Of a stretch of DNA of 64,000 nucleotides, positions 1 to 64,000 are shown piece by piece. Position numbers and translations under genes: made by a program. Numbering within the stretch: the first letter of the stretch is position 1; every line of letters starts with the position of its first letter. The stretch spans positions 144,146 through 208,145 of the IMG/VR virus record IMGVR_UViG_3300020186_000013, one strand, 5' to 3'. The notes under the pieces were generated by a model. That model saw only the letters and a program-made list of their open reading frames with translations, ran no database searches and was not told where the DNA came from.

Positions 1-1627
1 CTGCGTTCGTAAGTGGTAGTGCTTGAGTGAGCATCCGAGACGCCATAGCGACCCGTTGCCCTTTGACCATGCTCTTGAGCGGGACCATGTTGCCCAGGGG
101 CGAGAAGGCATTCTCAAAGTGGGGCAACTCGAATTGGACTTCGTTGCGTGGGACATATGCGATCTTGCCTCCCTTCATGACCGGGATACGTTTCGCGGTC
201 GACGCCAGTCCGCCGGGGAACGCGATCGCCGCCTCGGCCAGGTCCTGGGGGCTCTTCCAACCAAGCCTACCCGTCCTAACGTCCCGGAACTCGGAGTACA
301 TGCGACCGTCGCCGCCTTTTCGTGCCCCCCGAGCCATGTTCAGGTCGATGCCAACGCGGAAACTCTCGGGCGTCCGCAAGGGGTCCATGAACCCCATATG
401 ACCGGGCTGCACGCTCCGGGCGTCGTCGGGAACCGACTCCATCGACGGGATGCCGCCTTCACCCAGGCGGGTGATCCGGCTCTGCTTGTCGAACACCTCG
501 GCAGGGTTGATCTCTTCGATCGCCTGGCCCAGGCCAGAGCCCAGGAGCGTCTGCTCGATTTGCCGGGTCAGTGCCCCTGACGGCATGTCTTTCAGGTGTC
601 CCTTCATGCTCATCTTGTGAAACAGCATCTTCTGGACGCGACCGTGGTCGCGGGCCACCCGCTCGGAGATCAGGTCCTCGGGACCCAGCACGGTCTGGAA
701 GTGCGGGGCGTCCCGGTCGTCGACTTCGTCCTCGCCCCGACTGACGGCCAAGAGCTTCTTGGTTGCCGCCAGGATGGTGTCCTTATTCATCCGGGTGTGG
801 GGGTGTTTGAGCGTGTACTTGGTGACCTCGGGGTCGACCTCCATGTCCTCGAACTTCTTGACCAGGGCCAGGCGACGGTGCTGCTCGTCTGGGTTGTCCC
901 GGTCGACCTTACTCAGAATCTTGTTCTGGAGCTTGGTCAGTACCCCGCCCTCAGACTTGAGCATATTGCTCTGGTACAGCTCGGACCCCCAGTGCTCATA
1001 CAGCTCTCGGTCGGTCGTACCCATCGCCTTCAGGAGCGGCAGCAACGGCATCTCAGCTTGGCCGATCTTGATCTTGAACACGCCCTTGGCCGGATCGAGC
1101 AGGTAACGGTGGGAGACGCCCTTGCCGGGCAGGATGTTGGCGTGGGACTCCAGCTCACCGTTGTCCTTGCGACGGGTGAAGACACCGGGCATGAGCCGCT
1201 GCTGGTGGTTCAAAGTGTAATCGTTACCGCCGTGGACAAACGTGCCCATGTTCGTCAAGTGAGGGACGCGGGCGATAACCTGCTCACGGCGATCGACGAG
1301 AGCACCCGTGGCGTTGTCGGTCAACTCCCACGTGCCCTTCATGCGGCGGGCCAGGGTGCCGCCAGTCAGGAGGGCTTGCTTCCGTTGGTCGATACTGAAG
1401 TGGTCAGGGTCGATGTACTCCGGACTGTGGAGCCGGAGAGTGTGCCGGACGTTGGAAACCGGCTGAATGCCCTGAGCCGCCTTCAGGACGTTGCCGTAGA
1501 TGTTCTGCCGCGTCTTGACGTGGTCGCCAAAGTCGCGGATGTGGGACTCCGGAAGCACGGGCGGCGGTGGCGGCGTGCTGCCGGGCAGGAGGGACGGACC
1601 CTTATCGGGGATGAGACTGTCAGGCAT
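1..1627 (-). CDS. rpoB: Phage-encoded DNA-directed RNA polymerase beta-like subunit, N-terminal ~540 aa (runs off window start)
   Basis: Manually translated open minus frame from ATG 1627 (MPDSLIPDKG...) to base 1 with no stop. It contains RpoB-like blocks VPHLTNMGTFVHGGNDYTLNHQQRLMPGVF, INPAEVFDKQSRITRLGEGG...ARSVQPGHMGFMDPLRTPESFRVG and SPLGNMVPLKSMVKGQRVAMASRMLTQALPL. Confidence 0.9.
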   Translation of the reverse strand, partial: MPDSLIPDKGPSLLPGSTPPPPPVLPESHIRDFGDHVKTRQNIYGNVLKAAQGIQPVSNVRHTLRLHSPEYIDPDHFSIDQRKQALLTGGTLARRMKGTWELTDNATGALVDRREQVIARVPHLTNMGTFVHGGNDYTLNHQQRLMPGVFTRRKDNGELESHANILPGKGVSHRYLLDPAKGVFKIKIGQAEMPLLPLLKAMGTTDRELYEHWGSELYQSNMLKSEGGVLTKLQNKILSKVDRDNPDEQHRRLALVKKFEDMEVDPEVTKYTLKHPHTRMNKDTILAATKKLLAVSRGEDEVDDRDAPHFQTVLGPEDLISERVARDHGRVQKMLFHKMSMKGHLKDMPSGALTRQIEQTLLGSGLGQAIEEINPAEVFDKQSRITRLGEGGIPSMESVPDDARSVQPGHMGFMDPLRTPESFRVGIDLNMARGARKGGDGRMYSEFRDVRTGRLGWKSPQDLAEAAIAFPGGLASTAKRIPVMKGGKIAYVPRNEVQFELPHFENAFSPLGNMVPLKSMVKGQRVAMASRMLTQALPLTNA

Positions 1628-1645
1628 TCCGTTGCCCCTAACGAG

Positions 1646-2743
1646 TTACGCGACCGGCTGTTGGTCCGCCGACGAGTGGGCGATCGGCTCCGGTGTGGCG
1701 AAGATCTCGGTCGGGGATTGGTTGAACTTGCGACGGTCGCGACGCTGGAGGGCCTTCTGCAAGACAGCCGAACGGCTTCGCTTCCGCATCTTGTCGTACA
1801 CGACGGCCCCAGTCAGCAGGCTCGACAGACCGGCGTACATGCCGTACCCGCCCATGGCCTGGCCGAGGACGTTAGAACTTCCCTGGCCGAGATAGTCGGA
1901 TAGAGCAGCCTGTTTCTCGACGAAAGCGTCATACAGCCGATCAAGGGCCTCGTCGAGGGCCTTCTTCTCGCCCCACTTGTGACCGCAAGAGTTGCACGCC
2001 CCGCTGTACGGGTCACCCTCCATGCTCGCACCGCATTTCGGGCAGTCCTCGCCCTTGAACGTGTGGTCGCCGGCAGACTTGGCCACGGCCTTGGGCTTGT
2101 CGTACTGCGATAGCAGAGCGTCGTGGAACTCCTGGCGGGCCGAATCGAGGGCCTGCTCGCGTTCCGTCTTGCGACGACTTTCCATCACCGCGTCGACGCC
2201 CTTCCAGCCGAGGCCCAGACCGCCAAGACCGCCGGCCAGCATCGACAGACCGTACCACGGGATGCCGCCCTTGGTCGTCGCGTCACCGCCGAGTAACCAC
2301 GGGACCGGGGTGGCCTCCTTGTCCATGGCTGCCTTCCTCTTCGGCACGTCCTCGTCTTCTTCCTCGGCCGGGATCGGCAGGGGCAGCATCGCCGACCCCG
2401 CCGTACTCCGTGCCCCGGCCATGTTCTGGCGAAGCATGTGGTGCAAGCCGACCGCCCCTCGGGCACCGGCCCCGACGCCGAGGCCGATCCCGAGGATCTT
2501 GCCGACGTCGCCCATCGCGGACTCCCGCAACGCCGTGTTCTTGGCCTCGCTTATGGCCTGGCTGATCACGAGCTGCTGGGGGGTCGGGGCCGAGCCAGTG
2601 AGCGAGTCCAAGGCCCCACGGCCCAGGTCGACGACGGGCTTGGCGGCGGCTCCGATGGCGTCGCCCACGGCCCCGAGGAAGCCCTCTTTTTGCATCTCCT
2701 CGCGGACCTTACTGAGCACCGACTGGCAGGTTAGGCTGTCCAT
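1646..2743 (-). CDS. Gly/Ala-rich K-x-A-motif protein with hydrophobic GxxxG helices and an inserted CxxC...CxxC Zn ribbon; putative virion internal protein
   Basis: 365-aa ORF; motifs MQKEG-FLGAVG, MDKEA, AKSAG, EKKA, EKQAA; glycine-zipper helices; CPKC...CNSC. Virion role is inference. Confidence 0.6.
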   Translation of the reverse strand: MDSLTCQSVLSKVREEMQKEGFLGAVGDAIGAAAKPVVDLGRGALDSLTGSAPTPQQLVISQAISEAKNTALRESAMGDVGKILGIGLGVGAGARGAVGLHHMLRQNMAGARSTAGSAMLPLPIPAEEEDEDVPKRKAAMDKEATPVPWLLGGDATTKGGIPWYGLSMLAGGLGGLGLGWKGVDAVMESRRKTEREQALDSARQEFHDALLSQYDKPKAVAKSAGDHTFKGEDCPKCGASMEGDPYSGACNSCGHKWGEKKALDEALDRLYDAFVEKQAALSDYLGQGSSNVLGQAMGGYGMYAGLSSLLTGAVVYDKMRKRSRSAVLQKALQRRDRRKFNQSPTEIFATPEPIAHSSADQQPVA

Positions 2744-3110
2744 TGACCAACTCCATTTGTCCGGCCGTCATGAACGGTGCCCGGTTACCGTCTTCCATGA
2801 AGTATTCGACCCACTCGACGTAGACCATTATCTGGGCGGCGTCGTACTGCCGCTTAATGTGGATGCACTGGAACCACCCGTTGGCGATCCCGTCGAGTAC
2901 CTCCAAATACTTCTTATTCTGGTCCGGGTCGGTCGTGTCGAAGTGACCGTTGTGAGGGTCGGCCACCTTGACGGTCTTGTCTTCCCACTCGTCTGAAGTA
3001 TACATCGGGGACGATTGGCCGCGAAACGGCATGCCGTCCTCGGTCGCCCGCCCCCAGTGCACCTTCTGGCCGTTGTGCTCCGTTCGGTTGCTGAACTTGA
3101 TCAGGCTCAT
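2709..3110 (-). CDS. Hypothetical protein (133 aa)
   Basis: ORF with coding-like codon usage in a continuous minus-strand run. Confidence 0.7.
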   Translation of the reverse strand: MSLIKFSNRTEHNGQKVHWGRATEDGMPFRGQSSPMYTSDEWEDKTVKVADPHNGHFDTTDPDQNKKYLEVLDGIANGWFQCIHIKRQYDAAQIMVYVEWVEYFMEDGNRAPFMTAGQMELVNGQPNLPVGAQ

Positions 3111-3119
3111 CTGACGTCC

Positions 3120-3512
3120 TTACAGGAACATCCGCCCGCCACGACTCTGCTTAGCCTGCTGCAACCGCCGAATCGCCTGCTGCCGGCGGACCTTGGCAGC
3201 TTCGGTACGGTAGGTGTCGATGACCTCGCGGTCCTTGATGTCGGCGACGTCCTTGTCGGTCACGTCCGTGGCCTTGGCCAAACCGGCCCCGGCGATGCCG
3301 CCCAGGATCGGCGGGGCGGCAAGGGCCAGAGGCACCCCGACGCTGCCGACGAGCTGCGTCAACGCCGTGGCGGCGTCACCGACGGCCCCGAACAACGCGA
3401 GCTTGTCCATCGCGGCCTTGACCGCCCCCGCCATTTGTTGGGCGGTCATCCCGTGCTCGACGCACCGGGCCACGAACCCGACCTTGAATGCTTCCCGTGC
3501 AGTCAGTGGCAT
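3120..3512 (-). CDS. Small K-x-A-motif protein with shared 'FVARC..HGMT.QQM..AV' leader and a glycine-rich hydrophobic helix
   Basis: AAGGAGG SD upstream; MPLTAREAFKVGFVARCVEHGMTAQQMAGAVKAAMDKLA-LFGAVG. Confidence 0.7.
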   Translation of the reverse strand: MPLTAREAFKVGFVARCVEHGMTAQQMAGAVKAAMDKLALFGAVGDAATALTQLVGSVGVPLALAAPPILGGIAGAGLAKATDVTDKDVADIKDREVIDTYRTEAAKVRRQQAIRRLQQAKQSRGGRMFL

Positions 3513-3560
3513 TTGGCCGTCCTCCTTGACAGCTAAGAAAAGGATCTCACCCCTGAATAG

Positions 3561-3758
3561 CTACCGGACCATCACGGGGCCGGCAGACACCGCACCGAAC
3601 AACACCAATCCCAGGATTAGCACGCAGAACCACGGGATCAGACAATAGACGCCAAAGTTCAGTCCGTTGAATGCGGCCCCTCGTGGTTCACGAAGCCTGC
3701 ACCCAGCAGGCAGCCAGAACATCATCAGTACGACCCAAATGATGACCCAAATCGTCAT
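3561..3758 (-). CDS. Small two-TM membrane protein
   Basis: AAGGA SD before ATG 3758; two hydrophobic stretches (IWVIIWVVLMMFW; CLIPWFCVLILGLVLFGAV). Confidence 0.65.
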   Translation of the reverse strand: MTIWVIIWVVLMMFWLPAGCRLREPRGAAFNGLNFGVYCLIPWFCVLILGLVLFGAVSAGPVMVR

Positions 3759-3781
3759 AGCGTTCCTTCGGAGCGGTAAGG

Positions 3782-4174
3782 TCACATGATCCCGTTTCCG
3801 CCGGAAACGCAGACCGTCGTCGGCTGCCGGCGACGGAGGTCGCGGCAGGCCGAAGCGTCGTCCGGCATGCCCTGCTCCTGGGCCTTCCGAGCGATGTACG
3901 CCGCTTTGTCGGTAATGTTCTGCATGTAGCTCTTGAGATCGGCGTCGGCACCACGACCGGGCGTGTCCGCCGAGTTACCAAGCATCTGGCTCAAGGCCAG
4001 CGTGTGCCGCAAGAACTCGCGAACGGACAGCGTCTCGTACGAGTTGTCGAGGGAGTCTTCGCAATGGATCAAGCCCCGGTCCGCCCAGAAGCGAACCGAG
4101 CGGTTGATGCCTTCCTTGGTCTTGCCCTGAATGATCAAGACGTCGTGACCGAAGGTGCCAATCTCGATGGTCAT
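3782..4174 (-). CDS. Hypothetical protein (130 aa)
   Basis: AGGAG SD; coding-like ORF. Confidence 0.7.
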   Translation of the reverse strand: MTIEIGTFGHDVLIIQGKTKEGINRSVRFWADRGLIHCEDSLDNSYETLSVREFLRHTLALSQMLGNSADTPGRGADADLKSYMQNITDKAAYIARKAQEQGMPDDASACRDLRRRQPTTVCVSGGNGIM

Positions 4175-4301
4175 CCCTGACTCCTAGAAACCAGAATCTA
4201 ACTCAGAACTCGCCCAGCAGGATCTTGCGACGGACGACCGGGTCGAGCGGCAGGAGTGCCAGACCGAACCCGGTGTCGATGATCTCGTAGTCCGCACCCC
4301 T

Positions 4302-4727
4302 TCAGTAGGGTGTGAACGTCGGCGTCGCGTCCGCCGTCGCGGACGGCTTGGCGACCAGCATGCCGGTCAGTGCATCATAAGCCTGGCCGATGATTGCCGG
4401 AAGGGCACGCTCGATGGCAGGCCCGATGAACGTGTTGAAGATGAACGGGTGGCCGATCGCCGTCGCCAGGTAGCTCTGGATCGACTGCTTGTAAAACGCC
4501 ATCGTTGCGTCGATGACGATTTGCCTTCGGTCCTCGGGCGACGCACCGACAACCTGCCCAGCCAAGTTGGTAACGGAACCGATGAACTTCGTCAGGATGC
4601 CGACCCAGTCGACAGCCGGAAGGACCGTCCCCGGTTCCGTCACGAACATGGGCACGGTGGAACCGTAGTGAATCAGAGCCTTGTCGATCTCGGGTTGCAA
4701 CTGCGTGTACAGCGGGGTCACCATCAT
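4302..4727 (-). CDS. Hypothetical protein (141 aa), amphipathic helical
   Basis: AGGAG SD before ATG 4727; the longer track ORF overlaps the upstream gene. Confidence 0.7.
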   Translation of the reverse strand: MMVTPLYTQLQPEIDKALIHYGSTVPMFVTEPGTVLPAVDWVGILTKFIGSVTNLAGQVVGASPEDRRQIVIDATMAFYKQSIQSYLATAIGHPFIFNTFIGPAIERALPAIIGQAYDALTGMLVAKPSATADATPTFTPY

Positions 4728-4735
4728 GGGATCTC

Positions 4736-5875
4736 CTAGTGAAACAGTTTCGGCACAACTGACCCGATGAGGCCGAGAGCGGCGACACCCTTGCCGATTT
4801 GGCTGAAGGTGTAGGGCGTGCCGACCACCTGGTTTAGCACCGCTCCGACCCAAGCCCCAGTAAGGTAATCTTTCCCCGCGTTCATTGCTAGTTGACCTAG
4901 CTGCCCGCCCGTGACGTGTCCGGGACTGCTCCGCTCGTCAGGCAGTTGCTGGGCCGCGTACATGGCCCCCATCGTCGTCGCGGCGAGGTCCGGTGACGCC
5001 CCCGACTCCCACAGCGTCTGACCGAGGGCGTTGATGTTGACGTCGTACGGCGTGCGGTGCCGATGGTCGCCGCCGCCGAACATGTCCCCGAACGCCCGCT
5101 TTACAAACGAGTCGCAAGCACCCTTGTAAGCATCGCCCACCTGTGGGGCGAGCAGGTGCTTGTTCGAGAACTCTTGGCTGTACTCTTCGGTCTGTGGGCG
5201 GCTGGTGCCGGCGAGTCGGCTTTCCAGGAGACTCGGCCGATCGAACTTAGGCGAGTCCGACAGCTGCTCGATCGGTGGGGTATCCAGCGGGTGCGGGTCG
5301 AGGAGGGAGTGGCCGGTCGCATGATTGGCGTACGCCCAGGCAGCACCGGGAGCCGCACCCGCCAGAGCACCGAGAATGGCTCCCGTCCGCTTCAATTTCT
5401 TGCCGTACTTGTGCGGCATTAACGCTTCAGCCAGAGAGCCAACACCATAACCAAGACCACCGCCCACCAATCCGGTCGTAAGCATCGCAGCCAAAGGACT
5501 CGGGGCGTTAGGGATTCCACCGGGGTAGGTTCCTGGGAAGAAGTTGAGGAGTTCACCGGCCCGCCGCAGCGTCTCGCTGTAGGCGACCTTGACCCAATCG
5601 CCACCCGTGGCCTCATCCCGAGTCAGGTAAGTCTCCCGCACGTGATCGGCACCGACCGCCCGCTCGGCGGCACGCTTACACCGCAGGGCATCAGGCCGAT
5701 GGAAGTCGATAGACGTACGCGGGAACAGGGCGACCTGATCGCGGTCCGGGCTATAGAAGTAATCGACGGGGTACTTGGTGAAGATCGACGCTGCCGCCTG
5801 CTTCACGTCCCAGCACGGTGCCGCCGTCTTCACGACCCAGGCATCCAGGCGGGGGATCACGTCTTCCCAATCCAT
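4736..5875 (-). CDS. Gly-zipper K-x-A-motif protein (putative virion internal protein)
   Basis: 379 aa; VKTAA, VKQAAA, VKRA-FGDMFGGG; TGLVGGGLGYGVG and GAILGALAGAAPGAAW helices. Confidence 0.65.
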   Translation of the reverse strand: MDWEDVIPRLDAWVVKTAAPCWDVKQAAASIFTKYPVDYFYSPDRDQVALFPRTSIDFHRPDALRCKRAAERAVGADHVRETYLTRDEATGGDWVKVAYSETLRRAGELLNFFPGTYPGGIPNAPSPLAAMLTTGLVGGGLGYGVGSLAEALMPHKYGKKLKRTGAILGALAGAAPGAAWAYANHATGHSLLDPHPLDTPPIEQLSDSPKFDRPSLLESRLAGTSRPQTEEYSQEFSNKHLLAPQVGDAYKGACDSFVKRAFGDMFGGGDHRHRTPYDVNINALGQTLWESGASPDLAATTMGAMYAAQQLPDERSSPGHVTGGQLGQLAMNAGKDYLTGAWVGAVLNQVVGTPYTFSQIGKGVAALGLIGSVVPKLFH

Positions 5876-5893
5876 GGGCAGGGCTCCAATGCG

Positions 5894-5922
5894 AAGAGGT
5901 CGGGGTTGACCCCCGACCTCTT
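5894..5922. terminator. 12-bp perfect inverted repeat between nrdJ and the next gene (terminator or processing hairpin)
   Basis: AAGAGGTCGGGG-TTGAC-CCCCGACCTCTT; a TTGAGC-N18-TATGAT promoter-like string lies just upstream on the minus strand. Confidence 0.5.
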
Positions 5923-5958
5923 ATCATACTCGGTTTCCGTCTGCGGGCTCAACCGGTA

Positions 5959-8286
5959 CTACAGCTCACACTTGTCCCCGCTGCACGCATACGTCCGAGA
6001 ACCCGTGGTGGTGTCGACCTCCTCGTACCGTGGCAGCTTCGCCCAGTCGATGACCGGGAACTTCGCAGCCAGCTCGTTGTACTGCTCCTCGGTGACCACC
6101 TCGTTGGGAGCCGCCTTGTAGCTGCCGTTGTCCCACGGCAGGAAGGAGATGCCCGTAATCTCGTCGAAGTGCTCCCACACCCACGTGCCAACCGCAGGCC
6201 ACTCATGGTCCTTGACGTAGATCGTCACCGAGCAAGAGTGATCCGCCCAGTGCCGTTTCCACAGCAACCAGTTCTCCAGCTGCTGCATGGCCGTCACGTC
6301 TTCGCGGAGGGTGCAGCCCTCGGGGTTCTTCTTGATCCACGAGAACGCGACCAGGGACGGGTCTTCGGGGGCCACCTCCCACGGCACGCCCGACTCCTTG
6401 AGGAACTTGCACATCGGGGTGTGCATCGACTCGCGGGTCCGACGGATCTGGTGGCGACCGAACCGTGGCGACAGACCCGAGCCGCAGTCGAAGAACACGG
6501 CCGAGTCGCCGCTGGGCTTCACGGTGGTGTCGGCTGCCGACCGGTTGATGCCGAACCGTTTGGCCAGCATCTCGTTCGTCTCGGTCACGATCTGCTTGAG
6601 GGCCGTCAGCAGTTCCTCGCGACCGGGAGCACCCGGCTGGAGCAGCGGACAGTCCGCGTGGCCGGTGATGTCGACGCCGAGCAGCCGCTCCTCGTCGCAG
6701 TTCTTCTTCCAGTCCTTGCGGATGTACTGGAAGTTGGTGCAGCACGACTGGAGGGTGCCGAAGTAGGTCGCCGCCCGCACCTTCTCCATCAGCGTTTCCT
6801 TCGTGTCCTCCCGGCGGGCAACGGCGATCGAGAGGTTGCAGAACTGGAACGGCCGGAGCACGATTTCCGCACACGGGTTGCATCCGAACTTCCAGTTCTT
6901 GCGGCGGGCCGGGCGGTGTTTGCGGCACGCCTCGCGGTTGAAGATGCCCCGCTCCCCGGACTTCGACTTCACGAGGGCCAGCCACTCGTCCATGAAGTCC
7001 TCGACCGGGGGCTTCTCGTTGTACGCGGCCGAGTTGTTGGCCATCGACAGGAAATCCCGATCACGCCACCACTCGCCATGCTTGGCGTGCCGCATGTTGC
7101 GGCTGTTCAGGTCGGAGATGGAGATGCAGGACGCACGCCGTACGCCGCCCACCTGGACGATCTTGCCGATCATGCAGCAGATGCAGTGGACATCGTAATC
7201 CGACAGGCGGCGACCCTGAGCCGCCAAGATGACGCCACGCACGAACGTCAGGAGCTGGACGAGGGATTCCGGACCTGACGCCCGCCCACCCTTGGTAATC
7301 AGGCGTGTGCCCGCCTTCCGCACGTCGTTCGTGTCGAACTCCACGTCCTCGCCCGAGAACCACTTTGTGATCCCGAACAGCAAGGCGTCGCACCACCCCT
7401 CGGTGGAATCCTTGACCTTGTACTTGTACTTCTTGGCGTGCTTGCCCTTCCCCTGCCGCTTGACGCGGGGGAGATCGTCAACGTAGTCGGTCTCGACCGA
7501 GAAGCCGCCGCCGGTGCCCTGCATGAGGATGTAGAGCAACTCGGCAAACGAGAAGAGATCCTTGATCGGGTGGTAGGCACAGTTGTAGGCACCGACGTGG
7601 CACCGTTCGAGGGCAGGACCGGCCATCTGCACGACACGCATCGCGGGGCTGGACTTCAGCTCGAACATCATCTTGCGGAGCCAGACGACCTCCTCGGACT
7701 TGAGGTGGCCGAACTGCGGGATGGTGCCGAACCAGTCGAAGACGCGGTTGTTGCACTCTTGCCACGTCTCGCGGCGGTTGTCCTTCTCACGCCACCGGGA
7801 GAACTTGGAAAGGAACTGGTAATACTGGAGCGGGCTGGGGAAGTGCTGGGCGTCTTCGGTGATCGCCTCAGTAACGTGGGCCGGGATCGGCCGTTCCTCG
7901 CGAGTCTTACGACGCTCCTCGCGGTAAAGCGTGTAGTGCTCGGCAGCTTCGGCCAAGCCGTCCGCCCACAACTGAGTAATGACGGCCCGCTGCACCTCTT
8001 CGATCGTCATCGCCGACACGCTCTGGGCGGCGAAGTAATTCACGACTCTGACGGTGACGGCCTCGACCGTGTCGTGCGAGTCGTCAGGCGTGACGTTGAG
8101 TCCGTTTTGAAAGCAGCGGGTGACGGCGTGGCGAATCTTGGTACAGTCGAACGGCTCGGTGCGGCCGTCGCGTTTGGTGACCTTCCAGTCCTGGGACAAA
8201 ACTTCCGGGGTGAGCGTCTTGCCGTTAGCGTCCTGACGGCTCTGGTAATTACGACGCGACGACGCACTTGCAACGCCATGACTCAT
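5959..8286 (-). CDS. nrdJ: Class II (adenosylcobalamin-dependent) ribonucleotide reductase with N-terminal ATP cone
   Basis: VTKRDGRTEPFDCTKIRHAV ATP cone; GGVRRASCIS, GCNPCAEIVLRPFQFCNLS, TTVKPSG; C-terminal ACSGDKCEL CxxxxC; GGAGG SD before ATG 8286. Confidence 0.95.
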   Translation of the reverse strand: MSHGVASASSRRNYQSRQDANGKTLTPEVLSQDWKVTKRDGRTEPFDCTKIRHAVTRCFQNGLNVTPDDSHDTVEAVTVRVVNYFAAQSVSAMTIEEVQRAVITQLWADGLAEAAEHYTLYREERRKTREERPIPAHVTEAITEDAQHFPSPLQYYQFLSKFSRWREKDNRRETWQECNNRVFDWFGTIPQFGHLKSEEVVWLRKMMFELKSSPAMRVVQMAGPALERCHVGAYNCAYHPIKDLFSFAELLYILMQGTGGGFSVETDYVDDLPRVKRQGKGKHAKKYKYKVKDSTEGWCDALLFGITKWFSGEDVEFDTNDVRKAGTRLITKGGRASGPESLVQLLTFVRGVILAAQGRRLSDYDVHCICCMIGKIVQVGGVRRASCISISDLNSRNMRHAKHGEWWRDRDFLSMANNSAAYNEKPPVEDFMDEWLALVKSKSGERGIFNREACRKHRPARRKNWKFGCNPCAEIVLRPFQFCNLSIAVARREDTKETLMEKVRAATYFGTLQSCCTNFQYIRKDWKKNCDEERLLGVDITGHADCPLLQPGAPGREELLTALKQIVTETNEMLAKRFGINRSAADTTVKPSGDSAVFFDCGSGLSPRFGRHQIRRTRESMHTPMCKFLKESGVPWEVAPEDPSLVAFSWIKKNPEGCTLREDVTAMQQLENWLLWKRHWADHSCSVTIYVKDHEWPAVGTWVWEHFDEITGISFLPWDNGSYKAAPNEVVTEEQYNELAAKFPVIDWAKLPRYEEVDTTTGSRTYACSGDKCEL

Positions 8287-8385
8287 GGCATCTTCCTCCG
8301 ACAAATTGGGGATGGGAACAAAACACCAGTGCCGACCTGTCCCGCGATTCCTTCCGGACAGACCTACCGCACCCGCATCCTCGAC

Positions 8386-8838
8386 CTACTTCAGCCAGAC
8401 CGTACCCCGCACGGGGTCGACGGCGTATGACGCAGGTTCGTCGGGTGGCGGCAGGTTGAACACACGCAACAGAACGTGGTTCCCGGCGAACGACCCTTGG
8501 ATCAAGACCTCGGGACCGTCCATATCACCATTGTAGAGAGTGGGTGCAGACCAACCCACTTTCTCGACCACCGACATCGCCGACAAAATGCGGGTCACAT
8601 CGAGGCAAAAGCCGGACACGCAGCGGTGCCCGTCGTTGGCCCCGCCCCGCCATTCGTTGGGCGTGGGGAACACGGAAACCATCCAACCAGGAAACGAGTT
8701 ATGAGGGTTGGTCGGCTCCCACAGACGATACCCCAAGGGGCCGATAAAGCCCAGAGGGGTCATGGCTGAGAGGACGGTCTCGACCAGGGCGTCCACCCAC
8801 TTGGGGGGCTCGCAGGTGTGGATCTCGAACACACTCAC
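8386..8838 (-). CDS. Hypothetical protein (150 aa)
   Basis: Coding-like ORF. Confidence 0.7.
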   Translation of the reverse strand: MSVFEIHTCEPPKWVDALVETVLSAMTPLGFIGPLGYRLWEPTNPHNSFPGWMVSVFPTPNEWRGGANDGHRCVSGFCLDVTRILSAMSVVEKVGWSAPTLYNGDMDGPEVLIQGSFAGNHVLLRVFNLPPPDEPASYAVDPVRGTVWLK

Positions 8839-8851
8839 GGCGTACTCACGG

Positions 8852-10372
8852 TTACTCGGAGCTTCCCTGCCCCTGGACTTTTTGTTTCTTGTGCCTACGG
8901 GCCGTACTCAAAATCGACGGACCGAACTCACCAAGTCGGACACCGTTGAACGCCCGGTTGTCCCAGTACACATCGGCCATGACCTTGCCGCTGGAACCAG
9001 GAGGCTGGTCGGGGTTCTCGTTGATGTGGTCAAAGGGGATGCCATGCTCCTCCATCCACGTCTCGATCAACTTCGGGTTGTTGCGAACCGTGAAGATGAT
9101 AATCCGAACGCCCGCTTCGTGTAAGAGCTTCATCCACTTCTTCGCCCCGCGACGGGGCAGACCGATGAAGTCCGGGTCATGCGGCTGCTTCTCCTCGGCC
9201 AGCGTCCCGTCGAGGTCAACGGCCACCGAGAACCGGCGTTCCTTGTAGTCGGCAGCCGTCTTGTCGGCGTAGTGGTTGATGACCTTGACGGACGGATCAG
9301 ACCGCCACCGGGGAAGGTACGCCTTGTAGATCTGAGTGCCGACCTTGGCCTTGGCCACCCGCTGCTTCCGCCACTCAAGCTCGTCGAGGCCCATGGCCTT
9401 CGGGTTGTACTTGCTACTCGACCGGTCGCGGGTCAATCGCTGCTCGACGAGGCGATCAAGCGGCGTGTCGATGAGGTGCCGCTCGTGGGCCTTGCGCAAC
9501 TCAGGATCACCGTGCATGAGCTGCACGCCCTCAATGATCGACGGCACCTTGGCCTTCCGGATCGCATCCTCAACGAGCTTGCGGTTGTTCAAGCGACGCA
9601 TGGCGTTCTTCTCTTCGGGGTCGAGGTGAGACACCTCCATGCCCTTCCACTGCTTCCACAACGGGTGGGCGTCGAGTGATACATGAGGCATCTTGTTTTC
9701 GCCCGACAACTTCTTGGCGTAGGTCGTCTTGCCTGCCCCCGAGAAACCTGTGACGAGGATGTGCTTCAAAGCTGGCGGCAGCCCCTTCAGGTGCTTGAGC
9801 ACCTCCATACGCTTCGCGTTCGCTGCCACCAGCGTCGGACTCAGGCCGTCCTGCTTCGACATGGCCATGGCTTCGTCAATGTCGTAAAGTCCCACGCCCT
9901 TGCGGGACACCGGCTCAACCAGCTTGTTACCGTGGGGCTCGCCCAGATCGCCGACGAAGTAGTGCGTCCGGGAACCCCGGTAGGTCTTGGCCCGCTCGGC
10001 CTGCTTTTTTCCGCTGTAGGGCGGCGACCAGTCCAACTCGTGCGGGTCGAATGGAAGAGGTCGGGGGTTGTGGACGTGGTATCCGCTTTCTTCCGCGAAC
10101 TCGCGGACCGCAGCCGTCGCCGGGTCTTCACCAGGGTCGATGCCGCCACCGAACGTCAGGAAGTTGCCAGCGTCAGCGAGACCCCCGAAGATTTTGCCGT
10201 CCTTCATGGCAAACATCTCGGCACGATCGCGGTACGGCTTCGGGTTGCTTTCTTGCGTGACGCCAGGCAGACTGGTACTCAGAGCCGCCAACGCAGCCTT
10301 CGTCAGGCTGAGGCGGTCTTCCGGGACCCGTGGGGCCAGAATCCGCAAGATCGGATCTTCGGACTCAAACAT
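8852..10372 (-). CDS. Nudix hydrolase - P-loop kinase - HAD phosphatase triple fusion (C-terminal two-thirds is PNKP-like in architecture)
   Basis: Nudix box GGGIDPGEDPATAAVREFAEESG; Walker A GFSGAGKT; HAD motif I VAVDLDGTLA, FTVR, and ADVYWDNRA. Confidence 0.85.
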   Translation of the reverse strand: MFESEDPILRILAPRVPEDRLSLTKAALAALSTSLPGVTQESNPKPYRDRAEMFAMKDGKIFGGLADAGNFLTFGGGIDPGEDPATAAVREFAEESGYHVHNPRPLPFDPHELDWSPPYSGKKQAERAKTYRGSRTHYFVGDLGEPHGNKLVEPVSRKGVGLYDIDEAMAMSKQDGLSPTLVAANAKRMEVLKHLKGLPPALKHILVTGFSGAGKTTYAKKLSGENKMPHVSLDAHPLWKQWKGMEVSHLDPEEKNAMRRLNNRKLVEDAIRKAKVPSIIEGVQLMHGDPELRKAHERHLIDTPLDRLVEQRLTRDRSSSKYNPKAMGLDELEWRKQRVAKAKVGTQIYKAYLPRWRSDPSVKVINHYADKTAADYKERRFSVAVDLDGTLAEEKQPHDPDFIGLPRRGAKKWMKLLHEAGVRIIIFTVRNNPKLIETWMEEHGIPFDHINENPDQPPGSSGKVMADVYWDNRAFNGVRLGEFGPSILSTARRHKKQKVQGQGSSE

Positions 10373-10401
10373 TGACTTGTCCCCTTTTGGGGTGATAAGC
10401 T
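10372..10401 (+). promoter_or_regulatory. Possible sigma70-like promoter for csrA
   Basis: TTGACT-N18-TAAGCT with a TG extended -10, upstream of the only plus-strand gene. Confidence 0.35.
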
Positions 10402-10443
10402 AACCACGCCTCGGAAACGCTGACAACTCGAAAGGAGTCGATC

Positions 10444-10638
10444 ATGCTCGTACTTTCACGCAAGGCCGGCGAGAAGATCCACATTGGCGACAACATCGTG
10501 TTGACCATCGTCGAGGTTCGCGGCAACAAGGTTCGCCTCGGCCTCGTGGCCCCGGCCGACGTTGCCGTGCACCGCGAAGAGGTCTTCGAGGCGATCAAGG
10601 CGTCGCAGGCGAACGCAGAGGTCGCGGCCCGGAGCTAG
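10444..10638 (+). CDS. csrA: Carbon storage regulator CsrA/RsmA
   Basis: MLVLSRKAGEKIHIGDNIVLTIVEVRGNKVRLGLVAPADVAVHREEV is a canonical CsrA sequence; AAGGAG SD. Confidence 0.95.
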   Translation: MLVLSRKAGEKIHIGDNIVLTIVEVRGNKVRLGLVAPADVAVHREEVFEAIKASQANAEVAARS

Positions 10639-11186
10639 TCCGAGTCCGCCTTGCGGGTGCCGTTGCGACCGAGAACGCCGCGACGGCGAACCGCACACGT
10701 GATGTGGAAGTCGTACTCGCCCCCTTTGGGGCGAGACGACAGCCCGTAAGACCGCCGCAGCTTCTGAAGTTCCGGTGAGTGGATCGTTGTAAACCACACC
10801 TTCTCCACGCCCGGCCACCCGTCAGGCTCCACTTCCTTCAGCCTCCCCAGCGTGTACGTGAACTGCTTGCCACGCTCCGTGATCTTGTCGACGCCGCCGA
10901 TCTCCTCGACCTCTTCCTTGCGGATGACCGAGATGTGAGCGTTGAACGGCTGGTCGCCGTGGCCCGGCGGCAACTCGACGCCCGGCTCCCTCATAGACTT
11001 GAAGATGCCTCGCACCATGGCGTTGGGCACGGTGAGCATGATCCAGCCGCCGGGCGTCGCGTAGAGCGTCCCCGCCAGGTTGTACACCGGGACAGGGACA
11101 CCAGCCTCCTTGACAAACCGCTGGCCCAGGATGAAAGCAACCCGCTGGTGCACAGCGGGGCCGTTCGACACAGATAGCAGCGACAC
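10635..11186 (-). CDS. 2H phosphoesterase-family protein
   Basis: Two H-x-S/T motifs (AHISVI, FHITCA) about 85 aa apart; N-terminal leader ends in FVKEAG. Confidence 0.7.
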   Translation of the reverse strand: MSLLSVSNGPAVHQRVAFILGQRFVKEAGVPVPVYNLAGTLYATPGGWIMLTVPNAMVRGIFKSMREPGVELPPGHGDQPFNAHISVIRKEEVEEIGGVDKITERGKQFTYTLGRLKEVEPDGWPGVEKVWFTTIHSPELQKLRRSYGLSSRPKGGEYDFHITCAVRRRGVLGRNGTRKADSD

Positions 11187-11195
11187 GGTAGCCTC

Positions 11196-11636
11196 CTACT
11201 TAACGGTCGGCACGACGGTGAAGTACAACGTGAGGGCGGCGATGACGGCGGTGACGATCATACCGAGTACGCCCGCGACGATCTGCCCCCGTGACACGAT
11301 CTTGGCCGTGTTCATGCCGTTGAAGTGTTTGTTGAGCTGGGTGATTCCGGTGGCAAGGTTGGCCAGGCTGTGCTGGATGAGGATGTGCTCAGTCTCAAGG
11401 TGGGACATCCGCTGCATGAGGGACGGCTGGCCGTTGCCGTCGCGGACGATTACCAACAGACTGGCGATGCTGTCATTAAGGGTGATCTGACTCTGTTGCA
11501 TCTGACCCACGCACGCCGCCATCTTCACCTCGGCCGAGTGTGCGTCACGAAGGTCCTCCCGGAGTTGATCGACCGAGACCGTGAGCGTCTCCATGCCGGC
11601 GGTCAGTTTGATGATGGACTGTTCGGTAGCGTTCAT
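11196..11636 (-). CDS. Coiled-coil protein with C-terminal TM helix (holin/XhlA-like topology)
   Basis: Heptad-rich N-terminus; GQIVAGVLGMIVTAVIAALTLYF hydrophobic tail. Confidence 0.55.
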   Translation of the reverse strand: MNATEQSIIKLTAGMETLTVSVDQLREDLRDAHSAEVKMAACVGQMQQSQITLNDSIASLLVIVRDGNGQPSLMQRMSHLETEHILIQHSLANLATGITQLNKHFNGMNTAKIVSRGQIVAGVLGMIVTAVIAALTLYFTVVPTVK

Positions 11637-11918
11637 CTGCAACTCCGTTTGCAGTTCGGGGCGAAGAGAGTGTCGTCGGCCGTGCTTGCCTCCCAGGATC
11701 GCCCACTCTGGGTCCAACGCCTCACCTCTTGCGAGGCTGGGCAACACGGTGGCTTAGCGGCGTTCCACCGATACCTCCAGGCACCCGGCCTTTCCGCCAC
11801 GGTGCCCTTACCTCGGGTTTACGGCAGTCCCTGCCAACCCACGCTTACCTGCCGACGCCAGCAGCAAGGCAAGCACGACCGACGACACCCGCATTATCAA
11901 GGCAATCGTGCTTCAAAA

Positions 11919-12203
11919 TCAAGCCGGAGGAGCTTTGCGGGCAGGCACAGACACTCGGTGACCGGTGAACTCGCGGGCCTTGTGATATTTCCGGCCACAC
12001 TCGCAGCGGGCACTGAGTGTCGCCAGGGCACGATCGACACTCTGCTGCGTGTGGCTCCAAACGGGGCCTACGACCGTTTCCGCCCACTGACACTGCACGT
12101 ACACGCAGATTTGTTTGACCTTCTTCTCGTTTAGAGCTGACGCGAAGTGCACCGAAGCGGGGGCGACGAACTTGGACTTCTTCCGTGGTCGAAGGGGTGG
12201 CAT
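11919..12203 (-). CDS. Hypothetical basic protein with Cys/His residues
   Basis: AGGAG SD; VQCQW...RCECGRKYH. Confidence 0.55.
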   Translation of the reverse strand: MPPLRPRKKSKFVAPASVHFASALNEKKVKQICVYVQCQWAETVVGPVWSHTQQSVDRALATLSARCECGRKYHKAREFTGHRVSVPARKAPPA

Positions 12204-12216
12204 TATTTCCTCCGTG

Positions 12217-12426
12217 TTAGCCGTTAATGTCGTCGAGCGGCTTACCCTCTATGGCTCGGTTGTAGCCCCGACGCCACGCTCCGCGACGTTGCCGTTGTAC
12301 GCCCTGGCCGATCTTGTACGGTTGATCGTTACGACCGGCCAGGGCGTCTTCGTACCCTCGACGGTAGCACGAGAAGAGATGCTTCTGCCAGCGAAACTTG
12401 GCGTCGCGTGGGTGTACCTTGGACAT
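12217..12426 (-). CDS. Ribosome modulation factor (Rmf)-like protein
   Basis: YRRGYEDALAGR..QPY.....QRRGAWRRGY resembles the Rmf pattern RGYQAG..GR...CPY....R..WLGGW. Confidence 0.55.
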   Translation of the reverse strand: MSKVHPRDAKFRWQKHLFSCYRRGYEDALAGRNDQPYKIGQGVQRQRRGAWRRGYNRAIEGKPLDDING

Positions 12427-12444
12427 TGGCGGTGCCTATGAAAA

Positions 12445-12479
12445 TTGACCGGCCGGGTAGTCATTACCCGGCCGGTCAA
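12445..12479 (-). terminator. Rho-independent terminator
   Basis: 15-bp perfect IR TTGACCGGCCGGGTA/TACCCGGCCGGTCAA followed by TTTT on the minus strand. Confidence 0.7.
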
Positions 12480-12521
12480 CCTGGTGTCCTCCGTCCCCGG
12501 AGGACTTGATCGGACGGGGAT

Positions 12522-12830
12522 TTACTTCGCCTTCTTGGCCTTCTTCCCCTCGTCCGTGATCTGATAGATCTTGTGGATGCTACTGGTCTCCGGATCGCTG
12601 CTCTCACCCGTCACGGACAACCACCCCTTCTTCGTGCAAGACTCGACCGTCTCGCGGTCGGCCTTGGCACCAGCGACGGCCGTTCCCTTCGCCGTCTCAA
12701 CCGTGGTAGCCGACTTGGGCTTACCGTCCTTGGTCACAGTCCGAACACTGATCCGTCGTCCGCCGGCAATCACGTCCAAGATCGCCTTCTGCTTTGGTGT
12801 CGGTTTGGACACCTTCACTGTCGTCGCCAC
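12522..12830 (-). CDS. Small basic winged-helix-like DNA-binding protein
   Basis: GGAGG SD before GTG 12830; PTPKQKAILDVI...KKGWL...YQITDEGKKA. Confidence 0.55.
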   Translation of the reverse strand: MATTVKVSKPTPKQKAILDVIAGGRRISVRTVTKDGKPKSATTVETAKGTAVAGAKADRETVESCTKKGWLSVTGESSDPETSSIHKIYQITDEGKKAKKAK

Positions 12831-12930
12831 GCTATCCTCCATCAGTTGTAACACGTCGCAGCGGACACGCCAAGTGTCCGCGTAAACAAAGCGAGGGCGA
12901 TCGTACACCGCCCCGCCGATCCGTTGAAGC

Positions 12931-14721
12931 TCAGTCGTCTTCTTTTTTCAGTTTGATGATCTTACGCGGCAGTCGCTCCATCTTCTTGTGGAACGCCTCA
13001 CGGGCCTTTTCCTTCCGCTCTTCGATCGCCTTCTTGTGGGCCTTATCGCTCATCGCCTCCTTGAGTGACTCCGACAACGGGGCCGCGACCGGGGTGACGC
13101 TGCTGCCGCCGACGTACTGCTGGGGCGTGGCCACGTGGGTGACCTTGATGGGGGTCGTCGAGAAGACCACATTCGCCAGGAAGGACGTCAGCAGGACAGA
13201 CGAGTGCTCGCTCAGTGGGGCCTTCTCGTCGAGGAAGTCCCGGAAGTTCTTGCCGATCTCCTCGACGACCTGTTCCGCTTCGTAGTGGGTCTTGCCCGGC
13301 ACCACGCAGCACCGCGTCAACTGAGCCAGGTACGCAAAGTTCTTCTTGAGCAGCGGCAGCAGGAAGGCCACCTGAGCCCGGATCTTGTCGTAAGTGTCGA
13401 GCTGCTCGGCCACCTTCTTCGCTGCCTCAATGATCTTGGCAGGGTCCTCAGACGGCGGCGGACCCTTGGGCAGCGTCCGCGTCTCGGGCACCCCCGCGAA
13501 CAGGAACGCCATCAGATCGTCCGGCATGTCGGCCTTGTCGATCAGCTTCTCGGCAAAGCGCTTCTTAATCCACGGCGACACGATGAACTTCTCCGGCGGC
13601 TTGACCGTGGTCATCGTCACCGGCTTGGCGGGCGGGTTCTTCAACTCCTCCGTGCTCTTGGCGTGCGTCTTCGACATCGTCAGAGCCTCGGTCAGCGTGA
13701 CGCCCATGGTCGAGCAAATGGCACTGAGGTGCTTCTTCTCTTCATCGGTCAACGCGGCAATGGTCGCCGCGACGAGTCCGCCCATGTCCGCAGGCACGTG
13801 GTACGAGGACGGGATCACAGGCCCCAGTGCGATCTCGGGCTCCTCGGTGCTCGGGGGCAGCTTCAGCTTGTTCTTCTCGGCCCACTTCTGGACCTCGGTG
13901 CTAAACTTGACGGGCGTGACCTGGTTGTGGGCACCCGGCACCAGCCGCATCAGCTGGTCGGTCATGATGACCAGGTTGTACTCCAGGGACTGCTTCTCCT
14001 TGGGCGTCTCGGCCTTGTCGCGTGCCGAGTACAGCTTGGCGATGCCGTCTTGCAGATACTTCTGCTTCTTGGCCCGAGCTTCGAGGGACATGTCGACGAC
14101 GGCTTGCGGCTCCTTGCCAGCCTTGCGACTGGTCAGCTCGACCGTGAACGCCGCTGCCCACTCCTGGTTGACGCGACAGCCGCACGGGTTGAGAGTGTAC
14201 GTAAGAACCGGAATCTGCTCGATCATCGGCGACCCGGAGTCGATGTCGATCTGCCCGTTGGGCAGGGGGTACGCCTCCTTGCCGCCGTCGAGACAGCGGA
14301 CACGCTGGCAGCAACTCGGGCAAGTAATGTGGGGCTTCTGGGCCAACGCCTTCTCGTCGGCGATCGAATCAAACAGCATGTGGTCTGGCCTCTTCCCGCC
14401 GACGTACCTCTTTTTGACCCCGCCCTCCCTGTGTGGGTCATTCCCAGGTCCCGACCGGCCGGAGTAGATGTCTTCGCGGTCGTCCAGCCCGCCGGTCGCT
14501 TTGGCCCCGTAGCCAACGTCCTGCTTCATGGCGGTGGGCGATTCACTAGGTACTATTGTAAGTTCGTGACTTGCTTTCTGGCACTCCATGCCCCCGGCGA
14601 CGGCGAGGAGGTAGGAGTCGTAGGCGTCATCGGCGGGCTTCCTGCCCTCGGTCACCGTCGCGATCTTGGCGAGCATGGACGCCCGGAGATTCTGGAACTT
14701 GGCGGCGGACTGTGAAAGCAT
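12931..14721 (-). CDS. Hypothetical protein (~596 aa) with Cys cluster
   Basis: GGAGG SD before ATG 14721; CPSCCQRVRC...PCGC. Confidence 0.75.
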   Translation of the reverse strand: MLSQSAAKFQNLRASMLAKIATVTEGRKPADDAYDSYLLAVAGGMECQKASHELTIVPSESPTAMKQDVGYGAKATGGLDDREDIYSGRSGPGNDPHREGGVKKRYVGGKRPDHMLFDSIADEKALAQKPHITCPSCCQRVRCLDGGKEAYPLPNGQIDIDSGSPMIEQIPVLTYTLNPCGCRVNQEWAAAFTVELTSRKAGKEPQAVVDMSLEARAKKQKYLQDGIAKLYSARDKAETPKEKQSLEYNLVIMTDQLMRLVPGAHNQVTPVKFSTEVQKWAEKNKLKLPPSTEEPEIALGPVIPSSYHVPADMGGLVAATIAALTDEEKKHLSAICSTMGVTLTEALTMSKTHAKSTEELKNPPAKPVTMTTVKPPEKFIVSPWIKKRFAEKLIDKADMPDDLMAFLFAGVPETRTLPKGPPPSEDPAKIIEAAKKVAEQLDTYDKIRAQVAFLLPLLKKNFAYLAQLTRCCVVPGKTHYEAEQVVEEIGKNFRDFLDEKAPLSEHSSVLLTSFLANVVFSTTPIKVTHVATPQQYVGGSSVTPVAAPLSESLKEAMSDKAHKKAIEERKEKAREAFHKKMERLPRKIIKLKKEDD

Positions 14722-14776
14722 GAGGGGCCTCCCTTTCGGTGGCCCCTCAGTTAGAAACCAGCTTCTAGGAGCCGCG

Positions 14777-15163
14777 TCACTCCACCTTATCGTCTTCGTC
14801 ATCCTGCGTCAGGGCCAACATGGGGATGATCGCCATCGCGAGCTGGAAGAAGATCTTGATGATCGCCATGATCCCGTCCTTGTGGGCAGCCCACCACGTG
14901 GCCAGACGACCCTTGCCGGTCGGAGGCGGGGGCACCTCCTCCAGCATCTTGAGCAGCTGTGGCTGCTTGGCGATCTCCGCGTTGGCCGCTTCGTCCGTCG
15001 CCTGGGCCACGGCCCGCCGAGCCTGCCGTCGGGAGATCTGCTCTTTCTCGACGAGGTCATTGACGGCCCCACGTCGACCCATCAGCATCAGAATGCCGCG
15101 AGCCGGGGCACCGGGTACGTCCAGGAGGTTCAGGGCCATCGGGTCTGCTTCTTCCACGATCAC
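14777..15163 (-). CDS. Hypothetical protein with C-terminal hydrophobic helix
   Basis: GIMAIIKIFFQLAMAIIPML followed by an acidic tail. Confidence 0.7.
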   Translation of the reverse strand: MIVEEADPMALNLLDVPGAPARGILMLMGRRGAVNDLVEKEQISRRQARRAVAQATDEAANAEIAKQPQLLKMLEEVPPPPTGKGRLATWWAAHKDGIMAIIKIFFQLAMAIIPMLALTQDDEDDKVE

Positions 15164-15648
15164 TCCTTGGTTGCGGTAAAGTGCTCTTCGAGTGCAGCCT
15201 TAGCGGCTGCCTCCTGCTGATCGACCTCGGCGAGGGCGGCGACGAACCGCTCCTCGTACTGTTCCTGACGGACGATCTTAGTGTCGACCATGAGTTTGAC
15301 GAGGGCAAGGATGTTGGCGGACGTCGACCGGTAGTGGTCCTTGAGCCGCTTGACCTCGTCGCGGGTCAGGGCCTGTTCGTCGGCAACCGGCTCGTCGGTC
15401 TTGCCCACAGGGACGTTGGCGGCTTGCAAGAGTCGGAGGGCGTCAGCGACGTACGAGTAGCAGCCGATCATCTTGACGACGCCGGTCTTGGCGTCCTTGA
15501 GCGGATAGGACGCAGCCAGACACGGGTAGTGCTGTGGGCCGTTGCCCCAGCCCACCGCGTGGGGGTCGACGCCGACGCCCGAGGCCAACGTCTTGCGGTA
15601 GTTGTCCCAGTCGTCGGCGTTGTTCAGGAGCGTCCAGTTCGTCGCCAT
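15160..15648 (-). CDS. Hypothetical protein (162 aa)
   Basis: Coding-like ORF with stop/start overlap to its neighbour. Confidence 0.7.
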   Translation of the reverse strand: MATNWTLLNNADDWDNYRKTLASGVGVDPHAVGWGNGPQHYPCLAASYPLKDAKTGVVKMIGCYSYVADALRLLQAANVPVGKTDEPVADEQALTRDEVKRLKDHYRSTSANILALVKLMVDTKIVRQEQYEERFVAALAEVDQQEAAAKAALEEHFTATKE

Positions 15649-15649
15649 C

Positions 15650-15877
15650 TCATACCTTCTGGTTTCGCACAGCCCACGCGGCGATGCCCGCCTTGGTGAG
15701 GCTCAGCTTCTTGCGGACGCGGGCGGCGTACGTGCGGACAGTTTCGTACCCAAGGTCCAGCTCGTCAGCGATGTGCTGGTAAGTCTTCCCTTCGGCGATC
15801 CCTCGCACCACGGCCAGCTCGCGATCCGACAGTTCCTTGTCGGAAGCCACATCGTTCTCCAATAGAGCTGCCATCAT
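15650..15877 (-). CDS. Stand-alone LuxR/GerE-type HTH regulator
   Basis: LSDRELAVVRGIAEGKTYQHIADELDLGYETVRTYAARVRKKL; ATGA coupling to the upstream GT gene. Confidence 0.85.
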   Translation of the reverse strand: MMAALLENDVASDKELSDRELAVVRGIAEGKTYQHIADELDLGYETVRTYAARVRKKLSLTKAGIAAWAVRNQKV

Positions 15878-16761
15878 TGGGAAAGTAACTCCGTAACCCG
15901 CTCCACCTTGTCGTTCGGCTCGCCGACCGGGTAAAGGTCGTCGGGCCACGGCCGGTTCGGGGACGCCTCGTAGGCGATGGCGTCGGAACCGCTGATGGTG
16001 AGTGTGGGTGCATCCCAACGGTAATGAAATGCGAGGAGTTCGTCAATCTTGGCCTTACGGTCTGAGGCCATGATCCAGTCCCGCTTCCGGGCGTTGGGGG
16101 CAGCCGTTGCGATCTGCCGGTGCTGCTCATACCCGCGACCGTTGTCGCCCCGGACGCCGACGATGTGGTGGAACGGCAAACCAGGCACCGTCGCCAGGCG
16201 GACCCGGCTTTCGCCCAGCTTCCGCACCAGGTCGACCAGAGGCTGCTCGCGGTTGCTGTACGAGACCTCGGGCCACAGTTCCCTGCGGCCCATGAGCGTC
16301 GAGATGGCCCCCCGCTCCTCGGGGTGACCGGTGGGGTTCTGGTAGTTGACGAAGAACAGCTCGTGCGAGTCATAGAAGTAGTAGAGGCTGTCCTCCAACA
16401 TCGTCATCGCCTCGGGTACGGTCAGCTGCCGCTTCATCTGGTCCCGGAGACGGTACTCGTGGTTCTGGTTGTCGTCGTCCCAGATCGCCAGGTACTCGCC
16501 GTAGGACATCGCCATCGCGTGCACGACGCCCTCGCACCCGACTCGGACCGATCGCTTATAGACACGGATCTTCACGTCGTGGGGGAGGTTCATGTACATC
16601 CACGACCGAATACCGTCCACGTAGGAGGCGTCGTTGGCGACGATCACCAACTCCTTGTTGGCATAGGACTGACCCTGGAAGTTCAGGATCGCCCGCTGGA
16701 GCAAGCCCCAGCGGTCGGGCTTGCTGACGCACATGCAGCTCACAAGAGGCTCGTCGGACAT
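15874..16761 (-). CDS. Glycosyltransferase, GT2-like
   Basis: PLVSCMCVS...AILNFQGQSYANKELVIVAND...GEYLAIWDDD. Confidence 0.8.
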   Translation of the reverse strand: MSDEPLVSCMCVSKPDRWGLLQRAILNFQGQSYANKELVIVANDASYVDGIRSWMYMNLPHDVKIRVYKRSVRVGCEGVVHAMAMSYGEYLAIWDDDNQNHEYRLRDQMKRQLTVPEAMTMLEDSLYYFYDSHELFFVNYQNPTGHPEERGAISTLMGRRELWPEVSYSNREQPLVDLVRKLGESRVRLATVPGLPFHHIVGVRGDNGRGYEQHRQIATAAPNARKRDWIMASDRKAKIDELLAFHYRWDAPTLTISGSDAIAYEASPNRPWPDDLYPVGEPNDKVERVTELLSQ

Positions 16762-16770
16762 GTCCACTCC

Positions 16771-17355
16771 CTATGCGACCCCGCTGACGACCAGCGAGTC
16801 GGCCATGTGTTTCGTCTCTTCACTCTCCCGGAGGTCCAGGGCTTCGATGGAGTTGACCCGAACCATGCGGGAATTGCGAGAGCACTTTGTCCAGTTCGCC
16901 GTCCGGTGAGCAATGATCCCGTCGACCCGAACGTCCACGTCACAAAGGTCGAACTTGCTGACCCCCATGTCGACGTACGCCTGCTTACGGAGCGTGGTAA
17001 CGGCGAGGTCCACCTTGGTGTGCTTCAAGTGCTCCAGACACTCCTCGGCCCGGATCAGGTCCATGAACGGCGTGCAGGCGTTGATGAGGACGGCCGATGC
17101 GTGCTTGCCTTGGCGGGCATGGCCGGCCAAGATCTCGTCCCACTTCGAGTCGTCCTTCTCAGGGAGGGAGACGAACAGGTTGGCGTCGAGGAGTTCCTGG
17201 CACTGGGGGAGGTACTTCTCGAACGTCACGCAGGCGACGCGGCCAACGCCACGGACCTCGGAGATCTTCTTGAAAACTCTCTCCACGACAGGGAGGGAGC
17301 CGAGCCAGGTGAAGACGACGGGGTCAAGGGCAAGGACGCAGGCGAGGGTCGACAT
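16771..17355 (-). CDS. Divergent acylneuraminate cytidylyltransferase (NeuA)-like protein
   Basis: VLINACTPF...AEECLEHL...DLAVT and RVNSIEALDL resemble NeuA LQPTSP...ai.ll...dsvvs and DIDT..D; the N-terminal PARGGSK motif is absent. Confidence 0.4.
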   Translation of the reverse strand: MSTLACVLALDPVVFTWLGSLPVVERVFKKISEVRGVGRVACVTFEKYLPQCQELLDANLFVSLPEKDDSKWDEILAGHARQGKHASAVLINACTPFMDLIRAEECLEHLKHTKVDLAVTTLRKQAYVDMGVSKFDLCDVDVRVDGIIAHRTANWTKCSRNSRMVRVNSIEALDLRESEETKHMADSLVVSGVA

Positions 17356-17357
17356 TA

Positions 17358-18014
17358 TTACTCCATTGATTTCGGGGGAGGTGGTCGCGGTCGGGGCGGC
17401 TTACTTTCTTTAGGCCGATCCCGTTCGCGTCGCTCGATTTTGCCGTTCACGTGGTAGACGGTCGAGGCCCCGTCTTCGTTCAACACAACAAGTCTGTCTG
17501 CGGCGGTGAAGGTGATGACCAGGCCCTTGGGAATGTCTACAACGCCGTCGTCGAGTACCACCAGTTGGCCCAGCCCCTCCTTCTGCGTGACGACCGGCGT
17601 CGACGAGCGTCGCAACCGCTCCCCGATCCGTTTGTTCAGTTCTCTCTCGTCGGGCAAGGCGGCTTGCGTGCGGTCAACCAACTCCTGTCGGCCGTCGGGG
17701 CCGTCGAGGTAACTGGTCCCATCGGGGTTGACGACAACGGAGTAGCCCGGTGCCCCCGCGATCAGGGTGCGGCGAGGCTGAGGTTTCAAATCGTCCCGGA
17801 CTTCCCGTGGCATTGACGCCACGGGCAAGGACAGGGCGAAGGGTGCGGTGGTTCGAGGCTCGGGAATCCGTTCCCTCGGTGGCTGTCGCGGCTCGGGCGT
17901 CCGTTCGGCGTCGGGCAACCCCACGACCAGTAGGGTGACCATCCCGCCGAGACCGCCCGAGATCAGCACGCCGCAGAAAAGAACGGTCCAGAGGTTGGAC
18001 CGTTTACGCCTCAT
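17358..18014 (-). CDS. Membrane-anchored hypothetical protein
   Basis: N-terminal TM (LWTVLFCGVLISGGLGGMVTLLVVGL) followed by a Pro-rich linker. Confidence 0.7.
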   Translation of the reverse strand: MRRKRSNLWTVLFCGVLISGGLGGMVTLLVVGLPDAERTPEPRQPPRERIPEPRTTAPFALSLPVASMPREVRDDLKPQPRRTLIAGAPGYSVVVNPDGTSYLDGPDGRQELVDRTQAALPDERELNKRIGERLRRSSTPVVTQKEGLGQLVVLDDGVVDIPKGLVITFTAADRLVVLNEDGASTVYHVNGKIERRERDRPKESKPPRPRPPPPKSME

Positions 18015-18811
18015 TAGAAGAGATCCTCCGCAGCGAGGTGCTGCCGAACGATGCTGGGGCCGGACTTGAGCAGCTCATCGTAGTTGATGATCCGCTCCTG
18101 CATGGAGCGGTTCCGCAAGCGGCGGATGTTGGGACGCGGGATGCGACGCGGTGACAGGTCGAGGAACTCGAACACCCGCTGCATCTCACTCTCGAAGTGC
18201 AGAGTCAGATCCTTGTACCGGACGAGGAGCTGGTCCTCGCTGCTGGCCTGGACCTTGGCCCGTGTCGACTCCCAGTCCCACACGAAGGCCGTCAGCTCAG
18301 CCGAGTCAAGGCGAATCGCTGAAGGGCGGACGTGGGACAGAGGTTCGCCGCCGCCGACGAACCACCGCTGGGTCTTCTCGGCCTGCTTCTTCGACACGAA
18401 ACAAGCAATCGGGTTACGGAGGACGTGGACGACACAGAAGTCGCCCTCGTGCGTCCGCTGCTTGAACAGGTCGTACAGCTCGTACTGTCGCACCGCCGCG
18501 TACGGGGTACGGACGCCGATCACCCGTTCGTCGTGGAGCGGGTTGTCGAACACCTGGTTGGCCAGGTAGCGGTTAGGATTGGTCTCGGGCGTGAACCACT
18601 CGGGCAGCCGAGCGGGGTCCCGCGTCGGGCCGAAGTATTCCTCGTGGGACGCCCGACGGATCGCCTCACTCGGGTTGAACAGGTTAAGGTGGCAAACCGC
18701 CTCCCCAAGCTGATTGATGACGCCCTGAACAACCGCCGCACCGCTCCGCACCTCGCCGACCAGGGCGAAGTTGAGGACAGTCGCCGGTCGTTTGGACGAA
18801 GACGCTGACAT
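18014..18811 (-). CDS. Stf0-like sulfotransferase-fold protein
   Basis: FALVGEVRSGAA..., VVHVLRNPIACFVSKKQAEKTQRW, VRYKDL....ESEMQRVFEFLDL. Confidence 0.7.
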   Translation of the reverse strand: MSASSSKRPATVLNFALVGEVRSGAAVVQGVINQLGEAVCHLNLFNPSEAIRRASHEEYFGPTRDPARLPEWFTPETNPNRYLANQVFDNPLHDERVIGVRTPYAAVRQYELYDLFKQRTHEGDFCVVHVLRNPIACFVSKKQAEKTQRWFVGGGEPLSHVRPSAIRLDSAELTAFVWDWESTRAKVQASSEDQLLVRYKDLTLHFESEMQRVFEFLDLSPRRIPRPNIRRLRNRSMQERIINYDELLKSGPSIVRQHLAAEDLF

Positions 18812-18889
18812 GGCACTTAACATCCTTCAAATCTCCGTGAAGGTAGTGGACTCGCCCTGGCATACTAGCCGTGGCAGTTGATACAAAAC

Positions 18890-20050
18890 TCAGACGACAG
18901 GTGCAGTCCTTACACCCGTCACGAGATCCGTCTCGTCCACAACCCTCTTGGTCGCCTTCAACCCCAATCCGTAGGTGTCGCACAACGCGGTCAGGTACGC
19001 CACGTCCGCGTCCCCGAACCCGCAGTAACCCTTGTACTCGGGACCGCCGAAGGCCCCCATGAACTCCTCCTGGGGCCGTCGGTTGCGGTCGTAGTAGAAC
19101 CCGACCGACAGCATGTGGGCCGGCAGCACGTCGCCGACGAGCACGCCCACGGCCGGGACCGGTGCGTTGTCGATGACGACCCGCTTGTGAGCGGAGTGCT
19201 TCTTCCAGAACTCGGTCAGCTCGTCGTCGGCGTCCTCGTCGTACCGCTGGTGACTCCGCACGTGGAGCATCGTCGTGCTAATCCCGTTTTCGTCCTCGTG
19301 CAGGAAGATCGTCGACGTCTTGATGTTGATGCGGACCTGCCGCTTGAGCATCGTCGTCAGCGAGTCCGTGCGGAGGGCCATCTGGTACATGAGCCGCATC
19401 GGGTGCGAGTTCTCATCGTCCTCCCAGTTGGCGATGTAGTCCCCCGTGGCGATCTTGAGCCCCTCGTTTCGCATCGCCCCGTAGCCCATGAGTGGCACAC
19501 GGTGCTCGGTAATCTCGGGGTGGTCCCACGGCACCACGATCGTCGGCAGGGACACCTCCTTCGTGACGCCGTTTGCGTCCGTGGTGGTGACGACCTCGGG
19601 CACCGGGTCGATGCCGTTGATAATGATGAGTTGCTTGCGGGGGTAGACCTGCTTGAGGAAGCAGGTGACGGCCTGCCGGGCGTGGTTCACCCGACGCGGG
19701 TCCTTGATGACCATCAGGGCCGTGACCATCGGCTGCCGCACCGACGGGGGCGGCAGGTTCGCCCGAGGTGAGGCAGCCACCGTTGGAACTGGCCGCTCGG
19801 TGAGGGCAGCCACACGCGGGACCACGGCGGACTCTTCGGGCAGCGACTCGACCTGGGTGACCCGTCGCTCAGACTTCGGGGCATCCGGTATTGACGATGA
19901 GGCCATGATCGTGCCGGGCTTGATGGCCGGGACGACCCCCAGTCTCTCCTGCTCCTTCTTCTTCTCCAGCATCGCCGCGAGTTGTTCAGAACTCATGGCC
20001 TGCAAAAAGGCTTCCATGGGCAGACGTGCGGTCGCTTGAGACGTAGACAT
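18890..20050 (-). CDS. Glycosyltransferase, GT2-like, with low-complexity N-terminus
   Basis: PMVTALMV...AVTCFLKQVYPRKQLIIIN...YGAMRNEGLKIATGDYIANWEDDE. Confidence 0.75.
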   Translation of the reverse strand: MSTSQATARLPMEAFLQAMSSEQLAAMLEKKKEQERLGVVPAIKPGTIMASSSIPDAPKSERRVTQVESLPEESAVVPRVAALTERPVPTVAASPRANLPPPSVRQPMVTALMVIKDPRRVNHARQAVTCFLKQVYPRKQLIIINGIDPVPEVVTTTDANGVTKEVSLPTIVVPWDHPEITEHRVPLMGYGAMRNEGLKIATGDYIANWEDDENSHPMRLMYQMALRTDSLTTMLKRQVRINIKTSTIFLHEDENGISTTMLHVRSHQRYDEDADDELTEFWKKHSAHKRVVIDNAPVPAVGVLVGDVLPAHMLSVGFYYDRNRRPQEEFMGAFGGPEYKGYCGFGDADVAYLTALCDTYGLGLKATKRVVDETDLVTGVRTAPVV

Positions 20051-20200
20051 CTTGTCTCCGACAGGGATGACTCACCAAACAGTTGATTGGGCAACATTAC
20101 CCGAAAAGGGGACACCCGGCAAGCGAAGTTGGCCTGATAAGTGCGTTAAGCCCTCATTTGAGAGCTCAACCAACGGCTTAACGCAAAAACGCACGAGAGC

Positions 20201-20878
20201 TTACGCCTCGGCGGATTTCGGCATTTCCACTGGGAACTCACAAAAACCAGGCGAAACGCGAGGCTCACGAGGCACACCCTCCTCATCGGCGTACACGGCC
20301 TTGGCAGCGTCCACGTCGAGTTGAGCACTGTACTTCTCCCAAGCGAGAACCTTGGCCTCCATTTCGGGTGACAACATGGTCTCACCGGGTTCGACGGCGA
20401 TGTCAACCTGCGGCAGCTTCTGCTTACACTGACGCACAGCGTAAACGTCATGTCCGGAGACGAGGGGCTCGGGGTGGTGGGTAGTGTCGACCGTGATGTC
20501 GCCGCCCATCGCTTTTTCGAGCCTGGTCACGGGCCGAGCGTGGATGCTCGCGTCACCATCGTCTTTCTTGTAGGACACGACCATCGGCCCCACTTCCACG
20601 CCGTGAACGAGTGTGGAACTGTGTCCCGCGTCAGCCTGCTTGACGGCGTACTGCATCGCCTGCTGGAGGCCGAAGTGCGGGTTGTGGATGGTCGCAATGC
20701 CGTCCCGCACCATGGGCTTAGGCTCGGCCTCTTCGAGGTCGTGCGGCAGTTGCACTGGCACCCGCTCGACAGTCGGCAACTCGGGCACGCGGAGCAGCCC
20801 CAACGTGCGGTAGACCGCCAGCACGCACAGCACCGCCAAGCACAGCAAGATCCCGGTAAGGATCACGGTAACGTCCAT
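20201..20878 (-). CDS. Membrane-anchored hypothetical protein
   Basis: GGAG SD; N-terminal hydrophobic helix VILTGILLCLAVLCVLAVY. Confidence 0.7.
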   Translation of the reverse strand: MDVTVILTGILLCLAVLCVLAVYRTLGLLRVPELPTVERVPVQLPHDLEEAEPKPMVRDGIATIHNPHFGLQQAMQYAVKQADAGHSSTLVHGVEVGPMVVSYKKDDGDASIHARPVTRLEKAMGGDITVDTTHHPEPLVSGHDVYAVRQCKQKLPQVDIAVEPGETMLSPEMEAKVLAWEKYSAQLDVDAAKAVYADEEGVPREPRVSPGFCEFPVEMPKSAEA

Positions 20879-20904
20879 ATGCGACTCCAATGGGTAAAAG
20901 AAAG

Positions 20905-20931
20905 AACGGCCCCAGCTTAGCTGGAGCCGTT
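20905..20931 (-). terminator. Probable rho-independent terminator
   Basis: AACGGC-CCCAGC-TTA-GCTGGA-GCCGTT near-perfect hairpin followed by CTTTCTTTT on the minus strand. Confidence 0.55.
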
Positions 20932-21050
20932 CGTGTGGTCGAGTCAGGTGAGGACAAAAGACAACGAGTCTATCTCGGCCGTCATTCCCAGTGGTGTAAC
21001 TTAGGGTTTTCGTGACAGTAACCGAGAATCCTCACCTGACCCTTATCGGG

Positions 21051-21923
21051 TCACACCTTTACGGTGCGGGCGATGGCTTGTCGCGTCTCGGACAGGCCGT
21101 TCTTCGCCGCCGGTGTGTTGGTGAGGCACTCCAAGATCTGCCACTCCTCGGGGGTCGGTGGCGGGTCGAACGTGCGGAGGTGAGTGGTCACCTGGTCCCA
21201 AACCTTCCATTGGCCCTGGAGGTCGGCGATCGGGATCGTGCACTTGGACGTCGGTCCGAAGGCCACGTCGGACTCGACGATGCGGATACGAGGGGGCTCG
21301 GCCATGACTGCCTTCCATTCTTGGGTGTTGGGGTTGCACCCGTTCGCCACGTAGTCCTTCACCGCCCGGATCTGGTTCTCCCAGTAGGCGATGAACTCGG
21401 CTGCGGCCTCGGGTGTGGCGGACGCCATGCGGCGGCTGGCAGGGGTGTCGTCGGAGCAGCCGCCGTACGGCGACCGGAGGAAGAAGATGGTCTCCTGGGT
21501 CTTGTCGGGCCAGCACTCGGTGTCGAAGCCGACTTCCCGGAACGTGTCCTTGACGATCTTCTTACCGGGGCAGCCCTCGACCGCGATGCTCGTTATCTCG
21601 TCCGGCACAGTGGTAGTCTCCAGGCACTTTTGGTGGGCGAACTCTTCGCCGTAGTTGAACACGAACACGCCCTTAGCCTGATACGATCCTCGGCAAACCC
21701 GACAGACGTTGAGGAGCTGAGCCTCCTTGACGCTGAGTGTGCCGGTCATCCTCGCCAGGCACGCGGCACGAAGCTCTTTCATCTTCGCACGCATGTGGGC
21801 CAGCTGGTCCTCGTGCGTGTGGTACGCCGCACGAAGCCACTTCAGGGCTTCCTTGTCGCCGTACTTGAGCACTCGCTCGATCTGCTCGTTGGCCTGCTTG
21901 ATCTCTTCGTCTGTGCGTGGCAT
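21051..21923 (-). CDS. Hypothetical protein (290 aa)
   Basis: Coding-like ORF; CRVC...HQKC metal-binding-like motif. Confidence 0.7.
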   Translation of the reverse strand: MPRTDEEIKQANEQIERVLKYGDKEALKWLRAAYHTHEDQLAHMRAKMKELRAACLARMTGTLSVKEAQLLNVCRVCRGSYQAKGVFVFNYGEEFAHQKCLETTTVPDEITSIAVEGCPGKKIVKDTFREVGFDTECWPDKTQETIFFLRSPYGGCSDDTPASRRMASATPEAAAEFIAYWENQIRAVKDYVANGCNPNTQEWKAVMAEPPRIRIVESDVAFGPTSKCTIPIADLQGQWKVWDQVTTHLRTFDPPPTPEEWQILECLTNTPAAKNGLSETRQAIARTVKV

Positions 21924-21931
21924 GGAGTTGA

Positions 21932-22005
21932 ACCCACCGGCGGGACTCGAACCCGCATAATCCCGCTTAGAAGGCGGTCGCTCTACGCGATTGAGCTACG
22001 GGAGG
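21932..22005 (-). tRNA. tRNA-Arg(UCU)
   Basis: Cloverleaf: GCTC/GAGC D stem, anticodon loop CTTCTAA, T arm GCGGG-TTCGAGT-CCCGC; no encoded CCA. Confidence 0.9.
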
Positions 22006-22009
22006 ATAG

Positions 22010-22081
22010 TCGGGGTGGCAGGACTCGAACCTGCGACTTCATGGTTATGAGCCATGCGAGCTGCCTCTGCTCTACACCCCA
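22010..22081 (-). tRNA. tRNA-Met(CAU), initiator-like
   Basis: TGGGGTG/CACCCCG acceptor stem with U1.G72; GAGC/GCTC D stem (A11:U24); CATGG-CTCATAA-CCATG; GCAGG-TTCGAGT-CCTGC. Confidence 0.9.
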
Positions 22082-22207
22082 ATAGTACGTCTGCTGCATC
22101 CAAGGACTACAGCAGACGCCCTGTGGCCACGCTGGCGATCCTTCGCCACCGCGACAGCGGAGAATCTACCCAAGGCGGTAGACCCGCACAAGTCCAAAAG
22201 CCAGTTT

Positions 22208-22441
22208 CTACACCTTCATCGCGACCTTCTTCGCTTCCTTGATCATCGCGTCGATGACGGTGTCTAGCCGCTTGTGCAAGTTGCACCGCAGACGCGGGTG
22301 GTCGATCACGGTCGGCGTCATCGACATCACCTGGGACGACTCGACGTCGGAGCACTTCTCAGCCCGCCCGTCGAACGTGACCACGTACACCTCGCACTTG
22401 ACTAGGACCGTTGCCATTTTGATTTCGTCGGCGTTGAGCAT
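22208..22441 (-). CDS. Small hypothetical protein
   Basis: Coding-like ORF from ATG 22441. Confidence 0.55.
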   Translation of the reverse strand: MLNADEIKMATVLVKCEVYVVTFDGRAEKCSDVESSQVMSMTPTVIDHPRLRCNLHKRLDTVIDAMIKEAKKVAMKV

Positions 22442-22446
22442 GGTGA

Positions 22447-23232
22447 CTACTTCTCTGGTGTGATCGACTCCTTTGCTAATGTAGGCCCGCTGACGTGTTC
22501 CAACCACACCTGATACACCGCCAAGACGGTTGCCAGCCGAACGCCGGGCCGATTGTTGAAGTACGTGTAGTCGTCGTGGTGGGCCGGGTTCCACCGGCTG
22601 TTCTGCAACGCCCCGCCGTCCTGGGTGCCGTGGCCGATGTGGTGTACGACGCTGCCGCAGTCCGTAGTCTCGTCCGTAAATAGCTGCATGTCCCGAAACA
22701 GCGACGACAGGAAGTAGGCAGCGAAGTAGTTGCCGTCGGTGACGTTACGGACGTGCTCGGTCTCACGGAACACGGACCGGAAGAACTCGGGCGTCACCCG
22801 CAGCCAGTCGAGGTCGACGACGCCAAAGTTGAACCAGTTGGGCCAGTAGTCATCACCGCCGTGGTTGCCCATCCACGTGCCCGCGTGCTTGCCCCTGTTG
22901 CTTAACTCGGACACGAACCGACACACTTCTCGCTTATCGAGCAAGACCATGTCGTCGTGCATGAGTAAGGCGTACCTGGCATCGCTCTTGATGGCCGCTG
23001 CGAGGCCCAGCAGGTTGCCCATGACGTGGTGCAGGTTGACCTGCGTCCACAGGTGGGTGTTAAGGCTGTCCGCTTCCTTGGTCGGCGGGCCGTTGGACCC
23101 GAGCGGGTCGTTGTCGACCACGATCGTCTGCATCGACCCGCACGTGGACTTGAGGGCCAGGTCCAGGTACTTGCGGCCAGGCTTGTACTCCCCGGCCGCG
23201 ACGATCACTACTGCCATCTCATCCCACGTCAT
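22447..23232 (-). CDS. GT-A-fold (GT2-like) protein
   Basis: VVIVAA...IVVDND...GLAAAIKSDARYALLMHDDMVLL. Confidence 0.6.
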   Translation of the reverse strand: MTWDEMAVVIVAAGEYKPGRKYLDLALKSTCGSMQTIVVDNDPLGSNGPPTKEADSLNTHLWTQVNLHHVMGNLLGLAAAIKSDARYALLMHDDMVLLDKREVCRFVSELSNRGKHAGTWMGNHGGDDYWPNWFNFGVVDLDWLRVTPEFFRSVFRETEHVRNVTDGNYFAAYFLSSLFRDMQLFTDETTDCGSVVHHIGHGTQDGGALQNSRWNPAHHDDYTYFNNRPGVRLATVLAVYQVWLEHVSGPTLAKESITPEK

Positions 23233-23968
23233 CCGGCACCTCGACGGTCATGTCACGCATGTACTTCCGACTCTTGACCCCGGCATAGGGGTCCCACACA
23301 GAGCCGAAGTCGATCAAGGACAGCCGCTGCCCCGCCCAGGCGTGCATCTCATGGATCAGGAGCTTGGCGGGCATGCCTGCCGAGAACGACACCACGCTCC
23401 CCACGGGTAGCGACTCGGTCGCCGCCTTGACCTCACGCAGCAGGTGGTCGCGGGAGATGTAGCTGTTCTTCGGGGGGACGGTGATGAACTCCCGGTAGCC
23501 CAGGAACTTCTTCAGGCGGGAGAGGTGCGGAGGACCAACCATCACCAGGGGCACGGACCGCAGGGCTTCGAGCATCGGGCCGAACGTCCTCGCCTGGGAG
23601 GCGTTGTGGAACACGTCGGCGTCGATCCAGTCGAGCACGTTCAGGTAGTTCTGGTCGATCCAGGATTCGATGCGGCCGTCGAACACGCGGCGGGCAAGGC
23701 CCTGGAGGCCGAGCACATAGGGCGGCTTGGCCAGCAGGACGTTCTTCAGTTCGGCACCCATCTGCGGGAAGTACCGGTGGCCGTCGCAGTTCTGGCCACG
23801 GTCCCGGCCGAAGACGGAGTACCATTCTCCGTCGCCCCACCGGCTGAAGGTCACCGGCTGCCGTGCTACAACCTTCGCCACAAACTCTTCCAGCGGTCGT
23901 TCCTTGACCTGCATGAGTATCACCTGATGAGGGGCCACTGGGGGCTTGACGGCCTGAGCCGCATCCAT
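23219..23968 (-). CDS. GT-D-fold glycosyltransferase (DUF1792-like)
   Basis: PVTFSRWGDGEW signature; SFSAGMPAKLL and LIDFGSVWD; the true start may be ATG 23914. Confidence 0.7.
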   Translation of the reverse strand: MDAAQAVKPPVAPHQVILMQVKERPLEEFVAKVVARQPVTFSRWGDGEWYSVFGRDRGQNCDGHRYFPQMGAELKNVLLAKPPYVLGLQGLARRVFDGRIESWIDQNYLNVLDWIDADVFHNASQARTFGPMLEALRSVPLVMVGPPHLSRLKKFLGYREFITVPPKNSYISRDHLLREVKAATESLPVGSVVSFSAGMPAKLLIHEMHAWAGQRLSLIDFGSVWDPYAGVKSRKYMRDMTVEVPDDVG

Positions 23969-24621
23969 TGCCCCATTTTACCCCACTCCGGCATCTGGTG
24001 CAGAGCAGGAGCCTGTCGCACCCGCGTGATCCGGGTCAGCGTCCGCACGATCAGGTGCGGATATGCGGCCTTGATGACGTCGATCCCGCCCTGCTCCCGG
24101 TCGAGGACCGCGATCACCGCCGACGGGAAGACACGCTCGCTCCGCTCCAGCTTCTGGAGGGCCTGGATCGTCGAGCCGCCCGTGGTGATCACGTCCTCCA
24201 GGAGGACGCAGGCGTTGGTCCGCTTGTTCTCCGTCTTGAACTCCACGCCCGAGTACGCCGACCCGCGAACGAGTGCGTCCTCGCCGTCCACCGAGCGAGC
24301 CGTGCCGTGAGCCTTGGCCTCCATGCGAACGATGAGGGCGGGCAGCAACTGCCCGTACTCCCACGCCACCTGTGACACGCCCGACGCCAAGGGCACCGCC
24401 CCGACGGCCACACCGGCGAAGCAGTCGATGTCGTGCACGCCCGCCAGGGCCTCGCGGCACGTCGCCACCATCAAAGCTCGACCGGCACACGGGTGCAGCA
24501 ACGCCGTCTTGACGTCGATGTACTCGGTCGACTTCAGGCCCGACGCCAGGGTGAAGTCGCCCGTCTTATAGGAGTAGTGCTTCAACAGGGCGTCGATGAG
24601 GGTGCGTTCGTCTTCCGTCAT
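23920..24621 (-). CDS. pyrE: Orotate phosphoribosyltransferase
   Basis: GDFTLASGLKSTEYIDVK, GVAVGAVPLA, VRMEAKAHG, PRPP-binding VLLEDVITTGGS; GGAG SD. Confidence 0.9.
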   Translation of the reverse strand: MTEDERTLIDALLKHYSYKTGDFTLASGLKSTEYIDVKTALLHPCAGRALMVATCREALAGVHDIDCFAGVAVGAVPLASGVSQVAWEYGQLLPALIVRMEAKAHGTARSVDGEDALVRGSAYSGVEFKTENKRTNACVLLEDVITTGGSTIQALQKLERSERVFPSAVIAVLDREQGGIDVIKAAYPHLIVRTLTRITRVRQAPALHQMPEWGKMGQWMRLRPSSPQWPLIR

Positions 24622-24650
24622 GGCGTCTCCACAGTGAGTAAGTGGGTGAT

Positions 24651-25043
24651 TCATTGCGGGATGGGGAGGTGGGCGTAGGCAAACCCCTTGACACCGGCCT
24701 CGGCCAGCACCCGCTGGGTCTGCTCGGTTTCCGCCCACTCCTTGGGTGGGTCGGAGACACCGGCGTCCACGTCCTGCCGCGTTATCACGTTCGCGGCCAG
24801 TTCGAGGCTACGCCGGAACCTGGCGACCAGCTCGTCAATGGTGCCGATCCACACGTCGTGTAGGACGTTGATCGTCTTCTCGCAGGCATCGGTGTCGGTG
24901 TCCTTCAGCGAGCAGAGCTTGACCTCCACCTTCCGACTGCACGACTGCGTAATCAGGATCTTGTCCTTCAGCGGGAACAGACTGGCACCGCCCCCCATGC
25001 AGAACCGGGTGGTGTCGATGTTTGGTTTCTTCGCGGGCTCCAC
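24651..25043 (-). CDS. Hypothetical protein (130 aa)
   Basis: Coding-like ORF. Confidence 0.65.
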   Translation of the reverse strand: MEPAKKPNIDTTRFCMGGGASLFPLKDKILITQSCSRKVEVKLCSLKDTDTDACEKTINVLHDVWIGTIDELVARFRRSLELAANVITRQDVDAGVSDPPKEWAETEQTQRVLAEAGVKGFAYAHLPIPQ

Positions 25044-25051
25044 GGGAACTC

Positions 25052-25282
25052 CTACTCGGCTCGGGTAATGATGACGTCGCAGTCGTCGGCCTCGATCAAG
25101 ACGTCATTCACGGGGATAAGAAGTCCGAGGTGGGCTTGCACGCCGAAGGCCGTCGCCTCGAACTTCACGGACTGGATCGGATGGGCGATGGGGACGCCGT
25201 TGAGTTCGATCGTCGCCTTGCCGTCCTTGATGACGAGCTTGAACGAGTCTGCCACGGCGTCTCTCCAGGGGGTGTCAGTCAT
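25052..25282 (-). CDS. Small hypothetical protein
   Basis: Coding-like ORF. Confidence 0.6.
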   Translation of the reverse strand: MTDTPWRDAVADSFKLVIKDGKATIELNGVPIAHPIQSVKFEATAFGVQAHLGLLIPVNDVLIEADDCDVIITRAE

Positions 25283-25652
25283 TGCTGCGTTCAACGTAGA
25301 CGGCGAGGATGTCGTCCTCGCGGACGATGATGGTGTTCTCGCAGCCGGGGACTTCCACGCCCGCGTACCGGGTGTACAGGACGTGCTGGCCGGTCTTCAC
25401 CGCGATCGGCTTGACCGTCCCATCGGCCAGCGTGCGGCCGGGGCCAATCACGAGGACAGTGCCCATCGACGGCTTGTCCCGAGCCCGATCCGGCAGCAGG
25501 ATGCCGCCGGGCGTCTTCGTGACGGCCTCATCGGTCAGGATAACCACGCGATCGTCCAGCGGGTCCACGAACGGTTCCTTCTTCTTGACCGGAGAGTCGG
25601 CCGTCTTGGGCGTCTTTTCCAACTCGTGTTTAAGATCGAACGTCTTGGCCAT
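25275..25652 (-). CDS. groES: Co-chaperonin GroES with N-terminal extension
   Basis: PLDDRVVI...KTPGGILLPDRARDKPSMGTVLVIGPG...VKTGQHVLYTRYAG...IVREDDILAV. Confidence 0.95.
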   Translation of the reverse strand: MAKTFDLKHELEKTPKTADSPVKKKEPFVDPLDDRVVILTDEAVTKTPGGILLPDRARDKPSMGTVLVIGPGRTLADGTVKPIAVKTGQHVLYTRYAGVEVPGCENTIIVREDDILAVYVERSND

Positions 25653-25694
25653 GTTGCACCCGAGGTTGGTTGGTGCGTCCCTGCGAAACGAAGT

Positions 25695-25732
25695 CGGCTA
25701 CCGTGCCTTCCAGTGTCGGAGCATGGTAGCCG
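25695..25732. terminator. Hairpin between the membrane-protein gene and groES
   Basis: CGGCTACCGTGC...GCATGGTAGCCG 12-bp stem (one G.U) in the intergenic region. Confidence 0.4.
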
Positions 25733-25753
25733 GTGATATTCATAACGGCCAGA

Positions 25754-26353
25754 TCACTTGTCCTTCATGTCCATGGTCAGCTCGATCTCCTTCTCAACCG
25801 TCATCTTCTCTTGGAGCTTTGCCTGCTCCTCCCTCATCAGCTTGCGTTCGACCTCGTAGTCGAGCGGCTCCATCGTCGCGACGGCCGCGTTGCGTGCGTC
25901 CCAGCCCCTCTTCATCCCCCGGTACTCGGTGTTAAGTGCCTCCCAGTTCTTTCGGAGAGCGTCAAGGTCCGCCGATGTGCCCGTGAACAACTGGGGCGGC
26001 GTCACGATCAAGGTCAGCATCCGGTTGGTCTCTTCGACCAGCGGGACGAGGTCGTCCGGCGTCTCCAGCCACTTCTTGTGGTCCGCGACGAACACGGCCA
26101 GCATCTCGGTGTTCTTGTTCACCGCAGCCACCAACTCGTCTTCTTCCTCGTCCTCGACAGCCGGAGGCGTTTCCACGACCGGCCAGCCCCAGAACAAGGC
26201 CGTCACGCTGTCGGTCAGCAGCCGCAGCAGGCTGTGGACGAAGATGCACCCGAGGATCGTGAGCACGAAGCCCGCGACGATGACGATGCAACTGAACAAC
26301 ATCTGCGTCGAGGCGTTCCACTTGGAGAACGCCTCCATCCATTGGTCCTGCAT
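25754..26353 (-). CDS. N-terminal TM plus coiled-coil hypothetical protein
   Basis: MLFSCIVIVAGFVLTILGCIFV hydrophobic helix; GGAGAG SD. Confidence 0.7.
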   Translation of the reverse strand: MQDQWMEAFSKWNASTQMLFSCIVIVAGFVLTILGCIFVHSLLRLLTDSVTALFWGWPVVETPPAVEDEEEDELVAAVNKNTEMLAVFVADHKKWLETPDDLVPLVEETNRMLTLIVTPPQLFTGTSADLDALRKNWEALNTEYRGMKRGWDARNAAVATMEPLDYEVERKLMREEQAKLQEKMTVEKEIELTMDMKDK

Positions 26354-26418
26354 TACGCTCTCCGGGGGTTCAAAGGCGGTCCACAATCTTGACGGGTTTG
26401 TCGGTGTCGACGGCACGG

Positions 26419-26904
26419 TCAAAACATCACGCGGTAGCGGGGACCACGGAGGATGTAGAGGTTCTGGGGCAACGTCGCGAACGGCATGCTGATGCTGACG
26501 ACGTCGATCGTGTATCGCTTCTGCAACCACCACTGGAACCCGCGACGGAGGATCTCGTGGGCGACGGTACGCTTGGCCCGGTCCAGAGCCGACTCCCTGG
26601 CCACGAAGGAGCCGCCCGTCATCTGCGTGCGAATCGCGTCCCTGAACGTCTCCCGCAGCAAGTCCTTGTCGCCCACCAGCCGCAGGGCCGCAGCTACCTT
26701 CGGCTCTTCCCACTCGTCGAACCGGTCGGCAAGCACCATCGCCGAGAACTCCAGCTTGCCGTCCCACAGCTTAGCCAGCTCCTCGCCCACCCACGGGTCG
26801 TCGGCCCACATCGGGGCAATCGGCTGGTCGAGTACGTACCCCGCGAGAGCTGCATCAAGTGTGCGTTGCACGGCCGCGACCGTAGTCTCCACTTCGGTGC
26901 TCAT
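26419..26904 (-). CDS. Hypothetical protein with a degenerate TIGR02996-like segment
   Basis: AMVLADRFDEWEEPKVAAALR resembles the L(I/V)YADWLEExG..raefiR pattern. Confidence 0.55.
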   Translation of the reverse strand: MSTEVETTVAAVQRTLDAALAGYVLDQPIAPMWADDPWVGEELAKLWDGKLEFSAMVLADRFDEWEEPKVAAALRLVGDKDLLRETFRDAIRTQMTGGSFVARESALDRAKRTVAHEILRRGFQWWLQKRYTIDVVSISMPFATLPQNLYILRGPRYRVMF

Positions 26905-26906
26905 GG

Positions 26907-27269
26907 TCACTCCGGCTTCTTCGTGGGGTGGGGGTACGTCCGGGCGTGGATCTTGTCGGCCCAGTCGGCCGCATCCTTGCGGACATCGGGGTTGCGAGAC
27001 TTCCAGTCGCCTAGGTGCCCAATCCACAGGTGGTGAGTCGGGCACAGGGTGACGAAGTTGTCGCGTTCGAGTTCCTTGCTCGGGTCCCAGCTGACGGGCA
27101 TGACGTGGTGAACTTCGACGTTCTCGCGGTTGCCGCAGGCGGCACACCTCGGGTTGTCCTTCAACCAAGCCGCCCGGTACGACGGCCACTTGCCCGACCG
27201 GGCGACCAGCAACTCGATCTGGGGCCGCGTTGGTCCCAGGCCGACGACACGCAAGAGAAGTCCGATCAT
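26907..27269 (-). CDS. HNH endonuclease
   Basis: PRCAACG...VEVHHVMP...DNFVTLCPTHH. Confidence 0.9.
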   Translation of the reverse strand: MIGLLLRVVGLGPTRPQIELLVARSGKWPSYRAAWLKDNPRCAACGNRENVEVHHVMPVSWDPSKELERDNFVTLCPTHHLWIGHLGDWKSRNPDVRKDAADWADKIHARTYPHPTKKPE

Positions 27270-27295
27270 GGTAACCTTCCGTGGTTATCGCCCAC

Positions 27296-27667
27296 TCACC
27301 GCACGAAGATGTGCATGTAGCGGCGTCCGTCCCGTCCCAAGGCCCAGGCCGCTCCCGCAAAGCGGTAGCGGTCGTAGGTACAGCAGGCACCCCAGCCGAG
27401 GTGCGGTGGCCATGCGGCACAACCAGCGGCGGACGCCGATGTGCTGACAGGCAAGGCCGTGAAATCGTTGGCGGTGTGGCCCTGGATCAGTCGGGCGGCT
27501 CGGAAGTCGGCGATGTTCTTGGCCCCCGCCGTCAGGTTGGGGTCCTCGATAAACGGCGGGAGGCCACGTGCGGCCCGTGCGGCGTTGACCTCTGCAAGGG
27601 CGTCGTCGGCGGCGAGGCTGATCGACGCGGTCACCACGCACACGATGAGGGTAGCGATCCAACGCAT
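27296..27667 (-). CDS. Secreted CAP/SCP-like domain protein (divergent)
   Basis: Signal peptide MRWIATLIVCVVTASISLA; ALAEVNAARAARGLPPF..DPNLTAGA. Confidence 0.65.
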   Translation of the reverse strand: MRWIATLIVCVVTASISLAADDALAEVNAARAARGLPPFIEDPNLTAGAKNIADFRAARLIQGHTANDFTALPVSTSASAAGCAAWPPHLGWGACCTYDRYRFAGAAWALGRDGRRYMHIFVR

Positions 27668-27680
27668 TCTTCGTCTCCTG

Positions 27681-28853
27681 TCACTCGGGAACAGGTGGCC
27701 TCGGCCGAGGGAACACGTCGTTCTTCTCATGCGGCATCGGGGCCACCTCCACTTGCCTGAACTCAGCCTTCTTACCGGGGATGAGTCCACGCTTAATGGC
27801 TTCTTCCTCGCTGATCCGTTCGAGGCCACGCTTCTTCAGCTCCTCGTCGGACAGCTTCTCCAGCTCCTTCGGGTCGAGGGAGTTGGCGAGCGGCATCCGC
27901 ATTGCCTTCAGCATCCACTCCGCTTCACTCACCTTCTTGGTAGTGCCGTCGAGCAAGAATAGCAAGAACTGCCCGTCCCGCAAGGGCACGGCCAACCTCA
28001 CCTGGTGGAGGTCCTGGGCCTTGTATACCACACCGCCGTCAGACGCCCGACGGATACATATCGGCTCGCCCGTGGGATCGAAGCCCGAAGCGTTCATGAA
28101 CACGACCAGGGGGAAGTCGGTGTCCTTAATCAGGGCCTTGTACGGGGCAAGACGATCGGGCTGCTGAGCGTTGTCCTCGGCCGTGATGTAGGCGGCGGCG
28201 AGACCGTCGGCCGGGACCTCGGTGCCGTTGACGTAGGTGTACCGCACCAGGCCGTGCCGCTGGTCGAAGTCGACCGTGATCTTAGGCTCCTCCTCGAATG
28301 GCTGCACCTTCCAGGTGGCCATCGACGTCTGGCCGGAGATCTTGTCGTACAGCGGGGAGCCGAGACGTTTGTCCCGGAAGAAGAACGCCAGCAGGATAAT
28401 GACGGGCACGGACAACAACCACCGCAGCCAACGCGGCCACTTCTTGGGCTCGGGCAGGCCGAGTTCCTTGACCACTTCCTTCGCGGCCCCCGCGACCTCT
28501 TCGGGAGTCTTGGGGTTGTAATAGTTGGGCTTCTTCTTGTCGTCAGGCACGTCCGTGTCCTCCTCAAAGCTGGTTTCTACATCCCTGTACCGGCTCGCAA
28601 GCACCGAGACCACGCGGTCCGACCGGCCGAGGGCGATCACGACATCGTTGTACCCGAGAGCCCCCTGCACGGTCCCGATCTGGGCGTGGATCAGGTCCAG
28701 TTCAGCGTCCGACGGCGGCGGGTCGAGGAACGTCAACGCTGGACCGATCGACGGCCAGTCCTCGCGGCCCAACTCGAAAATGTCATACGGCAGACCGTTG
28801 ACGACTACCGAATAGCAGGTGATGACGATACGCCCGGCGATGCTGTCGTGCAT
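27681..28853 (-). CDS. Membrane-anchored hypothetical protein (possible internal GTG start near 28550)
   Basis: TM WLLSVPVIILLAFFF; strong internal GAGGAGG SD before VPDDKKK. Confidence 0.65.
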   Translation of the reverse strand: MHDSIAGRIVITCYSVVVNGLPYDIFELGREDWPSIGPALTFLDPPPSDAELDLIHAQIGTVQGALGYNDVVIALGRSDRVVSVLASRYRDVETSFEEDTDVPDDKKKPNYYNPKTPEEVAGAAKEVVKELGLPEPKKWPRWLRWLLSVPVIILLAFFFRDKRLGSPLYDKISGQTSMATWKVQPFEEEPKITVDFDQRHGLVRYTYVNGTEVPADGLAAAYITAEDNAQQPDRLAPYKALIKDTDFPLVVFMNASGFDPTGEPICIRRASDGGVVYKAQDLHQVRLAVPLRDGQFLLFLLDGTTKKVSEAEWMLKAMRMPLANSLDPKELEKLSDEELKKRGLERISEEEAIKRGLIPGKKAEFRQVEVAPMPHEKNDVFPRPRPPVPE

Positions 28854-29743
28854 TCGGCTAACTCCTTGCCGAGGGTCTCGCGAACTTCAATGTTCTTGGC
28901 CCACGCCGCCAGCAGGATGCGGGGATCGACCCCGAGCTTCCTCGCCTCGTGGATCAGGCTGTTGATGTCCTTGGGCAGACACGCACCGCCGAAGCCGAGT
29001 TCGCCGTCGTGGCCCGGCACGTCCCAGTGGGTGTCGCCCATCCGACTGTCAAGACACGCCACACTGATCGTCCGGGCGTAGTTGATCTGCGTCGCATCAC
29101 AGATCTGGCGGATCTCGTTGGCGAAGGCGACCTTGGTAGCGAAGAAGGCGTTGGTCGCCATCTTCACCATCTCCATGACCTTGGCCTCGTCGACGCAGAT
29201 GGCGGCAAACGGGAACGCCTTGGAGTAGATGGTCTTGGCCGTCCTCATTCCCTCATCGAGCATGCCGCCCAGAAGAACGTGCTTCTGGTCGAGGAACTCC
29301 TTGACAGCAGTCTTGGCCGAGGAAAACTCAGGGTTGAACACCACGTCCAAGTTGCGGTACTTGGCGTTCAGGGCGTCCGTCGTGCCCGGCGGCACGGTCG
29401 ACTTCAGGAGAACAGTGCGTCGTGCGGTCGGCAGGCTGTGGGCGTTCAACTGGGCACAGACCTTGTGCACGATCGACGTGTCACAGCTGCCGTCCGGGTT
29501 CATGGACGTCGGGACGCACACGAAGACCGGGCCGTGCCGCAGAACGGCCATCATGTCCCCGACCGACGGGAACTCAGACTTCGTGGGGTCGGTGTCGTAC
29601 CGATACAGGCGGTAGTGGCCGTAAAACCCCGCCGCCACCGCGTACCCAATGATGCCGTACCCAACGATACCGAGCATGGTGTGCCGCCGCTGAATCTCAT
29701 AAGTCGCGGAGAAGTCCTTCGTCCAGCCGGGGAAACTGTCCAC
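28805..29743 (-). CDS. ugd: UDP-glucose/GDP-mannose dehydrogenase family, short form lacking the C-terminal domain
   Basis: GIVGYGIIG, FVCVPT, KSTVPPGTT, FNPEF, EMVKMATNAFFATKVAFANEI, catalytic GFGGACLPKD. Confidence 0.9.
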   Translation of the reverse strand: MDSFPGWTKDFSATYEIQRRHTMLGIVGYGIIGYAVAAGFYGHYRLYRYDTDPTKSEFPSVGDMMAVLRHGPVFVCVPTSMNPDGSCDTSIVHKVCAQLNAHSLPTARRTVLLKSTVPPGTTDALNAKYRNLDVVFNPEFSSAKTAVKEFLDQKHVLLGGMLDEGMRTAKTIYSKAFPFAAICVDEAKVMEMVKMATNAFFATKVAFANEIRQICDATQINYARTISVACLDSRMGDTHWDVPGHDGELGFGGACLPKDINSLIHEARKLGVDPRILLAAWAKNIEVRETLGKELAECTTASPGVSSSPAIR

Positions 29744-29752
29744 GATGATCTC

Positions 29753-30157
29753 CTAGCTATCCGCCCGCAAGACGTTGAGGGCGTCTTCAATGTGAAACGC
29801 CGCCTGTTTCGACTTGGCGTCGGTCTGCTCCCGCGACCGTGTACGGTCGAGCAGGATGGCTAACAGGGCCTCGTCGGTGAGGCCGTGGGTGCCCTCAGAC
29901 CGGAACTCCAGCACCGTCTGGGACAGCGATTCATCCGAGCTCAAGTGGGACGGCTGGGCACACGGCTTGGGTGGGGTGTCAGGGCCGCTTGGCGGGGCGT
30001 CCGGGTTGCCCGGCTTGTCGTCGGTGCTGAGCCTGGGCACCGACACGCGATACGTGCCAGGCTGTAACGCCTCGACCGTGACGTGCTCGTTGTCACCGCG
30101 ACCAACGCGGTGAGTAGTGATCTCGCGGGCGAGCCAGCAGGCTTCGGGAGCGACCAT
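29753..30157 (-). CDS. Tad1/Acb2-like nucleotide-signal sponge candidate
   Basis: VLEF....THGLTDEALLAILLDR...AAFHIEDALNVL resembles, from memory, the Tad1 core HGVIDSDLLEIVRDR...ALTHVEEALMW. Confidence 0.5.
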   Translation of the reverse strand: MVAPEACWLAREITTHRVGRGDNEHVTVEALQPGTYRVSVPRLSTDDKPGNPDAPPSGPDTPPKPCAQPSHLSSDESLSQTVLEFRSEGTHGLTDEALLAILLDRTRSREQTDAKSKQAAFHIEDALNVLRADS

Positions 30158-30208
30158 GTTGTTCCTCCAGGGGTGACAGGTGGGCAGAGAAAAGGATACT
30201 CAACCCGG

Positions 30209-31012
30209 TCACGAACCGCCAGCCGGACGCTGCTGCGGCTGTCCCGGCTCTCCAGGGGCGTGGCAGTGGACAACGTCACCGGGCTTGAACAATTGCCAGA
30301 CGTAGCAGGGCCGCAGGCTGCCCACAAGGTACTGCTTGTACCAATCCCGCCAATGGATGCAATCGCCCTCGTGACCGGGGTACTGCAACATCGCCTCTCC
30401 CCCATTCTTCACCTTACGCTCGAACTGGGCATAGCTGCGGAGCGGGTAGTGGTGCATCTCCAATGCCGGACTCGTGACGACGTCGCCGGTAAGCCCCTCG
30501 ACGGCGTGCAACCCCTGGGCCACGTGGACGAACATCGACGGCCGGTGGATCACACGCGGGTGGTTGTCCTGGAGCACGCAGAACGGGAAGTCCTTCGGGT
30601 CGAACGGACCAACTCGGTCGGGCTCACCCTGCACGGGCTTGTGAATCCACGTCCGACCCCGGTCGAGGAAGACCGTAGACACGTTCGCGGGCACGGTCTC
30701 CAGGTAGGAGAGGTGCCCCCAGAACTCGTCGGCGTCCAGGTGCATGACCCAGTCGGGCTTGTACCTCTGGGCGATGTACTTCGCCAGCCCCGTGATCCAC
30801 TTCGACTGCTCGTAGGTGTGGTTGGGTTGATCGAACACGTCGAGGACATGGGGCCACTTCCACTGCAACTCGTCGAGCAACTCCCTGGTCCCGTCCGTGC
30901 TGCCGTTGTCCATGATGACGAAGCCGTCCACCCCGCGTTCGTGGTGGTGGCGGATATTGGCCTCGACGATCTCGACCTCGTCCCGGACGAGGAGGGTGGC
31001 GACGATCTTCAT
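30209..31012 (-). CDS. Glycosyltransferase GT2 (Glyco_tranf_2_4-like)
   Basis: VRDEVEIVEANIRHH...GVDGFVIMDNGSTDGT...DWVMHLDADEFW. Confidence 0.85.
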   Translation of the reverse strand: MKIVATLLVRDEVEIVEANIRHHHERGVDGFVIMDNGSTDGTRELLDELQWKWPHVLDVFDQPNHTYEQSKWITGLAKYIAQRYKPDWVMHLDADEFWGHLSYLETVPANVSTVFLDRGRTWIHKPVQGEPDRVGPFDPKDFPFCVLQDNHPRVIHRPSMFVHVAQGLHAVEGLTGDVVTSPALEMHHYPLRSYAQFERKVKNGGEAMLQYPGHEGDCIHWRDWYKQYLVGSLRPCYVWQLFKPGDVVHCHAPGEPGQPQQRPAGGS

Positions 31013-31341
31013 TGGTTCAGCTTGCCTTCTGGGCCGGGAGGCTTGTTGCAGTTTTCGAGTGCCGCCTTCAAAAAGTCGGCCGACGTCTTCTCGTTGTCGA
31101 CGATGCGGAACTGCTTCTTCACCTCGCAGAAGAACGCTTCGGCACTGGCCGTGTCGGACGCACCCAGGTGCATCCACTTCGCCTGCCACACCTTCCAGTC
31201 CAGAAAGAACGTGTGGATGAGAGCATGGGCCTCGAATGACGCCAATGTGAACTGCTGGTCGTGGTCGGCGTGCTTCGCCTTCGGGGGCATGTCCTTACCG
31301 GCGACCGGCGGGTACAAAGCGTACGGGTTCGTCGAACTCAC
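31009..31341 (-). CDS. Hypothetical protein (110 aa)
   Basis: Coding-like ORF coupled to both neighbours. Confidence 0.65.
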   Translation of the reverse strand: MSSTNPYALYPPVAGKDMPPKAKHADHDQQFTLASFEAHALIHTFFLDWKVWQAKWMHLGASDTASAEAFFCEVKKQFRIVDNEKTSADFLKAALENCNKPPGPEGKLNQ

Positions 31342-32243
31342 GTCGACTCCTTCGCAAGGCGTGCGACGCGGTCCCGCAGGTACTCGACCGAGTCGTGGAC
31401 GGTGAGGGTCTCCCAGCCCGGACAGCCAGGGCCGACGATCGCGGTCACCAGGAACGGATCAGACGTCATGCAGGCTCGTAGCATGAGCCGCTGCCACGGC
31501 CGGTCGTGGCTATCGAGGACGAGCTTCAGCTTGTAGTCCGGCACGGCCAGTCGCTTCTCGGCAGCACGAGCTTCGATCGCGACCTGTCGCAGGCCCTTCT
31601 TGTGCAGCTCCTTCATCCGCTCGAACGACTGCTGTTGCCGATTGGCGGGCAGACCGACGCCGAACCAGTTCTGCCGCACCTCGCCGAAGTGCGTCACGCG
31701 GAAACCGAGATCGACCCAACGGGCCTTGGGCCACTTCTCCAGGAACTCCACGTCGTAGTTGCCGGCGTGGGAGTGCCACGTGTCGAACATCGGCCAGCAC
31801 TGGCACGCCGGATCATTGGCGTTCCACATCTGGAAATACCCGTACGGCCACGGGTCGTGGTCGACAATCAGCTTGCCCTTCTCGTCATACCGGCGGGCAC
31901 CGGCGATCGTGCCGGGCTTGAAGTTCTTCTCGGCGATCTTCCGCCAGTTGGTCTGAGGCATGATGTCGGAGTCGAAGTGCAGGACGTGGGCGTGGGGGTC
32001 CATCGCGGCGTAGGCGACGTTAAGGGCGGCACCCTTGTTGAATGCGGCACCGAACTTGCCGAAGACGTCCGTGGTCACCACCCGGATTCGACGGTACTTA
32101 TTGCACACGTCGATGACGGTCTTATCCTCGGGCTTGGTCACCACCGTTAGGCTGTCGAGGGTGTCCATCCAGATCGGGAGGGACTGCCGCAGGTAGTTGG
32201 CGTAGACGGGGCCGACGCAACACGTGAAGGCATCAATTTCCAT
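31338..32243 (-). CDS. GT-A-fold glycosyltransferase
   Basis: FNKGAALNVAY...VLHFDSDIMP; PYGYFQMW; YDVEF. Confidence 0.75.
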   Translation of the reverse strand: MEIDAFTCCVGPVYANYLRQSLPIWMDTLDSLTVVTKPEDKTVIDVCNKYRRIRVVTTDVFGKFGAAFNKGAALNVAYAAMDPHAHVLHFDSDIMPQTNWRKIAEKNFKPGTIAGARRYDEKGKLIVDHDPWPYGYFQMWNANDPACQCWPMFDTWHSHAGNYDVEFLEKWPKARWVDLGFRVTHFGEVRQNWFGVGLPANRQQQSFERMKELHKKGLRQVAIEARAAEKRLAVPDYKLKLVLDSHDRPWQRLMLRACMTSDPFLVTAIVGPGCPGWETLTVHDSVEYLRDRVARLAKEST

Positions 32244-32925
32244 TGGGCTTCCTGGCAACGCAGTACAAGAAGTTTTCGTGCTCGACGACCTTCTTCATAA
32301 CGATCTTGACGTCCTCAAACCCCAACCGCGTCAGCACGTAGCGGAGGGAGTCGGCGGTGTAGAACCACAGGTGGTCGGGGTTCGTCAAGTCCGTATCGTC
32401 GGGCACGATAAGATACAGCGGACGGCCCGGTGCGAGCAACCGGTACATCTCTCGCAGGGCTCCCGGCGAGTCCGGCATATGCTCGGCGGCGTGAGCACAC
32501 AGCACCAACTGGGCCTGCCCGGTGGCTGCCGCCTCCAACTCCTCGAAGCACCGGTTCTCCATGTGCACGTGGTGGTTGTCCCGCATCCACTGAGCCGCCC
32601 ACGGGTCGGGCTCGAAGCCGACGTAGCTGTAGCCAAGCGACTTCAGGTGACTCACGTACGGGCTAACCCCCGTGCCGATCTCAACGGCCATGCCGCCGCC
32701 CGGCGGGGCGGGCGGCAGCTTACCGAGGGCACCCGTCAACTCTTCAAGGTACTTGCCCGGACAGAACGTCCCGTTGACCAGCGAACCCAAGCTCTCGTAA
32801 TACACCTGTCCCCCCGACGGGTGGTCCCGCCGGTACTGAACATGGTGGGCACACTTCTTCACCGACTTGGTCGCGTACCAAGTCGGGTCGGGAGTAGTGA
32901 CGCAGCCGCAGGGGTGCTTGGTCAT
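32233..32925 (-). CDS. Class I SAM-dependent methyltransferase with N-terminal Cys/His motif
   Basis: VEIGTGVS, YVGFEPD, LVLCAHAAEHMPDSPGALREMYRLLAPG..LYLIVPD. Confidence 0.85.
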   Translation of the reverse strand: MTKHPCGCVTTPDPTWYATKSVKKCAHHVQYRRDHPSGGQVYYESLGSLVNGTFCPGKYLEELTGALGKLPPAPPGGGMAVEIGTGVSPYVSHLKSLGYSYVGFEPDPWAAQWMRDNHHVHMENRCFEELEAAATGQAQLVLCAHAAEHMPDSPGALREMYRLLAPGRPLYLIVPDDTDLTNPDHLWFYTADSLRYVLTRLGFEDVKIVMKKVVEHENFLYCVARKPNGN

Positions 32926-33866
32926 TTGATTGCCGAGTTCTCGATGTAGTTCGTGACCAACTTCAACGTCTTCGCGGCCGGTGCCGTGTCGAGGGTGATG
33001 AGTTCCACCCGGCGGTTCTTGTCCTTGGGCTTGTAGATGCCCGCGTGGGTCTGGCTGACCTCCTCGAACTCGCCGTCGCAGGCCAGTTGCCCGAACCGTC
33101 GCAGAGGAACACCGCACCGGTGACAGTGAAACTTCACCTGCTTGGCAAACGCCTCGATGCTGGAACGCCACCACCCCTCCACGATCGGCACGCCCAGGTC
33201 GGGCCACTCAGGGTCATCGGCGTGCAACATCGCCTGGGCACCCATGATCTCGCACAGGTAACCCCGCAGGCCCCGGCCCGGCACGGCACAGATCATGGCC
33301 GACCAGTTCTGGTTGACGTCGCAGTTGGCGATCATCTCCCACCGCTTGCCCTCGTCGGGCTCGACGTCCATCATCGCCACGAACGGCGGCGAGTGCCGGG
33401 AGTCCGTGTCGTGGCCCTTGAGCTGCTTGCGACACTCCGGCCAGTCCCGGTAGAACTCGTCGTACGCAACCTGGTCCATGTGGACGTTCAGGTTGCTGAC
33501 CTCGGGGTTGAACGTGATGCGGGCAGCCTTGCCCTTCCCGAACAGCTTGTTGCACCACAGCCCGCACTGCTCCTGGGGGATGTGCTTGCGGAGGATGGTG
33601 CACAGCTCCTCGAACTTCGGGTGCATCGCCGGGTTGCCGCCGAAGATGCCCACGACCCCGAAGTAGTCCTTGAGGCTGACCACGGCCTGCTCGAACTCCT
33701 CGGTGGTGATGTAGACGTTCTTGCCGCCGAGGTTGCTCCCCTGCGTACAGCCGAAGCACTGCTTGTCGCAGGCACGGGTGATGTGGATCTGGAGGATGCC
33801 GTTACGCCAGCACTTCCGCTTCATGCTGGGCGTCACCATCTTCGCCAAGGCTTCCTGCTCGGTCAT
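32922..33866 (-). CDS. Radical SAM enzyme
   Basis: IHITRACDKQCFGC (CxxxCxxC); GIFGGNPAMHPKF; Cys-rich C-terminus (LCE...CHRCG). Confidence 0.85.
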   Translation of the reverse strand: MTEQEALAKMVTPSMKRKCWRNGILQIHITRACDKQCFGCTQGSNLGGKNVYITTEEFEQAVVSLKDYFGVVGIFGGNPAMHPKFEELCTILRKHIPQEQCGLWCNKLFGKGKAARITFNPEVSNLNVHMDQVAYDEFYRDWPECRKQLKGHDTDSRHSPPFVAMMDVEPDEGKRWEMIANCDVNQNWSAMICAVPGRGLRGYLCEIMGAQAMLHADDPEWPDLGVPIVEGWWRSSIEAFAKQVKFHCHRCGVPLRRFGQLACDGEFEEVSQTHAGIYKPKDKNRRVELITLDTAPAAKTLKLVTNYIENSAIK

Positions 33867-33885
33867 GTCTCACTCCGTTGAGGGT

Positions 33886-34500
33886 TCAGTAATCCGCCGT
33901 CGGTCGAACGTACGACGGCGGCGGGTCGGCGGACTTTGGGTAGAACAGCTTATCCTGTTCGTGCATGACCCGGAAGACCGCTCGGATGGCGTCGACCGGG
34001 ACGCCGTCGTACACCATCACGATCGCCACCCGTCGGGACACCCGGCGGTACTCGGCGTACGACCGCGTGTCGTTGTACAGCACGCACGTCAGCGGCACGT
34101 GCTTCCAGTACCGGGTCTGCTCCAGGTAAGGCTTGAACGTCGCCGAGGCCCACCGGAACACGAAGGTCGACTTCTCGTCGTAGCACTTCTTCTCGACGTT
34201 GTACCACAGGGCGTCGATGTAGGGGAAGTCCGCGAACTCCGCGTCGACCAGGGCCTCGGCCGTCAGCCACCGCCTCCCGTTGAGCCGGTTGATGACGCAG
34301 ACCGCCCGCATCCGCACCTCGGCGTCCTCGCTAGTCGCCGCCGCGTGCTTGAGCTTGGCGACCACCGCCTCGCCCCGGTACATCAGGTCGGCCGTCGCCC
34401 GCTCGCGGACGCGGTACTCCTTGTCGCCCAGTTCGACAATCAGGCGGTCGACAGGGTCTACGTGGATGGCCAGCACTACGGCCAAGATGAAACCGATCAT
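33886..34500 (-). CDS. Signal-peptide protein with a planctomycete-type HEAT-like repeat
   Basis: MIGFILAVVLA; LIVELGDKEYRVRERATADL...SEDAEVRMRA. Confidence 0.65.
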   Translation of the reverse strand: MIGFILAVVLAIHVDPVDRLIVELGDKEYRVRERATADLMYRGEAVVAKLKHAAATSEDAEVRMRAVCVINRLNGRRWLTAEALVDAEFADFPYIDALWYNVEKKCYDEKSTFVFRWASATFKPYLEQTRYWKHVPLTCVLYNDTRSYAEYRRVSRRVAIVMVYDGVPVDAIRAVFRVMHEQDKLFYPKSADPPPSYVRPTADY

Positions 34501-34513
34501 TGGCGGTCCTCCG

Positions 34514-34981
34514 TTACACACCTTTCACTCCCCGAGGATGCAGTATGCGGTGCACCCGCTTGAGCTGTTTAACCATCTTCGGGATCTCGTGTTGCTCTAG
34601 GGTGACCCGTCCTTGCGTCACACTACTGGTGTAAGTCACAGCCCAATCAGCCCGTGGCATACTCTTGTTCGGGACCGTACCGTCGTACAGCGTTGCCAGC
34701 AGCTTGTCGATGAACGCGGCGATGGCTTGACCACTACCGTCACCCACAGTGAAGCGGACCCACGCAGAATCGCGTTCTCGGTCCCAACCAGGAAACCTCT
34801 CGCCTTTCTTCGGTCTGAGCATTTCCGCCATGGTCGGTGTTCGCGTGCCCTGACAGGAGTAGAGAGTGGCGACCTCTGGGAACAACAACAGAGCTTTAAC
34901 CAGAGGGGCAATCAACACGTCGACAGGGGATCGTACGGTGACCAGGATAGTCGGGTGTTCTTTCTTCACAACGACTCGCAT
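34514..34981 (-). CDS. Hypothetical phage protein (VD..IAPLV..L...V.TLYSCQG motif)
   Basis: Coding-like ORF. Confidence 0.6.
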   Translation of the reverse strand: MRVVVKKEHPTILVTVRSPVDVLIAPLVKALLLFPEVATLYSCQGTRTPTMAEMLRPKKGERFPGWDRERDSAWVRFTVGDGSGQAIAAFIDKLLATLYDGTVPNKSMPRADWAVTYTSSVTQGRVTLEQHEIPKMVKQLKRVHRILHPRGVKGV

Positions 34982-34990
34982 GGTGTGGTC

Positions 34991-35782
34991 TCAGGAGATT
35001 GGTCCGCCGTTGCGGACGATGATCTTCGGGTCTGCCTTCGTCTGCTCCAGGAGCTTCCTGTTCTGGGGGATGCGATTGATCTGCATCTGGCACTTCGGGT
35101 GGTCCATGTGGTAGACCGTCGGGTCGGTGAGCACCCGGTAGCGGACGCCCGCCCGGAAGCACCGCAGGCCGAACTCCTGGTCCTCGGCACCCGAGCCAAG
35201 CATCTCCTCCCACATGCCGCCGACGGACTTGGCGATTGCAGTGGGTAAACCCAGGTGGCACGTCCACAGGTAGCCCTGGATCTCCCACTTGTTATCCCGC
35301 ACCAGCTCGGCCATCCGCCGCTGGTGCTTGGCCTCGTGCCGCTGCTCGGGCCGAGCCGGGACCAACCGCTTGATGTCGGCCAGGTGCCGGTCGGTGAGCT
35401 GCTTGACAACTTCGAGGGCCACGAACCGACGGAAGCCAATGACGCCACCGTTGCCCCCGACGGTCGCGTGGCGGGCCACCAGGTCAGCCGGGCACAGGCA
35501 ATCGTCGTCGACGATAAGCAGGCGAGGTGCCTCGGAGTGCTTGATGCCGACATTGCGGGTCGCGGCGGCTCCGCACGGCTGGTGGCCGGGCTCGCGAGTC
35601 CAGTGGTGCTGGATGCGGAGCCGGTTCTTGAAGCGTTCGACGAGTTCAATCGTACTTGTGTCGCCGCCGTCGTTTACCACATGAACCTGGAAGTCCTTCT
35701 CCGACTGGAGGGCTAGGCTCTTGAGAGTCTTCTCCAGATAGAAGTTCTTCTTGTGCGTCGCGATGACCACGGAGACCTTCAT
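34991..35782 (-). CDS. Glycosyltransferase GT2 with GT7C-like C-terminus
   Basis: VSVVIATH...LALQSEKDFQVHVVNDGG...AAATRNVGIK...LLIVDDDCL; GAEDQEFGLR. Confidence 0.9.
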   Translation of the reverse strand: MKVSVVIATHKKNFYLEKTLKSLALQSEKDFQVHVVNDGGDTSTIELVERFKNRLRIQHHWTREPGHQPCGAAATRNVGIKHSEAPRLLIVDDDCLCPADLVARHATVGGNGGVIGFRRFVALEVVKQLTDRHLADIKRLVPARPEQRHEAKHQRRMAELVRDNKWEIQGYLWTCHLGLPTAIAKSVGGMWEEMLGSGAEDQEFGLRCFRAGVRYRVLTDPTVYHMDHPKCQMQINRIPQNRKLLEQTKADPKIIVRNGGPIS

Positions 35783-35957
35783 AGCCGACCTTCTTGTAGC
35801 CCAACGCCTTGGCGACGTTGAGGACGTCGATGAACGACGGGAACCGCACCTTCTTCTCGACCATGAAGCGTCGCACCGCCTGCATGAACTCGATCTCGTC
35901 GGGCGTGTACTCCGAGCCGACGGAGGTCTTGCTCAGCCCGTGGTTGGCGTCCGCCAT
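35646..35957 (-). CDS. Small planctomycete-like conserved protein (Y..DE.EFM.A......RFPS..DVL......GY); the 3' tail overlaps the next gene
   Basis: EYTPDEIEFMQAVRRFMVEKKVRFPSFIDVLNVAKALGYKKV; family recalled from planctomycete genomes, not searched. Confidence 0.55.
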   Translation of the reverse strand: MADANHGLSKTSVGSEYTPDEIEFMQAVRRFMVEKKVRFPSFIDVLNVAKALGYKKVGYEGLRGHRDAQEELLSGEDSQEPSPPVGEGLPGSCGKRRRRHKYD

Positions 35958-36517
35958 CACGCCCTCCAGCGAGTGACCCCGCCAGCCGTGTGCGTGAACG
36001 TCGAGGTGACCCCGCTGGCCAACTGCATCGACGACGGCGGCTGCCCAAAGACGACGCACCAGTAGATCCACCCCTTGGCCGACACGGCAACCCCAAATCC
36101 AACATTCCAGTAGGCGGGGTTGAGAATGTTGTTGCGGTGCGGCGGTGAACCGATCCAGTCCCGGAACACGGACGCGGGCGTCGTCTGCCCGGCGGCGATG
36201 TTCTCGCCGCACGAGCGGTACAGGTAGCCCGCCGTTGCAATGCGGTCGCTGACCACCGGCTCGCCCGGCAACTGGTGCGACATGCGGTCGGCCTTGGCCA
36301 TCGCGTCAGCGTGGACCTGGGCTGCCGTGCACAGCTTGCCGTTGAGCAACAGGATCGAGACGCGGCGTTCCGCCCGGTAGTCGTTGTGGAGAATGAGCAG
36401 CTTCGCCGCCGTCTCGTTGGCCGAGGGCGGTTGAGTCGGCCACGGGTTGGTGTTGGGAGGCAGTGGCTCGGGTCGCTTGCCGAAGAGAACCCAGGCAAAC
36501 CACTCACGCCACGTCAT
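35957..36517 (-). CDS. CAP (SCP/YkwD) domain protein
   Basis: HNDYRA...LCTAAQVHADAM...MSH...GENIAAGQ...WIGSPPHRNNILN...VGFG. Confidence 0.9.
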   Translation of the reverse strand: MTWREWFAWVLFGKRPEPLPPNTNPWPTQPPSANETAAKLLILHNDYRAERRVSILLLNGKLCTAAQVHADAMAKADRMSHQLPGEPVVSDRIATAGYLYRSCGENIAAGQTTPASVFRDWIGSPPHRNNILNPAYWNVGFGVAVSAKGWIYWCVVFGQPPSSMQLASGVTSTFTHTAGGVTRWRA

Positions 36518-36551
36518 GCTGTTGTCCACGTTCGCCTCCTTGCGAGTTAGA

Positions 36552-36902
36552 TCAGCAACTCTTGAACTCTCCGTCGACGAGGTGCCCGTGCCAGCCGCAG
36601 CAGCCTTTGCACAGGATCGACGGAGACAGCGTTAGCGTGGAAGGATCTTCCAGTGACCCCTTCACGGCGTCCCAGCTCGGCGGGGGCTCGGGCTTGGGGT
36701 GCCCGACAATAATCCCGCCCACGTCGCCGCACCCAGGACAGGCGAAGGTGAGGAAGCCCCCACGACCCTGGTCGGGGTGACCCTCGCACGACCCCGGCTC
36801 GGCGTACCGCTGAGCCATCAGATCCTTCTCGGGATCGTCGTCGGGTGACTTGACGACGATCGCCCTGACAGTTCGTTTCACGTCGACGAGCGGACGTTCC
36901 AT
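36552..36902 (-). CDS. DUF6527-like Cys/His protein
   Basis: FACPGCG...TLTLSPSILC..CCGWHGHLVDG. Confidence 0.6.
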   Translation of the reverse strand: MERPLVDVKRTVRAIVVKSPDDDPEKDLMAQRYAEPGSCEGHPDQGRGGFLTFACPGCGDVGGIIVGHPKPEPPPSWDAVKGSLEDPSTLTLSPSILCKGCCGWHGHLVDGEFKSC

Positions 36903-36940
36903 GTCAACTCCTTATGGGAACCAGAGTCACGGCCAGCTCC

Positions 36941-37720
36941 TTATAGGCCGGTCACCCACTTCAGCCAGAACTTGCACTGGCTAAAGTGTAGGACGATCGT
37001 CTCGGGCTCGCGGGCGTGCCACTTAGCCACCTCCGTGTCGAGCCAGGTGTGCATGTCGGTGGAGGCCGGGTCGTCCGTCCCGACGATCCGGTTCCACCCC
37101 GGACGGTCAAGGACGCGGTGGCCGTAGTCCCGCTTCCGCAGTGCCCAGATCAACGCCCCTTCGTCCTGCCACGTCACCAGCTGCCTCGCCCGGCCGACCG
37201 TGCCCTCGTGGCACATCCGCGTCCACTGCATGAGGAGGTCGGCGTCACGATCAGGGTCGAGACCAACCACGCCGTTGTTGGGCGGGTAGGGGATCTCGTG
37301 CAGGACGGGGAACAGCTCGTACAGTGAGGGGTCATTAGGTAGCGGGTAGGCCGTGTCGTACGTGTGACGCACCGCAAACGACCCGTTAGCCGCCAATTCA
37401 TCCAGGATCGCGTCTAAGGGCCTCAAAATGACGCAATCGGCATCCAGCCACAAACACTGGTCGAGGCCGCTGTAGGCCATCCAGACGGGCTTGTTCCAGA
37501 TCTGCCACAATTCATGCCCCACAGGAACCGCCAGGAGGCAGTCGTGGGGCTTGGGCTTCACGGTCACGCCACGGCGTCGCAGCCACTCTCCCTGGGTATC
37601 CGTCAGGCCGAGGTCGGTTACAACGACCGAGGTTGCAGGCGAGTTACCCGCAAGGGAGGTGACCAGGCACTGGAGCGGCCGGAAGTATTCCGAGTCGGCC
37701 GCTGTCACGACACCACGCAT
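36941..37720 (-). CDS. GT-A-fold glycosyltransferase (GT8 / nucleotide-diphospho-sugar transferase-like)
   Basis: VVVTDLGLT, WNKPVW, CLWLDADCVILRPLD, PNNGVVG, WQDEGALIW. Confidence 0.75.
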   Translation of the reverse strand: MRGVVTAADSEYFRPLQCLVTSLAGNSPATSVVVTDLGLTDTQGEWLRRRGVTVKPKPHDCLLAVPVGHELWQIWNKPVWMAYSGLDQCLWLDADCVILRPLDAILDELAANGSFAVRHTYDTAYPLPNDPSLYELFPVLHEIPYPPNNGVVGLDPDRDADLLMQWTRMCHEGTVGRARQLVTWQDEGALIWALRKRDYGHRVLDRPGWNRIVGTDDPASTDMHTWLDTEVAKWHAREPETIVLHFSQCKFWLKWVTGL

Positions 37721-37745
37721 GGGTACTCACTCCTAAAACCGGAAT

Positions 37746-38306
37746 CTAGATGTCGACGACCCAGCACGACCCCTTGACCGTCCGGTTGGGGAGCAGCTCG
37801 TCGACGGCCTTGATCACGCCGGGGTCCTCGGGCCGGTAGTCGTGGCCGCACAGCCAACCGCCGGACTTGACCTTGGGCATCCACGCCAGGATGTCGGCCT
37901 TGACGAAATCGTAGGTGTGGTCGCCGTCGATGAACACAACATCCTGGGAGCCGTCCGCGAATGTCGCTGCGGCTTGCACGCTAGAGAGCTGCATGGGGTG
38001 CACGTGCGAGCCGACGCCACCCTTAATCATGTTGTTGATAAACGCCGGGCACATGTCGCCGGGGATGTCGATCCCCCACGGGGCACTGTTGGTGGCCATG
38101 ATCCCGGTCCACGTGTCCACAGCGTAGATGGTGGGCTGCTTGCCGAGGTTGATGATCTCGACGGCCAAGAAGGCGGCACTGCGGCCGAGCCACGAGCCGA
38201 CCTCGACGACGCTGCCGTTGGCGGGCACCCGCCGGGCGATCTCCCGGTAGAGGTCGAACAGCGGGCCGTCCGAGAAACCCGGAATGGTCTCGAAGAAATG
38301 GTTCAT
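37746..38306 (-). CDS. Class I SAM methyltransferase (Methyltransf_24-like)
   Basis: VVEVGSWLGRS, VDTW, DVVFIDGDHTYDFVKADILAWMPKVKSGGWLCGHDY. Confidence 0.9.
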   Translation of the reverse strand: MNHFFETIPGFSDGPLFDLYREIARRVPANGSVVEVGSWLGRSAAFLAVEIINLGKQPTIYAVDTWTGIMATNSAPWGIDIPGDMCPAFINNMIKGGVGSHVHPMQLSSVQAAATFADGSQDVVFIDGDHTYDFVKADILAWMPKVKSGGWLCGHDYRPEDPGVIKAVDELLPNRTVKGSCWVVDI

Positions 38307-39424
38307 TAGTTTGAGATCCCCTCGAAAGTAACACACGCCTTCTCGCCGCCCAGCGGGATGTGGTGCTTCAACCAAATGCGGAGTTCGAGACCGATCGCAG
38401 AGTCCAGTTCCATGACCGACGTCGTCTGCCCGTACGAGAACCGGAACTGCATGCGTTGCTGCGTGATCCCCCGGCCGTTCGCCCCGACGATCACCGGGCA
38501 CAAGGGGAACGACCCCTGCGTGTAGTTGATCAGGTCGTCCGCATTCTTGAAATACTGCCGCGTCCCCGGCACTTCGAGCTTCGGCCCGGCAGGCTGCCCC
38601 AGTGCCTGCGGGTAGATGAACGCGGCCGTGATGATCGAGTCGTCGAACGACAGGTCCACGGAGATGTTCATCTCGAACGCCGTCAGCGTGAGCACCTTAC
38701 CGGCAGCCGGGGCGGCGATGAACGTGCTGCCGGAGTCCGCCGGGCTGTAGTGGTAGTCGCACGCGATCGCCAAGCCGTTCGCCGGGGCGGTGAAGAACGT
38801 GATGGTCCCGGCCGCGTAGTCGATCGTGTAGTCGCCGCCCGTGGCCATGCCGTACTCGCGTTCCGTCTTGACCACGCCGTCGACTCGGACCACGGGGACG
38901 TACGAGCCGTCGTCCGGGGTGAAGATGTAGTCCTCGTCCGAGATCTTGCCATGGCTCAGGTCGATGACGAACGGGTGATCCAGGTTGAACGTGACCGTGG
39001 AACCGTCTCCGGTTCCAACGGCCTCACCGCTGACCTCGACAGACTCCGTGAACCACGTCGTCTTGTCCGTGAAGTCCTGGGAGAAGACCATCGCCCGCGT
39101 GCCCACCGATACGGGCTTCTGCCAGACGAACTGCGGCGTCTCGAACGAGACCGACTGGATGTCGCCGGGCGTGGGCGTGTTGTCGTGGGCCGCGATCAAG
39201 CCGCCCTTGGGGTGCCCGGCTACGTCGTTATCGAGGATCGTCTTGTCGCCAGACGGGAGGGCATCCCTGAACAGCACAAGTACGTCGTCGCCACTCGTCC
39301 CGACGCTGTCGAGGGCGATGGAGATGGCCGATGCCCGGATCTCGGCGTCGAACTTCGACGGGTTGATCGCCCCGTCGGGGAAGTCATCGGCGATCGAGTA
39401 CGTGTACGTGGTTGGCGTGGGCAT
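38306..39424 (-). CDS. Probable virion/tail-associated structural protein
   Basis: GTGDGSTVTFNL and DYTIDYAAGTITFFTAPANGLAIACDY, a beta motif typical of tail/baseplate proteins. Confidence 0.55.
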   Translation of the reverse strand: MPTPTTYTYSIADDFPDGAINPSKFDAEIRASAISIALDSVGTSGDDVLVLFRDALPSGDKTILDNDVAGHPKGGLIAAHDNTPTPGDIQSVSFETPQFVWQKPVSVGTRAMVFSQDFTDKTTWFTESVEVSGEAVGTGDGSTVTFNLDHPFVIDLSHGKISDEDYIFTPDDGSYVPVVRVDGVVKTEREYGMATGGDYTIDYAAGTITFFTAPANGLAIACDYHYSPADSGSTFIAAPAAGKVLTLTAFEMNISVDLSFDDSIITAAFIYPQALGQPAGPKLEVPGTRQYFKNADDLINYTQGSFPLCPVIVGANGRGITQQRMQFRFSYGQTTSVMELDSAIGLELRIWLKHHIPLGGEKACVTFEGISN

Positions 39425-39978
39425 TAGTTAGTGACCTCCTGAACCAGCAAGGCTGCGTGCTCCTCAAGCGGTGCACCCGTGACCGGTCGAATCTGTCCGG
39501 TGTTCGCAGACACCTTCCACTGGATCTTGACGGTGTGACTACCGGCCGAGACGCTTGGGATGCGAAGCACCATGGCCCCGGAATCGGCGATGCTCGCCCC
39601 AGGCGGGCGGACCATGGCCCCCATGTACGACGTGCCGTCAAACAGGACACTGAAGCTGATCGCCCGGTTAGCACTTGAGTTGCTGGCACTGAACGTGAAC
39701 CAGATCAACAGGTCGCAGGCACCTGTGGTGAGCGTAAGGGTCACGCCGGTCAGGTCCGTGAACGTCGTCGACGTCGTCGTGGTGTCTGACGTTATCCGAA
39801 CGAACGCGGTCTGTATCGCGAGACTGAGGTTGCCGCCGTACTGCTGCCACTTGGAGTTGACGGCGTCGTAAACGTACGTCTTCCCGGTAGCCGAGTCGTG
39901 GTACGTCTGGCCCCCGACCGGTGAACCGGGGGCAGACGTACGCGACACCTCGTTGGTCGTACCGAGTTGCTTCGGCAT
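39424..39978 (-). CDS. Tail-fibre-associated protein
   Basis: SAPGSPVGGQTYHDSATGKTYVYD..NSKW; Thr-rich beta domain. Confidence 0.55.
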   Translation of the reverse strand: MPKQLGTTNEVSRTSAPGSPVGGQTYHDSATGKTYVYDAVNSKWQQYGGNLSLAIQTAFVRITSDTTTTSTTFTDLTGVTLTLTTGACDLLIWFTFSASNSSANRAISFSVLFDGTSYMGAMVRPPGASIADSGAMVLRIPSVSAGSHTVKIQWKVSANTGQIRPVTGAPLEEHAALLVQEVTN

Positions 39979-39991
39979 CTCTCACCCCCGG

Positions 39992-41269
39992 TTAGCCGAT
40001 CACAACAACGCGGTACTGGTTGGTCGTCGGTGCCACGGCGAACGTGACGTCGACGTTGTTGGCGTCCGTCACGACCCAGTCGGTGATCACGCCCGCACCG
40101 CCCGACACCGTGAACACCTGCACGATCACGTCCGTGGTGCCCAGTGCGTGGTTGACGGTGATCGTCGTGAGTGAGCCGTTGCCCACGCTGGCGGCGAACT
40201 TACCCGTGGCACCGAGGTTCGTGCGGGCACCGGCAGCCGTACCCGAGCCCGTGCCACCCCGAGTAACAGCGAGGTTGGCCTCACTCGACAGCGTGCCCGA
40301 GCCGTTGTTGATGACGACGTGGTCGGCCGTACCGTTGGCGATCTTGGTCCGAGCGATGGCTGCGGCCGTGGCGACCTCGGCGTTGGTCACGCCGAGGGCC
40401 TTGATGGAGAACGTGTTGCCCGTCAGCGTCAGCGAGACCTCGTCCGCGACGTAGGACGTGCCGGACGAGAACGTGATGAAGGTCAGCCCGTCCGTGCCCA
40501 CCACCGCCGAGCCGGTGTCGTTGGTGCAGACGAACGCCTTGTCGGCGTTGACCGTGCCCTTCTGGACCCAGAACGCGACCGACGCGGCGTCCGAGCCCGT
40601 GGGGAGGTCCGTCGCACGGGTCCAGGCACCCGCAGCGGCGACGTAGACGCCATCCTGCGACCCGGTCGACTGGCCGGTCGCCGCAACCCGCTCACCCGCC
40701 GAGACCGTGTAGCCGTCGATCGTGAGCAGGCCCGTGAGGGCGATGTTGGTCGTGGCGATGACGACGACGGGCTGGAGCCACTTGGTGCCGTTGATCAGGT
40801 TGTCGACATAGCTCTTGGTGACCGCGTCCGTGGCGTTGGTCACCGTGCCCGAGAGCGTCACACCCGACGAGCTGCCCGAGCCCGCGAAGGTGCCAATGCC
40901 CGCCGCGAAGTTGCCCGAACCGTCCCGGAGCACGATCGTCGAGGCCGTGTTCAAGGCGGTGGCGGCTGCGAGCTTGGTGAAGTCCGAGGACGACATGTAG
41001 CCGTTCTGGGAACCACTCGAAGCCTGCACCGTCAGGATCGGGGCGAGTGACGTGCCCGAGTTGGTGATCGGGGCCGTGACCGAGGTGCCCGTCGCCCAGA
41101 TGTCGTCGAGGCGGACCCAGCGGGAGCTGTTCCACAGGCGGAAGTAGCCGAGCACTGTGTCGTAGTAGATCTGGCCGACCACCGGCGAGCCGGGGGCCGA
41201 GGCCAGGTTCTGGACGCGAGCGTTTTGCAGCTCGTTCTGGTTCAGGTTGATGTTGTTGAGGAACAGCAT
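39992..41269 (-). CDS. Tail-fibre-like structural protein
   Basis: FLNNINLNQNELQNARVQNLASAPGSPVVGQIYYDT; DAVTKSYVD; ATTNIALTGLLTIDG; GVYVAAAGAWTRATD; ARTNLG. Confidence 0.7.
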   Translation of the reverse strand: MLFLNNINLNQNELQNARVQNLASAPGSPVVGQIYYDTVLGYFRLWNSSRWVRLDDIWATGTSVTAPITNSGTSLAPILTVQASSGSQNGYMSSSDFTKLAAATALNTASTIVLRDGSGNFAAGIGTFAGSGSSSGVTLSGTVTNATDAVTKSYVDNLINGTKWLQPVVVIATTNIALTGLLTIDGYTVSAGERVAATGQSTGSQDGVYVAAAGAWTRATDLPTGSDAASVAFWVQKGTVNADKAFVCTNDTGSAVVGTDGLTFITFSSGTSYVADEVSLTLTGNTFSIKALGVTNAEVATAAAIARTKIANGTADHVVINNGSGTLSSEANLAVTRGGTGSGTAAGARTNLGATGKFAASVGNGSLTTITVNHALGTTDVIVQVFTVSGGAGVITDWVVTDANNVDVTFAVAPTTNQYRVVVIG

Positions 41270-41296
41270 GCGAAAAGCCTCCGTGCTTTCGAGAAG

Positions 41297-41644
41297 TTAG
41301 TTGATGTAAGCCTTACCACCGAACGCCGCCGAGAACGTCACCGTGAGCTGGGCGTTGCTCACGTACCGCACCTCCCCGAAGACGAGCGTCCCGGCACTGT
41401 CGACGACGGAGACGGATGGGAATCTACCCAAATTGTGGTTCACGGTCCATACCGCCGCCGGGACGGCCTGCGTGTGGATGTACGAGACGTTGCCCCCGCC
41501 GCCACTCGCAACCAACGCGATCAGGTTGGCCAGGTTGAGCTGCGACGCATCGCCGTCGCCGGGCCTGTCCGTAGCGATGGAGACCTGCGTCGTATCGACG
41601 GTGTTGACATCGGGTAGGTCGCGGATTCGCGTCGCCTTGGCCAT
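41297..41644 (-). CDS. Small tail-associated beta protein
   Basis: YIHTQAVPAAVWTVNHNLGRFPSVSVVDSAG...LTVTFSAAFGGKAYIN; the same motif type ends the 39992 protein. Confidence 0.65.
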   Translation of the reverse strand: MAKATRIRDLPDVNTVDTTQVSIATDRPGDGDASQLNLANLIALVASGGGGNVSYIHTQAVPAAVWTVNHNLGRFPSVSVVDSAGTLVFGEVRYVSNAQLTVTFSAAFGGKAYIN

Positions 41645-41656
41645 TTCGTCCCTCGG

Positions 41657-44600
41657 TTAGGAGTGGCCCTCGCCCGTCAGACCCTGAGCGGCTTGACGGG
41701 CTTTGTTAGTCTGGTGATGGAGTTCATCGCGTGCGGGTGCTTGACCGCCAGTGAGCTTGTTCCAAGCGTCGGAGATGGCTCCGGGGTTCTGCTGGATGCG
41801 GGGATAAGCCGCCAAGCCCGCACCACCCGCCATTATCAGCGGGTTACCAGTCAGCATCCCGAGCCCGCCGAGACCCATACCGCCCAACGCCATTCCCCGC
41901 TGCCCGCCCGTCATGTTCTCGGTGTCGTACCCCAGAGCTTTCAAGAACGGGTTACCGACGTTACCCACCCGCTGGCCGATCTGGTACCGGATCTCCTGGG
42001 TCGGGTCGAACTGGCCCTCCTCGTTGAGGAAGCCACGCTCGTGCATGTACTTGTCCGCGTCCCGTGCTATGTTCGCCTGCAACGTCGGGTAGTCCTGCTC
42101 GATGAAGGTCTTCTTCAGGTCGTTGATCTTGTTGTCGACGTCGCCGGCGACCTGGTCATGCAGAGAACCATAGGCCGTTCCGCCCAAAGCAGCAGCCCCC
42201 GTCCCGAGCGTCAACCCCTGCCCCGCCCGGAAGCCGAGCTTCCTGGCCCCGGACAAACCGGCGGCACCGCTCTGGTATGCACCTTTGCCCCACAGGAAGT
42301 GCCCGGCACGACTAAACGGGTCCATGACGCCCTGACCCATCCGCGTCATCGCGTTCGACGGAGCCTCCAGGGCGGTCGTGACACCCCGACTCAGCATGCT
42401 AGGTTCCACGGGCGTCGTCCCCGCCGCTCGTGCCGCTGCGTTCGTCCGAACCAAAGACGAGTTGCGTGCAGCAGCGACGTTGCCCCCCAGGCCAGTCATC
42501 AAACCGGCTCGACTCAGGCGACGGCTCCACTTCTCAGGGTCGTTCGGGTCACCGTTACCTGTCATGTCGCCGAGCTGGTCCATGCCGAACCCGATATTGG
42601 TCCCGGCAAACGACTGAGCCAACGGACGCCACAGCGTCTGACCCGTCGCCGAGTTGCGGAATCCTCGGTTGCCCATCAACGCACCGCCGGCAATGCCCAG
42701 CGGATTGATCCTCCAACTTCGCCAGCCGCCCTCGGGTTGGCCAGTGGCCGGGTCAATCCCCGGACTACCAAGGGTGAAACTACCCTCCCCGCCGCCCATC
42801 GCGTTGGCCGTCATGTTGCCTTGCAAGCCACCGAAGGTCATCTGCATGCCACTACCGGACATGTTCGCCCGCGTTCGACCGGCGGCAGTCGCCGCACGGG
42901 GGAGCGTGGCAGCCTCGGTGATGTTGAGACCCGAGTTGTCTTTACCGTGTGTTGCCGGACGCGGAGACACGATCTTCGGACCCATACCCGGCGTCGGAGC
43001 ACCCCGTGTGCCGGTCCGCATCAAGGGCTTGGTCGACGACGCACCAGGACGGACCAGTCCGCCCAGCCACTTCGCACCCGACACCAGGGTCTCCTTGCTG
43101 GGCCAGACGGCGTCCTTCTCGAACGCCTGCTTCTGCCCGAACATGCTGCCTAGGCCCTGGGCCATCTGCTGCCCGCCCATCATCGACCAACCCGACGGGG
43201 CGTACTGCGACGCCAGCTGCTGAGCCGACCCGGCAGCCTGCTCATTGGCCACCTCGGACGTTGCCTTCATCGACTTCGGACCGGTGATGGACATCGGCGG
43301 CGGGGCCAGCGACGCCGCCCCGGTATTCTTGTTGACGCTGACCTCACCCATCCCCTGCGGGTGTGTCGCCTGAGCCACCTGGGTCTTCTGACTCACCTGA
43401 TTCTTGCCCGTCGGCAGCGTACCGGGGGACGGAGCGGTCGGTGCGGTCTTGGGCTTCTCCTGCTTGCCGCCCACCATCTTGTCGAAGCTGTCGAGGAACG
43501 CGAGCTTCTTGAGGCCGGCAGCAAGCTCAGCGTGCACCTGAAGGCCGTAGTTGGTCCCGACCCGGTCCACGGCGGACTTGATCTGCGACAGACCGAGGCC
43601 CTTCTGACGACAGTGGTCAAAGAACGACTCGGCGAACGGCGTCATGTCCATGCCGCCTTTGTCGAACCCAGGTAGTCGCGGCCCGGTGTACGGGACCGGA
43701 GGAACAGGTTGTTGCTGCCCGAAGTTGGCAGGCAGACGCGACCCGGTGTACGGGACCGGAGGAACAGGTTGTTGCTGCCCGAAGTTGGCAGGCAGACGCG
43801 ACCCGGTATACGCCGGCACAACGTGCTGTGGCACCGGCTTAGCCTGGGGCATCGGCTGGGCCTGCGGTTGTGGCTGGGCCTGCGGTTGTGGCTGCTGGGC
43901 GGCGTTGGTGACCGGTGCCGCTAACTGCGGAGCAATGTTGCCGACGACGCCAGCCGTTTCAGATGGAGGGGCTTGCGTGGGATCGGCCAGAGCGTTCTGA
44001 ATTTGGCTAGAAAGTTGCCCGCCCAGGGTGAACTTGTTGACGTATCCGAGCCCACGGTATAAGGGGTACTTCTCTTCGTTCTGCTGAGCGTTGTACGCGG
44101 CATTGCCGATCGCGTACGGCAATTTGTTGCTCACATCATCAATGTTGGTCGGGTTCGACTTCGCCAGGGCCATCGCCCCACCAGCCCCCAAAAGTCCAGC
44201 ACCGGTAACACCCGCAGCCTGGGTCACTCCACCCATGGTCTTGTCGAAGCCCTTGAGACCATACCCGACAGCCTGTTGCCCTCGACCGAGAACGGCCCGC
44301 CCGCCACCCTGAGCCACGTTCGCGGCACCACGGGTAAGCATGCTGTTCTGGATCGGCTGAGTGAACGGCCGAGTCAGGGGCGTCGACAGGGTGTTCTTTA
44401 CGGTCTTGACGGCCTGCACAAGCGGGTGAGCCAAGCGGTTGGTGTCGAGAGCGTGGACGCCTCGGCTCAACATCGACACACCAGGGACGCCATCCATCAT
44501 GCCCGGCAACTGGTGGGTCTGGGCCAACTGCTCCTTGGTCGCCCCCGCCGCAACCCGAGACTGCATATCGGCCCGGTTCATGAGAGGCTTGACAGTCCGG

Positions 44601-46924
44601 GAGTCGAACAGCTTGGTGCCTTGGAGCTTGCCGCCCTGGCCGTAGCCGCCCATGGTCTTGGCAAACCCGGCTGCCCCGCGTCCCATTAAGCCGCCAACAC
44701 CACGAACAAGGGCACCAAAGTACGCTCGTTTCTCAAGGTCCTTCCGCTGACAGTGGTCGAAGAACGCTTTAGCGGCTGGAGTCATATCACTTCCCCCCTT
44801 GGCGAGTCCCGGCACTGTCGGCACGTGTGGTCGGATGAACCCAGGAACTTCCTGTCGGGCCGCGTCCTGTTGCTGTTGAAGCCGCTGCACCGCCCCTTGG
44901 CGAGCGTCGTCGATCGCCTTGTTGCCTGCTTGCTGCACGGAGTCGGCAGTCTCGTTGCCTACCTGTCGAGCGGAATTGGCCCACGCCTGCCCGCTCGTCG
45001 TGCGACCTAGCATTTGGTTGATGATCACCTGCTTGGCCACGGACTGCTTGGCCGCTTCTTGTTGCTGCCGAATACGCTGCATCGCTTCCTGCCGAGCAGT
45101 GTCGAGAGCCTCGCCACCCGCCTGCTGTGCGGACGAGGCCAGCGTCTGTACGCTCTTCTGAGCTATCCTCCCCTGTTCCTGGGCCATCAGCCGAGACGCC
45201 TCCTGGGCCGACATCCCTCCGCTCACCCTCTGAGCCCACGCCTTCGCAGCCGGGTGCGACATAGCCCCAGCAGCTTCCGGCGACTCGGCCACAGCCTTGA
45301 GGTTGAATTTCGGCTGAGCCGCAGCCAAACGAGGGTACAGGTTGGCTGCGGCGGTCATCTTGGCCGCGTCTTGCGGCGACTTCCAGGTCGACCAATTCAG
45401 CATGTCGGACACGGCGGGCACGTCGAGGGCACCCTGCACCCTGTTGCTTTTCATCGCAGCAGCCACCAGCGGCTCAGCCCTGGCGGCGTTGTTGTCCCCG
45501 ATCGCGTTGCCGAGGTGCGTGCGAACCGAGCGGTTCTGGAGCTCCTGCAACGCCTCGGGCGGGTAGTATTCGTGGCCGGTCCTCGTCGGCAGGCCGTGCT
45601 CATGGAACTGATTCTTCGAGAACGTCTGCGATCGGGCGATCGGGCTAACAGCCCGGAGCAGCCGCTGGCCCGTCGGGCTGTTGACGTTGGCCTCATAGTT
45701 CTGCTGGAGGGCTGGCAGCCGCTTGCGGACTTCCTCCTCCATGATCTGCTCGGTCGGGGCCGGCGTATAGTCGGCAAGGTTGCGGATCACCCCCTGCATG
45801 ATGTTGCCGCCCGCCGTGAAGTTGCCGATCCGCTTCATCACGTTGTTGACCGGGTTCTCGTTCGCCTGCACCATGCTGTTGTGGGCGGCGTTGCCGACGG
45901 TATACGGGAAGTTCCGCTTCCCCGCAGCCCGACCAACCTCGGCAATGTCGGACTTGTCCGTCAAGCTGTCCCATATCGCGGGGAGCGGATTGTCCCGTAA
46001 CTTGGCAATCTCGCCGTTCGGGTCCACCGTGTTGTACGGGTCAACGGCTCTCGTGAACCTCTGGAGGTTGTTAGCCGGGGCGTGCCACAAGGCATTCACC
46101 CCGCTGCCGAGGGCCACGCCCGCACCACCGAAGCCGACGATCTTGGTCGCAGCCCCGAGAGCCTTGTCGGCCCCCATGAGACCGTACCCGCCCGCCTGCT
46201 GTGCCCGACCCAGGATCGCCTTGCCTCCACCCTGGGCCACGTTCGTAGCACCACGGGCGAGCAGATTGTTCTGGATCGGGGTCGTGAGTGGGCGAGTTAA
46301 GGGCGTACCCAGCAGGTTCTTGGTCACGTTGGCCGCGTGCATGAACGGGTGCGTGAACCGGTTGCGGTCGAGGTAATTGAGAGCCTTGTTGGTCACCCCA
46401 ACACCAGGGATGCGGGACCAATTGCCTGGTAGCTCATGGGTCGCAGCGAGTTGCTCGCGAGTCTGCCCCGCCGCCAAGCGGGCGTTCATCCCCGGTCGAC
46501 GCAGGAACGGCTTCACCGTCGTCGAGTTGAACATGGTCTCGCCACGGAGGTTGCCCCCCTGACCAAAACCAGCGAGGTCCCGCACGTACGCCTTGCCGCC
46601 GTGGACCTGGGCGTCGCCCACGGCCTTCGCACCCGACCGGGCCACCTGGTTGACCTTGTCCGCCGCCTGGAAGGGTGCCTTCACCACGGCCTTGGTGCCC
46701 TGCCCGAACATCCGGGCCGCAGGACGGCCAATGCCGTTGAACAGGCCCACAGCACCACGGCCAAGGGCACCGAAGACGGCCTCCTTCTCCAGCCCCTCAT
46801 TCAGCTCGGCGTACACCTGCTCGCCGAAACGAAGGCCCACGCCGTCAACAGCCTCTTTGATCTGTTGCGGCGTGAGTCCCTTGTCACGGCAGCGGGCGAA
46901 GAATGCCTCGGCAAACGGCGTCAT
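41657..46924 (-). CDS. 1756-aa modular Gly/Ala/Gln-rich K-x-A polyprotein (putative virion internal/ejection protein)
   Basis: GAGG SD before ATG 46924; three MTP-leader modules; internal duplication of ~200 aa; many GxxxG helices. Confidence 0.75.
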   Translation of the reverse strand: MTPFAEAFFARCRDKGLTPQQIKEAVDGVGLRFGEQVYAELNEGLEKEAVFGALGRGAVGLFNGIGRPAARMFGQGTKAVVKAPFQAADKVNQVARSGAKAVGDAQVHGGKAYVRDLAGFGQGGNLRGETMFNSTTVKPFLRRPGMNARLAAGQTREQLAATHELPGNWSRIPGVGVTNKALNYLDRNRFTHPFMHAANVTKNLLGTPLTRPLTTPIQNNLLARGATNVAQGGGKAILGRAQQAGGYGLMGADKALGAATKIVGFGGAGVALGSGVNALWHAPANNLQRFTRAVDPYNTVDPNGEIAKLRDNPLPAIWDSLTDKSDIAEVGRAAGKRNFPYTVGNAAHNSMVQANENPVNNVMKRIGNFTAGGNIMQGVIRNLADYTPAPTEQIMEEEVRKRLPALQQNYEANVNSPTGQRLLRAVSPIARSQTFSKNQFHEHGLPTRTGHEYYPPEALQELQNRSVRTHLGNAIGDNNAARAEPLVAAAMKSNRVQGALDVPAVSDMLNWSTWKSPQDAAKMTAAANLYPRLAAAQPKFNLKAVAESPEAAGAMSHPAAKAWAQRVSGGMSAQEASRLMAQEQGRIAQKSVQTLASSAQQAGGEALDTARQEAMQRIRQQQEAAKQSVAKQVIINQMLGRTTSGQAWANSARQVGNETADSVQQAGNKAIDDARQGAVQRLQQQQDAARQEVPGFIRPHVPTVPGLAKGGSDMTPAAKAFFDHCQRKDLEKRAYFGALVRGVGGLMGRGAAGFAKTMGGYGQGGKLQGTKLFDSRTVKPLMNRADMQSRVAAGATKEQLAQTHQLPGMMDGVPGVSMLSRGVHALDTNRLAHPLVQAVKTVKNTLSTPLTRPFTQPIQNSMLTRGAANVAQGGGRAVLGRGQQAVGYGLKGFDKTMGGVTQAAGVTGAGLLGAGGAMALAKSNPTNIDDVSNKLPYAIGNAAYNAQQNEEKYPLYRGLGYVNKFTLGGQLSSQIQNALADPTQAPPSETAGVVGNIAPQLAAPVTNAAQQPQPQAQPQPQAQPMPQAKPVPQHVVPAYTGSRLPANFGQQQPVPPVPYTGSRLPANFGQQQPVPPVPYTGPRLPGFDKGGMDMTPFAESFFDHCRQKGLGLSQIKSAVDRVGTNYGLQVHAELAAGLKKLAFLDSFDKMVGGKQEKPKTAPTAPSPGTLPTGKNQVSQKTQVAQATHPQGMGEVSVNKNTGAASLAPPPMSITGPKSMKATSEVANEQAAGSAQQLASQYAPSGWSMMGGQQMAQGLGSMFGQKQAFEKDAVWPSKETLVSGAKWLGGLVRPGASSTKPLMRTGTRGAPTPGMGPKIVSPRPATHGKDNSGLNITEAATLPRAATAAGRTRANMSGSGMQMTFGGLQGNMTANAMGGGEGSFTLGSPGIDPATGQPEGGWRSWRINPLGIAGGALMGNRGFRNSATGQTLWRPLAQSFAGTNIGFGMDQLGDMTGNGDPNDPEKWSRRLSRAGLMTGLGGNVAAARNSSLVRTNAAARAAGTTPVEPSMLSRGVTTALEAPSNAMTRMGQGVMDPFSRAGHFLWGKGAYQSGAAGLSGARKLGFRAGQGLTLGTGAAALGGTAYGSLHDQVAGDVDNKINDLKKTFIEQDYPTLQANIARDADKYMHERGFLNEEGQFDPTQEIRYQIGQRVGNVGNPFLKALGYDTENMTGGQRGMALGGMGLGGLGMLTGNPLIMAGGAGLAAYPRIQQNPGAISDAWNKLTGGQAPARDELHHQTNKARQAAQGLTGEGHS
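43682..43812. repeat. In-frame 60-bp tandem repeat (two identical copies plus a partial) encoding YTGSRLPANFGQQQPVPPVP
   Basis: Lines 43681 and 43741 are identical after their first base. Confidence 0.95.
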
Positions 46925-46932
46925 GTCCGTCC

Positions 46933-49122
46933 TCACGCAAGTCGACTGAGTATCGCACCCTCGGCGATGAAGTTGGCGATGTCGAGGTCAACGGCGTCCT
47001 TCTCGGCCACGGGAGGGTCGTACGCGGCCTCGTCGGCACGGCGTCGCTTGGCGTCTATGGTCTTCTTGAACAGGCCCTCGTCGCCGCCGCAGGCGTACCA
47101 GTCGTCCATCCCCTCCTTGGAATGGAGGCCGTGCATCCCGCCCGCCATGATCCCGGCGGCACCCATGGTCGTGTCACGGTTGAGATCGTTGTTCACCACA
47201 GAGTCTGCGAGGTAGTCGTGCCTGTTGGCCCCCTTGGGAGACCGCCGCATGATCTCCTCCAGGTCCTCGTTGTTGGCCTTGCGGCTCAGGTACGCCAACG
47301 CACCCGTGATGCCCGCACCACCGAGACCGCCGATGGCTGCTCCCGTGCCGCCGCCAAGGTGAGCACCCAGGGCCGCACCGCCGAGACCGCCGAGGATGCC
47401 GGCACCAACGCCCTGCTTGGCCGGGGAGGCCATCATCTCGGGAATGGGCGTGGCATAGCTCTGGAAGATCTTGGGCAGCAGCCGGGACTTACCCTGGTCG
47501 ATCTGAGCCGTCTCGTCGGCGTCGAACTCCCGTGCGGACTTGTGCCGGCCCTTGAACGGGTTCGGCTCCTCCTTGGGCTTCTTCTTCAGGTAGTCGCCCA
47601 CTGAGGCCCACGCCTCCTGGCCCTGCATGTAGTGGTCGGGCTTGTGCTGGTACGACAGGTGCGTCCCCTCGCCCGTCGCCGTCACGGCCTTGCCCTTGTT
47701 GTCTTGGGCTGCGGACTTGAGCAGGAGCACGATCGCCCGGATGTCGAAGCTCCGCTTGTTAATCTCGTTGGCAGCGACGTCCTTGACGCCGGCCTGCTTG
47801 AGGATACCGGCCTCCTTGAGCAGCTGCCGGATCACGGTCACCCGGTCGGACGCCTGCTTCTTCTTGGCCAGGTGCTCTTCGACCTCACGGTCAGACTTCT
47901 CATCGGCCGACTCCATCTTGTCGCCAATGACAGGAGTCGCAGCGTGGTAACCCGCCACACCGCCGAGCCCGCCACCGGCAAGGCTGCCGAGGAACGTCGC
48001 AAGCGGCCCGCCACCCATGTGGTGCGACAGCAGGGCACCCGACGCTGAACCAAGACCAACACCGGCACCCGTGGAGATGCCACGGGCAGCACCGCGTGCG
48101 GCACCCATCGCCATCCGGCCCTTGGCGTGGCCGTAGCCTGCCCCGGCCACGCCACCGATACCGGCACCCTGCAATGCACCGCTGATGCCCGATCCCGCCG
48201 CGTAGCCGAGGGCCGCACCCAGGGGCATCTCGGCCTGCTTGTCTAGAATCTGGCTTTTAGATCCGCCGTCGGACGCCTCGGCCATCATGCCCATTCCCAT
48301 GCTGTCGTTCTTCAGGTCCTCCCGAGCGGCAGCCTGACCGACCGGACGACGGTTCTTCATGTTGAGCAGCCGCATCACGCCGTGGCGGATGTTCTGGCGG
48401 CGGTGCACCGGCGGCGGTGGCGGCGGGTCCTGCGGCGAGGTGCCAGGAACCGGCTGTCCGGGAGGCGGCTGGCCCGGTGCCACCGGCTGTCCGGGCATCG
48501 GGGGAGGCGGCATCGGTGGTTGGCCGGGGGGAGCACCCGGAGGGGGAGCCATGCCCGGAGGAGCACCCGGAGGGGGAGCCATGCCCGGAGGAGCACCCGG
48601 AGGGGGAGCCATGCCCGGAGGAGCACCAGGCGGCGGACCGGCCATCGGAGGACCAGCTGGAGGCGGTGCCAGGCCCGCAGCCTTTTTACTAAAAGCGGAT
48701 TTCTCGGCGAAAAGGGGTCGCCCGGTGTCGAGGGCCGTCCCAGGGTTCGTCGCCGTGGGTGGGTTAGGTCGGAGCGTGCGTACATTCCGGCTCTTGGCCT
48801 TGGAAGAACGCACCGGTCCCCCGTTGGGAACCGACTGAGCGGCCTTCATCTGACCCACAATCCGGGCCACCGCATCCCGAATGCCCTTTCCTGCCGCCCC
48901 GCTCGCCTGCTTCTGGGCCTGCTGGGCCGCAGCCTGAATGCCGCCGACCGTTGCGTTCGGTTGGGGGCGTGCGGCGATAGACTTGATGGGGTTGTTCTGG
49001 GCAGGCTTGCCCGCACCGGAGAGCATCTTGCTCAGGCCCATGCCCGGAAGACCGCCCATTCCCGACTGCTGCCCGCCGAGGACGATAGGACTCGGCTGAG
49101 CACCAAGAGCTTGCTTGTTCAC
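46933..49122 (-). CDS. 729-aa low-complexity K-x-A-motif protein with Pro-rich repeats and glycine zippers
   Basis: GGAGG SD before GTG; about a dozen K-x-A sites by eye (NKQA, QKQA, EKSA, KKAA, DKQA, KKQA, LKEA, LKQA, LKSA, HKSA, EKDA). Confidence 0.75.
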   Translation of the reverse strand: MNKQALGAQPSPIVLGGQQSGMGGLPGMGLSKMLSGAGKPAQNNPIKSIAARPQPNATVGGIQAAAQQAQKQASGAAGKGIRDAVARIVGQMKAAQSVPNGGPVRSSKAKSRNVRTLRPNPPTATNPGTALDTGRPLFAEKSAFSKKAAGLAPPPAGPPMAGPPPGAPPGMAPPPGAPPGMAPPPGAPPGMAPPPGAPPGQPPMPPPPMPGQPVAPGQPPPGQPVPGTSPQDPPPPPPVHRRQNIRHGVMRLLNMKNRRPVGQAAAREDLKNDSMGMGMMAEASDGGSKSQILDKQAEMPLGAALGYAAGSGISGALQGAGIGGVAGAGYGHAKGRMAMGAARGAARGISTGAGVGLGSASGALLSHHMGGGPLATFLGSLAGGGLGGVAGYHAATPVIGDKMESADEKSDREVEEHLAKKKQASDRVTVIRQLLKEAGILKQAGVKDVAANEINKRSFDIRAIVLLLKSAAQDNKGKAVTATGEGTHLSYQHKPDHYMQGQEAWASVGDYLKKKPKEEPNPFKGRHKSAREFDADETAQIDQGKSRLLPKIFQSYATPIPEMMASPAKQGVGAGILGGLGGAALGAHLGGGTGAAIGGLGGAGITGALAYLSRKANNEDLEEIMRRSPKGANRHDYLADSVVNNDLNRDTTMGAAGIMAGGMHGLHSKEGMDDWYACGGDEGLFKKTIDAKRRRADEAAYDPPVAEKDAVDLDIANFIAEGAILSRLA
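48531..48630. repeat. In-frame 30-bp tandem repeat x3 (GAPPGMAPPP)
   Basis: agggggagccatgcccggaggagcacccgg repeated. Confidence 0.95.
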
Positions 49123-49155
49123 TGTTCGCCCTCCGTGGCGTGGTCTTTTTCTTAG

Positions 49156-49202
49156 CCGTCAGGCACAGGTGGATTGTACCTGACGGTGGTTTGGTGTGAC
49201 AG
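49156..49202 (-). promoter_or_regulatory. Hairpin containing a TACAAT -10-like box upstream of the large K-x-A gene pair
   Basis: CCGTCAGG...CCTGACGG 8-bp IR; CTGTCA-N18-TACAAT on the minus strand. Confidence 0.4.
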
Positions 49203-49207
49203 AGGGA

Positions 49208-49531
49208 TCATCCGTGTGCGAACAGGTGCCCGCCAAGGAACGCCATGAACAGCACCAGCCCCCAGTACGTCCGTATCAGCCAGCAGATACCTAGGGTGGC
49301 GAACACTCCACCCACAACCAGTGCCGGTTGCTCCTCCGTGGCCGTCCACACCTGCCGACTGATCGTGGGCTGGTTGAGAGCCCACACCAGGTAGATGTCG
49401 TAGAGGATCGCCAGCACGGTAATGAGGAGCGTGATACCGGCGAGCAGGGGCTGGTTACGCAGCACCCAATCACTGGTGCATCGGTAGCGGCCACGTGGCT
49501 TGTCGGTGCGGGTGCAGTATTCGGGCGTCAT
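49208..49531 (-). CDS. Small multi-TM membrane protein
   Basis: GGAGG SD; two to three hydrophobic helices. Confidence 0.7.
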   Translation of the reverse strand: MTPEYCTRTDKPRGRYRCTSDWVLRNQPLLAGITLLITVLAILYDIYLVWALNQPTISRQVWTATEEQPALVVGGVFATLGICWLIRTYWGLVLFMAFLGGHLFAHG

Positions 49532-49589
49532 ACGACCTCCTTGTCGTTGTGATGTGTACGCCCCGACTATACCACGCACACTGAAGCGA

Positions 49590-50168
49590 CTACGACTTCT
49601 TCTTCTTGTAGTACGACTTGCGTGGCGGCAAAGGTTTCGGCGGCGACCTACCCGCAAACCGATTTTTCTTCGCAATCGCGGCTTCGCCCTGACGTTCCGC
49701 CTGGGCCACCGCACGTGCAACGGCCTGGGCCACCGCACGTGCAACGGTCTGGGACACTTCTCGATTAAGCTCGGCACGACACCGATAACAACGCTTCGAG
49801 AAGGTCTCATCCAATCCCGCCAGTGACACGCCGGGATGTTGTCTGAAAAACTCCTCGGCACACCCAGCAGCACTCGCGTCGGTGAAAACAGGCTTATTGC
49901 ACTTTACGCACTTACGGGGGAGCAGGTGCAGTACCGCGTGGTGCGTCGGGCACACGACAATGAGTTCATGGTCACGCTCATCCCCTATATGGGCGTACGT
50001 CAAGTGGTGCACCTGCAAGCACCGCGTGGTCCGACAACGTCCGATCCCGACAAGATAAGAGTCGTACTGACACCGGTTCCTCGCACGAAACAAGGCGGCT
50101 TTCTTCTTCTTGGCCCACGCATCACTCAGCAAGTAGGCCGGGTAGTCGAACTTGGTTTTTACGGTCAC
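49590..50168 (-). CDS. HNH endonuclease
   Basis: YPAYLLSDAWAKKK..AL.RARNRC...LQVHHLTYAHIGDE.DHELIVVCPTHH; 24-bp repeat (AVARAVAQ) at 49701-49748. Confidence 0.85.
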   Translation of the reverse strand: MTVKTKFDYPAYLLSDAWAKKKKAALFRARNRCQYDSYLVGIGRCRTTRCLQVHHLTYAHIGDERDHELIVVCPTHHAVLHLLPRKCVKCNKPVFTDASAAGCAEEFFRQHPGVSLAGLDETFSKRCYRCRAELNREVSQTVARAVAQAVARAVAQAERQGEAAIAKKNRFAGRSPPKPLPPRKSYYKKKKS

Positions 50169-50221
50169 GGGCAAGACTCCAAGTAAGGGTCTAGCCGTCC
50201 TTAGCGAAACGTGACGTCCTG

Positions 50222-50707
50222 TCAGACAGTACACGGCGTCGTCGAAGCACACCGGTTGGCACCGTGCTCGTGTGCGTCCACGCCGCCCTGCATCTTCATC
50301 TCGCACCTCTGGCTCCCGCAGGACGGGAAGTACACGCGGTTCAAGTACAGCTTGGTCATGTCCTTGCCGCACACGAAGCACGCACGGGGCTTGGGCTGGT
50401 GCAGTGCGTAGGGCGGGTCGCACGGCCTGGCCGTCCAGAAGTGCTCCCTAAGCGTCTCGTAGGGGAGCACCACGATGTCAGAGTCCGTACGCCTGTCGAA
50501 CTCCCGAGCAAAGTGCGTCATCACCACCACACACGGGAACACCGCGTGCTCGGGGTCGGCCGGGCAGTGACGGGTGACGTGGGTGTGGTTGGGGGGCGTG
50601 CCGTCGGGGAACACGTCCAGTGCTGCGAGCAACTCCTTTGAGGTGTTGCAGACGATGATCTTGCGGGAAACGACGTGCATCCTGTCCTCCGTGTCGATGT
50701 CGGGCAT
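50222..50707 (-). CDS. Hypothetical protein with C-terminal CxxC...CxxxxC
   Basis: ACFVCG...SCGSQRC; GGAG SD. Confidence 0.65.
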   Translation of the reverse strand: MPDIDTEDRMHVVSRKIIVCNTSKELLAALDVFPDGTPPNHTHVTRHCPADPEHAVFPCVVVMTHFAREFDRRTDSDIVVLPYETLREHFWTARPCDPPYALHQPKPRACFVCGKDMTKLYLNRVYFPSCGSQRCEMKMQGGVDAHEHGANRCASTTPCTV

Positions 50708-50709
50708 GG

Positions 50710-50913
50710 TCATTTCTTGTTGGCTAACAGTGGGATGTCGGTGACTAGCTTCTTACCGCAGAACATGCAGTACCTGACGGGGATGGACTTCTCCTGCCCC
50801 ATGTGCCACCCTGGCGTCTTCACGTCCTTGTCATTCCGGCACGGGACCAACCAGATGATGTGGTGCTTGACGTCGGGGCAGCAGGTCGGGTGGTCGAATC
50901 GGTCGGGGGTCAT
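50710..50913 (-). CDS. Small Cys-rich hypothetical protein
   Basis: TCC...YCMFCG; TAATG coupling. Confidence 0.65.
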   Translation of the reverse strand: MTPDRFDHPTCCPDVKHHIIWLVPCRNDKDVKTPGWHMGQEKSIPVRYCMFCGKKLVTDIPLLANKK

Positions 50914-51098
50914 TACTTGCGGTCCTCCTCGTTGAGAATGGCGAAGCCGACTGTCTCGTACGCAAAGATCGACAGCGGGAAGTGCTCCCGCTTCACGTAC
51001 ATGGTAGTCTCCGTGAGCGTGGTGACCGGTCACGGGGACAAGTCCAGCTCGTCGATCGGGTGCGTGTCGTGCATCGCCTGCGAATAGTTGTAGTTCAC
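50913..51098 (-). pseudogene. 62-codon frame with an in-frame TGA at codon 23 (pseudogene, readthrough, or two mini-ORFs)
   Basis: VNYNYSQAMHDTHPIDELDLSP*PVTTLTETTMYVKREHFPLSIFAYETVGFAILNEEDRK*; coupled to both neighbours. Confidence 0.45.
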
Positions 51099-51316
51099 TC
51101 TTTGCGGTACTCCTCGGTCTTGCCCGCCGCCATGCAGTCGAAGTACCGGGAGCAATTACCCAGGAACTTCTCCTTGGGTAGCAGCTTGGGGTCGTACGGG
51201 ATGCCTAAGAGTACACCGATCTCGCGGTACACGTCCAGCCAGCAGACGTCGTCGAACTCCTGGGCCAGCATCTTGCGGCACGCGGCCTCAAGGGCTTGGT
51301 GGTCAACAGTCATCAT
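51095..51316 (-). CDS. Small hypothetical protein
   Basis: AAGGAG SD; coding-like. Confidence 0.7.
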   Translation of the reverse strand: MMTVDHQALEAACRKMLAQEFDDVCWLDVYREIGVLLGIPYDPKLLPKEKFLGNCSRYFDCMAAGKTEEYRKE

Positions 51317-51326
51317 GGACTCCTTG

Positions 51327-52355
51327 TTAGCCGAGTCGCTTGGTGGGCGACTCCTCTTTGATGATTAACGTCATCTCCCGCACGGATAAGAGCATCGACA
51401 CGCCACACTCGACCCTGGTTACAACCTGAGTAATGATAGGGTGCCGTCGACTCACGTCGTCGAACAGGTCTTCCAGCACGCCCATCGCCACGGTGCCGTA
51501 CAGGCTCTTGTTGGCACACCTGACGGCCGCGTTGACGCAAGTCGGAATGACGGCGTCCCGCTCGTACCCCCAACCGTACTCCGACGTGAACGGGGTCAGG
51601 GTGACACGGGCTCGCGTCAGCTCGTCGATGCCGGCCAGGTGCAGGGCGAACTCTTCAGCCGTCGTTAGCGTGTCCTTGATCAACCCCGCTGAGTGTGCAA
51701 AGGTCTGACTGAACACCGCATCGACCAGCTCGTGAACGATATCTCGGGGCGGCAACCGGTCACTACTGATGCAGTCTTGAAACTGCTTACGCTGCTCCGG
51801 CGACAACTTGATAACGTCCGGCAGCCTGTTCATGATCGTTATCGCCGAGCGGACCAAGCTGGCCAAAAACTGCGGACTACGGATGGTGATGAGCCGGCGA
51901 GTAGGCAGAGCGGACTTGTACCTCTCCGGGTCGTATACCCAACTCAGCCTCCGGACCATCTCGATGACGAACAGCCGCTTGACCCACTCGGGTTTAACGT
52001 CCGCCAGCTCGTTGTCGATGATCTGGAGAGGATCATCGAGGTCGTTCAGCTCGGCACCGGTGCTACGACGTTGCTCGGAGTCCATGACCCATTCCCGCAC
52101 CTCGACGGCCTTGTCCCCGCCGTCGAGGTCCAACGACCGGAGCCGGCGGCGGGCCTTCGCCCACCACCTGACCCGAGCCTCGGCGTGGAACCGGCTCTGT
52201 TCGGCCAGGAGGTCGGCGTACACCAGCAGGGGCGTGTCGTCGTCGGGGCTGTCACGCACGGCCTGCCGCATGCCGATCTCGGTGTCGGTGCGGATGAATC
52301 CGTCGGCCAGCATGCCCTGACGCTTCATGCCGGACTTCTTGTCGTACGTGTTCAT
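51327..52355 (-). CDS. TIGR02996-like domain protein
   Basis: AVRDSPDDDTPLLVYADLLAEQ matches the Gemmata-type TIGR02996 pattern P.DD..RL.YADWL.E. Confidence 0.7.
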   Translation of the reverse strand: MNTYDKKSGMKRQGMLADGFIRTDTEIGMRQAVRDSPDDDTPLLVYADLLAEQSRFHAEARVRWWAKARRRLRSLDLDGGDKAVEVREWVMDSEQRRSTGAELNDLDDPLQIIDNELADVKPEWVKRLFVIEMVRRLSWVYDPERYKSALPTRRLITIRSPQFLASLVRSAITIMNRLPDVIKLSPEQRKQFQDCISSDRLPPRDIVHELVDAVFSQTFAHSAGLIKDTLTTAEEFALHLAGIDELTRARVTLTPFTSEYGWGYERDAVIPTCVNAAVRCANKSLYGTVAMGVLEDLFDDVSRRHPIITQVVTRVECGVSMLLSVREMTLIIKEESPTKRLG

Positions 52356-52433
52356 ACGAGTCTCCAGAAACGAACAAGCGGAGGGGGTATATTACCCACT
52401 CCGCTCGAAATCAGGCAGTCCACGCAAGTGGTA

Positions 52434-54293
52434 TTACTTGCGGCCGAGCTGACTGCCGCCGAGCCCGCCCATCGCCGCACCACCCGCCCCCAACAAACCC
52501 GGCAGGTAGCCCACGAGCTTACGCAGGAAGCCGGCCCTGCCGCCACCACCACCGCCAAGGTTCAAGGCGGCACGCGGCCCGCCATGCACGCCAGACCCGC
52601 CTCCCATCTTACCGGCAGGGAACGGTTGATTCTTGGTCAACAAGCCTGCCCGCCGGGCCGTCGGGTTGGGCATCGGCTTGGGCGGTGCCATCATGGTCTT
52701 TCCGAGACCATAACCGGCACCGCCGGCAGCGATACTGCCAATCATCGCACCCGGTGCATTCATGTCGTCGCCCATCTTCTGGAACATGTGGCCCGCATCC
52801 TTCATCGGCCCCATCATGCTCGCCGAGCCCTTCGTGTCGCCGCAGTCCTCGTTGGCCCGCTTGTGGGCATAGTTCGTCGCGGCCTTGCACAGCTCGTGGG
52901 CCAGGATGCCCCGTGCCTCGCCGTGCAGGTGAGGGAAGGCGACCTTGATGGCCTTGGTCAGCTGGTTGCCCGACACGATCTCAGCCTGGAGGCGTCGAAC
53001 AGCCCCACGCTTCTCCAGTGGCATGAGACGCACCACCTCATTGAGGTAGCCGTCCATGCAGTCCCGTGCGACCTTGACCTGGTACTTGGCCACCTTAGTG
53101 AGGATGACCCGCTTGACGGCCCGCTGAAGTTGATTGTCCGAGGCTTGCTTCTTCTTCTTGCGACCCTTGACAGCCTTGTACGCACCGTACCCGAGTGCAC
53201 CGGCACCAAGGGCGGCAGCCAGGGGGCCGAGCAGCCCCATGCCGCGACCCGGAGCCGCCTTGGCGGCGGGCACACCCTCACCCGTTGGGGTGGACGTCAG
53301 GCCCTCGGCCGGCTTCGGCACAATACCGCTCTGGCTCTGGCCCGACAGCTTGGCAGTGATGTCGCCAAGCGATTTGGGCAGAAAGCCCGATGCTCCGCTC
53401 AACTCACGCGGAGGAGGGGCCAGTGCGGGCGAGTTGCCGAGGAACCCGTCCACGGGCTCGGGCTTCTGGGGGAGCATTCCGCTGAGCCGGGACAACGCCC
53501 CACGCTGCGGGCCGGCAAGACTCTCGGGCCGACTCGGAATCAGCCCGGTCAGTTCGTCACCGGCCGTCTTGCCCTCTCGCTTCTTGCGGGTCATGCGGTG
53601 GCCGAGGTACGCACCGCCGCCGATCAGACCCGTGGCGAGCAGGGCCTGCATGGCCGGAGACATCCCGCCCCCGCCGCCAGCGGCAGCAGCACCACCAGCG
53701 GCGGGATCACCGGCTGGGTTACCCGCATTGGGCGTGGCCGCATCGGCCGGGTCGGGCTTGGACACGGAGACGTCGGACGGCGGTCCGCCGAGATCCAGGC
53801 CGGCTCCAGGGGCAGGCGTGGCAGCTGGACCGCCCTTACCCTTGAAGGGGACACTCAAGATGCCCGCCCCAGCACCGCCGAGAATCCCTAACGAACCGAG
53901 CCCGACCCCGAGCTTGTTCCTGGCCAACCAGCTGGCCGGCACCGGAGGGGCAGCGAGCTTCACCAGCTCATTGAACGCCTGGGGGTCCGCGTAAGCATTC
54001 TTGCAGAACGCCGCCAAGGGCATCCGGCAGACGCCCGCCAGGTGCTGAATCTCGTCGCGATTGAGGCCGCTGTCGGCGGCGAGCTTGTTGACGTATGGTG
54101 CCTCGGCAGCCGCAGCGGCCAGGGCGGCGATCTTGCTCATCGAAACCTCCGTGTTTGAAGAAGCGGACTTCTCGTCGTTACCGACGCGATCGGGTAGGGC
54201 CTTGATGTTCGGGGTGTGGTCGGCCCACCGCTTGGCCGTTGCCGGCTTTTGCGAAAACATCCAGCGTTGCTGGGCCTTGGACTTGAAAGGCAC
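52434..54293 (-). CDS. 619-aa Gly/Ala/Pro-rich K-x-A-motif protein with an N-terminal PFKSKAQ module
   Basis: GGAGG SD before GTG 54293; EKSA, SKIA, NKLA, VKLA, GKTA, KKQA, CKAA, HKRA; five glycine-zipper helices. Confidence 0.75.
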   Translation of the reverse strand: MPFKSKAQQRWMFSQKPATAKRWADHTPNIKALPDRVGNDEKSASSNTEVSMSKIAALAAAAAEAPYVNKLAADSGLNRDEIQHLAGVCRMPLAAFCKNAYADPQAFNELVKLAAPPVPASWLARNKLGVGLGSLGILGGAGAGILSVPFKGKGGPAATPAPGAGLDLGGPPSDVSVSKPDPADAATPNAGNPAGDPAAGGAAAAGGGGGMSPAMQALLATGLIGGGAYLGHRMTRKKREGKTAGDELTGLIPSRPESLAGPQRGALSRLSGMLPQKPEPVDGFLGNSPALAPPPRELSGASGFLPKSLGDITAKLSGQSQSGIVPKPAEGLTSTPTGEGVPAAKAAPGRGMGLLGPLAAALGAGALGYGAYKAVKGRKKKKQASDNQLQRAVKRVILTKVAKYQVKVARDCMDGYLNEVVRLMPLEKRGAVRRLQAEIVSGNQLTKAIKVAFPHLHGEARGILAHELCKAATNYAHKRANEDCGDTKGSASMMGPMKDAGHMFQKMGDDMNAPGAMIGSIAAGGAGYGLGKTMMAPPKPMPNPTARRAGLLTKNQPFPAGKMGGGSGVHGGPRAALNLGGGGGGRAGFLRKLVGYLPGLLGAGGAAMGGLGGSQLGRK

Positions 54294-54348
54294 GGGCACC
54301 CCTCCATGGATGTCCTTATGTTCGCAACTTCCGGCACCAAACACAAGC

Positions 54349-54372
54349 CGGCGTGGGGACGGCCCCACGCCG
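54349..54372 (-). terminator. Probable terminator hairpin
   Basis: CGGCGTGGGG-ACGG-CCCCACGCCG perfect 10-bp stem; GCTTGTGTTT follows on the minus strand. Confidence 0.55.
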
Positions 54373-54395
54373 ATCTAGAAACTGGAATCTACGTC

Positions 54396-55193
54396 TCAGC
54401 CCGCCGGAGCATCGAACCCACCGACCAGCTCACCCGGCTTAGCTTCCGCCGCCTTCTTGGCCCGCCGCTCGTCGATGAGCTGTTGCACATTGGGCGGGAC
54501 CGGGGGCTTGATGCACGCATGGATCAGTCGCATGTACTTGCCCATGAACGCCTTCATGGGCTCACTGTGGGGATGGCCGTCCTCCCGCCTGCCGGGGATG
54601 ACCTGACGGACGATCCCCTTCATGAGTTCGACGAACGGCCCATCGCCGCCATGGTTGTCCCCGAACTTGGCGTACAGGCCGTCAAGGCCGTCAGTCAGCA
54701 CCATGTTGACGAGCTGCTTCACCTGGTTGGCGAGCAACGTGCACACAATGCCGTCCGTGAAACCCTGACCCTCAACGATCTCGACCGGCGTGTGGATCAT
54801 GACGGGCAGGATCGTGCCGTCGTCCCACTCCAGCATGTATAGGAGCTTGGTCGAGGCCAGTGTTCGCTTGGGCATGGCCCGCGTTGCGGTGACAATGGCG
54901 TTCCACACCGGAGCCAACGCCTGCACGGCACTCGGTGAATGGCTCAGAGCCTCGATGTAGGTGAATACCTCGGGATGCAGCTTCAGCCGGGTCTGCATCT
55001 CGTCGGTGTCGATTGAGACGACATGCCCTTGCAACCACCCCAGGAACGCCTCGGGGTTGATGACGTGCCGGTGGACGTCGGGAACTTCCTCGTCCTTGCA
55101 GTAAGCATCGAAAAAGTGCGTCAACGCCAGGGTCACCTGACGGTCCCGCTCAGGACTCGGCTGACTGAAGTCCATTTCGTCGCTACTCGGCAC
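54396..55193 (-). CDS. Hypothetical protein (265 aa)
   Basis: Coding-like ORF. Confidence 0.7.
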   Translation of the reverse strand: MPSSDEMDFSQPSPERDRQVTLALTHFFDAYCKDEEVPDVHRHVINPEAFLGWLQGHVVSIDTDEMQTRLKLHPEVFTYIEALSHSPSAVQALAPVWNAIVTATRAMPKRTLASTKLLYMLEWDDGTILPVMIHTPVEIVEGQGFTDGIVCTLLANQVKQLVNMVLTDGLDGLYAKFGDNHGGDGPFVELMKGIVRQVIPGRREDGHPHSEPMKAFMGKYMRLIHACIKPPVPPNVQQLIDERRAKKAAEAKPGELVGGFDAPAG

Positions 55194-55539
55194 GGTCGCA
55201 CTCCCTCTGGGAAGGCCAATCCGGGTTGCCGGCCTTCTCGTACTTCAGCTCGTTGGGGGTTAAGACACGCATGCCCAACATGCGGGCCAGTTTGTGCAGG
55301 TCCTCGGTCTCGTAGACGGCGTACTGCTGCTTGTGGGCGAACATGCCCTCGCGGCCGAACCGGTCATCCACGAAGAGCTTGCCGTGGTCGTCGCTCTCGG
55401 GCAGGCAGTCCGCTTCGAGCCAGTCCACGCCGCACGGACCGCCGTGCACGAACAGACCGGACGAGTAGCACGGCTTCCACTGGGAGTAGACCGTGCCCTC
55501 GGGCATGCTCATCAGTTCGTCGCGGGAGACGATTCGCAT
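55183..55539 (-). CDS. Hypothetical phage protein (MRIVSRDELMSMPEGTVY)
   Basis: TGATG coupling; coding-like. Confidence 0.7.
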   Translation of the reverse strand: MRIVSRDELMSMPEGTVYSQWKPCYSSGLFVHGGPCGVDWLEADCLPESDDHGKLFVDDRFGREGMFAHKQQYAVYETEDLHKLARMLGMRVLTPNELKYEKAGNPDWPSQRECDRAE

Positions 55540-55925
55540 CAGATGATCCGGAGTTCTTCGGACTTCTTGACGCCGTCCATGCCGGGCTGGGATTCGCCGG
55601 TGGTCACGTGCACCGCCCCGGAGTCCTGCATGGTGCCCGCCACCTTGCTGCTCGGGCTGATCGTGCACCGCACGTGGTTAGACAGCTGGAACCCGTGGTT
55701 GCTGTCCACGGGAAAGAACTGCACGGGGCGGTTCTTATCGAGGTACGCCACAGCGAACTTAATGAAGTCGTTCGCGGACGGCGGCTTGGCGTTCTTGTCC
55801 GGCTTGATGCCGTGCTTCATGCGGGCCTCGTCCACGTACGCCTGGAACTCCTTAGTAAGGAGGGCGATGAGGTGGGGTAGGTCCTCGGTGGCCGGGTTTG
55901 TGTGGTAGATCGAGTCGCCAAACAT
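55539..55925 (-). CDS. Hypothetical protein (128 aa)
   Basis: Coding-like from ATG 55925. Confidence 0.65.
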   Translation of the reverse strand: MFGDSIYHTNPATEDLPHLIALLTKEFQAYVDEARMKHGIKPDKNAKPPSANDFIKFAVAYLDKNRPVQFFPVDSNHGFQLSNHVRCTISPSSKVAGTMQDSGAVHVTTGESQPGMDGVKKSEELRII

Positions 55926-55965
55926 CCTGTTCGCCCTGGTTCGTGGTTGGTAGTGTCTGCGGCCT

Positions 55966-56280
55966 TCAGCCCTTCTTCGGCTTCTTCGGGTGCATCGCCG
56001 GATACGCGAGCGGAACCACCTCGACCTCATCCATCAGTGCCGCGATGGACTTCTCCATGGACGAGAGGGGCGGCGGGTTGTCCTTGATCCGCTTCGACCG
56101 CTGGGCCAGCTTCGCCTGAAGGATGGCGATGTGGCCCTCCATCTCGGACTTCAGGAACGCGACGATCTGTTCGTCGGTCCAGTCGTTGCGGGCGACGTTA
56201 GGGGAGTGCAAGTTACTGCACTCTCCGTCCGCCCAGCTGATGTGCACCATCAGCGAGATCTGACAGAGGTCGGGTTCCAT
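55966..56280 (-). CDS. Hypothetical protein (104 aa)
   Basis: TAATG coupling to the tubulin gene. Confidence 0.65.
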   Translation of the reverse strand: MEPDLCQISLMVHISWADGECSNLHSPNVARNDWTDEQIVAFLKSEMEGHIAILQAKLAQRSKRIKDNPPPLSSMEKSIAALMDEVEVVPLAYPAMHPKKPKKG

Positions 56281-57620
56281 TAGTCCTGTACACCCAAGAA
56301 AGAGGCCACGCCTTTGGGGCTCGACGCGGTGTCGAGCATGCCCTTCTTCCCGAGTTCGGCCAGCCGGTCGAGTGGCGGGTCAAGCTCGGAAATCATCGTG
56401 TAGCACTGTAGCCCAGGCTCGGCACCCAAGTAAAGGCCACGGTGGATGACGGTGGGCACCTTCTTGCTGTACGCCGACCCGATCAAGCGGTCGAGCTGCG
56501 TGAACCCGGCGTCGAAGTAGTCGAGGCTGAGACTGTCAAGCACGTCCTGGCTGCCCACAAACAGGCACGCCGCCTTCTTGCCCCGCTTGAGATCGACCGT
56601 GGCCAGGACGTTGTTGGTCAAGTCCTCGCGGATGCGAGTCGAGATGTCCGCCGGGGTGTTGATCGACTCCACAGGTATGTCGGCCGCACCGAGTACCACC
56701 ACGCCGCCGTCGAGGAGCTGGGCGAACTCCGCACGGTCGAACGTGATGAACTCGCTGTGCACGGCGGCGAGCTGGTTGAACAAGTGGAACAGCTGACTCA
56801 CGGTCTCGTTGGCCGTGGCGTGCAGGCGGGTCATGCCCGGCTTGTACAGCTCATGGATGCGGGCGTTGTCGATGATCAGCATCGGGCTGACCTTCATGTC
56901 CAGGAGGGTCTTGAACGTCTGCACAGCATTCTTCGACACCTGCTGCCCCTCGGTCGTCGGCGGCAACGACACGATACAACCAACCCTCGGGGGCTTGCCC
57001 TTGCTCTCCATGTACTTGCGGGCCAGGTCGACCAGAATCGGCGTCGTGCCGCTGCCAGTCCCACCACCCAGCCCAACACAGATCAGAGCGTAGTCCGGCG
57101 AATTGCCCCACGACCGTGTCATGAGGTCCCACACTTCCTCCTCACGCCCGCGAAGGCTGTTGGCAGCGAAGATGGGGTCCTTGGCGGCACCACCCACGGC
57201 CAGGTTGAGCTTGGGGATGGGCTCGGCGATACCCGCGAAGTCCATATCGGTCGTGTTCATCACCGCCACGCGGCGGTAGCCAAGCTGGTAGAAGGCGTTG
57301 GCGATGCGACTGCCGCCTTGGCCGGTGCCCAGGAACGCCATGTTGAAGGCCACGTCGTAACCGAACTCATCGTTGACCACGACCTGCTTGACGGCCTGCT
57401 GGCGGGACGAGGGGCTCAGCGACTTGGCCACGTTGGTCGGCGTCGGGCTGCCCGCACGCGGCGGAATCATGACCTTGGGGGCGATGGCACCCGTCGCCGG
57501 GGCCATAACCTTCGGGGCGACGCTCCGGGTCACCACCGGCTTGTTGCCCACGGCCTTGCCCGCAGCGGCTGCCTGCTCGGCGACCTTCTGCATTTCCTCT
57601 TCCGTCGGTTTCTCAGCCAC
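56280..57620 (-). CDS. Tubulin/FtsZ-superfamily GTPase (PhuZ/TubZ/CetZ-like) with low-complexity N-terminal extension; alternative start 57695
   Basis: FLGTGQGGSRIANAF, VMNTTDMD, GGAAKD, signature GLGGGTGSG, IIDN, T7-like loop TFDRAEF; AGGAGG SD before GTG 57620. Confidence 0.9.
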   Translation of the reverse strand: MAEKPTEEEMQKVAEQAAAAGKAVGNKPVVTRSVAPKVMAPATGAIAPKVMIPPRAGSPTPTNVAKSLSPSSRQQAVKQVVVNDEFGYDVAFNMAFLGTGQGGSRIANAFYQLGYRRVAVMNTTDMDFAGIAEPIPKLNLAVGGAAKDPIFAANSLRGREEEVWDLMTRSWGNSPDYALICVGLGGGTGSGTTPILVDLARKYMESKGKPPRVGCIVSLPPTTEGQQVSKNAVQTFKTLLDMKVSPMLIIDNARIHELYKPGMTRLHATANETVSQLFHLFNQLAAVHSEFITFDRAEFAQLLDGGVVVLGAADIPVESINTPADISTRIREDLTNNVLATVDLKRGKKAACLFVGSQDVLDSLSLDYFDAGFTQLDRLIGSAYSKKVPTVIHRGLYLGAEPGLQCYTMISELDPPLDRLAELGKKGMLDTASSPKGVASFLGVQD

Positions 57621-57727
57621 CACATCCTCCTTGTTGGCGGGCGATGGAGGACCTTTTGGGAAATCCCGCCAGCCCATCTCGCCGTTCCGCATCATGGTGA
57701 TTCGTTCCTCTCCGAAGAGGCAGTAGA

Positions 57728-58792
57728 CTACCCACCCACGCCCCAAATGGTCAACCACAGGTCGGCGAATGCTTTGCGGTTGACAGATAAAGGCCAGTCG
57801 CCCGACTGGAGGCGAAACAACTTGGTCTTGTCCGTCAGGGCGGCGATCGCGGTGGTGAGGAACTGCACGCTGCTGGGTGCGGCCACGGGTGCCTGCATCC
57901 AATTGGCCCCTAACTCGCACGGCACCAAGACGCCGTTGTAGTTGTTGGTGATGAGTTCTGAGAACGGAGCCACGTCGTACGTGATCACGGGCAGACCGCA
58001 GGCGTGTGCCCGCGTCGCGACGAGGCCGAAGTCTGCCCTCACGGACGGGATCAGGCACCAATCGTGCGTCTGCATCACATGCGTCTGCTCAACCATGGAT
58101 GTCGGATAAAGCACCATCAGCCGCCCCTGCCACACAGCCACCAAGCCCTGAATCCGTCCCCGATCTCGCTTCGACCAAGTCTTGGTGCACATAAGCGTCA
58201 CGCGGCTGTGCTCGACCTGTTCGAGGAGCTGATTGACAATCCGCAGTGTCATCAGCCCGCACTCGTCGATACAGTGCGTGTCGCACGCCACCAAGAGCTT
58301 AACCCCGCCGCTGCCACTCAGACCCTCGTGCGGTGTCAACGTAAGACCGGAGTCCCACCGGCCCCACGTCAGTACCTTGTCGTCGGGCACCTTATCCTTG
58401 AAGATGTGTGTCCGCACCAGGTGGTGACACAGCTTGGTCGGGCACACGATAGTGTCGAAGCCACCGGCTACGAACCCCTTGGCGTCAAGTGTCAAATGGT
58501 GCCAGGACGGGACTAAGATGTGCTTGGCCTTGTCCGACACGAGTGTTGCCATGTCGTGGTACTCTTCGTCGCACACGAACCACACACAACGGGAAGCGGT
58601 ACGAACGGCCAAGTACAGGCCGTTGTCCCGGCCGCTGACAACGTGCTTGTCCCAGTACGGGTGAATGCCTTGCTCGTGCACGCCCAAGGCAACGAGCTTA
58701 ACGTCAATGCCGGCGGCGACACCGAGGTCGGCCAGGCGGATCGCCGCCATAGTGACCTCGTTACGACCGTAGGGGGTCAGGATGGTGATCAT
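57728..58792 (-). CDS. GT4-like (GT-B) glycosyltransferase with divergent catalytic motif
   Basis: LIPSVRADFGLVATRAHACGLPVITYDVAPFSELI....NGVLV. Confidence 0.75.
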   Translation of the reverse strand: MITILTPYGRNEVTMAAIRLADLGVAAGIDVKLVALGVHEQGIHPYWDKHVVSGRDNGLYLAVRTASRCVWFVCDEEYHDMATLVSDKAKHILVPSWHHLTLDAKGFVAGGFDTIVCPTKLCHHLVRTHIFKDKVPDDKVLTWGRWDSGLTLTPHEGLSGSGGVKLLVACDTHCIDECGLMTLRIVNQLLEQVEHSRVTLMCTKTWSKRDRGRIQGLVAVWQGRLMVLYPTSMVEQTHVMQTHDWCLIPSVRADFGLVATRAHACGLPVITYDVAPFSELITNNYNGVLVPCELGANWMQAPVAAPSSVQFLTTAIAALTDKTKLFRLQSGDWPLSVNRKAFADLWLTIWGVGG

Positions 58793-59466
58793 CGGCCGTC
58801 TCCGTGATTAGTGTGCTTGTGAAACACGAAGTACGGCGAGTTGTCCCGGCAACCCAATAGCTCGCCCCACGGCGTGCCGAACTTCCACGAGGTGTAGGGA
58901 AAGCTGATCTGATCCCGCAGGCTGTGCTTCTGGATCTGATCCCACCAGAACGTGCTGAACTCGACCACGTCGGGATAGTTGTGTCGGACGAGGCAGGCGG
59001 TCTCGGCCAGGCCGTAGGACGGCGGGAACCCGTTGAACTTGTACTCACTGACTTGCTTCTGCATCACCTCGACCGAGTCCTTGCGGAACTTGGTGCACGC
59101 CACGAACTCGGAGTACGCACAGTTGCGATGTGGGTGCTTGAACGTGGCGATCTCACGCGGCCCGGTGATTGAGTCGAGGATAGTCGAGATGGGCGTGCGT
59201 GACTGGAGGCAGGCGTCGATCCAAACCCAGCAGTCGTAGTCCGGGAGCAGCTCGTGCACCATCACCTTATGGTAGCGGGCGGTGCGTCGCGAGCTGCCGG
59301 GGTGCCGCCAAGCTAAGGGGCGGGCTTGCCACGGGGCAGGGAACCCGTGGTCGTGGTCCGTGAACACGAAGTGGTCGACCCCGACCTCTTCACGCCACTC
59401 GTACAGCGGGGACCTGAGCCGATCTGTGATCGAGCCAAACAGTCCCGTGTATACCGCTACACGCAT
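58789..59466 (-). CDS. DUF616 (TOD1/MUCI70-like) glycosyltransferase-domain protein
   Basis: VYTGLFGS.TD, FVFTD, ARYHK, WVWIDA, FKHPHRNCAYSE, ETACLVR, RDQISFPY. Confidence 0.85.
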   Translation of the reverse strand: MRVAVYTGLFGSITDRLRSPLYEWREEVGVDHFVFTDHDHGFPAPWQARPLAWRHPGSSRRTARYHKVMVHELLPDYDCWVWIDACLQSRTPISTILDSITGPREIATFKHPHRNCAYSEFVACTKFRKDSVEVMQKQVSEYKFNGFPPSYGLAETACLVRHNYPDVVEFSTFWWDQIQKHSLRDQISFPYTSWKFGTPWGELLGCRDNSPYFVFHKHTNHGDGR

Positions 59467-59496
59467 GGCAGACCTTCTTCCTTGAAGGGGTGTGAA

Positions 59497-60249
59497 TTAG
59501 GGACGTGGCAGCGAGTTGTCCTCTTTCTCGTTGGCGGGGGTAACAAACGACTTCACCATACACAGCACTGTCGGGTTCACGGCACGCAAGCGGCGATACG
59601 CCCCCGCACGCCCGGCCTCGGACATTGTCACCACCTCGGCCGCGATTTCCTTAGCGATCGCCAGGAGGTGCCGGACACCTACTTCCTCCCGGCCGTGGGC
59701 AATCTTGCTCAACCGGTCCAGCAAGTCCTTTCGTACCAGGTTCCAACCTGTCTCCAGGTCGCTAACCTTATCGTCCTTGGCAGGCATACCCAAGTCCAGC
59801 ATCACGGCAACGCCGTCGATCACCATCATGCCCTCGCCGACACACACGGTCTGCGACACCGTGTCGCCCTCAGCAGCGGTGAGCGTCTGGAACCGGGCCT
59901 TGATCGGGGCCTGCTTCGTTTGCTCCCGGATGGCGTCTTCGAGGACCTTTTCATTCCGCTCCCTGTGCCCCATCTTGCGTGGCGGCTCTTCCTTCTTTGT
60001 CGGAGGCTCGGGCAACTTGGCGGGCCGTTCGGGGGCCACGGCGGGCGTCCAGTGCGTCCACCGCATCGTGTCCGGGGCACACATGTCGCCGAACGTGTAG
60101 TTGTACTTGGTCGCGAGCAAGTTGCCGGTCGATGGGTAGTCATGCACGATCGAACGCACGCGGACGAGGTCAATCTCCCCGTGCCGGGAGATCGCCCAGT
60201 AGTACCCCGGATACTTCGGCTCGTCGGTGGACCAGACAGTCGCAGACAT
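59497..60249 (-). CDS. Hypothetical protein (250 aa)
   Basis: TGATG coupling; coding-like. Confidence 0.7.
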   Translation of the reverse strand: MSATVWSTDEPKYPGYYWAISRHGEIDLVRVRSIVHDYPSTGNLLATKYNYTFGDMCAPDTMRWTHWTPAVAPERPAKLPEPPTKKEEPPRKMGHRERNEKVLEDAIREQTKQAPIKARFQTLTAAEGDTVSQTVCVGEGMMVIDGVAVMLDLGMPAKDDKVSDLETGWNLVRKDLLDRLSKIAHGREEVGVRHLLAIAKEIAAEVVTMSEAGRAGAYRRLRAVNPTVLCMVKSFVTPANEKEDNSLPRP

Positions 60250-61061
60250 CACGTCACCTTTCGGAACCACTTGCCCCGCTTGTACCGCTCTCCTCGGGTA
60301 GCAGCACGGTAGTGAAATACAAACGAGCCGGGCACCACGGCGGTCTTGAGACCCGCCTTGTGCCACCGTCCTTGCAGCTCGTCCTCGTTGAGAGTCATCA
60401 GCGGGGTCGGGTTGGGTCGACCCTTACTGTTCCACGGGTTGGAGGGCTTGAACACGTGCTCCTTGTCGAACGCATTCTGCCACCACACGACCGTCTTGGC
60501 CATCATGCAGAAGCCGTTGACCGACGAGAGCACCACGTTGTTAAAGTGCCTCTTGTAGAGAATCTCCGCGATGCCGTCCAGGTACTCGGGACTGTCGTTG
60601 AGGTGGTAGCCCAGCAGGTACTTGTCGACCTCCTGACGTCCCTCGGCCGTGATACCGGGGGCGTTCGACACGGGGCCGACCAGAGCGTAGCCCTTGTCGA
60701 GCCAGTGGACCAGGGACGTCGTCCACCCCCTAGTGAACAGCACGTCACTGTTCGTGCAGCAGGCGAACTCGAAGTTGAGTAGGCGAGCCGCCCGCAGACC
60801 CTCGTTCCAGGACCGGGTTAGCCCGCCATTGTCGGGAAAGCCGAGGTACATGAAGCGGGTCTGGTACTCCTTGGCGACCTCGGCCAGAAGCGGGTGCGGT
60901 CCGTTCTCGTTGTACTTGTAGCGGTCGAGCATCTCGGGGCTGGCGTCGTCAACGACCATTACGGCGGCGTCGGGCGTCGTCCGGAAGAGGGACTCGCACG
61001 CCGCCGCCGCATAGTCGAACTGCCCGTAGGTCGGGATGATGACCAGGAATCTGGGTTGCAT
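60249..61061 (-). CDS. Glycosyltransferase GT2
   Basis: VIIPTY...VMVVDDAS...NGGLTRSWNEGL...CCTNSDVLFT..W...GPVSN...VNGFCMM...FVFHY. Confidence 0.9.
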   Translation of the reverse strand: MQPRFLVIIPTYGQFDYAAAACESLFRTTPDAAVMVVDDASPEMLDRYKYNENGPHPLLAEVAKEYQTRFMYLGFPDNGGLTRSWNEGLRAARLLNFEFACCTNSDVLFTRGWTTSLVHWLDKGYALVGPVSNAPGITAEGRQEVDKYLLGYHLNDSPEYLDGIAEILYKRHFNNVVLSSVNGFCMMAKTVVWWQNAFDKEHVFKPSNPWNSKGRPNPTPLMTLNEDELQGRWHKAGLKTAVVPGSFVFHYRAATRGERYKRGKWFRKVT

Positions 61062-63010
61062 CACTGACCTCCACCCCCGCCGCCCTGCTGCATCTGGGCC
61101 ATGGCCTGGTTACCCGCCTGGCTCTTTGTGTCCCGACGGATCTGGTCCATGCGGGCGGTGACCAGGCTATGCAGAACCTGGTTACCCTGCTTGAGCTTAC
61201 GAAGCTCAATGTCCTTCTCGCCCTCGGGCCTCCCAAGCAAACCCTGAGCAATCGTGTCTGCCGCCGCCATCATGTCCTGCGGAGTCTGGGGAACATTCGG
61301 CGACAGCTGCTGCATGTACTGCGTGACAGGACCAGCCATGCTTCCTTGCATAGCAGTAGCAGCGTCAGGGGCGGCACCACCAGGAGCACCACCGCCGCCT
61401 CCACCGCCAGCACCGCCGGGAGGAGGACCGCCACCAGCACCAGCAGACCCGCCTCCCTGAGCAGGAGGCTGACCTTTTGCAATTTGTTGTGCAAAGCCCG
61501 CTTGCTCCATTTCTTCCTGAGTGCGGCTCTGGATCTCGGACTGAGTCCGGGACTCCTCGGCCATTTGCTTCTGCTCTTGAATCCAGTCGTACCCCAGGGC
61601 CGACAGGGCACTGGTCCCCGACAGCTGCTGACTCATCATGAGCTGGAGGGCCGACATCTGCTTCTGCATGTCGTCGGCGATGGTGACCCGCTTCAGGATC
61701 GCGTCCACCGTCTCCCACGACAGGATCTGACCGACCTGCTTGACAATCCACTGGAGGGCCGAGTTGCAGTCGTGCACCAGGTGGTGCCACGTGCTCTCGA
61801 ACAGCCGCAGGGCCACCGGGGCCGTCTGAAGCTGGAGGGAGCCCTTGTACAGTTCCACAGGCGTGCCGGCGTCATTGAGCAGGGTCTCCATGCCCTGATC
61901 CATCAGCTCACGCGGGGCGAGCTGGTTGGCCTCGGCCCCGAGCATCTGGTAGTTGACGGGGAACGGCAGCACCTGCCACGACGCAGGATCGCGGCGGCGA
62001 CGCTTGATCATCGACTGGACCTGGCCCCGGAAGTCGCCGCCGTTGTACATCATCAGCGGATCTTGGGCGATGCCACCCGTCGAACTGCTGCCCTGGCGGG
62101 CACCCGGTGTGATGAGGCGGAACGGAATGACGTAGTCGAGGGCAATGGCCTCGTTGAAGCGGTGCAAGACCTGGACGTACCAGATCTGGCGGAAGTTCGA
62201 GATGATCCGGGGGATACCCCAGCCCCGGTTGAGCACGCCCGCGAGGGTCGGCTCTTTCATGTGGTAGATGGTGTCGTCGTTAAATCGGAACAGTTGGTTC
62301 TTGTGAATGGCGTCCAAGACCTGCTTGGGCACCCGTTCAAGATGGAACAGGTTGCCCTGGCGGACGGCTCGCTTGTACTCCTCGGGGATACGCCAGAGGT
62401 AGTGACATTCGTGCGTGTACGGGTCATGGAGGAGTTCGATCTCGTGCGGGTTCCACCGCTTGACCTTGATCTTGGTCTCTTCGTCATCGGCCTTGTCGTC
62501 GATCCGCCACTTGCCCCGGTAGCCGCCGCCCACCTTGCACTGCGGGCACGTGGCCGTGAAGTCCGGCATGTTGAAGGCGAACCCGAACGCGGCGTTCTCC
62601 ATCACCACCTTGAGCGGGTAATGGGCACCGCACTTGGGGCACCCCAGGAACCGCTTGAAAGGCACGATGACCGAGCTGAACGAGTTGCCGTAGCACATCC
62701 GGTCGCGGAGGAGGTTCTGCAACACCGTCATGATGTCGAGGGTGTCGTCGAGGAAGCCATCCCACTTCTTCTTCTCGTCGTCACTGACGTTGCGGATCTC
62801 CACGTCCGTGAGGAAGTAGGAGATGATCCGCTCCATCGCCATCCGGTAGGTGCCGAAGATCGAGTAGATGTACTCGCACCAGTACAGTGCGTTCCGCATC
62901 GTACCGGGGACGGCGAGAGACGAGACGTCGAGGAAGGGATCTGGGAACTGTTCGCCGCCTCCCACGCCGGAGAAGCGAGCGAACTGACCGCGAAGTGTAG
63001 CAGATCCCAT
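61061..63010 (-). CDS. Probable portal protein with Zn-ribbon insertion
   Basis: Portal-like pattern: RDRMCYGNSF, RWNPHEI, IYHMKEP....GWGIPRI, EAIA...IPFRL, QVLPFPVNYQMLG; helical Gln/Gly-rich C-terminal tail; CPKC...CPQC insert. Confidence 0.65.
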   Translation of the reverse strand: MGSATLRGQFARFSGVGGGEQFPDPFLDVSSLAVPGTMRNALYWCEYIYSIFGTYRMAMERIISYFLTDVEIRNVSDDEKKKWDGFLDDTLDIMTVLQNLLRDRMCYGNSFSSVIVPFKRFLGCPKCGAHYPLKVVMENAAFGFAFNMPDFTATCPQCKVGGGYRGKWRIDDKADDEETKIKVKRWNPHEIELLHDPYTHECHYLWRIPEEYKRAVRQGNLFHLERVPKQVLDAIHKNQLFRFNDDTIYHMKEPTLAGVLNRGWGIPRIISNFRQIWYVQVLHRFNEAIALDYVIPFRLITPGARQGSSSTGGIAQDPLMMYNGGDFRGQVQSMIKRRRRDPASWQVLPFPVNYQMLGAEANQLAPRELMDQGMETLLNDAGTPVELYKGSLQLQTAPVALRLFESTWHHLVHDCNSALQWIVKQVGQILSWETVDAILKRVTIADDMQKQMSALQLMMSQQLSGTSALSALGYDWIQEQKQMAEESRTQSEIQSRTQEEMEQAGFAQQIAKGQPPAQGGGSAGAGGGPPPGGAGGGGGGGAPGGAAPDAATAMQGSMAGPVTQYMQQLSPNVPQTPQDMMAAADTIAQGLLGRPEGEKDIELRKLKQGNQVLHSLVTARMDQIRRDTKSQAGNQAMAQMQQGGGGGGQ

Positions 63011-63049
63011 TGAAGGACCTCCATGTCCGTGTTGTGATCTGCCCGAGGC

Positions 63050-63220
63050 TTACTGCTTTGGCGTCTCAGCGGCCTTCTCGGCCATCTTGCTCAGCGTGTC
63101 GTGGCCGCACCCCTGGTGCACGTGGCCGCACTTCTGATCCGCCGGCTGGTCGGCAGCCTTCTTCTCGTCGGGCTTGGGTGCTTCGCCCTCGCCCGAGCAA
63201 ACTCCAGTCTTCTCCATCAT
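63050..63220 (-). CDS. 56-aa protein not in the ORF track (MMEKTGVCSGEGEAPKPDEKKAADQPADQKCGHVHQGCGHDTLSKMAEKAAETPKQ)
   Basis: GAGGAG SD; manually translated; immediately upstream of the portal gene. Confidence 0.7.
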   Translation of the reverse strand: MMEKTGVCSGEGEAPKPDEKKAADQPADQKCGHVHQGCGHDTLSKMAEKAAETPKQ

Positions 63221-63247
63221 AACCTGCTCCTCTGTGTACGGACTACA

Positions 63248-64000
63248 TCACTTCACGTCTTCGTAGTCCAGGGTCTCGACGTCGTGCTTGACCAACACAA
63301 CGTGGTCGAACACGCCTTGAGGGTACGAGAAACCCATCGAAGACACAACGAAGGTCTTCTTCAGGTGCGGAACGTGCAGCTTGATCTGCTTGATGTCGAG
63401 ATCCGGCGGCTCGTACTGCTGGCCGTCCTCGTACCGCGTGTCGTACACCAGGGCGATGCAGTTCTTGCTCTCGATCACGTCGTGGTAGAACGCCGACTGC
63501 TTGCCCGTCTCGGGAAACTCGAAGAACACCCGGCGGCGGGCCTTGAGACCGATCGGACCGGTGATGTACGGCAGACCGAGAGTCTCGAAGCCGACAATAA
63601 TCCCGTCCCGGTGATCGTCCGCCAGTTCGTCGAGGTGCTGGTCGCGATCGCGGCTGCGGTCATCGTCGTCGCGGCGGTGATCGCGGGCCGCACGGACCGA
63701 GTCCTCAAAAACTGGCTTCTGAGAGTCGGCAGCGTACGGGTTATCATCGCCGACCTTCCTGCGAATGACCGACTTCGCCGGAGCCATACGAGGGCGTGGG
63801 TCAGCCGGACGGGTCGACAGCTCAGGCGACGGGCGGGACTCGTGAGATTGTCGCGGGGCCTGCTCGACGGCCCCGACCCGCTGGTTGAGCGTCTGCATGC
63901 CCTGGGCCAACTGCGACAACAACGCGACCAGGTTGGGGTCGGTTTGTGGCGGCGACGGCGGGGCGTACTGCGGCGGCGGTGCATACTGCGGCGGGGGCGG
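63248..64000 (-). CDS. Hypothetical protein, 5' partial (enters from the right edge), with PPPQYA repeats
   Basis: Open frame continues past the track start at 63922 to the window end. Confidence 0.7.
   Translation of the reverse strand, partial: PPPPQYAPPPQYAPPSPPQTDPNLVALLSQLAQGMQTLNQRVGAVEQAPRQSHESRPSPELSTRPADPRPRMAPAKSVIRRKVGDDNPYAADSQKPVFEDSVRAARDHRRDDDDRSRDRDQHLDELADDHRDGIIVGFETLGLPYITGPIGLKARRRVFFEFPETGKQSAFYHDVIESKNCIALVYDTRYEDGQQYEPPDLDIKQIKLHVPHLKKTFVVSSMGFSYPQGVFDHVVLVKHDVETLDYEDVK

What the first reader, a model, noticed from the sequence alone, without database searches (positions are those of the whole stretch)
29753..30157. Tad1/Acb2-like signal-sponge candidate hidden in the glycosylation region
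Seen: TVLEFRSEGTHGLTDEALLAILLDR...AAFHIEDALNVL. From memory, the anti-Thoeris protein Tad1 has TIKFQ...HGVIDSDLLEIVRDR...ALTHVEEALMWM. This copy has a Pro-rich insertion and appears C-terminally shorter. Inference: it sequesters gcADPR or cyclic oligonucleotide immune signals, possibly with shifted specificity.
Basis: partly seen in the sequence, partly recalled or inferred. Interest (0 to 1): 0.6.

Follow-up and report, generated by a model that had tools for sequence, protein, structure and literature searches.

The report
Tad1 homolog missing its signal pocket
A small gene in a 208-kb microbial-mat phage is a genuine but very diverged relative of the anti-Thoeris sponge Tad1 that keeps the dimer-forming core and has lost nearly every residue and loop Tad1 uses to trap immune signals, so it is probably not a conventional sponge.

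Summary
The ORF is real: window 29753-30157 on the minus strand, 134 aa, with a strong RBS. The quoted motif is there. Pfam, PHROGs and an exhaustive phmmer search left it almost an orphan. A profile search then found full-length relatives (27-34% identity). Their profile matches solved Tad1 structures at E~1e-26. P0001 matches that profile, built without it, at hhalign probability 98% (E 2.4e-13). Tad1-family homology is therefore supported. Acb2 membership is not.

The sponge inference is not supported. Of the 11 CbTad1 residues that contact gcADPR, nine are conserved in 13-15 of the 15 closest relatives. P0001 keeps one (R78 = R105). All four pocket loops are shortened, degenerate or truncated away, including R109, R113 and the lid. 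TAG is a normal stop in this genome, so the truncation is real.

The loss is selective. P0001 keeps 21 of 24 conserved scaffold columns but only 2 of 22 conserved pocket-loop columns. A homodimer through beta4 and the helices is still predicted (0.59 vs best control 0.16).

Best reading: a Tad1-derived dimeric scaffold that no longer binds gcADPR or cyclic dinucleotides the known way, either repurposed or inactivated. New variant of a known kind; moderate interest.

The parts
29753..30157 (-). Whole ORF (134 aa plus TAG stop): a diverged, C-terminally truncated Tad1-family protein (P0001)
   Evidence: ORF list and translation. The identical protein is called as a gene on 13 contigs from several microbial-mat samples. 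hhalign probability 98% to the Tad1-family profile.
30163..30168 (-). Shine-Dalgarno GGAGGA, 5 nt upstream of the ATG at 30157
   Evidence: Read directly from the sequence.
30038..30130 (-). aa 10-40: N-terminal beta-sheet scaffold (REITTH motif, beta1-beta3). The beta2-beta3 pocket loop (GGAxH, carrying the H29 equivalent) is deleted.
   Evidence: Alignment A3. HMM domain 1 covers aa 11-32. AF2 strands at 11-17, 25-32 and 35-39. Column count.
29918..30037 (-). aa 41-80: Pro/Ser/Asp-rich insertion in the beta3-beta4 loop, predicted disordered
   Evidence: Gap in all close relatives except the shorter inserts of P0030, P0036 and P0044. pLDDT below 50 for aa 63-82.
29885..29917 (-). aa 81-91: beta4 (VLEF) followed by a beta4-alpha1 loop shortened by 6 residues. 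The G55 and R57 equivalents are gone.
   Evidence: Alignments; column count; part of the predicted dimer interface.
29756..29884 (-). aa 92-134: two-helix hairpin (GLTDEALLAILLDR ... HIEDALNVL). The alpha1-alpha2 loop is degenerate and 3 residues shorter, and the protein ends where the R109 position would be (D133).
   Evidence: HMM domain 2 covers aa 87-131. AF2 helices 95-108 and 114-133 with pLDDT 79-94. Superposes on Tad1 hairpins at 1.1-1.2 A over 41-46 residues.
29680..29721 (-). Possible, statistically unsupported relic of the lost Tad1 tail in the +1 frame (RRTSPRLMRFSGGT), inside the 5' end of the next ORF
   Evidence: HMM score -5.1 bits, E~1-2. A post-hoc regex has 3 hits in six frames of 208 kb, one of them here. 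A lead only.

Best explanation
The gene encodes a highly diverged member of the Tad1 (Thoeris anti-defence 1) family. It preserves the family's structural scaffold: the N-terminal beta-strands with the REITTH motif, beta4, and the two long helices that pack into a four-helix bundle in the Tad1 homodimer. It has lost the ligand pocket. [quoted passage not shown] Here the first two loops are deleted, the alpha1-alpha2 loop is shortened and replaced, and the tail with its lid is cut off by a genuine stop codon. About 40 disordered Pro-rich residues are inserted in the beta3-beta4 loop. I therefore conclude that it still forms a Tad1-like dimer but does not sequester gcADPR or cyclic di-/trinucleotides by the known Tad1 mechanism. 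The losses are concentrated in the pocket and the scaffold is conserved, so I think it more likely (about 45%) that the protein is still used and has been repurposed. In that case a different partner or ligand would bind at the remodelled dimer ends, which carry a basic alpha1-alpha2 loop and the Pro-rich insert. The alternatives are an inert relic of a disabled sponge (about 35%) and a sponge for one of the known signals (about 10-15%). Shown: the gene, the homology, the residue losses and the real truncation. Predicted in silico: the fold and the dimer. Inferred: loss of canonical binding and the present role.
For: - Gene: intact ORF with a GGAGGA RBS. It is called identically on 13 contigs.
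- Homology: full-length relatives found by profile search and aligned. Their profile matches Tad1 structures 7uav and 8kb* at E 9e-27. P0001 against the profile built without it gives hhalign probability 98%, E 2.4e-13, and 39.5 bits by hmmsearch.
- Pocket definition: taken from Leavitt 2022 and Li 2023.
- Pocket loss: P0001 keeps only the R78 equivalent. H29, G55, R57, N92, R113, G120 and N122 are gaps or absent, and F82>R, F87>A, R109>D, while 13-15 of 15 relatives keep nine of these positions.
- Selective loss: 21 of 24 scaffold columns kept against 2 of 22 pocket-loop columns, Fisher p 1.2e-7 (2.6e-5 without the tail).
- Real truncation: TAG ends 39 of 171 long ORFs, there is no suppressor tRNA, and the HMM finds no tail on read-through with X at the stop.
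- Fold: AF2 gives a confident hairpin, and the top 11 Foldseek hits are all Tad1 chains.
- Dimer: homodimer score 0.59 against a best control of 0.16. That mark was reached by 20 of 30 proteins solved as pairs and 1 of 23 solved as single chains. Runs agree in at least 37% of contacts and partner pLDDT is at least 54. The interface (residues 79-85, 91-106, 115-132) matches the Tad1 beta4 seam plus helix bundle.
Against: - No binding was measured, and the absence of the known contact residues does not prove absence of binding. Sponge families are functionally plastic (Hadary 2025).
- The alpha1-alpha2 loop of P0001 is rich in Arg and Lys and could contact phosphates.
- The structural match alone is not significant (Foldseek E~0.6, VIA Z 5.2-5.4 among generic helical hairpins).
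- The dimer prediction may reflect the model's memory of solved Tad1 dimers, and it used my own alignment.
- The scaffold-versus-loop statistic counts columns, and single indel events remove several columns at once.
- There are no diverged orthologs and almost no population variation (99.9-100% DNA identity), so purifying selection on this gene could not be tested.
Confidence: 0.7

Rival explanations
1. One reading: it is an active Tad1-like sponge that sequesters gcADPR or cyclic oligonucleotides, possibly with shifted specificity, using a remodelled pocket.
For: True Tad1-family homology. A predicted Tad1-like homodimer, which is where the pockets form. Tad1, Tad2 and Acb2 homologs show varied specificities. 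Basic residues lie in the alpha1-alpha2 loop (sequence).
Against: Only 1 of 11 contact residues is kept, while relatives keep 6-8 of 8 conserved contact columns. R109A/R113A and F82A/N92A each severely reduced gcADPR and 2',3'-cGAMP binding in CbTad1, and all four positions are lost here, as is the lid at 116-122. The trinucleotide residues R90/T97 are K (or A, depending on gap placement) and F. All four pocket loops are shortened, degenerate or missing.
Confidence: 0.12
2. It is an inert relic: a Tad1 sponge gene disabled by truncation and loop deletions and not yet purged from a large phage genome. Selection against sponge activity by sponge-sensing defences such as Panoptes could have driven this.
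For: Orphan status: no close homolog in the exhaustive search or in viral contigs. The functional tail is lost. There is a faint possible tail remnant out of frame just downstream. Sponge activity can be lethal to phage in Panoptes hosts. In 62.5% GC DNA, long open frames are common, so an intact ORF is weak evidence.
Against: Decay should hit scaffold and loops alike, but 21 of 24 scaffold columns are kept against 2 of 22 loop columns. The gene has a strong RBS and tight operon packing. A self-association interface is still predicted.
Confidence: 0.3
3. It is a structural or packaged virion protein that uses the Tad1 fold, like the PhiKZ inner-capsid protein gp184.
For: The family profile matches PhiKZ gp184 (PDB 8y6v_I) at E 3e-20. 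gp184 is a minor capsid protein of the vertex-binding complex. This phage is also jumbo-sized at 208 kb.
Against: The gene lies in a sugar-modification cluster, not next to recognisable head genes; the nearest head-decoration-like gene is about 10 kb away. gp184 is 230 aa, with the Tad1-like part at its C-terminus, and is proteolytically processed. P0001 has none of that architecture.
Confidence: 0.05
4. The resemblance to Tad1 is a chance match of a short helical motif in a spurious high-GC ORF.
For: Pfam shows no hit. The structural match alone is insignificant.
Against: Two separate segments (REITTH... and GLTDEALLAILLDR...HIEDAL) match in the right order. hhalign gives probability 98%, E 2.4e-13. 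The RBS is strong.
Confidence: 0.02

Closest known systems
Tad1 (Thoeris anti-defence 1; CbTad1 PDB 7UAV/7UAW/8SMD/8KBE-H, CmTad1 8KBB-D)
   Same: Homologous over both the N-terminal beta-sheet region (REITTH, beta2, beta3, beta4) and the alpha1-alpha2 hairpin. The invariant D-R of alpha1 (R78 equivalent) is kept. A predicted homodimer uses beta4 and both helices. Phage-encoded and small.
   Different: Lacks H29, G55, R57, F82, F87, N92, R109, R113, G120 and N122 and the lid at 116-122. Three pocket loops are shortened and the tail is truncated. A disordered insert of about 40 aa sits in the beta3-beta4 loop. It lies inside a sugar-modification operon, not among small early accessory genes as its relatives do.
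Closest intact metagenomic relatives (P0005, P0028, P0029, P0030, P0036, P0044; 118-138 aa, carrying PF24729)
   Same: 27-34% identity over about 90% of the protein, and 31-44% over the aligned columns of A3. Same N-terminal REITTH start and same core. Some (P0030, P0036, P0044) also carry inserts in the beta3-beta4 loop.
   Different: All keep 6-8 of 8 conserved contact columns and the RT..R..RGVEGT tail. The P0005 model matches Tad1 at Foldseek E 6e-7, against about 0.6 for P0001.
Pseudomonas phage OBP OBP_060 / PHROG 2428
   Same: Shares the hairpin core (43% identity over aa 82-124). It was the only hit in annotated phages and belongs to the only PHROG that P0001 touches.
   Different: OBP_060 keeps the N92, R109 and R113 equivalents and the full tail. 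Its N-terminal part differs.
Acb2 (anti-CBASS 2)
   Same: Pfam unites part of Acb2 and Tad1 in one domain family, PF24729 Acb2_Tad1_hairpin, and P0001 has a two-helix hairpin.
   Different: PF24729 does not hit P0001. No Acb2 chain matches the family profile at E<=1. P0001 has the Tad1-type beta-sheet N-terminus.
PhiKZ gp184 (minor inner capsid protein, PDB 8Y6V chain I)
   Same: Contains a Tad1-family domain (E 3e-20 to profile A3). From a jumbo phage.
   Different: 230 aa, virion-associated and proteolytically processed. There is no evidence that P0001 is structural.

Membership tests
Tad1 | Sequence/profile homology spanning the N-terminal beta-sheet and the C-terminal two helices | tested here: met
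   hhalign probability 98%, E 2.4e-13, aa 10-131 against the profile of 15 relatives. hmmsearch 39.5 bits. That family profile matches Tad1 PDB chains at E 9e-27.
Tad1 | Fold: four-stranded antiparallel sheet plus two long helices | tested here: inconclusive
   AF2 gives three strands and two helices, beta4 is not modelled, mean pLDDT 66. The top 11 Foldseek hits are Tad1 chains but at E~0.6. VIA Z 5.2-5.4 among generic hairpins. The control relative P0005 gives E 6e-7.
Tad1 | Head-to-tail homodimer through the beta4 seam and a four-helix bundle | tested here: met
   In silico only. Score 0.59 against a best control of 0.16. The mark was reached by 20 of 30 proteins solved as pairs and 1 of 23 solved as single chains. 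Contact agreement at least 37%, partner pLDDT at least 54. Interface at residues 79-85, 91-106 and 115-132. It may reflect likeness to solved Tad1 dimers.
Tad1 | gcADPR/cyclic-dinucleotide pocket residues (CbTad1 H29, G55, R57, R78, F82, F87, N92, R109, R113, G120, N122) | tested here: not met
   Only the R78 equivalent (R105) is kept. The others are gaps, absent or substituted (F82>R, F87>A, R109>D), while nine are conserved in 13-15 of 15 relatives.
Tad1 | C-terminal tail forming the ordered lid (residues 116-122) | tested here: not met
   The protein ends at the position equivalent to CbTad1 V110 (numbering). 35 residues follow the core, against 51-52 in canonical members. TAG is a real stop. 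No tail is found on read-through.
Tad1 | Cyclic-trinucleotide site (CbTad1 R90, T97) | tested here: not met
   K (or A, depending on gap placement) and F at these positions. The positions are also variable among the 15 relatives, so this is not family-defining.
Tad1 | Hexamer (trimer of dimers) | not tested
The CmTad1 interface residues Q98/E99/M102/W103/K106 map to E124/D125/N128/V129/A132 by my own offset from the numbering, so the interface is only partly kept.
Tad1 | Binds and sequesters immune nucleotides; inhibits Thoeris or CBASS | not testable with these tools
   Needs biochemistry and phage challenge.
Acb2 | Match to the Acb2_Tad1_hairpin model (PF24729) or to Acb2 structures | tested here: not met
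   No Pfam hit at E<=10. No six-frame hit in the genome. No Acb2 chain at E<=1 with the family profile.
PhiKZ gp184-like minor capsid proteins | About 230-aa protein with a C-terminal Tad1-like domain, encoded with or used in the virion | tested here: inconclusive
   P0001 is 134 aa and lies in a sugar-modification cluster. No virion data are available.

The most novel reading that the evidence does not exclude
A Tad1 scaffold kept under selection after its nucleotide pocket was removed. That would be a sponge fold repurposed to bind something new at the remodelled dimer ends: an as yet unknown immune signal, a nucleotide-sugar (given the flanking GT2 and UDP-glucose-dehydrogenase genes), or a protein. 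The loss of the old pocket may have been driven by sponge-sensing defences such as Panoptes.
Probability: 0.25. Interest if true: 0.6.

Novelty: new variant of a known kind. Interest (0 to 1): 0.35.

Why it matters
Tad1 homologs are usually annotated and counted as anti-Thoeris/anti-CBASS sponges on homology alone. This case shows a family member whose scaffold is intact but whose binding apparatus is almost completely gone, so homology-based calls of 'sponge' can be wrong. If the protein is functional, it would be an example of a sponge fold evolving a non-sponge or new-ligand role. If it is a relic, it may record selection against sponge activity, which is now plausible because Panoptes-type systems punish nucleotide sequestration. 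Either outcome can be tested with simple binding and co-expression assays, using an intact relative as the control.

Tried and rejected
- **Pfam:** hmmscan of the whole protein and of aa 70-134 gave nothing relevant. A six-frame search of the phage genome with PF24729 gave nothing at E<=10.
- **Direct PDB search:** phmmer of P0001 against PDB gave only a chance Adnectin hit.
- **Homolog searches with P0001 alone:** the word search and the exhaustive phmmer search over 1.8 billion representatives found only the protein itself plus weak hits, two of them to the Pro-rich part. The third, P0005 (E 5e-4), later proved to be a true relative.
- **Related loci:** The search for related loci with P0001 and with the neighbouring UDP-glucose dehydrogenase found no related phage, so there was no synteny or ortholog comparison.
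- **Hidden tail:** TAG read-through or a frameshift hiding the tail is rejected. TAG is a common stop, there is no suppressor tRNA, and the next gene has its own RBS and GTG.
- **Out-of-frame tail-like peptide:** it is not significant and the pattern was defined after the fact. Kept only as a lead.
- **dN/dS:** population copies are 99.9-100% identical over 2.4-8.4 kb, so there is no information.
- **RNA evidence:** none of the holder runs is RNA.
- **VIA-align wide search:** dominated by generic helical hairpins.
- **Hadary 2025 supplements:** a look-up for the JGI scaffold names found nothing in the held text, which may be incomplete.
- **gp184 alignment:** a PDB search with P0035, meant to display the gp184 alignment, returned only CmTad1.
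- **A second, intact Tad1 gene in the genome:** none found.

Full report
**1. Observation**

The stated coordinates hold a real ORF on the minus strand: window 29753-30157, 134 aa, kept as P0001. The ATG at 30157 is preceded by GGAGGA with a 5-nt spacer. The TAG stop is followed at once by GGAG, 6 nt and the GTG of the next gene. Its remembered Tad1 motif agrees with the CbTad1 chain that HMMER printed.

The window is the last 64 kb of a 208,145-bp IMG/VR virus record estimated 93% complete. The genome is 62.5% GC and recurs in microbial-mat metagenomes. The neighbours on the same strand are:
- a GT2 glycosyltransferase (30209-31189);
- a UDP-glucose/GDP-mannose dehydrogenase-like gene (28805-29743);
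- a methyltransferase (32233-33207);
- a radical-SAM protein (32922-33866);
- an HNH endonuclease (26907-27269).

So the 'glycosylation region' description is right.

**2. Finding the family**

Direct searches nearly failed:
- Pfam gave nothing.
- PHROG 2428 matched weakly, E 2.7e-4 on aa 87-131.
- The PDB gave nothing.
- The word search and the exhaustive phmmer search returned only the protein itself plus weak hits.

tblastn against annotated phages gave one weak hit, OBP_060 of Pseudomonas phage OBP. OBP_060 is a solid PHROG 2428 member and matches solved Tad1 structures at E 2e-8.

A profile built from P0001 plus OBP_060 relatives then retrieved 57 proteins. Several align with about 90% of P0001 at 27-34% identity and carry PF24729, which is Acb2_Tad1_hairpin. 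Aligned with P0001 (A3), they show a clear family consensus: REITTH, DEPGxGGAxHxY, IxFQxGP, GVNGLTNEALLAIVxDRL, FQxGxFACxENAxAL, and RTxxRxARGVEGT.

The family profile matches CbTad1 and CmTad1 chains at E about 1e-26 over nearly their full length. To avoid circularity I rebuilt the profile without P0001 (A4):
- hhalign gives probability 98%, E 2.4e-13, over aa 10-131.
- hmmsearch gives 39.5 bits in two collinear pieces, aa 11-32 and 87-131.
- BLASTP against P0005 gives E 8e-13 for the single comparison.

P0001 is therefore a true, very diverged Tad1-family member. No Acb2 chain matched the family profile at E<=1, so it is Tad1-type, not Acb2-type.

**3. Structure**

AF2 with the 16-row alignment gave mean pLDDT 66. 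The two helices (95-108, 114-133) are confident at 79-94. Three N-terminal strands are modelled at moderate confidence, and aa 63-90 is disordered.

The top 11 Foldseek PDB hits are all Tad1 chains, with the hairpin at 1.1-1.2 A over 41-46 residues, but E is only about 0.6. The Foldseek-independent search gives Tad1 at Z 5.2-5.4 among many generic helical hairpins. Structure alone is therefore not decisive.

As a control, the intact relative P0005 was folded with an alignment of the same depth. It gave pLDDT 79.8 with beta1-beta4 plus two helices, and it hit Tad1 at E 6e-7, probability 1.00.

**4. Does it have the Tad1 pocket?**

Leavitt et al. (bioRxiv 10.1101/2022.05.03.490397) describe two pockets per dimer. 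[quoted passage not shown] Eleven residues contact gcADPR: H29, G55, R57, R78, F82, F87, N92, R109, R113, G120 and N122. Residues 116-122 form a lid.

Li et al. (bioRxiv 10.1101/2023.11.15.567273) add three points:
- Cyclic dinucleotides use the same pocket.
- R109A/R113A and F82A/N92A each severely reduce binding of gcADPR and 2',3'-cGAMP.
- Cyclic trinucleotides bind at R90/T97 in the hexamer.

I mapped these positions onto alignment A3. Nine of the eleven are conserved in 13-15 of the 15 closest relatives. P0001 keeps only R78 (its R105).

| CbTad1 position | State in P0001 |
|---|---|
| H29, G55, R57, N92, R113, G120, N122 | alignment gap, or beyond the C-terminus |
| F82 | R |
| F87 | A |
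| R109 | D |
| R90 (trinucleotide site) | K, or A with the other gap placement |
| T97 (trinucleotide site) | F |

Every relative keeps 6-8 of the 8 strongly conserved contact columns; P0001 keeps 1. P0001 has 35 residues after the GLTxEALL core, where canonical members have 51-52.

The truncation is not an artefact:
- TAG terminates 39 of 171 long ORFs.
- The four tRNAs include no suppressor.
- Reading through with X at the stop gives no HMM extension.

**5. Pattern of loss**

Forty-six columns are conserved in at least 12 of the 15 relatives. P0001 keeps 21 of the 24 that lie in strands and helices, but only 2 of the 22 that lie in the four pocket loops:

| Pocket loop | Conserved columns kept |
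|---|---|
| beta2-beta3 | 2 of 6 |
| beta4-alpha1 | 0 of 3 |
| alpha1-alpha2 | 0 of 4 |
| C-terminal tail | 0 of 9 |

Fisher p is 1.2e-7, or 2.6e-5 if the tail is left out. One caveat applies: a single deletion removes several columns, so events are fewer than columns. Counted as roughly 10 events in the loops against 3 in the scaffold, the skew remains but is much weaker.

Uniform decay of a dead gene would not spare the scaffold this way. A homodimer test passed, with score 0.59 against a best control of 0.16. That mark was reached by 20 of 30 proteins solved as pairs and 1 of 23 solved as single chains. The runs agree in at least 37% of contacts, and partner pLDDT is at least 54. The interface uses beta4, alpha1 and alpha2, as in the Tad1 dimer. 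Because Tad1 dimers are solved, this shows likeness, not proof that this copy binds itself.

**6. Interpretation**

What is shown: a real gene, Tad1-family homology, near-complete loss of the known ligand-contact residues, and a real C-terminal truncation. What is predicted: a retained hairpin and sheet scaffold, and a homodimer. What is inferred: the protein does not trap gcADPR or cyclic oligonucleotides by the Tad1 mechanism.

For its present role I weigh the options as follows:
- **Repurposed scaffold, about 45%.** This is favoured by the selective conservation, the strong RBS and the operon packing.
- **Inert relic of a disabled sponge, about 35%.** This is favoured by orphan status, the lost tail and a faint possible tail remnant out of frame. 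Panoptes-type defences are triggered by sponge activity (PMC13712596), which gives a selective reason to lose the pocket.
- **Still a sponge for a known signal, about 10-15%.**
- **Virion protein like PhiKZ gp184, about 5%**.

No other Tad1-like gene exists in this genome.

The closest intact relatives sit among small accessory genes next to integrase, resolvase or DnaB-type genes, not in sugar clusters. P0001's position between a GT2 gene and a UDP-glucose dehydrogenase-like gene is therefore unusual. That alone shows no functional link.

**7. Limits**

- There are no diverged orthologs.
- There is almost no population variation.
- There are no RNA runs.
- The host is unknown.

**8. Verdict**

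This is a new variant of a known kind, of moderate interest (0.35).

Noticed in passing
PDB 8y6v chain I (PhiKZ gp184); not in the window: PhiKZ minor inner-capsid protein gp184 (230 aa) carries a full Tad1-family domain at aa 106-227 (E 3e-20 to the family profile). The capsid paper does not mention this in the passages read. A packaged Tad1-like protein in a nucleus-forming jumbo phage may be worth a look.
   Followed up: partly
L002:2905-3231 (+), Pseudomonas phage OBP gene OBP_060: Annotated 'hypothetical protein', but it matches Tad1 structures at E 2e-8 and keeps the N92, R109 and R113 equivalents and the tail. It is likely a bona fide Tad1-type sponge. PHROG 2428 ('unknown function') appears to be a Tad1-like family.
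   Followed up: partly
P0050 (318 aa, metagenomic): Carries both PF24729 (Acb2_Tad1_hairpin) and PF11195 (the Tad2 family according to Hadary 2025). This is an apparent natural fusion of two sponge domains.
   Followed up: no
window 29680-29721 (-), +1 frame relative to the ORF: The peptide RRTSPRLMRFSGGT resembles the lost family tail RTxxRxxRGVEGT. It is not significant by HMM (E~1-2), and the post-hoc regex is rare in the genome (3 hits in six frames). It could be a remnant of the tail displaced by an indel, or chance in Arg-rich off-frame sequence.
   Followed up: partly
window 28805-29743 (-): The UDP-glucose/GDP-mannose dehydrogenase homolog is only 312 aa. It matches the N-terminal and central Pfam domains but shows no C-terminal (UDP-binding) domain hit. 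Its GTG start adds about 22 residues before the Rossmann GxGxxG motif.
   Followed up: no
window 30209-33866 (-) and 8852-10372 (-): A sugar- or modification-type cluster: radical SAM, SAM methyltransferase, two unassigned ORFs, GT2, then the Tad1-like gene and the dehydrogenase. Further away is a 506-aa protein with matches to PHROGs annotated as phosphoheptose isomerase and polynucleotide kinase/ATPase. The target of the modification (DNA, virion or host surface) is unknown.
   Followed up: no
window 21932-22081 (-) (genome 166077-166226): Adjacent tRNA-Arg(TCT) and tRNA-Met(CAT) genes. The genome has four tRNAs in all, including a second Arg(TCT) reported by ARAGORN as 98 nt, which is unusually long.
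   Followed up: no
window 41657-46936 (-) and 46933-49122 (-): Very large ORFs (1759 aa and 729 aa) with no PHROG match at E<=1e-5, next to a head-decoration-like gene at 39992-41269. Most large proteins of this phage have no recognisable family.
   Followed up: no

What the first reader, a model, noticed from the sequence alone, without database searches (positions are those of the whole stretch)
41657..46924. The 1756-aa gene is an in-frame concatemer of three gene-like units with a conserved linker and possible internal starts
Seen: three modules start MTPFAEAFFARC (ATG 46924), MTPAAKAFFDHC (ATG 44785) and MTPFAESFFDHC (ATG 43645). Both internal starts are preceded by the linker PG(L/F)(A/D)KGG(S/M)D. 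Modules 1 and 3 share the DNA GGACATGACGCCGTT, which includes bases upstream of the ATG, and module 2 has AAGGGGGGAAG just before its ATG. Modules 1 and 2 share a ~200-aa duplicated block (e.g. TPLTRPLTTPIQNNLLARGATNVAQGGG vs TPLTRPFTQPIQNSMLTRGAANVAQGGG). Inference: the gene arose by tandem duplication with stop loss and may yield nested products by internal initiation as well as by cleavage.
Basis: partly seen in the sequence, partly recalled or inferred. Interest (0 to 1): 0.7.

Follow-up and report, generated by a model that had tools for sequence, protein, structure and literature searches.

The report
Three-unit fused jumbo-phage gene
A 1755-residue gene of an uncultured 208-kb phage joins three units that exist as separate genes in relatives, each opened by the same small 50-residue domain. 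The architecture is real and variable, but its function and the way its units are separated remain unproven.

Summary
ORF 41657-46924(-) is intact in four independent metagenome runs. It has three in-frame MTP... unit starts, two near-identical junctions (PG-x-x-KGG-x-D-M), and a significant internal duplication.

It is not three copies of one gene. Units 1 and 2 are paralogues of an uncharacterised all-helical family (A). Unit 3 belongs to another uncharacterised family (B). All three share only a roughly 50-residue three-helix head domain.

Relatives show the units are separable:
- The nearest relative has two units (A-B) with the same junction.
- Another relative has head+B as a free gene starting at the same ATG, two codons after an in-frame TAG.
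- Family A occurs alone, or inside SNF2/NUDIX multidomain proteins.
- Distant B proteins carry the head domain internally, with Leu or Cys instead of Met and no ribosome-binding site.

Start-like features (strong SD, rare AT-ending codons) exist at 44785 but not at 43645.

The relative's junction peptide, VMKKGGSD, recurs exactly near the C-terminus of an unrelated RNA-polymerase-like protein of this phage. This suggests a peptide-level motif, possibly a processing site, and not only a fossil ribosome-binding site.

Function is unknown. The most likely reading is a virion-delivered modular protein. Tandem duplication is supported; stop loss and nested products remain plausible but untested.

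The parts
41657..46924 (-). Whole ORF, 1755 aa plus stop (P0001)
   Evidence: Intact in contigs of four runs, apart from assembly breaks in the repeat zone.
46775..46924 (-). Head (N) domain of unit 1, aa 1-50 (MTPFAEAFFARC...GLEKEA)
   Evidence: 61% identical to the unit 3 head domain. The same domain in the unit 3 model folds as three helices at pLDDT 96-97.
45590..46612 (-). Family A core of unit 1, about aa 105-445
   Evidence: Aligns with P0002, unit 2 and P0004-P0009, P0018, P0021. AF2 gives an all-helical model, pLDDT about 70-88 in the core.
44813..45589 (-). Unit 1 C-terminal extension, aa 446-704. It is Q/A-rich and contains a two-copy repeat of about 64 aa. It is absent from the two-unit relative.
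   Evidence: (DNA repeat 1792-1875 vs 1984-2067).
44786..44812 (-). Junction 1: PGLAKGGSD (aa 705-713), DNA ...AAGGGGGGAAGTGAT just before ATG 44785
   Evidence: SD pairing is -11.0 kcal/mol, the best of all in-frame ATGs of the gene and in the top 1% of 1344 internal ATGs of the genome. It lies in the rarest-codon window of the whole gene.
43646..44785 (-). Unit 2, aa 714-1093: truncated head domain, family A core with deletions, then a P/Q-rich tail
43669..43894 (-). Tandem repeats in the unit 2 tail: 60 nt x 2.4 (YTGSRLPANFGQQQPVPPVP) and 18 nt x about 3 (QAQPxP). Copy number varies between near-identical strains.
   Evidence: L011 has +54 nt here. Contigs of all four runs break here.
43646..43672 (-). 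Junction 2: PGFDKGGMD (aa 1085-1093), DNA AAAGGCGGCATGGAC just before ATG 43645
   Evidence: SD -7.1, GC3 1.0 and median local folding, so no start-like signal.
43475..43645 (-). Head (N) domain of unit 3, aa 1094-1150
   Evidence: AF2 pLDDT 96-97, three helices. Conserved in all B-family relatives.
41657..43474 (-). Family B body, aa 1151-1755: about 200 aa predicted disordered, then a Gly-rich helical region. The conserved C-terminal block has the consensus AD-x-Y-M-x-x-RG-x-L-N-x-x-GQFDPTQ ... glycine-zipper segment ... RNE-x-x-HQ (the window's own copy reads DKYMHERGFLNEEGQFDPTQE and RDELHHQ).
46933..49122 (-). Upstream ORF P0025 (up to 729 aa; start uncertain, called as 521 aa in L011). 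It is Pro-rich with Gly-zipper segments. Its family precedes or is fused to B-family genes in relatives.
   Evidence: motif sharing with P0014, P0015, P0017, P0020, P0022.

Best explanation
This is one real gene of an uncultured 208-kb jumbo phage, and it encodes a modular, polyprotein-like product with the layout [head-A]-junction-[head'-A']-junction-[head-B]. 'Head' is a 50-aa three-helix domain. A and B are two unrelated, uncharacterised, mostly helical, Gly-rich phage protein families.

Shown:
- The units occur as free genes or in other fusions in relatives.
- The number of units differs between close relatives (3 vs 2).
- Unit 2 is a tandem paralogue of unit 1. Its 5' end and upstream junction copy those of unit 3, as expected from unequal recombination between the repeated head-domain sequences.

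Inferred:
- The product is carried in the virion or delivered into the host as a cargo or ejection-type protein, analogous to 'polyvalent' phage proteins.
- The head domain serves as a common docking or incorporation module.
- The conserved junction (hydrophobic-x-K-G-G-x-D) is a peptide-level recognition site, most likely for proteolytic separation of the units.
- Internal initiation at ATG 44785 is a possible additional route to an A'-B product.
For: Architecture and duplication.

Integrity of the ORF.

Units separable in relatives:
- P0002 (1109 aa) is A-junction-B, with the KKGGSD-M junction.
- P0024 (436 aa, L004) is a free head+B gene starting MTPFAEAF. It has GGAGG, an in-frame TAG two codons upstream, and the same 15-mer.
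- A occurs alone in L005/L006 and L029.
- A sits inside 1444- and 1536-aa proteins with SNF2-helicase and NUDIX domains. SNF2-type ATPases are hub domains of polyvalent proteins, which are thought to be injected with the DNA (PMC5512222).

Age and partners of head+B:
- Head+B is an old unit with variable N-terminal partners, including a J-domain.
- A P0025-like gene precedes or is fused to B in L009, L031, P0014, P0015, P0017, P0020 and P0022.

Unit 2 origin: its first 45 nt match unit 3 better (33/45) than unit 1 (28/45), and FFDHC is shared only by units 2 and 3.

Peptide-level motif: VMKKGGSD recurs 8/8 near the C-terminus of an unrelated RNAP-like protein, with different codons and no ATG. 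None of 300 proteome shuffles gave such a match.

Start-like features at 44785.

Virion-type neighbours: a head-decoration-like 425-aa protein (PHROG E=2e-36; PDB 9nx3 E=8e-15) and a DUF2460 protein lie downstream.

Physical character: long disordered P/Q/G-rich stretches and glycine-zipper hydrophobic segments, as seen in ejection and tape-measure-type proteins. The weak BFVD hits are to proteins of these classes.
Against: - There is no functional annotation. Pfam, PHROGs, PDB sequence search and four fold libraries give nothing significant for A, B or the head domain.
- No capsid, portal, terminase or protease was identified near the gene or with the families tried. The flanks further out are sugar-modifying, methyltransferase and nucleotide-metabolism genes. 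Virion location is therefore only an inference.
- The window protein itself has no recognisable effector domain.
- No cognate protease was found.
- No RNA or protein data exist.
- The A-core tree cannot date the duplication. The relative's single A is equidistant from both window copies: 44 vs 39 exclusive shared sites.
Confidence: 0.5

Rival explanations
1. Nested products by internal translation initiation. Ribosomes would start at ATG 44785 and/or ATG 43645 as well as at 46924, giving A'-B and B proteins in fixed ratios, as with lambda C/Nu3.
For: - ATG 44785 has the strongest SD of the gene (-11.0 kcal/mol; top 1% of internal ATGs and stronger than 95% of called starts).
- GC3 is 0.2 in codons 2-6. 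True starts average 0.64 and the bulk of coding sequence 0.82.
- It sits in the rarest-codon window of the whole gene, and local mRNA structure is weak.
- The relative's single junction has AAGGGAGG seven nt before its ATG, followed by A-ending codons.
- All six head domains in the close clade begin with Met, and three of those are true starts.
Against: - ATG 43645 has no start-like signal.
- K-G-G coding alone gives a median SD of -7.8 kcal/mol, and the observed values are unexceptional under synonymous resampling (P=0.27-0.29).
- Distant relatives have Leu, Cys or other non-Met residues at this position. The L007 junction is AAT TTA|ACG with no SD.
- The same peptide motif occurs where no start is possible.
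- No ribosome or protein data exist.
Confidence: 0.3
2. The junction is only a fossil of former gene boundaries (ribosome-binding site plus ATG). The protein would act as one uncleaved chain of about 190 kDa, and the module number would simply tune its length or valency.
For: - The free-standing head+B gene in L004 has GGAGG-TAG-GAC-ATG where the fused genes have GGAGG-CAGT-GAC-ATG.
- Distant relatives are fused without any Met.
- No protease was found.
Against: - The K-G-G-x-D peptide is kept across junctions whose synonymous sites differ.
- A K-K-(A/G) motif precedes the head domain even in distant proteins.
- VMKKGGSD recurs in an unrelated protein.
Confidence: 0.25
3. Tape measure protein. 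On this reading the gene sets tail length, and duplication or loss of units (1755 vs 1109 vs 436 aa) changes the tail length of related phages.
For: - The protein is long, largely helical and Gly-rich, with hydrophobic glycine-zipper segments.
- It has internal duplications, and length varies among relatives.
- A DUF2460 (distal-tail-like) gene lies four genes downstream.
- Several weak, non-significant BFVD hits are tape measure proteins.
Against: - No TMP family hit in Pfam or PHROGs.
- Stretches of 200 aa or more are predicted disordered and are Pro-rich, which is incompatible with a helical ruler.
- Family A occurs fused to folded SNF2 helicase and NUDIX domains, and alone in non-tail contexts.
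- No chaperone frameshift pair, tube or sheath was recognised upstream.
- The genes after DUF2460 are methyl- and glycosyltransferases.
Confidence: 0.12
4. Artefact. On this reading the units are really separate genes and the long frame comes from assembly or sequencing error.
For: One near-identical JGI contig (L011) has a 1-nt deletion at 43481 that splits the gene into 1194 + 606 aa.
Against: - Four independent runs give gap-free contigs over that site. One of them (X3) carries the three SNPs of the L011 strain.
- The deletion lies 55 codons inside unit 3, not at a junction.
- The relative P0002 is also fused.
Confidence: 0.03

Closest known systems
Polyvalent proteins of phages and conjugative elements (Iyer, Burroughs, Anantharaman, Aravind 2017, PMC5512222)
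   Same: Very large multi-module phage proteins whose modules also occur alone or in other combinations. Family A is found inside SNF2-helicase + NUDIX giants and next to a 2H-phosphoesterase gene in relatives. Delivery with the DNA and separation of the modules are proposed for this class.
   Different: The window protein has no recognisable enzymatic or anti-defence domain, no MuF or portal fusion and no peptidase domain. Its units are repeats of unknown structural-looking families, each headed by a private 50-aa domain.
In-frame nested genes with internal initiation (lambda C/Nu3; from own knowledge)
   Same: An in-frame internal ATG with its own SD inside a phage morphogenesis-region gene could give a C-terminal co-product.
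   Different: Only one of the two internal ATGs looks like a start. The start is not conserved in distant relatives, and no product data exist.
Viral polyproteins cut at Gly-Gly-X (ASFV pp220/pp62 by pS273R, adenovirus protease sites; from own knowledge)
   Same: Units are joined by a short conserved motif with a G-G pair (K-G-G-S/M-D). The same motif sits near the end of a second large protein of the same virus.
   Different: No clan-CE or other protease was found (only Pfam C48, C39, S77 and S78 were tried). Cleavage is not shown, and the host is bacterial.
Tape measure proteins with internal duplications (tail-length rulers; from own knowledge)
   Same: Long helical Gly-rich protein, in-frame duplications, and length differences among relatives.
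   Different: No family match, long disordered Pro-rich regions, and atypical domain partners and gene context.
T4 internal proteins with a shared N-terminal capsid-targeting sequence (from own knowledge)
   Same: Several different cargo units carry the same short N-terminal element.
   Different: Here the element is a folded 50-aa domain. It is not a 10-aa peptide ending in L-x-E. In T4 the units are separate genes.

Membership tests
Polyvalent proteins (PMC5512222) | Two or more distinct effector or enzymatic domains in one polypeptide | tested here: not met
   Pfam and PHROGs find no domain in P0001. The feature is met only in the relatives P0005 and P0006, which carry SNF2, Helicase_C and NUDIX.
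Polyvalent proteins (PMC5512222) | Encoded by a phage or conjugative element, in or near virion genes or fused to MuF/portal | tested here: inconclusive
   Phage origin is met. A decoration-like protein and a DUF2460 protein lie downstream. No MuF, portal or capsid gene was recognised.
Polyvalent proteins (PMC5512222) | Peptidase domain for processing (frequent, not universal) | tested here: not met
   There is no peptidase domain in P0001 or its homologues. The genome has no S78, S77, C48 or C39 family match.
Nested in-frame genes (lambda C/Nu3 type) | Internal in-frame start codon with an SD at proper spacing | tested here: met
   Met for ATG 44785 (-11.0 kcal/mol, low GC3, weak structure). 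ATG 43645 is only middling (-7.1, GC3 1.0).
Nested in-frame genes (lambda C/Nu3 type) | Internal start conserved in homologues | tested here: not met
   The start is kept in the close relative P0002. It is absent in distant relatives, which have Leu, Cys or other residues and no SD in L007.
Nested in-frame genes (lambda C/Nu3 type) | A shorter co-product is actually made | not testable with these tools
   No RNA run was listed and no proteomics is available.
Tape measure proteins | Match to a TMP sequence family | tested here: not met
   No Pfam or PHROG TMP hit for P0001 or any homologue. There are only non-significant fold hits.
Tape measure proteins | Gene lies between the tail chaperone pair and the distal-tail or hub genes | tested here: inconclusive
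   DUF2460 lies four genes downstream. The upstream genes are unrecognisable.
Tape measure proteins | Almost entirely an extended alpha-helix | tested here: not met
   About 200 aa of unit 3 and the P/Q-rich tail of unit 2 are predicted disordered.
Gly-Gly-X processed viral polyproteins | Conserved G-G-X motif at unit borders | tested here: met
   K-G-G-S-D, K-G-G-M-D and K-K-G-G-S-D are found at the three junctions examined. The same 8-mer occurs in an RNAP-like protein.
Gly-Gly-X processed viral polyproteins | Cognate cysteine protease encoded by the virus | tested here: not met
   Pfam C48 and C39 are absent from the genome. Other protease families were not searched.
Gly-Gly-X processed viral polyproteins | Cleavage demonstrated | not testable with these tools
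   No protein-level data.

The most novel reading that the evidence does not exclude
The 50-aa head domain and the hydrophobic-x-K-G-G-x-D junction together form a previously undescribed phage system. In this reading the junction is a processing or recognition site shared by several large virion-delivered proteins, including an RNA-polymerase-like subunit. The head domain would address each released unit to the particle or to a common partner. Phages of this clade would then add, lose or swap cargo units by recombination between head-domain repeats.
Probability: 0.2. Interest if true: 0.65.

Novelty: new variant of a known kind. Interest (0 to 1): 0.45.

Why it matters
Modular giant phage proteins are known, and so is the growth of such genes by fusion and duplication. 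This case adds three points.
- It defines two unannotated protein families and a well-folding 50-aa head domain. Only about 20 representatives exist among 1.8 billion proteins.
- It captures fused, split and duplicated states of the same units in related phages.
- It yields a short junction motif that recurs in an unrelated protein of the same phage, which gives a concrete, testable handle on processing or targeting in a clade of uncultured jumbo phages from microbial mats.

The phage also encodes multisubunit RNA polymerase and a tubulin-like protein. If the motif proves to be a cleavage or packaging signal, it could be used to predict virion cargo in such phages.

Tried and rejected
Searches that found no relative or annotation:
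- Phage GenBank collection by DNA and by protein: no match.
- IMG/VR scans with unit 3, with the A-family alignment and with a degenerate GQFDPT pattern: no relatives, only chance hits.
- A second word-index search with the B profile added only P0026.
- Pfam and PHROGs on the protein, its neighbours and all homologues gave only accessory domains.
- PDB sequence search on neighbours found only the decoration-like hit.
- ESM Atlas gave no lead.
- Fold searches of both AF2 models (PDB Foldseek, VIA wide, BFVD, AFDB clusters, Atlas) gave nothing significant. The helical-hairpin and Tim17-like hits have Z below 7.

Hypotheses considered and dropped:
- The head domain ends in a protease site of the phiKZ (S/A/G-x-E) or T4 (L-x-E) type. 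Rejected, because the Glu is not conserved; it is E, K, Q, N or I in different relatives.
- The relative's single A is a recombinant of units 1 and 2. There is no block pattern; exclusive shared sites are interspersed 44 vs 39.
- The L011 frameshift is a natural split of the gene. It is not supported by the independent contig of the same strain.

Other negative results:
- No internal sigma-70-like promoter on the coding strand.
- Protease families S78, S77, C48 and C39, and HK97 capsid Pfam, are absent.
- No RNA run was listed.
Full report
**Setting.** The window is the last 64 kb of a 208,145-bp IMG/VR virus record, about 63% G+C, with CheckV completeness 93%. The genome is very poorly annotated by Pfam and PHROGs. 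Recognisable genes include:
- multisubunit RNA-polymerase beta-like proteins, whose nearest relative is Salmonella phage Arash at 32% identity;
- a tubulin/FtsZ-like protein;
- a ribonucleotide reductase;
- a block of glycosyl- and methyltransferases.

The phage occurs at depths of about 15-130 in several microbial-mat metagenomes.

**Check of the observation.** The ORF 41657-46924(-) gives 1755 residues. Its ATG lies 8 nt after the TGA of the upstream ORF and is preceded by GAGGA.
- In-frame MTP starts are at residues 714 (ATG 44785) and 1094 (ATG 43645). They are preceded by VPGLAKGGSD and LPGFDKGGMD.
- The 15-mer GGACATGACGCCGTT is found only at the unit 1 and unit 3 starts, against 0.02 expected.
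- Unit 1 vs unit 2: BLASTP E=4.6e-57. Unit 1 vs unit 3: only the first 51 residues, 61% identity, E=4e-15. Unit 2 vs unit 3: only the first 17 residues.
- The head domain occurs nowhere else in the genome, and neither do families A and B.
- The frame is not an artefact. Contigs from four runs cover the gene without gaps, except for assembly breaks inside the tandem repeats at 43711-43835.
- One near-identical JGI contig (L011) has a 1-nt deletion at 43481 that splits the gene into 1194 + 606 aa. An independent contig of the strain with the same three SNPs lacks the deletion.

**Anatomy.**
- Unit 1 is a head domain (aa 1-50), a family A core (about 105-445), and a Q/A-rich extension of about 260 aa with a two-copy repeat.
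- Unit 2 is a truncated head domain (28 residues missing), an A core with deletions, and a P/Q-rich tail. The tail carries 18-nt and 60-nt tandem repeats, and their copy number differs in L011 by +54 nt.
- Unit 3 is a full head domain plus family B.

AF2 models the unit 3 head domain as three helices at pLDDT 96-97. It is followed by about 200 disordered residues, then helical Gly-rich regions and a confident C-terminal block at pLDDT 89-92. The A core is all-helical at pLDDT about 70-88. Each unit has a Gly/Ala-rich hydrophobic glycine-zipper-like segment. No sequence family or fold library gives a significant match.

**Relatives.** The 5.8-billion-protein index holds one close relative, P0002 (1109 aa), on a 9.5-kb contig that is about 75% identical to the window and syntenic with it. 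It has only two units: A (445 aa), the junction VMKKGGSD-M, then B. Its junction DNA is AAAAAGGGAGGCAGTGAC-ATG.

An exhaustive HMMER search of 1.84 billion representatives found 23 proteins.
- Family A occurs alone (P0004, P0008, P0009, P0018, P0021). Its contexts are unrelated to B.
- A also occurs behind another domain (P0007), and inside the 1444-aa and 1536-aa proteins P0005 and P0006 together with SNF2-type helicase domains, plus a NUDIX domain in P0005.
- Family B always follows the head domain.
- In P0024 (L004) head+B is a free gene that starts MTPFAEAF. It has GGAGG upstream, an in-frame TAG two codons before the ATG, and the same 15-mer.
- In P0011, P0014, P0015, P0016, P0017, P0020, P0022 and P0026 the head domain is internal. 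It is preceded by a K-K-(A/G/Q) motif and by Leu, Cys or another non-Met residue, with variable N-terminal partners including a J-domain.
- Part of those N-terminal partners is homologous to the window's upstream ORF P0025. Free P0025-like genes with the same C-terminal ending precede B genes in L009 and L031.

The units are therefore gene-like and are shuffled between fused and split states across this clade.

**Origin of the three-unit state.** The first 45 nt of unit 2 match unit 3 (33/45) better than unit 1 (28/45). FFDHC is shared only by units 2 and 3, while the rest of unit 2 is A-like. This is the pattern expected from unequal recombination between the head-domain repeat of unit 3 and that of unit 1. 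Such an event would also duplicate the junction. Gene conversion is an alternative. The timing is unresolved. The relative's single A shares 44 exclusive sites with unit 1 and 39 with unit 2, interspersed, and it groups weakly with unit 2. That fits either an old duplication with later loss, or accelerated divergence of both copies after a recent duplication.

**Internal starts.**
- True starts in this genome have SD pairing around -7 kcal/mol and reduced GC3 in codons 2-6 (0.64 vs 0.82).
- ATG 44785 has -11.0 kcal/mol, the best of the gene and in the top 1% of 1344 internal ATGs. Its GC3 is 0.2, it lies in the rarest-codon window of the whole gene, and local structure is weak.
- ATG 43645 has -7.1 kcal/mol, GC3 1.0 and average structure.
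- The relative's junction resembles 44785 (-11.3 kcal/mol, A-ending codons).
- Coding K-G-G by itself gives a median of -7.8 kcal/mol, and the observed energies are unexceptional under synonymous resampling (P about 0.3). The SD argument therefore rests mainly on the rare-codon cluster at 44785.
- The L007 junction has no start features.

**A peptide-level junction motif.** VMKKGGSD is the relative's junction. It recurs exactly 11 residues before the C-terminus of an unrelated 1285-aa RNAP-beta-like protein of the window's own genome. The codons differ there, no ATG follows, and none of 300 proteome shuffles gave such a match. Together with the K-K-(A/G) motif before the head domain in distant proteins, this suggests a short linear motif read at the protein level. 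It would be a cleavage or recognition site, and not merely a fossil ribosome-binding site. No protease of the four families tried was found.

**Function.** Nothing is shown directly. The following point to a virion-carried, possibly injected, modular protein, by analogy with polyvalent proteins (PMC5512222):
- long disordered P/Q/G-rich stretches and glycine-zipper segments;
- a head-decoration-like protein and a DUF2460 protein just downstream;
- association of family A with SNF2, NUDIX and 2H-type genes in relatives.

A tape-measure role is a weaker alternative. The flanks beyond the immediate neighbours are not structural genes, so the virion assignment is an inference.

**Verdict.** There is a real tandem duplication and there are gene-like units. 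However, two different families are joined by a shared head domain. A plausible internal start exists at 44785 only. The junction behaves more like a peptide motif than a fossil ribosome-binding site. In kind this is a new variant of known modular or fused phage proteins, built from uncharacterised families. Interest is moderate.

Noticed in passing
G000:C1:134565-138422 (minus), outside the window; read as L019:14565-18422: A 1285-aa RNA-polymerase-beta-like protein ends ...FRTPAVMKKGGSDWLSLLR. Its VMKKGGSD is identical to the inter-unit junction of the relative P0002, although the codons differ.
   Followed up: partly
window 56280-58061 (-): A 593-aa protein with a Tubulin/FtsZ GTPase-domain match (Pfam E=1e-10, residues 323-406), in a jumbo phage that also encodes multisubunit RNAP-like genes.
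   Followed up: no
window 2-1627 (-), continuing to G000:C1:142656-145772; also G000:C1:140507-142255 and 134565-138422: Three large RNAP beta/beta'-like genes. The nearest known relative is Salmonella phage Arash at 32% identity, followed by Vibrio phages D69, D181 and D148.
   Followed up: partly
window 46933-49122 (-), repeats at 48523-48677: The upstream ORF P0025 has a 30-nt tandem repeat (about 5 copies) coding PPGAPPGMAP, plus glycine-zipper segments. Its family is fused to B-family proteins in distant relatives and ends with a conserved F-I/L-A-E-G-x-x-L-S-R-L tail.
   Followed up: partly
L011:9997 (= window 43481): A near-identical JGI contig has a 1-nt deletion (GACAAG to GAAAG) that splits the gene into 1194 + 606 aa. 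It is not seen in the Logan contig of the same SNP type, so it is an assembly error or a rare variant.
   Followed up: yes
window 43711-43835: Contigs of all four runs break inside the 18-nt and 60-nt repeats, and L011 has three extra 18-nt units. This points to repeat copy-number heterogeneity within the population.
   Followed up: partly
window 43649 / 45500 (run X3): A low-depth 649-nt contig joins these two places with 353 other letters between them. It may be a co-occurring relative with a shorter, two-unit-like architecture. The flanking matches are only about 25 nt, so this is weak.
   Followed up: no
window 27681-38309 (-): A block of sugar-modifying and methylating genes lies downstream of the cluster: UDP-glucose dehydrogenase-like, glycosyltransferases, radical SAM, several methyltransferases, a CAP-domain protein and DUF6527/BubE. 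B-family genes in L007 and L012 also sit next to methyl-, sulfo- and glycosyltransferase clusters.
   Followed up: no
window 39992-41269 (-): A 425-aa protein matches PHROG 'head decoration' (E=2e-36) and, in two segments, the capsid decoration protein of PDB 9nx3. The same PHROG scan also hits 'tail fiber' and 'virion structural' families.
   Followed up: partly
P0005, P0006, P0007 (relatives): A further conserved block (roughly SYSD...Y...A-P-x-E/D-W/F-x-hydrophobic-D-S...GLTH...H-hydrophobic-P) accompanies family A in these proteins. It has no family assignment.
   Followed up: no

What the first reader, a model, noticed from the sequence alone, without database searches (positions are those of the whole stretch)
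56280..57695. Tubulin/FtsZ-family GTPase in a phage with its own RNAP
Seen: intact GGGTGSG signature and T7-like loop (TFDRAEF), preceded by a Pro/Ala/Lys-rich extension of about 80 aa. No chimallin-like gene is recognisable in this window. Established: PhuZ forms the spindle in nucleus-forming jumbo phages, TubZ partitions plasmids and phages, and Planctomycetes lack FtsZ. Inference: if the host is a planctomycete, this phage would bring a tubulin-family filament into an FtsZ-less cell.
Basis: partly seen in the sequence, partly recalled or inferred. Interest (0 to 1): 0.7.

Follow-up and report, generated by a model that had tools for sequence, protein, structure and literature searches.

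The report
Uncharacterised tubulin of chimallin-less jumbo phages
The gene is a real, intact tubulin/FtsZ-type GTPase from a large uncharacterised clade of phage tubulins, found in uncultivated ~200-kb phages that have their own RNA polymerase but no recognisable phage-nucleus shell; nothing here supports a host that lacks FtsZ.

Summary
Window 56280-57695 (-) encodes a 471-aa tubulin/FtsZ-superfamily protein with intact T1, T4 (GGGTGSG) and T7 (TFDRAEF) motifs. A Pro/Ala/Val/Lys-rich, mostly disordered extension of about 105-115 aa (not 80) precedes the core.

The AF2 model (pLDDT 90) is closest to plasmid TubZ, then CetZ and FtsZ; PhuZ is distant. In trees it is cleanly separate from FtsZ (100/100). 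It forms a well-supported clade (100/99) inside a large, mostly viral TubZ-like radiation. Its relation to classical TubZ and PhuZ is unresolved.

The element is a 208-kb tailed jumbo phage (CheckV 93%) from microbial mats. It has one set of bacterial-type RNAP genes, no chimallin and no integrase. Five 90-100% complete relatives show the same combination.

The gene sits in a conserved block: portal, glycosyltransferases, tubulin, a small unknown protein. No TubR-like partner or centromere repeats were found. A C-terminal peptide ([VL]A.[FY]LGV.D) is conserved in 118 of 120 close homologues.

Most likely it is a GTP-driven filament that organises lytic infection, but this function is inferred. 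The host is unknown and the planctomycete/FtsZ-less idea has no support. I rate it a new variant of a known kind, of moderate interest.

The parts
56280..57695 (-). Tubulin/FtsZ-superfamily GTPase gene (471 aa, P0001); stop codon at 56280-56282
   Evidence: Translation; PF00091 at 5e-11; AF2 pLDDT 90; Foldseek to TubZ 1.7e-24; JGI gene call has identical coordinates
57707..57713 (-). Shine-Dalgarno-like GGAGAGG, 11 nt upstream of the ATG
   Evidence: Read directly from the sequence
57381..57695 (-). N-terminal extension (aa 1-105). It is Ala/Pro/Val/Lys-rich and mostly disordered, with a conserved hairpin motif (MMRNGEMGWRDF) and a helix at aa 32-48.
   Evidence: pLDDT profile and secondary structure; composition; alignment A2; motif in 8 of 27 clade members; T1 loop at median residue 108 in 120 homologues
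57312..57329 (-). T1 (phosphate-binding) loop, GTGQGG, aa 123-128
   Evidence: G123, G125 and G128 invariant in 76 sequences; aligns to the TubZ/RepX T1 loop
57048..57068 (-). T4 tubulin signature motif, GGGTGSG, aa 210-216
   Evidence: G211, G212, G214 and G216 invariant
56724..56744 (-). T7 (synergy) loop, TFDRAEF, aa 318-324, with acidic D320 and E323
   Evidence: D320 invariant in 76 sequences; F319, D320 and E323 invariant in 20 close homologues; aligns to HFDASEF of TubZ/RepX 4ei7
56283..56318 (-). Conserved C-terminal tail peptide (aa 460-471, GVASFLGVQD), after a short linker
   Evidence: Tail motif in 118 of 120 close homologues and in part of the more distant representatives; compared with FtsZ, PhuZ and TubZ C-termini
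61061..63010 (-). Probable portal protein (649 aa), the most conserved gene of the block upstream of the tubulin
   Evidence: ESM Atlas feature and structure neighbours carry portal families; 48-66% identical and syntenic in about 35 related loci
60249..61061 (-). Family-2 glycosyltransferase, conserved in the block
   Evidence: PF00535 at 3.5e-10; synteny
58789..59466 (-). TOD1/MUCI70-like glycosyltransferase, present in most relatives
   Evidence: PF04765 at 2.9e-15; synteny
57728..58792 (-). Family-1 (GT4-type) glycosyltransferase, directly upstream of the tubulin
   Evidence: PF00534 at 4.5e-9; synteny
55966..56280 (-). 104-aa ORF whose start overlaps the tubulin stop codon by one base. 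It is not conserved in relatives and has no family match.
55539..55925 (-). 128-aa protein of a family conserved just downstream of the tubulin in clade A. It has a helix-helix-three-strand fold with no match to solved structures, so it is not recognisably TubR.
   Evidence: Found in 30 loci; alignment A3; AF2 pLDDT 78; no Foldseek hit at E<0.3, best VIA Z 3.7
54396..55193 (-). 265-aa protein of unknown function, also syntenic in 16 relatives

Best explanation
The gene encodes a polymerising tubulin-superfamily GTPase. It belongs to a large, so far uncharacterised clade within the phage/plasmid 'TubZ-like' branch. That clade is distinct from FtsZ, and its relation to PhuZ and to the classical plasmid TubZs is unresolved.

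What is shown: it keeps every element needed to bind GTP (T1-T6) and to activate hydrolysis in the next subunit (T7 D320/E323). It is a conserved gene of a lineage of ~194-235-kb tailed phages. These phages carry a single bacterial-type RNA polymerase, no chimallin and no integrase. The gene lies in a conserved block next to the portal gene and three glycosyltransferases.

What is inferred: during lytic infection it assembles GTP-dependent, dynamic filaments that organise the infected cell. They might position replicating phage DNA, or position procapsids and assembly sites. This would resemble what PhuZ does, but without a chimallin nucleus. The flexible N-terminal extension and the conserved C-terminal peptide ([VL]A.[FY]LGV.D) would be the handles that either lock neighbouring subunits or dock an adaptor or cargo.
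For: Identity and fold:
- PF00091 at 5e-11.
- PDB by sequence: TubZ/RepX 4ei7 at 1.8e-10, with T1, T3, T4, T5, T6 and T7 aligned.
- AF2 pLDDT 90 and pTM 0.80. Foldseek: TubZ 1.7e-24, CetZ 4e-22, FtsZ 3e-20.
- Invariant nucleotide-binding and T7 residues across 76 homologues.

Clade:
- The careful ML tree separates FtsZ at 100/100, gives the query clade 100/99, and places it inside a 30-row radiation of unnamed metagenomic representatives (93/93) that excludes PhuZ, c-st TubZ and Bt TubZ.
- The nearest ESM Atlas clusters are 87-100% viral.
- 177 IMG/VR contigs encode relatives. The representative library holds 990 relatives at E<1e-3.

Phage context:
- TerL, baseplate, tail and head-decoration genes and a probable portal.
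- One RNAP beta and a split beta'.
- No chimallin by three methods; the leave-one-out control for the custom model scored 1.7e-62.
- Five 90-100% complete relatives each have an RNAP beta and no chimallin.
- No tyrosine integrase.
- Conserved synteny of portal, GTs, tubulin and the 128-aa gene in about 35 loci.

Termini: the tail peptide is found in 118 of 120 homologues. Short C-terminal peptides are partner-binding or subunit-binding handles in FtsZ, TubZ and PhuZ (established knowledge); the C-termini themselves were compared.
Against: No experiment or transcript data exists, so polymerisation and GTPase activity are inferred from motifs only. The homodimer prediction gave no verdict, which is neither support nor evidence against.

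The cellular role is by analogy. The best-studied analogue, PhuZ, is one of the most distant relatives and acts on a structure (the chimallin nucleus) that this phage lacks. No cargo or adaptor was identified.

The closest cultured relatives of the phage (Arash, Vibrio D69) manage without the gene, so it is not essential to the wider group. Position in a morphogenesis block does not prove late expression.
Confidence: 0.5

Rival explanations
1. It is the motor of a type III (TubZRC-like) partition system. Filaments would pull copies of the phage genome apart, so that it is inherited as a low-copy plasmid during a carrier or pseudolysogenic state, as shown for Clostridium phage c-st.
For: The best sequence and structure matches among solved proteins are plasmid TubZ/RepX. 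Some related viral clusters carry TubZ C-terminal domain families. The lack of an integrase is compatible with an episomal state. A conserved C-terminal tail is what TubZ uses to bind TubR (established knowledge).
Against: No TubR-like gene was found. The ORF directly downstream is not conserved. The conserved 128-aa neighbour has no winged-helix or other match to solved structures. There is no array of direct repeats (a tubC-like centromere) near the gene, and only 32 nt of intergenic DNA lie upstream. The gene lies inside a virion-morphogenesis block. The genome looks lytic: it has its own RNAP, 196 of 218 ORFs are on one strand, and there is no integrase.
Confidence: 0.15
2. It interferes with, or borrows, the host divisome. 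The C-terminal peptide would mimic the conserved C-terminal peptide of FtsZ and bind host FtsZ anchors or regulators (FtsA, SepF, ZipA, MinC). This would tether phage filaments to the membrane or block division to enlarge the cell for a jumbo-phage burst.
For: The tail [VL]A.[FY]LGV.D sits at the very C-terminus after a linker, as in FtsZ. It is the most conserved element outside the core (118 of 120).
Against: The resemblance covers 3-4 residues and could be chance. PhuZ and TubZ tails are also short hydrophobic or acidic peptides with other functions. The host and its divisome are unknown, and no binding test was possible. If true, it would argue against an FtsZ-less host.
Confidence: 0.15
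3. One reading: a PhuZ-like spindle, possibly with an unrecognised shell, brought into a planctomycete host that has no FtsZ.
For: Tubulin and a phage RNAP co-occur here, as they do in nucleus-forming phages (PMC7824862 reports the correlation). A shell protein with no sequence similarity to chimallin cannot be excluded, because many proteins of 500-750 aa have no annotation.
Against: No chimallin was found by the Pfam model, by the phiKZ protein or by a custom 7-member HMM. There is one unsplit RNAP beta rather than the two split sets of Chimalliviridae. PhuZ is distant, and the PhuZ C-domain family PF22334 is not matched. No datum links the phage to Planctomycetota. The only cellular association found is with a Nannocystaceae MAG that has FtsZ.
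Confidence: 0.05
4. It is a decaying or non-polymerising relic whose motifs are conserved by recent descent only.
For: None specific. There are no expression data.
Against: The reading frame is intact, with a ribosome-binding site. Hundreds of homologues at 30-69% identity keep all catalytic residues, the termini and the gene position. This is the signature of purifying selection over long divergence.
Confidence: 0.03

Closest known systems
TubZ / RepX of Bacillus plasmids (pBtoxis TubZ; B. cereus TubZ, PDB 4ei7, 2xka)
   Same: It is the best match by sequence (1.8e-10) and by fold (1.7e-24, TM 0.77 on the target). The motifs T1 G.GQGG, T3 GAAxxP, T4 GGGTG.G, T6 IDNA and T7 xFDxxEFAQ are shared. 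Both have a long C-terminal region ending in a flexible tail.
   Different: Identity is only about 20%. In the tree, Bt TubZ and the Bacillus TubZ-like proteins fall outside the 30-row radiation that holds the query. There is no TubR gene and no centromere repeats. The gene is in a lytic-looking jumbo phage, not a plasmid. An N-terminal extension of about 110 aa is present.
PhuZ of nucleus-forming phages (phiKZ gp39, 201phi2-1 gp59)
   Same: Both are phage-encoded tubulins in jumbo phages that also encode a multisubunit RNAP. Both are non-FtsZ. Both end in a short C-terminal peptide.
   Different: PhuZ is not listed at E<=1 by sequence against PDB chains. Foldseek to PhuZ models gives about 1e-10 with TM 0.43-0.46. 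The PhuZ C-domain family PF22334 hits phiKZ PhuZ at 1.7e-37 but does not hit this protein. There is no chimallin partner. The tail is hydrophobic (FLGV) rather than an acidic knuckle. The protein is about 145 aa longer.
TubZ of Clostridium phage c-st (PDB 3v3t, 4xcq)
   Same: Both are phage-borne TubZ-like GTPases.
   Different: The sequence match is weak (E 0.012-0.08). It forms a very long branch in the tree. c-st TubZ works with TubR, TubY and a centromere in a plasmid prophage; none of these is seen here.
FtsZ (and archaeal CetZ)
   Same: The fold and GTPase motifs are the same. JGI annotates the homologues as 'cell division GTPase FtsZ'. There is a C-terminal peptide after a linker, as in FtsZ.
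   Different: The NCBIfam ftsZ equivalog scores 40 bits against a cut-off of 295. The split from FtsZ has 100/100 support. No FtsZ_C or CetZ_C family match appears. CetZ was compared by fold and by PDB sequence search only, not in the tree.
Salmonella orphan phage Arash and Vibrio phages D69/D148/D181 (the phage, not the gene)
   Same: They are the nearest cultured relatives of the genome. TerL is about 26-30% identical and RNAP beta about 32% identical over 83-85% of its length. They are large myoviruses with their own RNAP (PMC10585845).
   Different: Arash and D69, the two searched, have no tubulin homologue. Their genomes are 181-188 kb. The relationship is very distant.

Membership tests
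Tubulin/FtsZ superfamily | GTP-binding N-domain with the T1 loop and the tubulin signature motif [SAG]GGTG[SA]G (T4) | tested here: met
   GTGQGG at aa 123-128 and GGGTGSG at aa 210-216. PF00091 scores 43.6 bits, above its cut-off of 33. The glycines are invariant in 76 homologues.
Tubulin/FtsZ superfamily | T7 loop with acidic residues that activate GTP hydrolysis in the adjacent subunit | tested here: met
   TFDRAEF at aa 318-324. D320 is invariant in 76 sequences and E323 is invariant in 20. It aligns to the T7 loop of TubZ/RepX. Activity itself was not tested.
Tubulin/FtsZ superfamily | Two-domain fold (GTPase domain, core helix H7, C-terminal activation domain) | tested here: met
   In the AF2 model, residues 110-460 have block-mean pLDDT of 92-98. 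At least 500 PDB matches have E<=0.001; the 50 listed are all TubZ, CetZ or FtsZ.
Tubulin/FtsZ superfamily | GTP-dependent polymerisation into protofilaments | not testable with these tools
   The homodimer prediction gave no verdict. This needs biochemistry or EM.
FtsZ proper | Scores as FtsZ with the curated equivalog model and groups with FtsZ in a tree | tested here: not met
   TIGR00065 scores 40 bits against a cut-off of 295. FtsZ is split off with 100/100 support. No FtsZ_C match.
TubZ (type III partition, TubZRC) | TubZ-type tubulin | tested here: inconclusive
   It is the closest solved structure and sequence. However, in the tree the relation to Bt, Bacillus and c-st TubZ is an unresolved polytomy, and Tubulin_2 PF13809 scores 23.3 bits, below its cut-off of 27.
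TubZ (type III partition, TubZRC) | Adjacent gene for the DNA-binding adaptor TubR | tested here: not met
   The neighbours have no Pfam match. The immediate downstream ORF is not conserved. The conserved 128-aa neighbour has no winged-helix or other match to solved structures. A very divergent adaptor cannot be excluded.
TubZ (type III partition, TubZRC) | Centromere of iterated repeats (tubC/tubS) next to the operon | tested here: not met
   No repeat array lies in 50000-64000 beyond chance-level pairs, and no tandem repeat is near the gene. Only 32 nt separate it from the upstream gene.
PhuZ | PhuZ-type C-terminal domain and acidic C-terminal tail | tested here: not met
   PF22334 hits phiKZ PhuZ at 1.7e-37 but is absent from this protein's hits at E<=1. 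The tail is GVASFLGVQD, against the Asp-rich tails of PhuZ.
PhuZ | Occurs together with the nuclear shell protein chimallin | tested here: not met
   The phiKZ gp54 protein, Pfam PF25677 and a custom HMM of 7 chimallins found nothing in the 208-kb genome. Nothing was found in 5 near-complete relatives either. This is sequence-level only.
Chimalliviridae (the phage) | Two sets of split beta/beta' RNAP subunits (virion and non-virion) | tested here: not met
   There is one Rpb2_6 match in an open frame of 1044 aa, and one beta' split in two.
CetZ | CetZ C-terminal domain; archaeal origin | tested here: not met
   No PF21011 match. The fold similarity is real (3zid 3.8e-22) but below that to TubZ. 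CetZ was not in the tree.

The most novel reading that the evidence does not exclude
This clade is a third functional class of phage tubulin, beside PhuZ and partition-type TubZ. In this reading it is a filament system of RNAP-encoding jumbo phages that organises genome or virion assembly without a chimallin nucleus. Its conserved C-terminal peptide would be a mimic of the FtsZ tail that plugs the phage filament into host divisome anchors. Alternatively, the peptide would dock a still unknown phage compartment or cargo.
Probability: 0.2. Interest if true: 0.75.

Novelty: new variant of a known kind. Interest (0 to 1): 0.5.

Why it matters
Phage tubulins are understood from two models only. One is PhuZ, which centres and rotates the chimallin nucleus. 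The other is TubZ, which segregates plasmid prophages.

This gene represents a clade found in at least 177 viral contigs from freshwater, marine and mat metagenomes. It fits neither model. It has no chimallin, no TubR and no centromere. It sits next to the portal gene and has its own conserved N- and C-terminal handles.

It therefore offers a tractable way to ask what a cytoskeletal filament does for a jumbo phage that has its own transcription machinery but no known nucleus. The protein can be expressed, polymerised and imaged. The tail peptide can be used as bait.

It also cautions against reading 'tubulin plus RNAP' as 'nucleus-forming'. The more eye-catching claim, a tubulin supplied to an FtsZ-less planctomycete, has no support at present.

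Tried and rejected
- tblastn of the protein against 50,697 phage records and 72,556 plasmids found no match, even at E 10 for the phages. The family is therefore absent from those two collections (GenBank phage records, PLSDB plasmids), or such records were withheld as too close to the window.
- The search for related loci with the 76-sequence alignment failed because it was too diverse. It was repeated with 20 sequences.
- Complex prediction with two copies of residues 100-471 gave no verdict (score 0.00). This is not evidence either way.
- Partner search. Pfam on ten neighbours gave only the glycosyltransferases. For the conserved 128-aa neighbour, ESM Atlas, AF2, Foldseek and VIA-align gave no meaningful match.
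- Chimallin search. Three sequence-level searches were negative. A structure-based screen of all ORFs was not possible with two fold jobs.
- Host search.
  - The Nannocystaceae lead was tested in 400 further genomes of that phylum. No second clade member was found.
  - The phage RNAP beta did not match that MAG.
  - The split of beta' at the cyanobacterial position suggested a cyanobacterial link, but generic bacterial models score higher than the cyanobacterial ones, so I dropped that idea.
  - No Planctomycetota genome handle could be obtained, so that phylum could not be searched directly.
- No centromere-like repeats were found.
- The literature searches found no paper describing this clade.
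Full report
**The object**

Window 56280-57695 (minus strand) is an open frame of 471 codons. The mechanical ORF list gives a longer TTG-started frame up to 58061. That extension overlaps the upstream glycosyltransferase gene (57728-58792). The ATG at 57695 has a GGAGAGG ribosome-binding site 11 nt upstream. JGI called the same gene, and several homologues start with the same N-terminal motif.

There is also a T1 loop, GTGQGG, at residues 123-128.

**Is it a tubulin-family GTPase?**

Yes. The sequence and fold evidence is as follows.
- Pfam Tubulin/FtsZ scores above its cut-off (E 5e-11).
- Against PDB sequences, the best match is the Bacillus TubZ deposited as RepX (4ei7, 1.8e-10). The T1, T3, T4, T5, T6 and T7 loops all align. 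Dozens of FtsZ chains and CetZ follow.
- With a 76-sequence alignment, AlphaFold2 gives mean pLDDT 90 and pTM 0.80. Block-mean pLDDT is 92-98 across residues 110-460.
- Foldseek ranks Bacillus TubZ first (1.7e-24), then Bt TubZ, CetZ and FtsZ.
- In the viral structure library, the best hit is an uncultured-phage protein named 'FtsZ' (5e-31). Named PhuZ proteins appear only at about 1e-10 with TM 0.43-0.46.
- Fourteen positions are invariant in the 76 sequences, among them the T1 and T4 glycines, N277 and the T7 aspartate D320. E323 is invariant among 20 closer homologues.

The machinery for nucleotide binding and for polymerisation-coupled hydrolysis is therefore intact and under selection. 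Activity itself is inferred.

**The termini**

Over residues 1-105 it is A 15%, P 13%, V 11% and K 10%, and it is mostly low-confidence in the model.

It contains two ordered elements. One is an N-terminal hairpin, MMRNGEMGWRDF, whose motif GE.G.[RK].F recurs in 8 of 27 clade members. The other is a helix at residues 32-48 that is conserved in character. In 120 close homologues the T1 loop lies at a median residue of 108 (range 20-147), against 60 in more distant relatives.

At the other end, after the last helix and a short linker, the protein ends in GVASFLGVQD. The pattern [VL]A.[FYHW][LF]G[VI].D is present in 118 of 120 close homologues. It is also present in part of the more distant representatives.

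- Bacterial FtsZ ends in D[IT]P[AT]FLR.
- Two archaeal FtsZ end in ELGI..V[DR].
- PhuZ ends in SSGLVFD or DEDGMVV.

The resemblance to the FtsZ tail is short and may be chance. I treat it as an idea, not a finding.

**Which branch of the superfamily?**

I built trees from four sets of sequences. The first was the query clade. The second was unnamed metagenomic representatives. The third was reference proteins cut from records fetched here: phiKZ and 201phi2-1 PhuZ, c-st TubZ, pBtoxis TubZ and two Bacillus TubZ-like proteins. The fourth was eight FtsZ sequences from bacteria and a DPANN archaeon.

In the careful tree (52 rows, LG+C20) the main splits are these.
- FtsZ is split from everything else with 100/100 support.
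- The query's clade is monophyletic (100/99).
- It lies in a 30-row radiation of metagenomic representatives (93/93) that excludes PhuZ, c-st TubZ, Bt TubZ and the Bacillus proteins.
- All of those emerge from an unresolved base on very long branches.

The quick 94-row tree nested PhuZ and c-st TubZ nearer the query, but with long-branch warnings.

NCBI's FtsZ equivalog scores 40 bits against a cut-off of 295. None of the specific C-terminal-domain families (FtsZ_C, CetZ_C, the TubZ_C families) is matched. phiKZ PhuZ, by contrast, matches its family at 1.7e-37.

So the protein is not FtsZ and is not demonstrably PhuZ or classical TubZ. It is a separate, large clade of the phage/plasmid 'TubZ-like' assemblage. 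CetZ and eukaryotic-type tubulins were not in the tree.

**How common is it?**

- More than 250 homologues at 53-69% identity exist, many on contigs of 190-235 kb.
- The 50%-identity representative library holds 990 relatives at E<1e-3 and 140 at E<1e-30.
- 177 IMG/VR contigs encode relatives.
- The nearest ESM Atlas clusters are 87-100% viral.
- None was found in 50,697 deposited phage records or in PLSDB plasmids.
- Six literature searches found no description of the clade.

**The genome around it**

The window is the last 64 kb of a single 208,145-bp IMG/VR record (linear, CheckV 93%) from microbial-mat metagenomes. A 215-kb sibling contig exists.

It is a tailed phage. The supporting genes are:
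- a large terminase (phrog_675, 1.5e-46);
- a baseplate wedge protein, a minor tail protein and a head-decoration protein;
- a probable portal.

It also encodes:
- a PolA fused to a family-4 UDG;
- a class II ribonucleotide reductase;
- ThyX with an intein-like insert;
- one set of bacterial-type RNAP genes.

The RNAP set consists of an unsplit beta of 1038 aa and a beta' split into 582 and 1285 aa. This is unlike the two sets of split subunits of Chimalliviridae.

Chimallin was sought in three ways:
- with the phiKZ protein;
- with Pfam PF25677;
- with an HMM I built from seven diverse chimallins, whose leave-one-out control finds Goslar chimallin at 1.7e-62.

The best hit in the genome had E 5.8. 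Five relatives that are 90-100% complete, one with terminal repeats, also have an RNAP beta and no chimallin. No tyrosine integrase is present. 196 of 218 ORFs lie on one strand.

The nearest cultured phages, by TerL (about 26-30%) and RNAP beta (about 32% over 83-85%), are the Salmonella orphan phage Arash and Vibrio phages D69, D148 and D181. Arash and D69 have no tubulin.

**Neighbourhood**

In about 35 related loci (tubulin identity of 47% or more) the order is conserved: portal, GT2, (TOD1/MUCI70-like GT), GT1, tubulin, then a 128-aa family and a 265-aa family.

The 104-aa ORF whose start overlaps the tubulin stop codon is not conserved. The 128-aa family folds (pLDDT 78) into two helices and a three-stranded sheet. 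It has no significant match to solved structures. There are no iterated repeats near the gene, and only 32 nt lie upstream.

The defining companions of TubZ (TubR and a centromere) were looked for and not found. The same holds for the defining companion of PhuZ (chimallin).

**Mechanism**

Shown: an intact, conserved tubulin-family GTPase of a distinct viral clade, fixed in a lineage of RNAP-encoding, chimallin-less jumbo phages, next to morphogenesis genes.

Inferred: it forms GTP-driven filaments during lytic infection that position phage DNA or assembling virions. The conserved tail, and perhaps the N-terminal hairpin, would act as the subunit lock or cargo handle.

Rivals:
- a partition motor for a carrier state (0.15);
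- divisome mimicry or hijack via the tail (0.15);
- a relic (0.03).

The self-association prediction returned no verdict.

**Host**

The host is unknown. One 13-kb fragment of a related phage is binned in a Nannocystaceae MAG that encodes FtsZ. No second case was found in 400 genomes of that phylum, so this is probably a binning accident. Nothing points to Planctomycetota, and I could not search that phylum directly.

**Verdict**

The family assignment is sound. The 'FtsZ-less host' inference is unsupported. The gene is a new variant of a known kind, of moderate interest mainly because the clade is large, unstudied and fits neither existing model of phage tubulin function.

Noticed in passing
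window 1-1627 (-) together with L008:2656-5772, L008:507-2255 and L007:14565-18422: The phage has a single set of bacterial-type RNAP genes. Beta is unsplit (1038 aa). Beta' is split into 582 aa and 1285 aa at the same model position as the cyanobacterial gamma/beta' split. Generic bacterial models nevertheless score higher than the cyanobacterial ones, and about 800 aa of the second piece match nothing.
   Followed up: partly
P0164, P0183, P0186, P0204, P0260, P0269: Some metagenomic relatives are 745-925 aa long and match the query in 2-3 separate stretches. They may be tandem, fused-dimer tubulins.
   Followed up: no
window 57728-61061 (-): Three glycosyltransferases (GT2, TOD1/MUCI70-like, GT1) always lie between the portal gene and the tubulin gene in this phage clade. 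Their target is unknown: it could be DNA, virion proteins, or conceivably the Pro/Ala/Ser/Thr-rich tubulin extension.
   Followed up: partly
L001:2152-4269 (-), L003:4207-7416 (+), L001:14079-17552 (-): ThyX carries a LAGLIDADG/Hint insert, which looks like an intein. The large terminase is 1069 aa and matches relatives in two pieces, so it may also carry an insert. DNA polymerase A is fused to a family-4 uracil-DNA glycosylase.
   Followed up: no
whole contig G000:C1: There is an extreme strand bias: 196 of 218 candidate ORFs are on the minus strand. No tyrosine integrase was found.
   Followed up: partly
window 55539-55925 (-): A 128-aa protein family is conserved next to the tubulin in 30 related loci. 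It has a confidently predicted helix-helix-three-strand core and no match among solved structures.
   Followed up: yes
window 43669-43812 and 48523-48677: In-frame tandem repeats (60-nt and 30-nt units) lie inside the 1759-aa and 729-aa proteins downstream, which look like virion or tail proteins. Both are Gly/Pro-rich.
   Followed up: no
window 21932-22081 (-): Two adjacent tRNA genes: Arg (TCT) and Met (CAT).
   Followed up: no
L018 / G003 contig C162: A 13-kb fragment of a related jumbo phage (tubulin 55% identical, portal 63%) is binned in a public Nannocystaceae MAG. This is probably mis-binning rather than a host signal.
   Followed up: yes
window 5959-8304 (-): An adenosylcobalamin-dependent ribonucleoside-triphosphate reductase (RTPR-like, 2.9e-68) with an N-terminal ATP-cone.
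   Followed up: no
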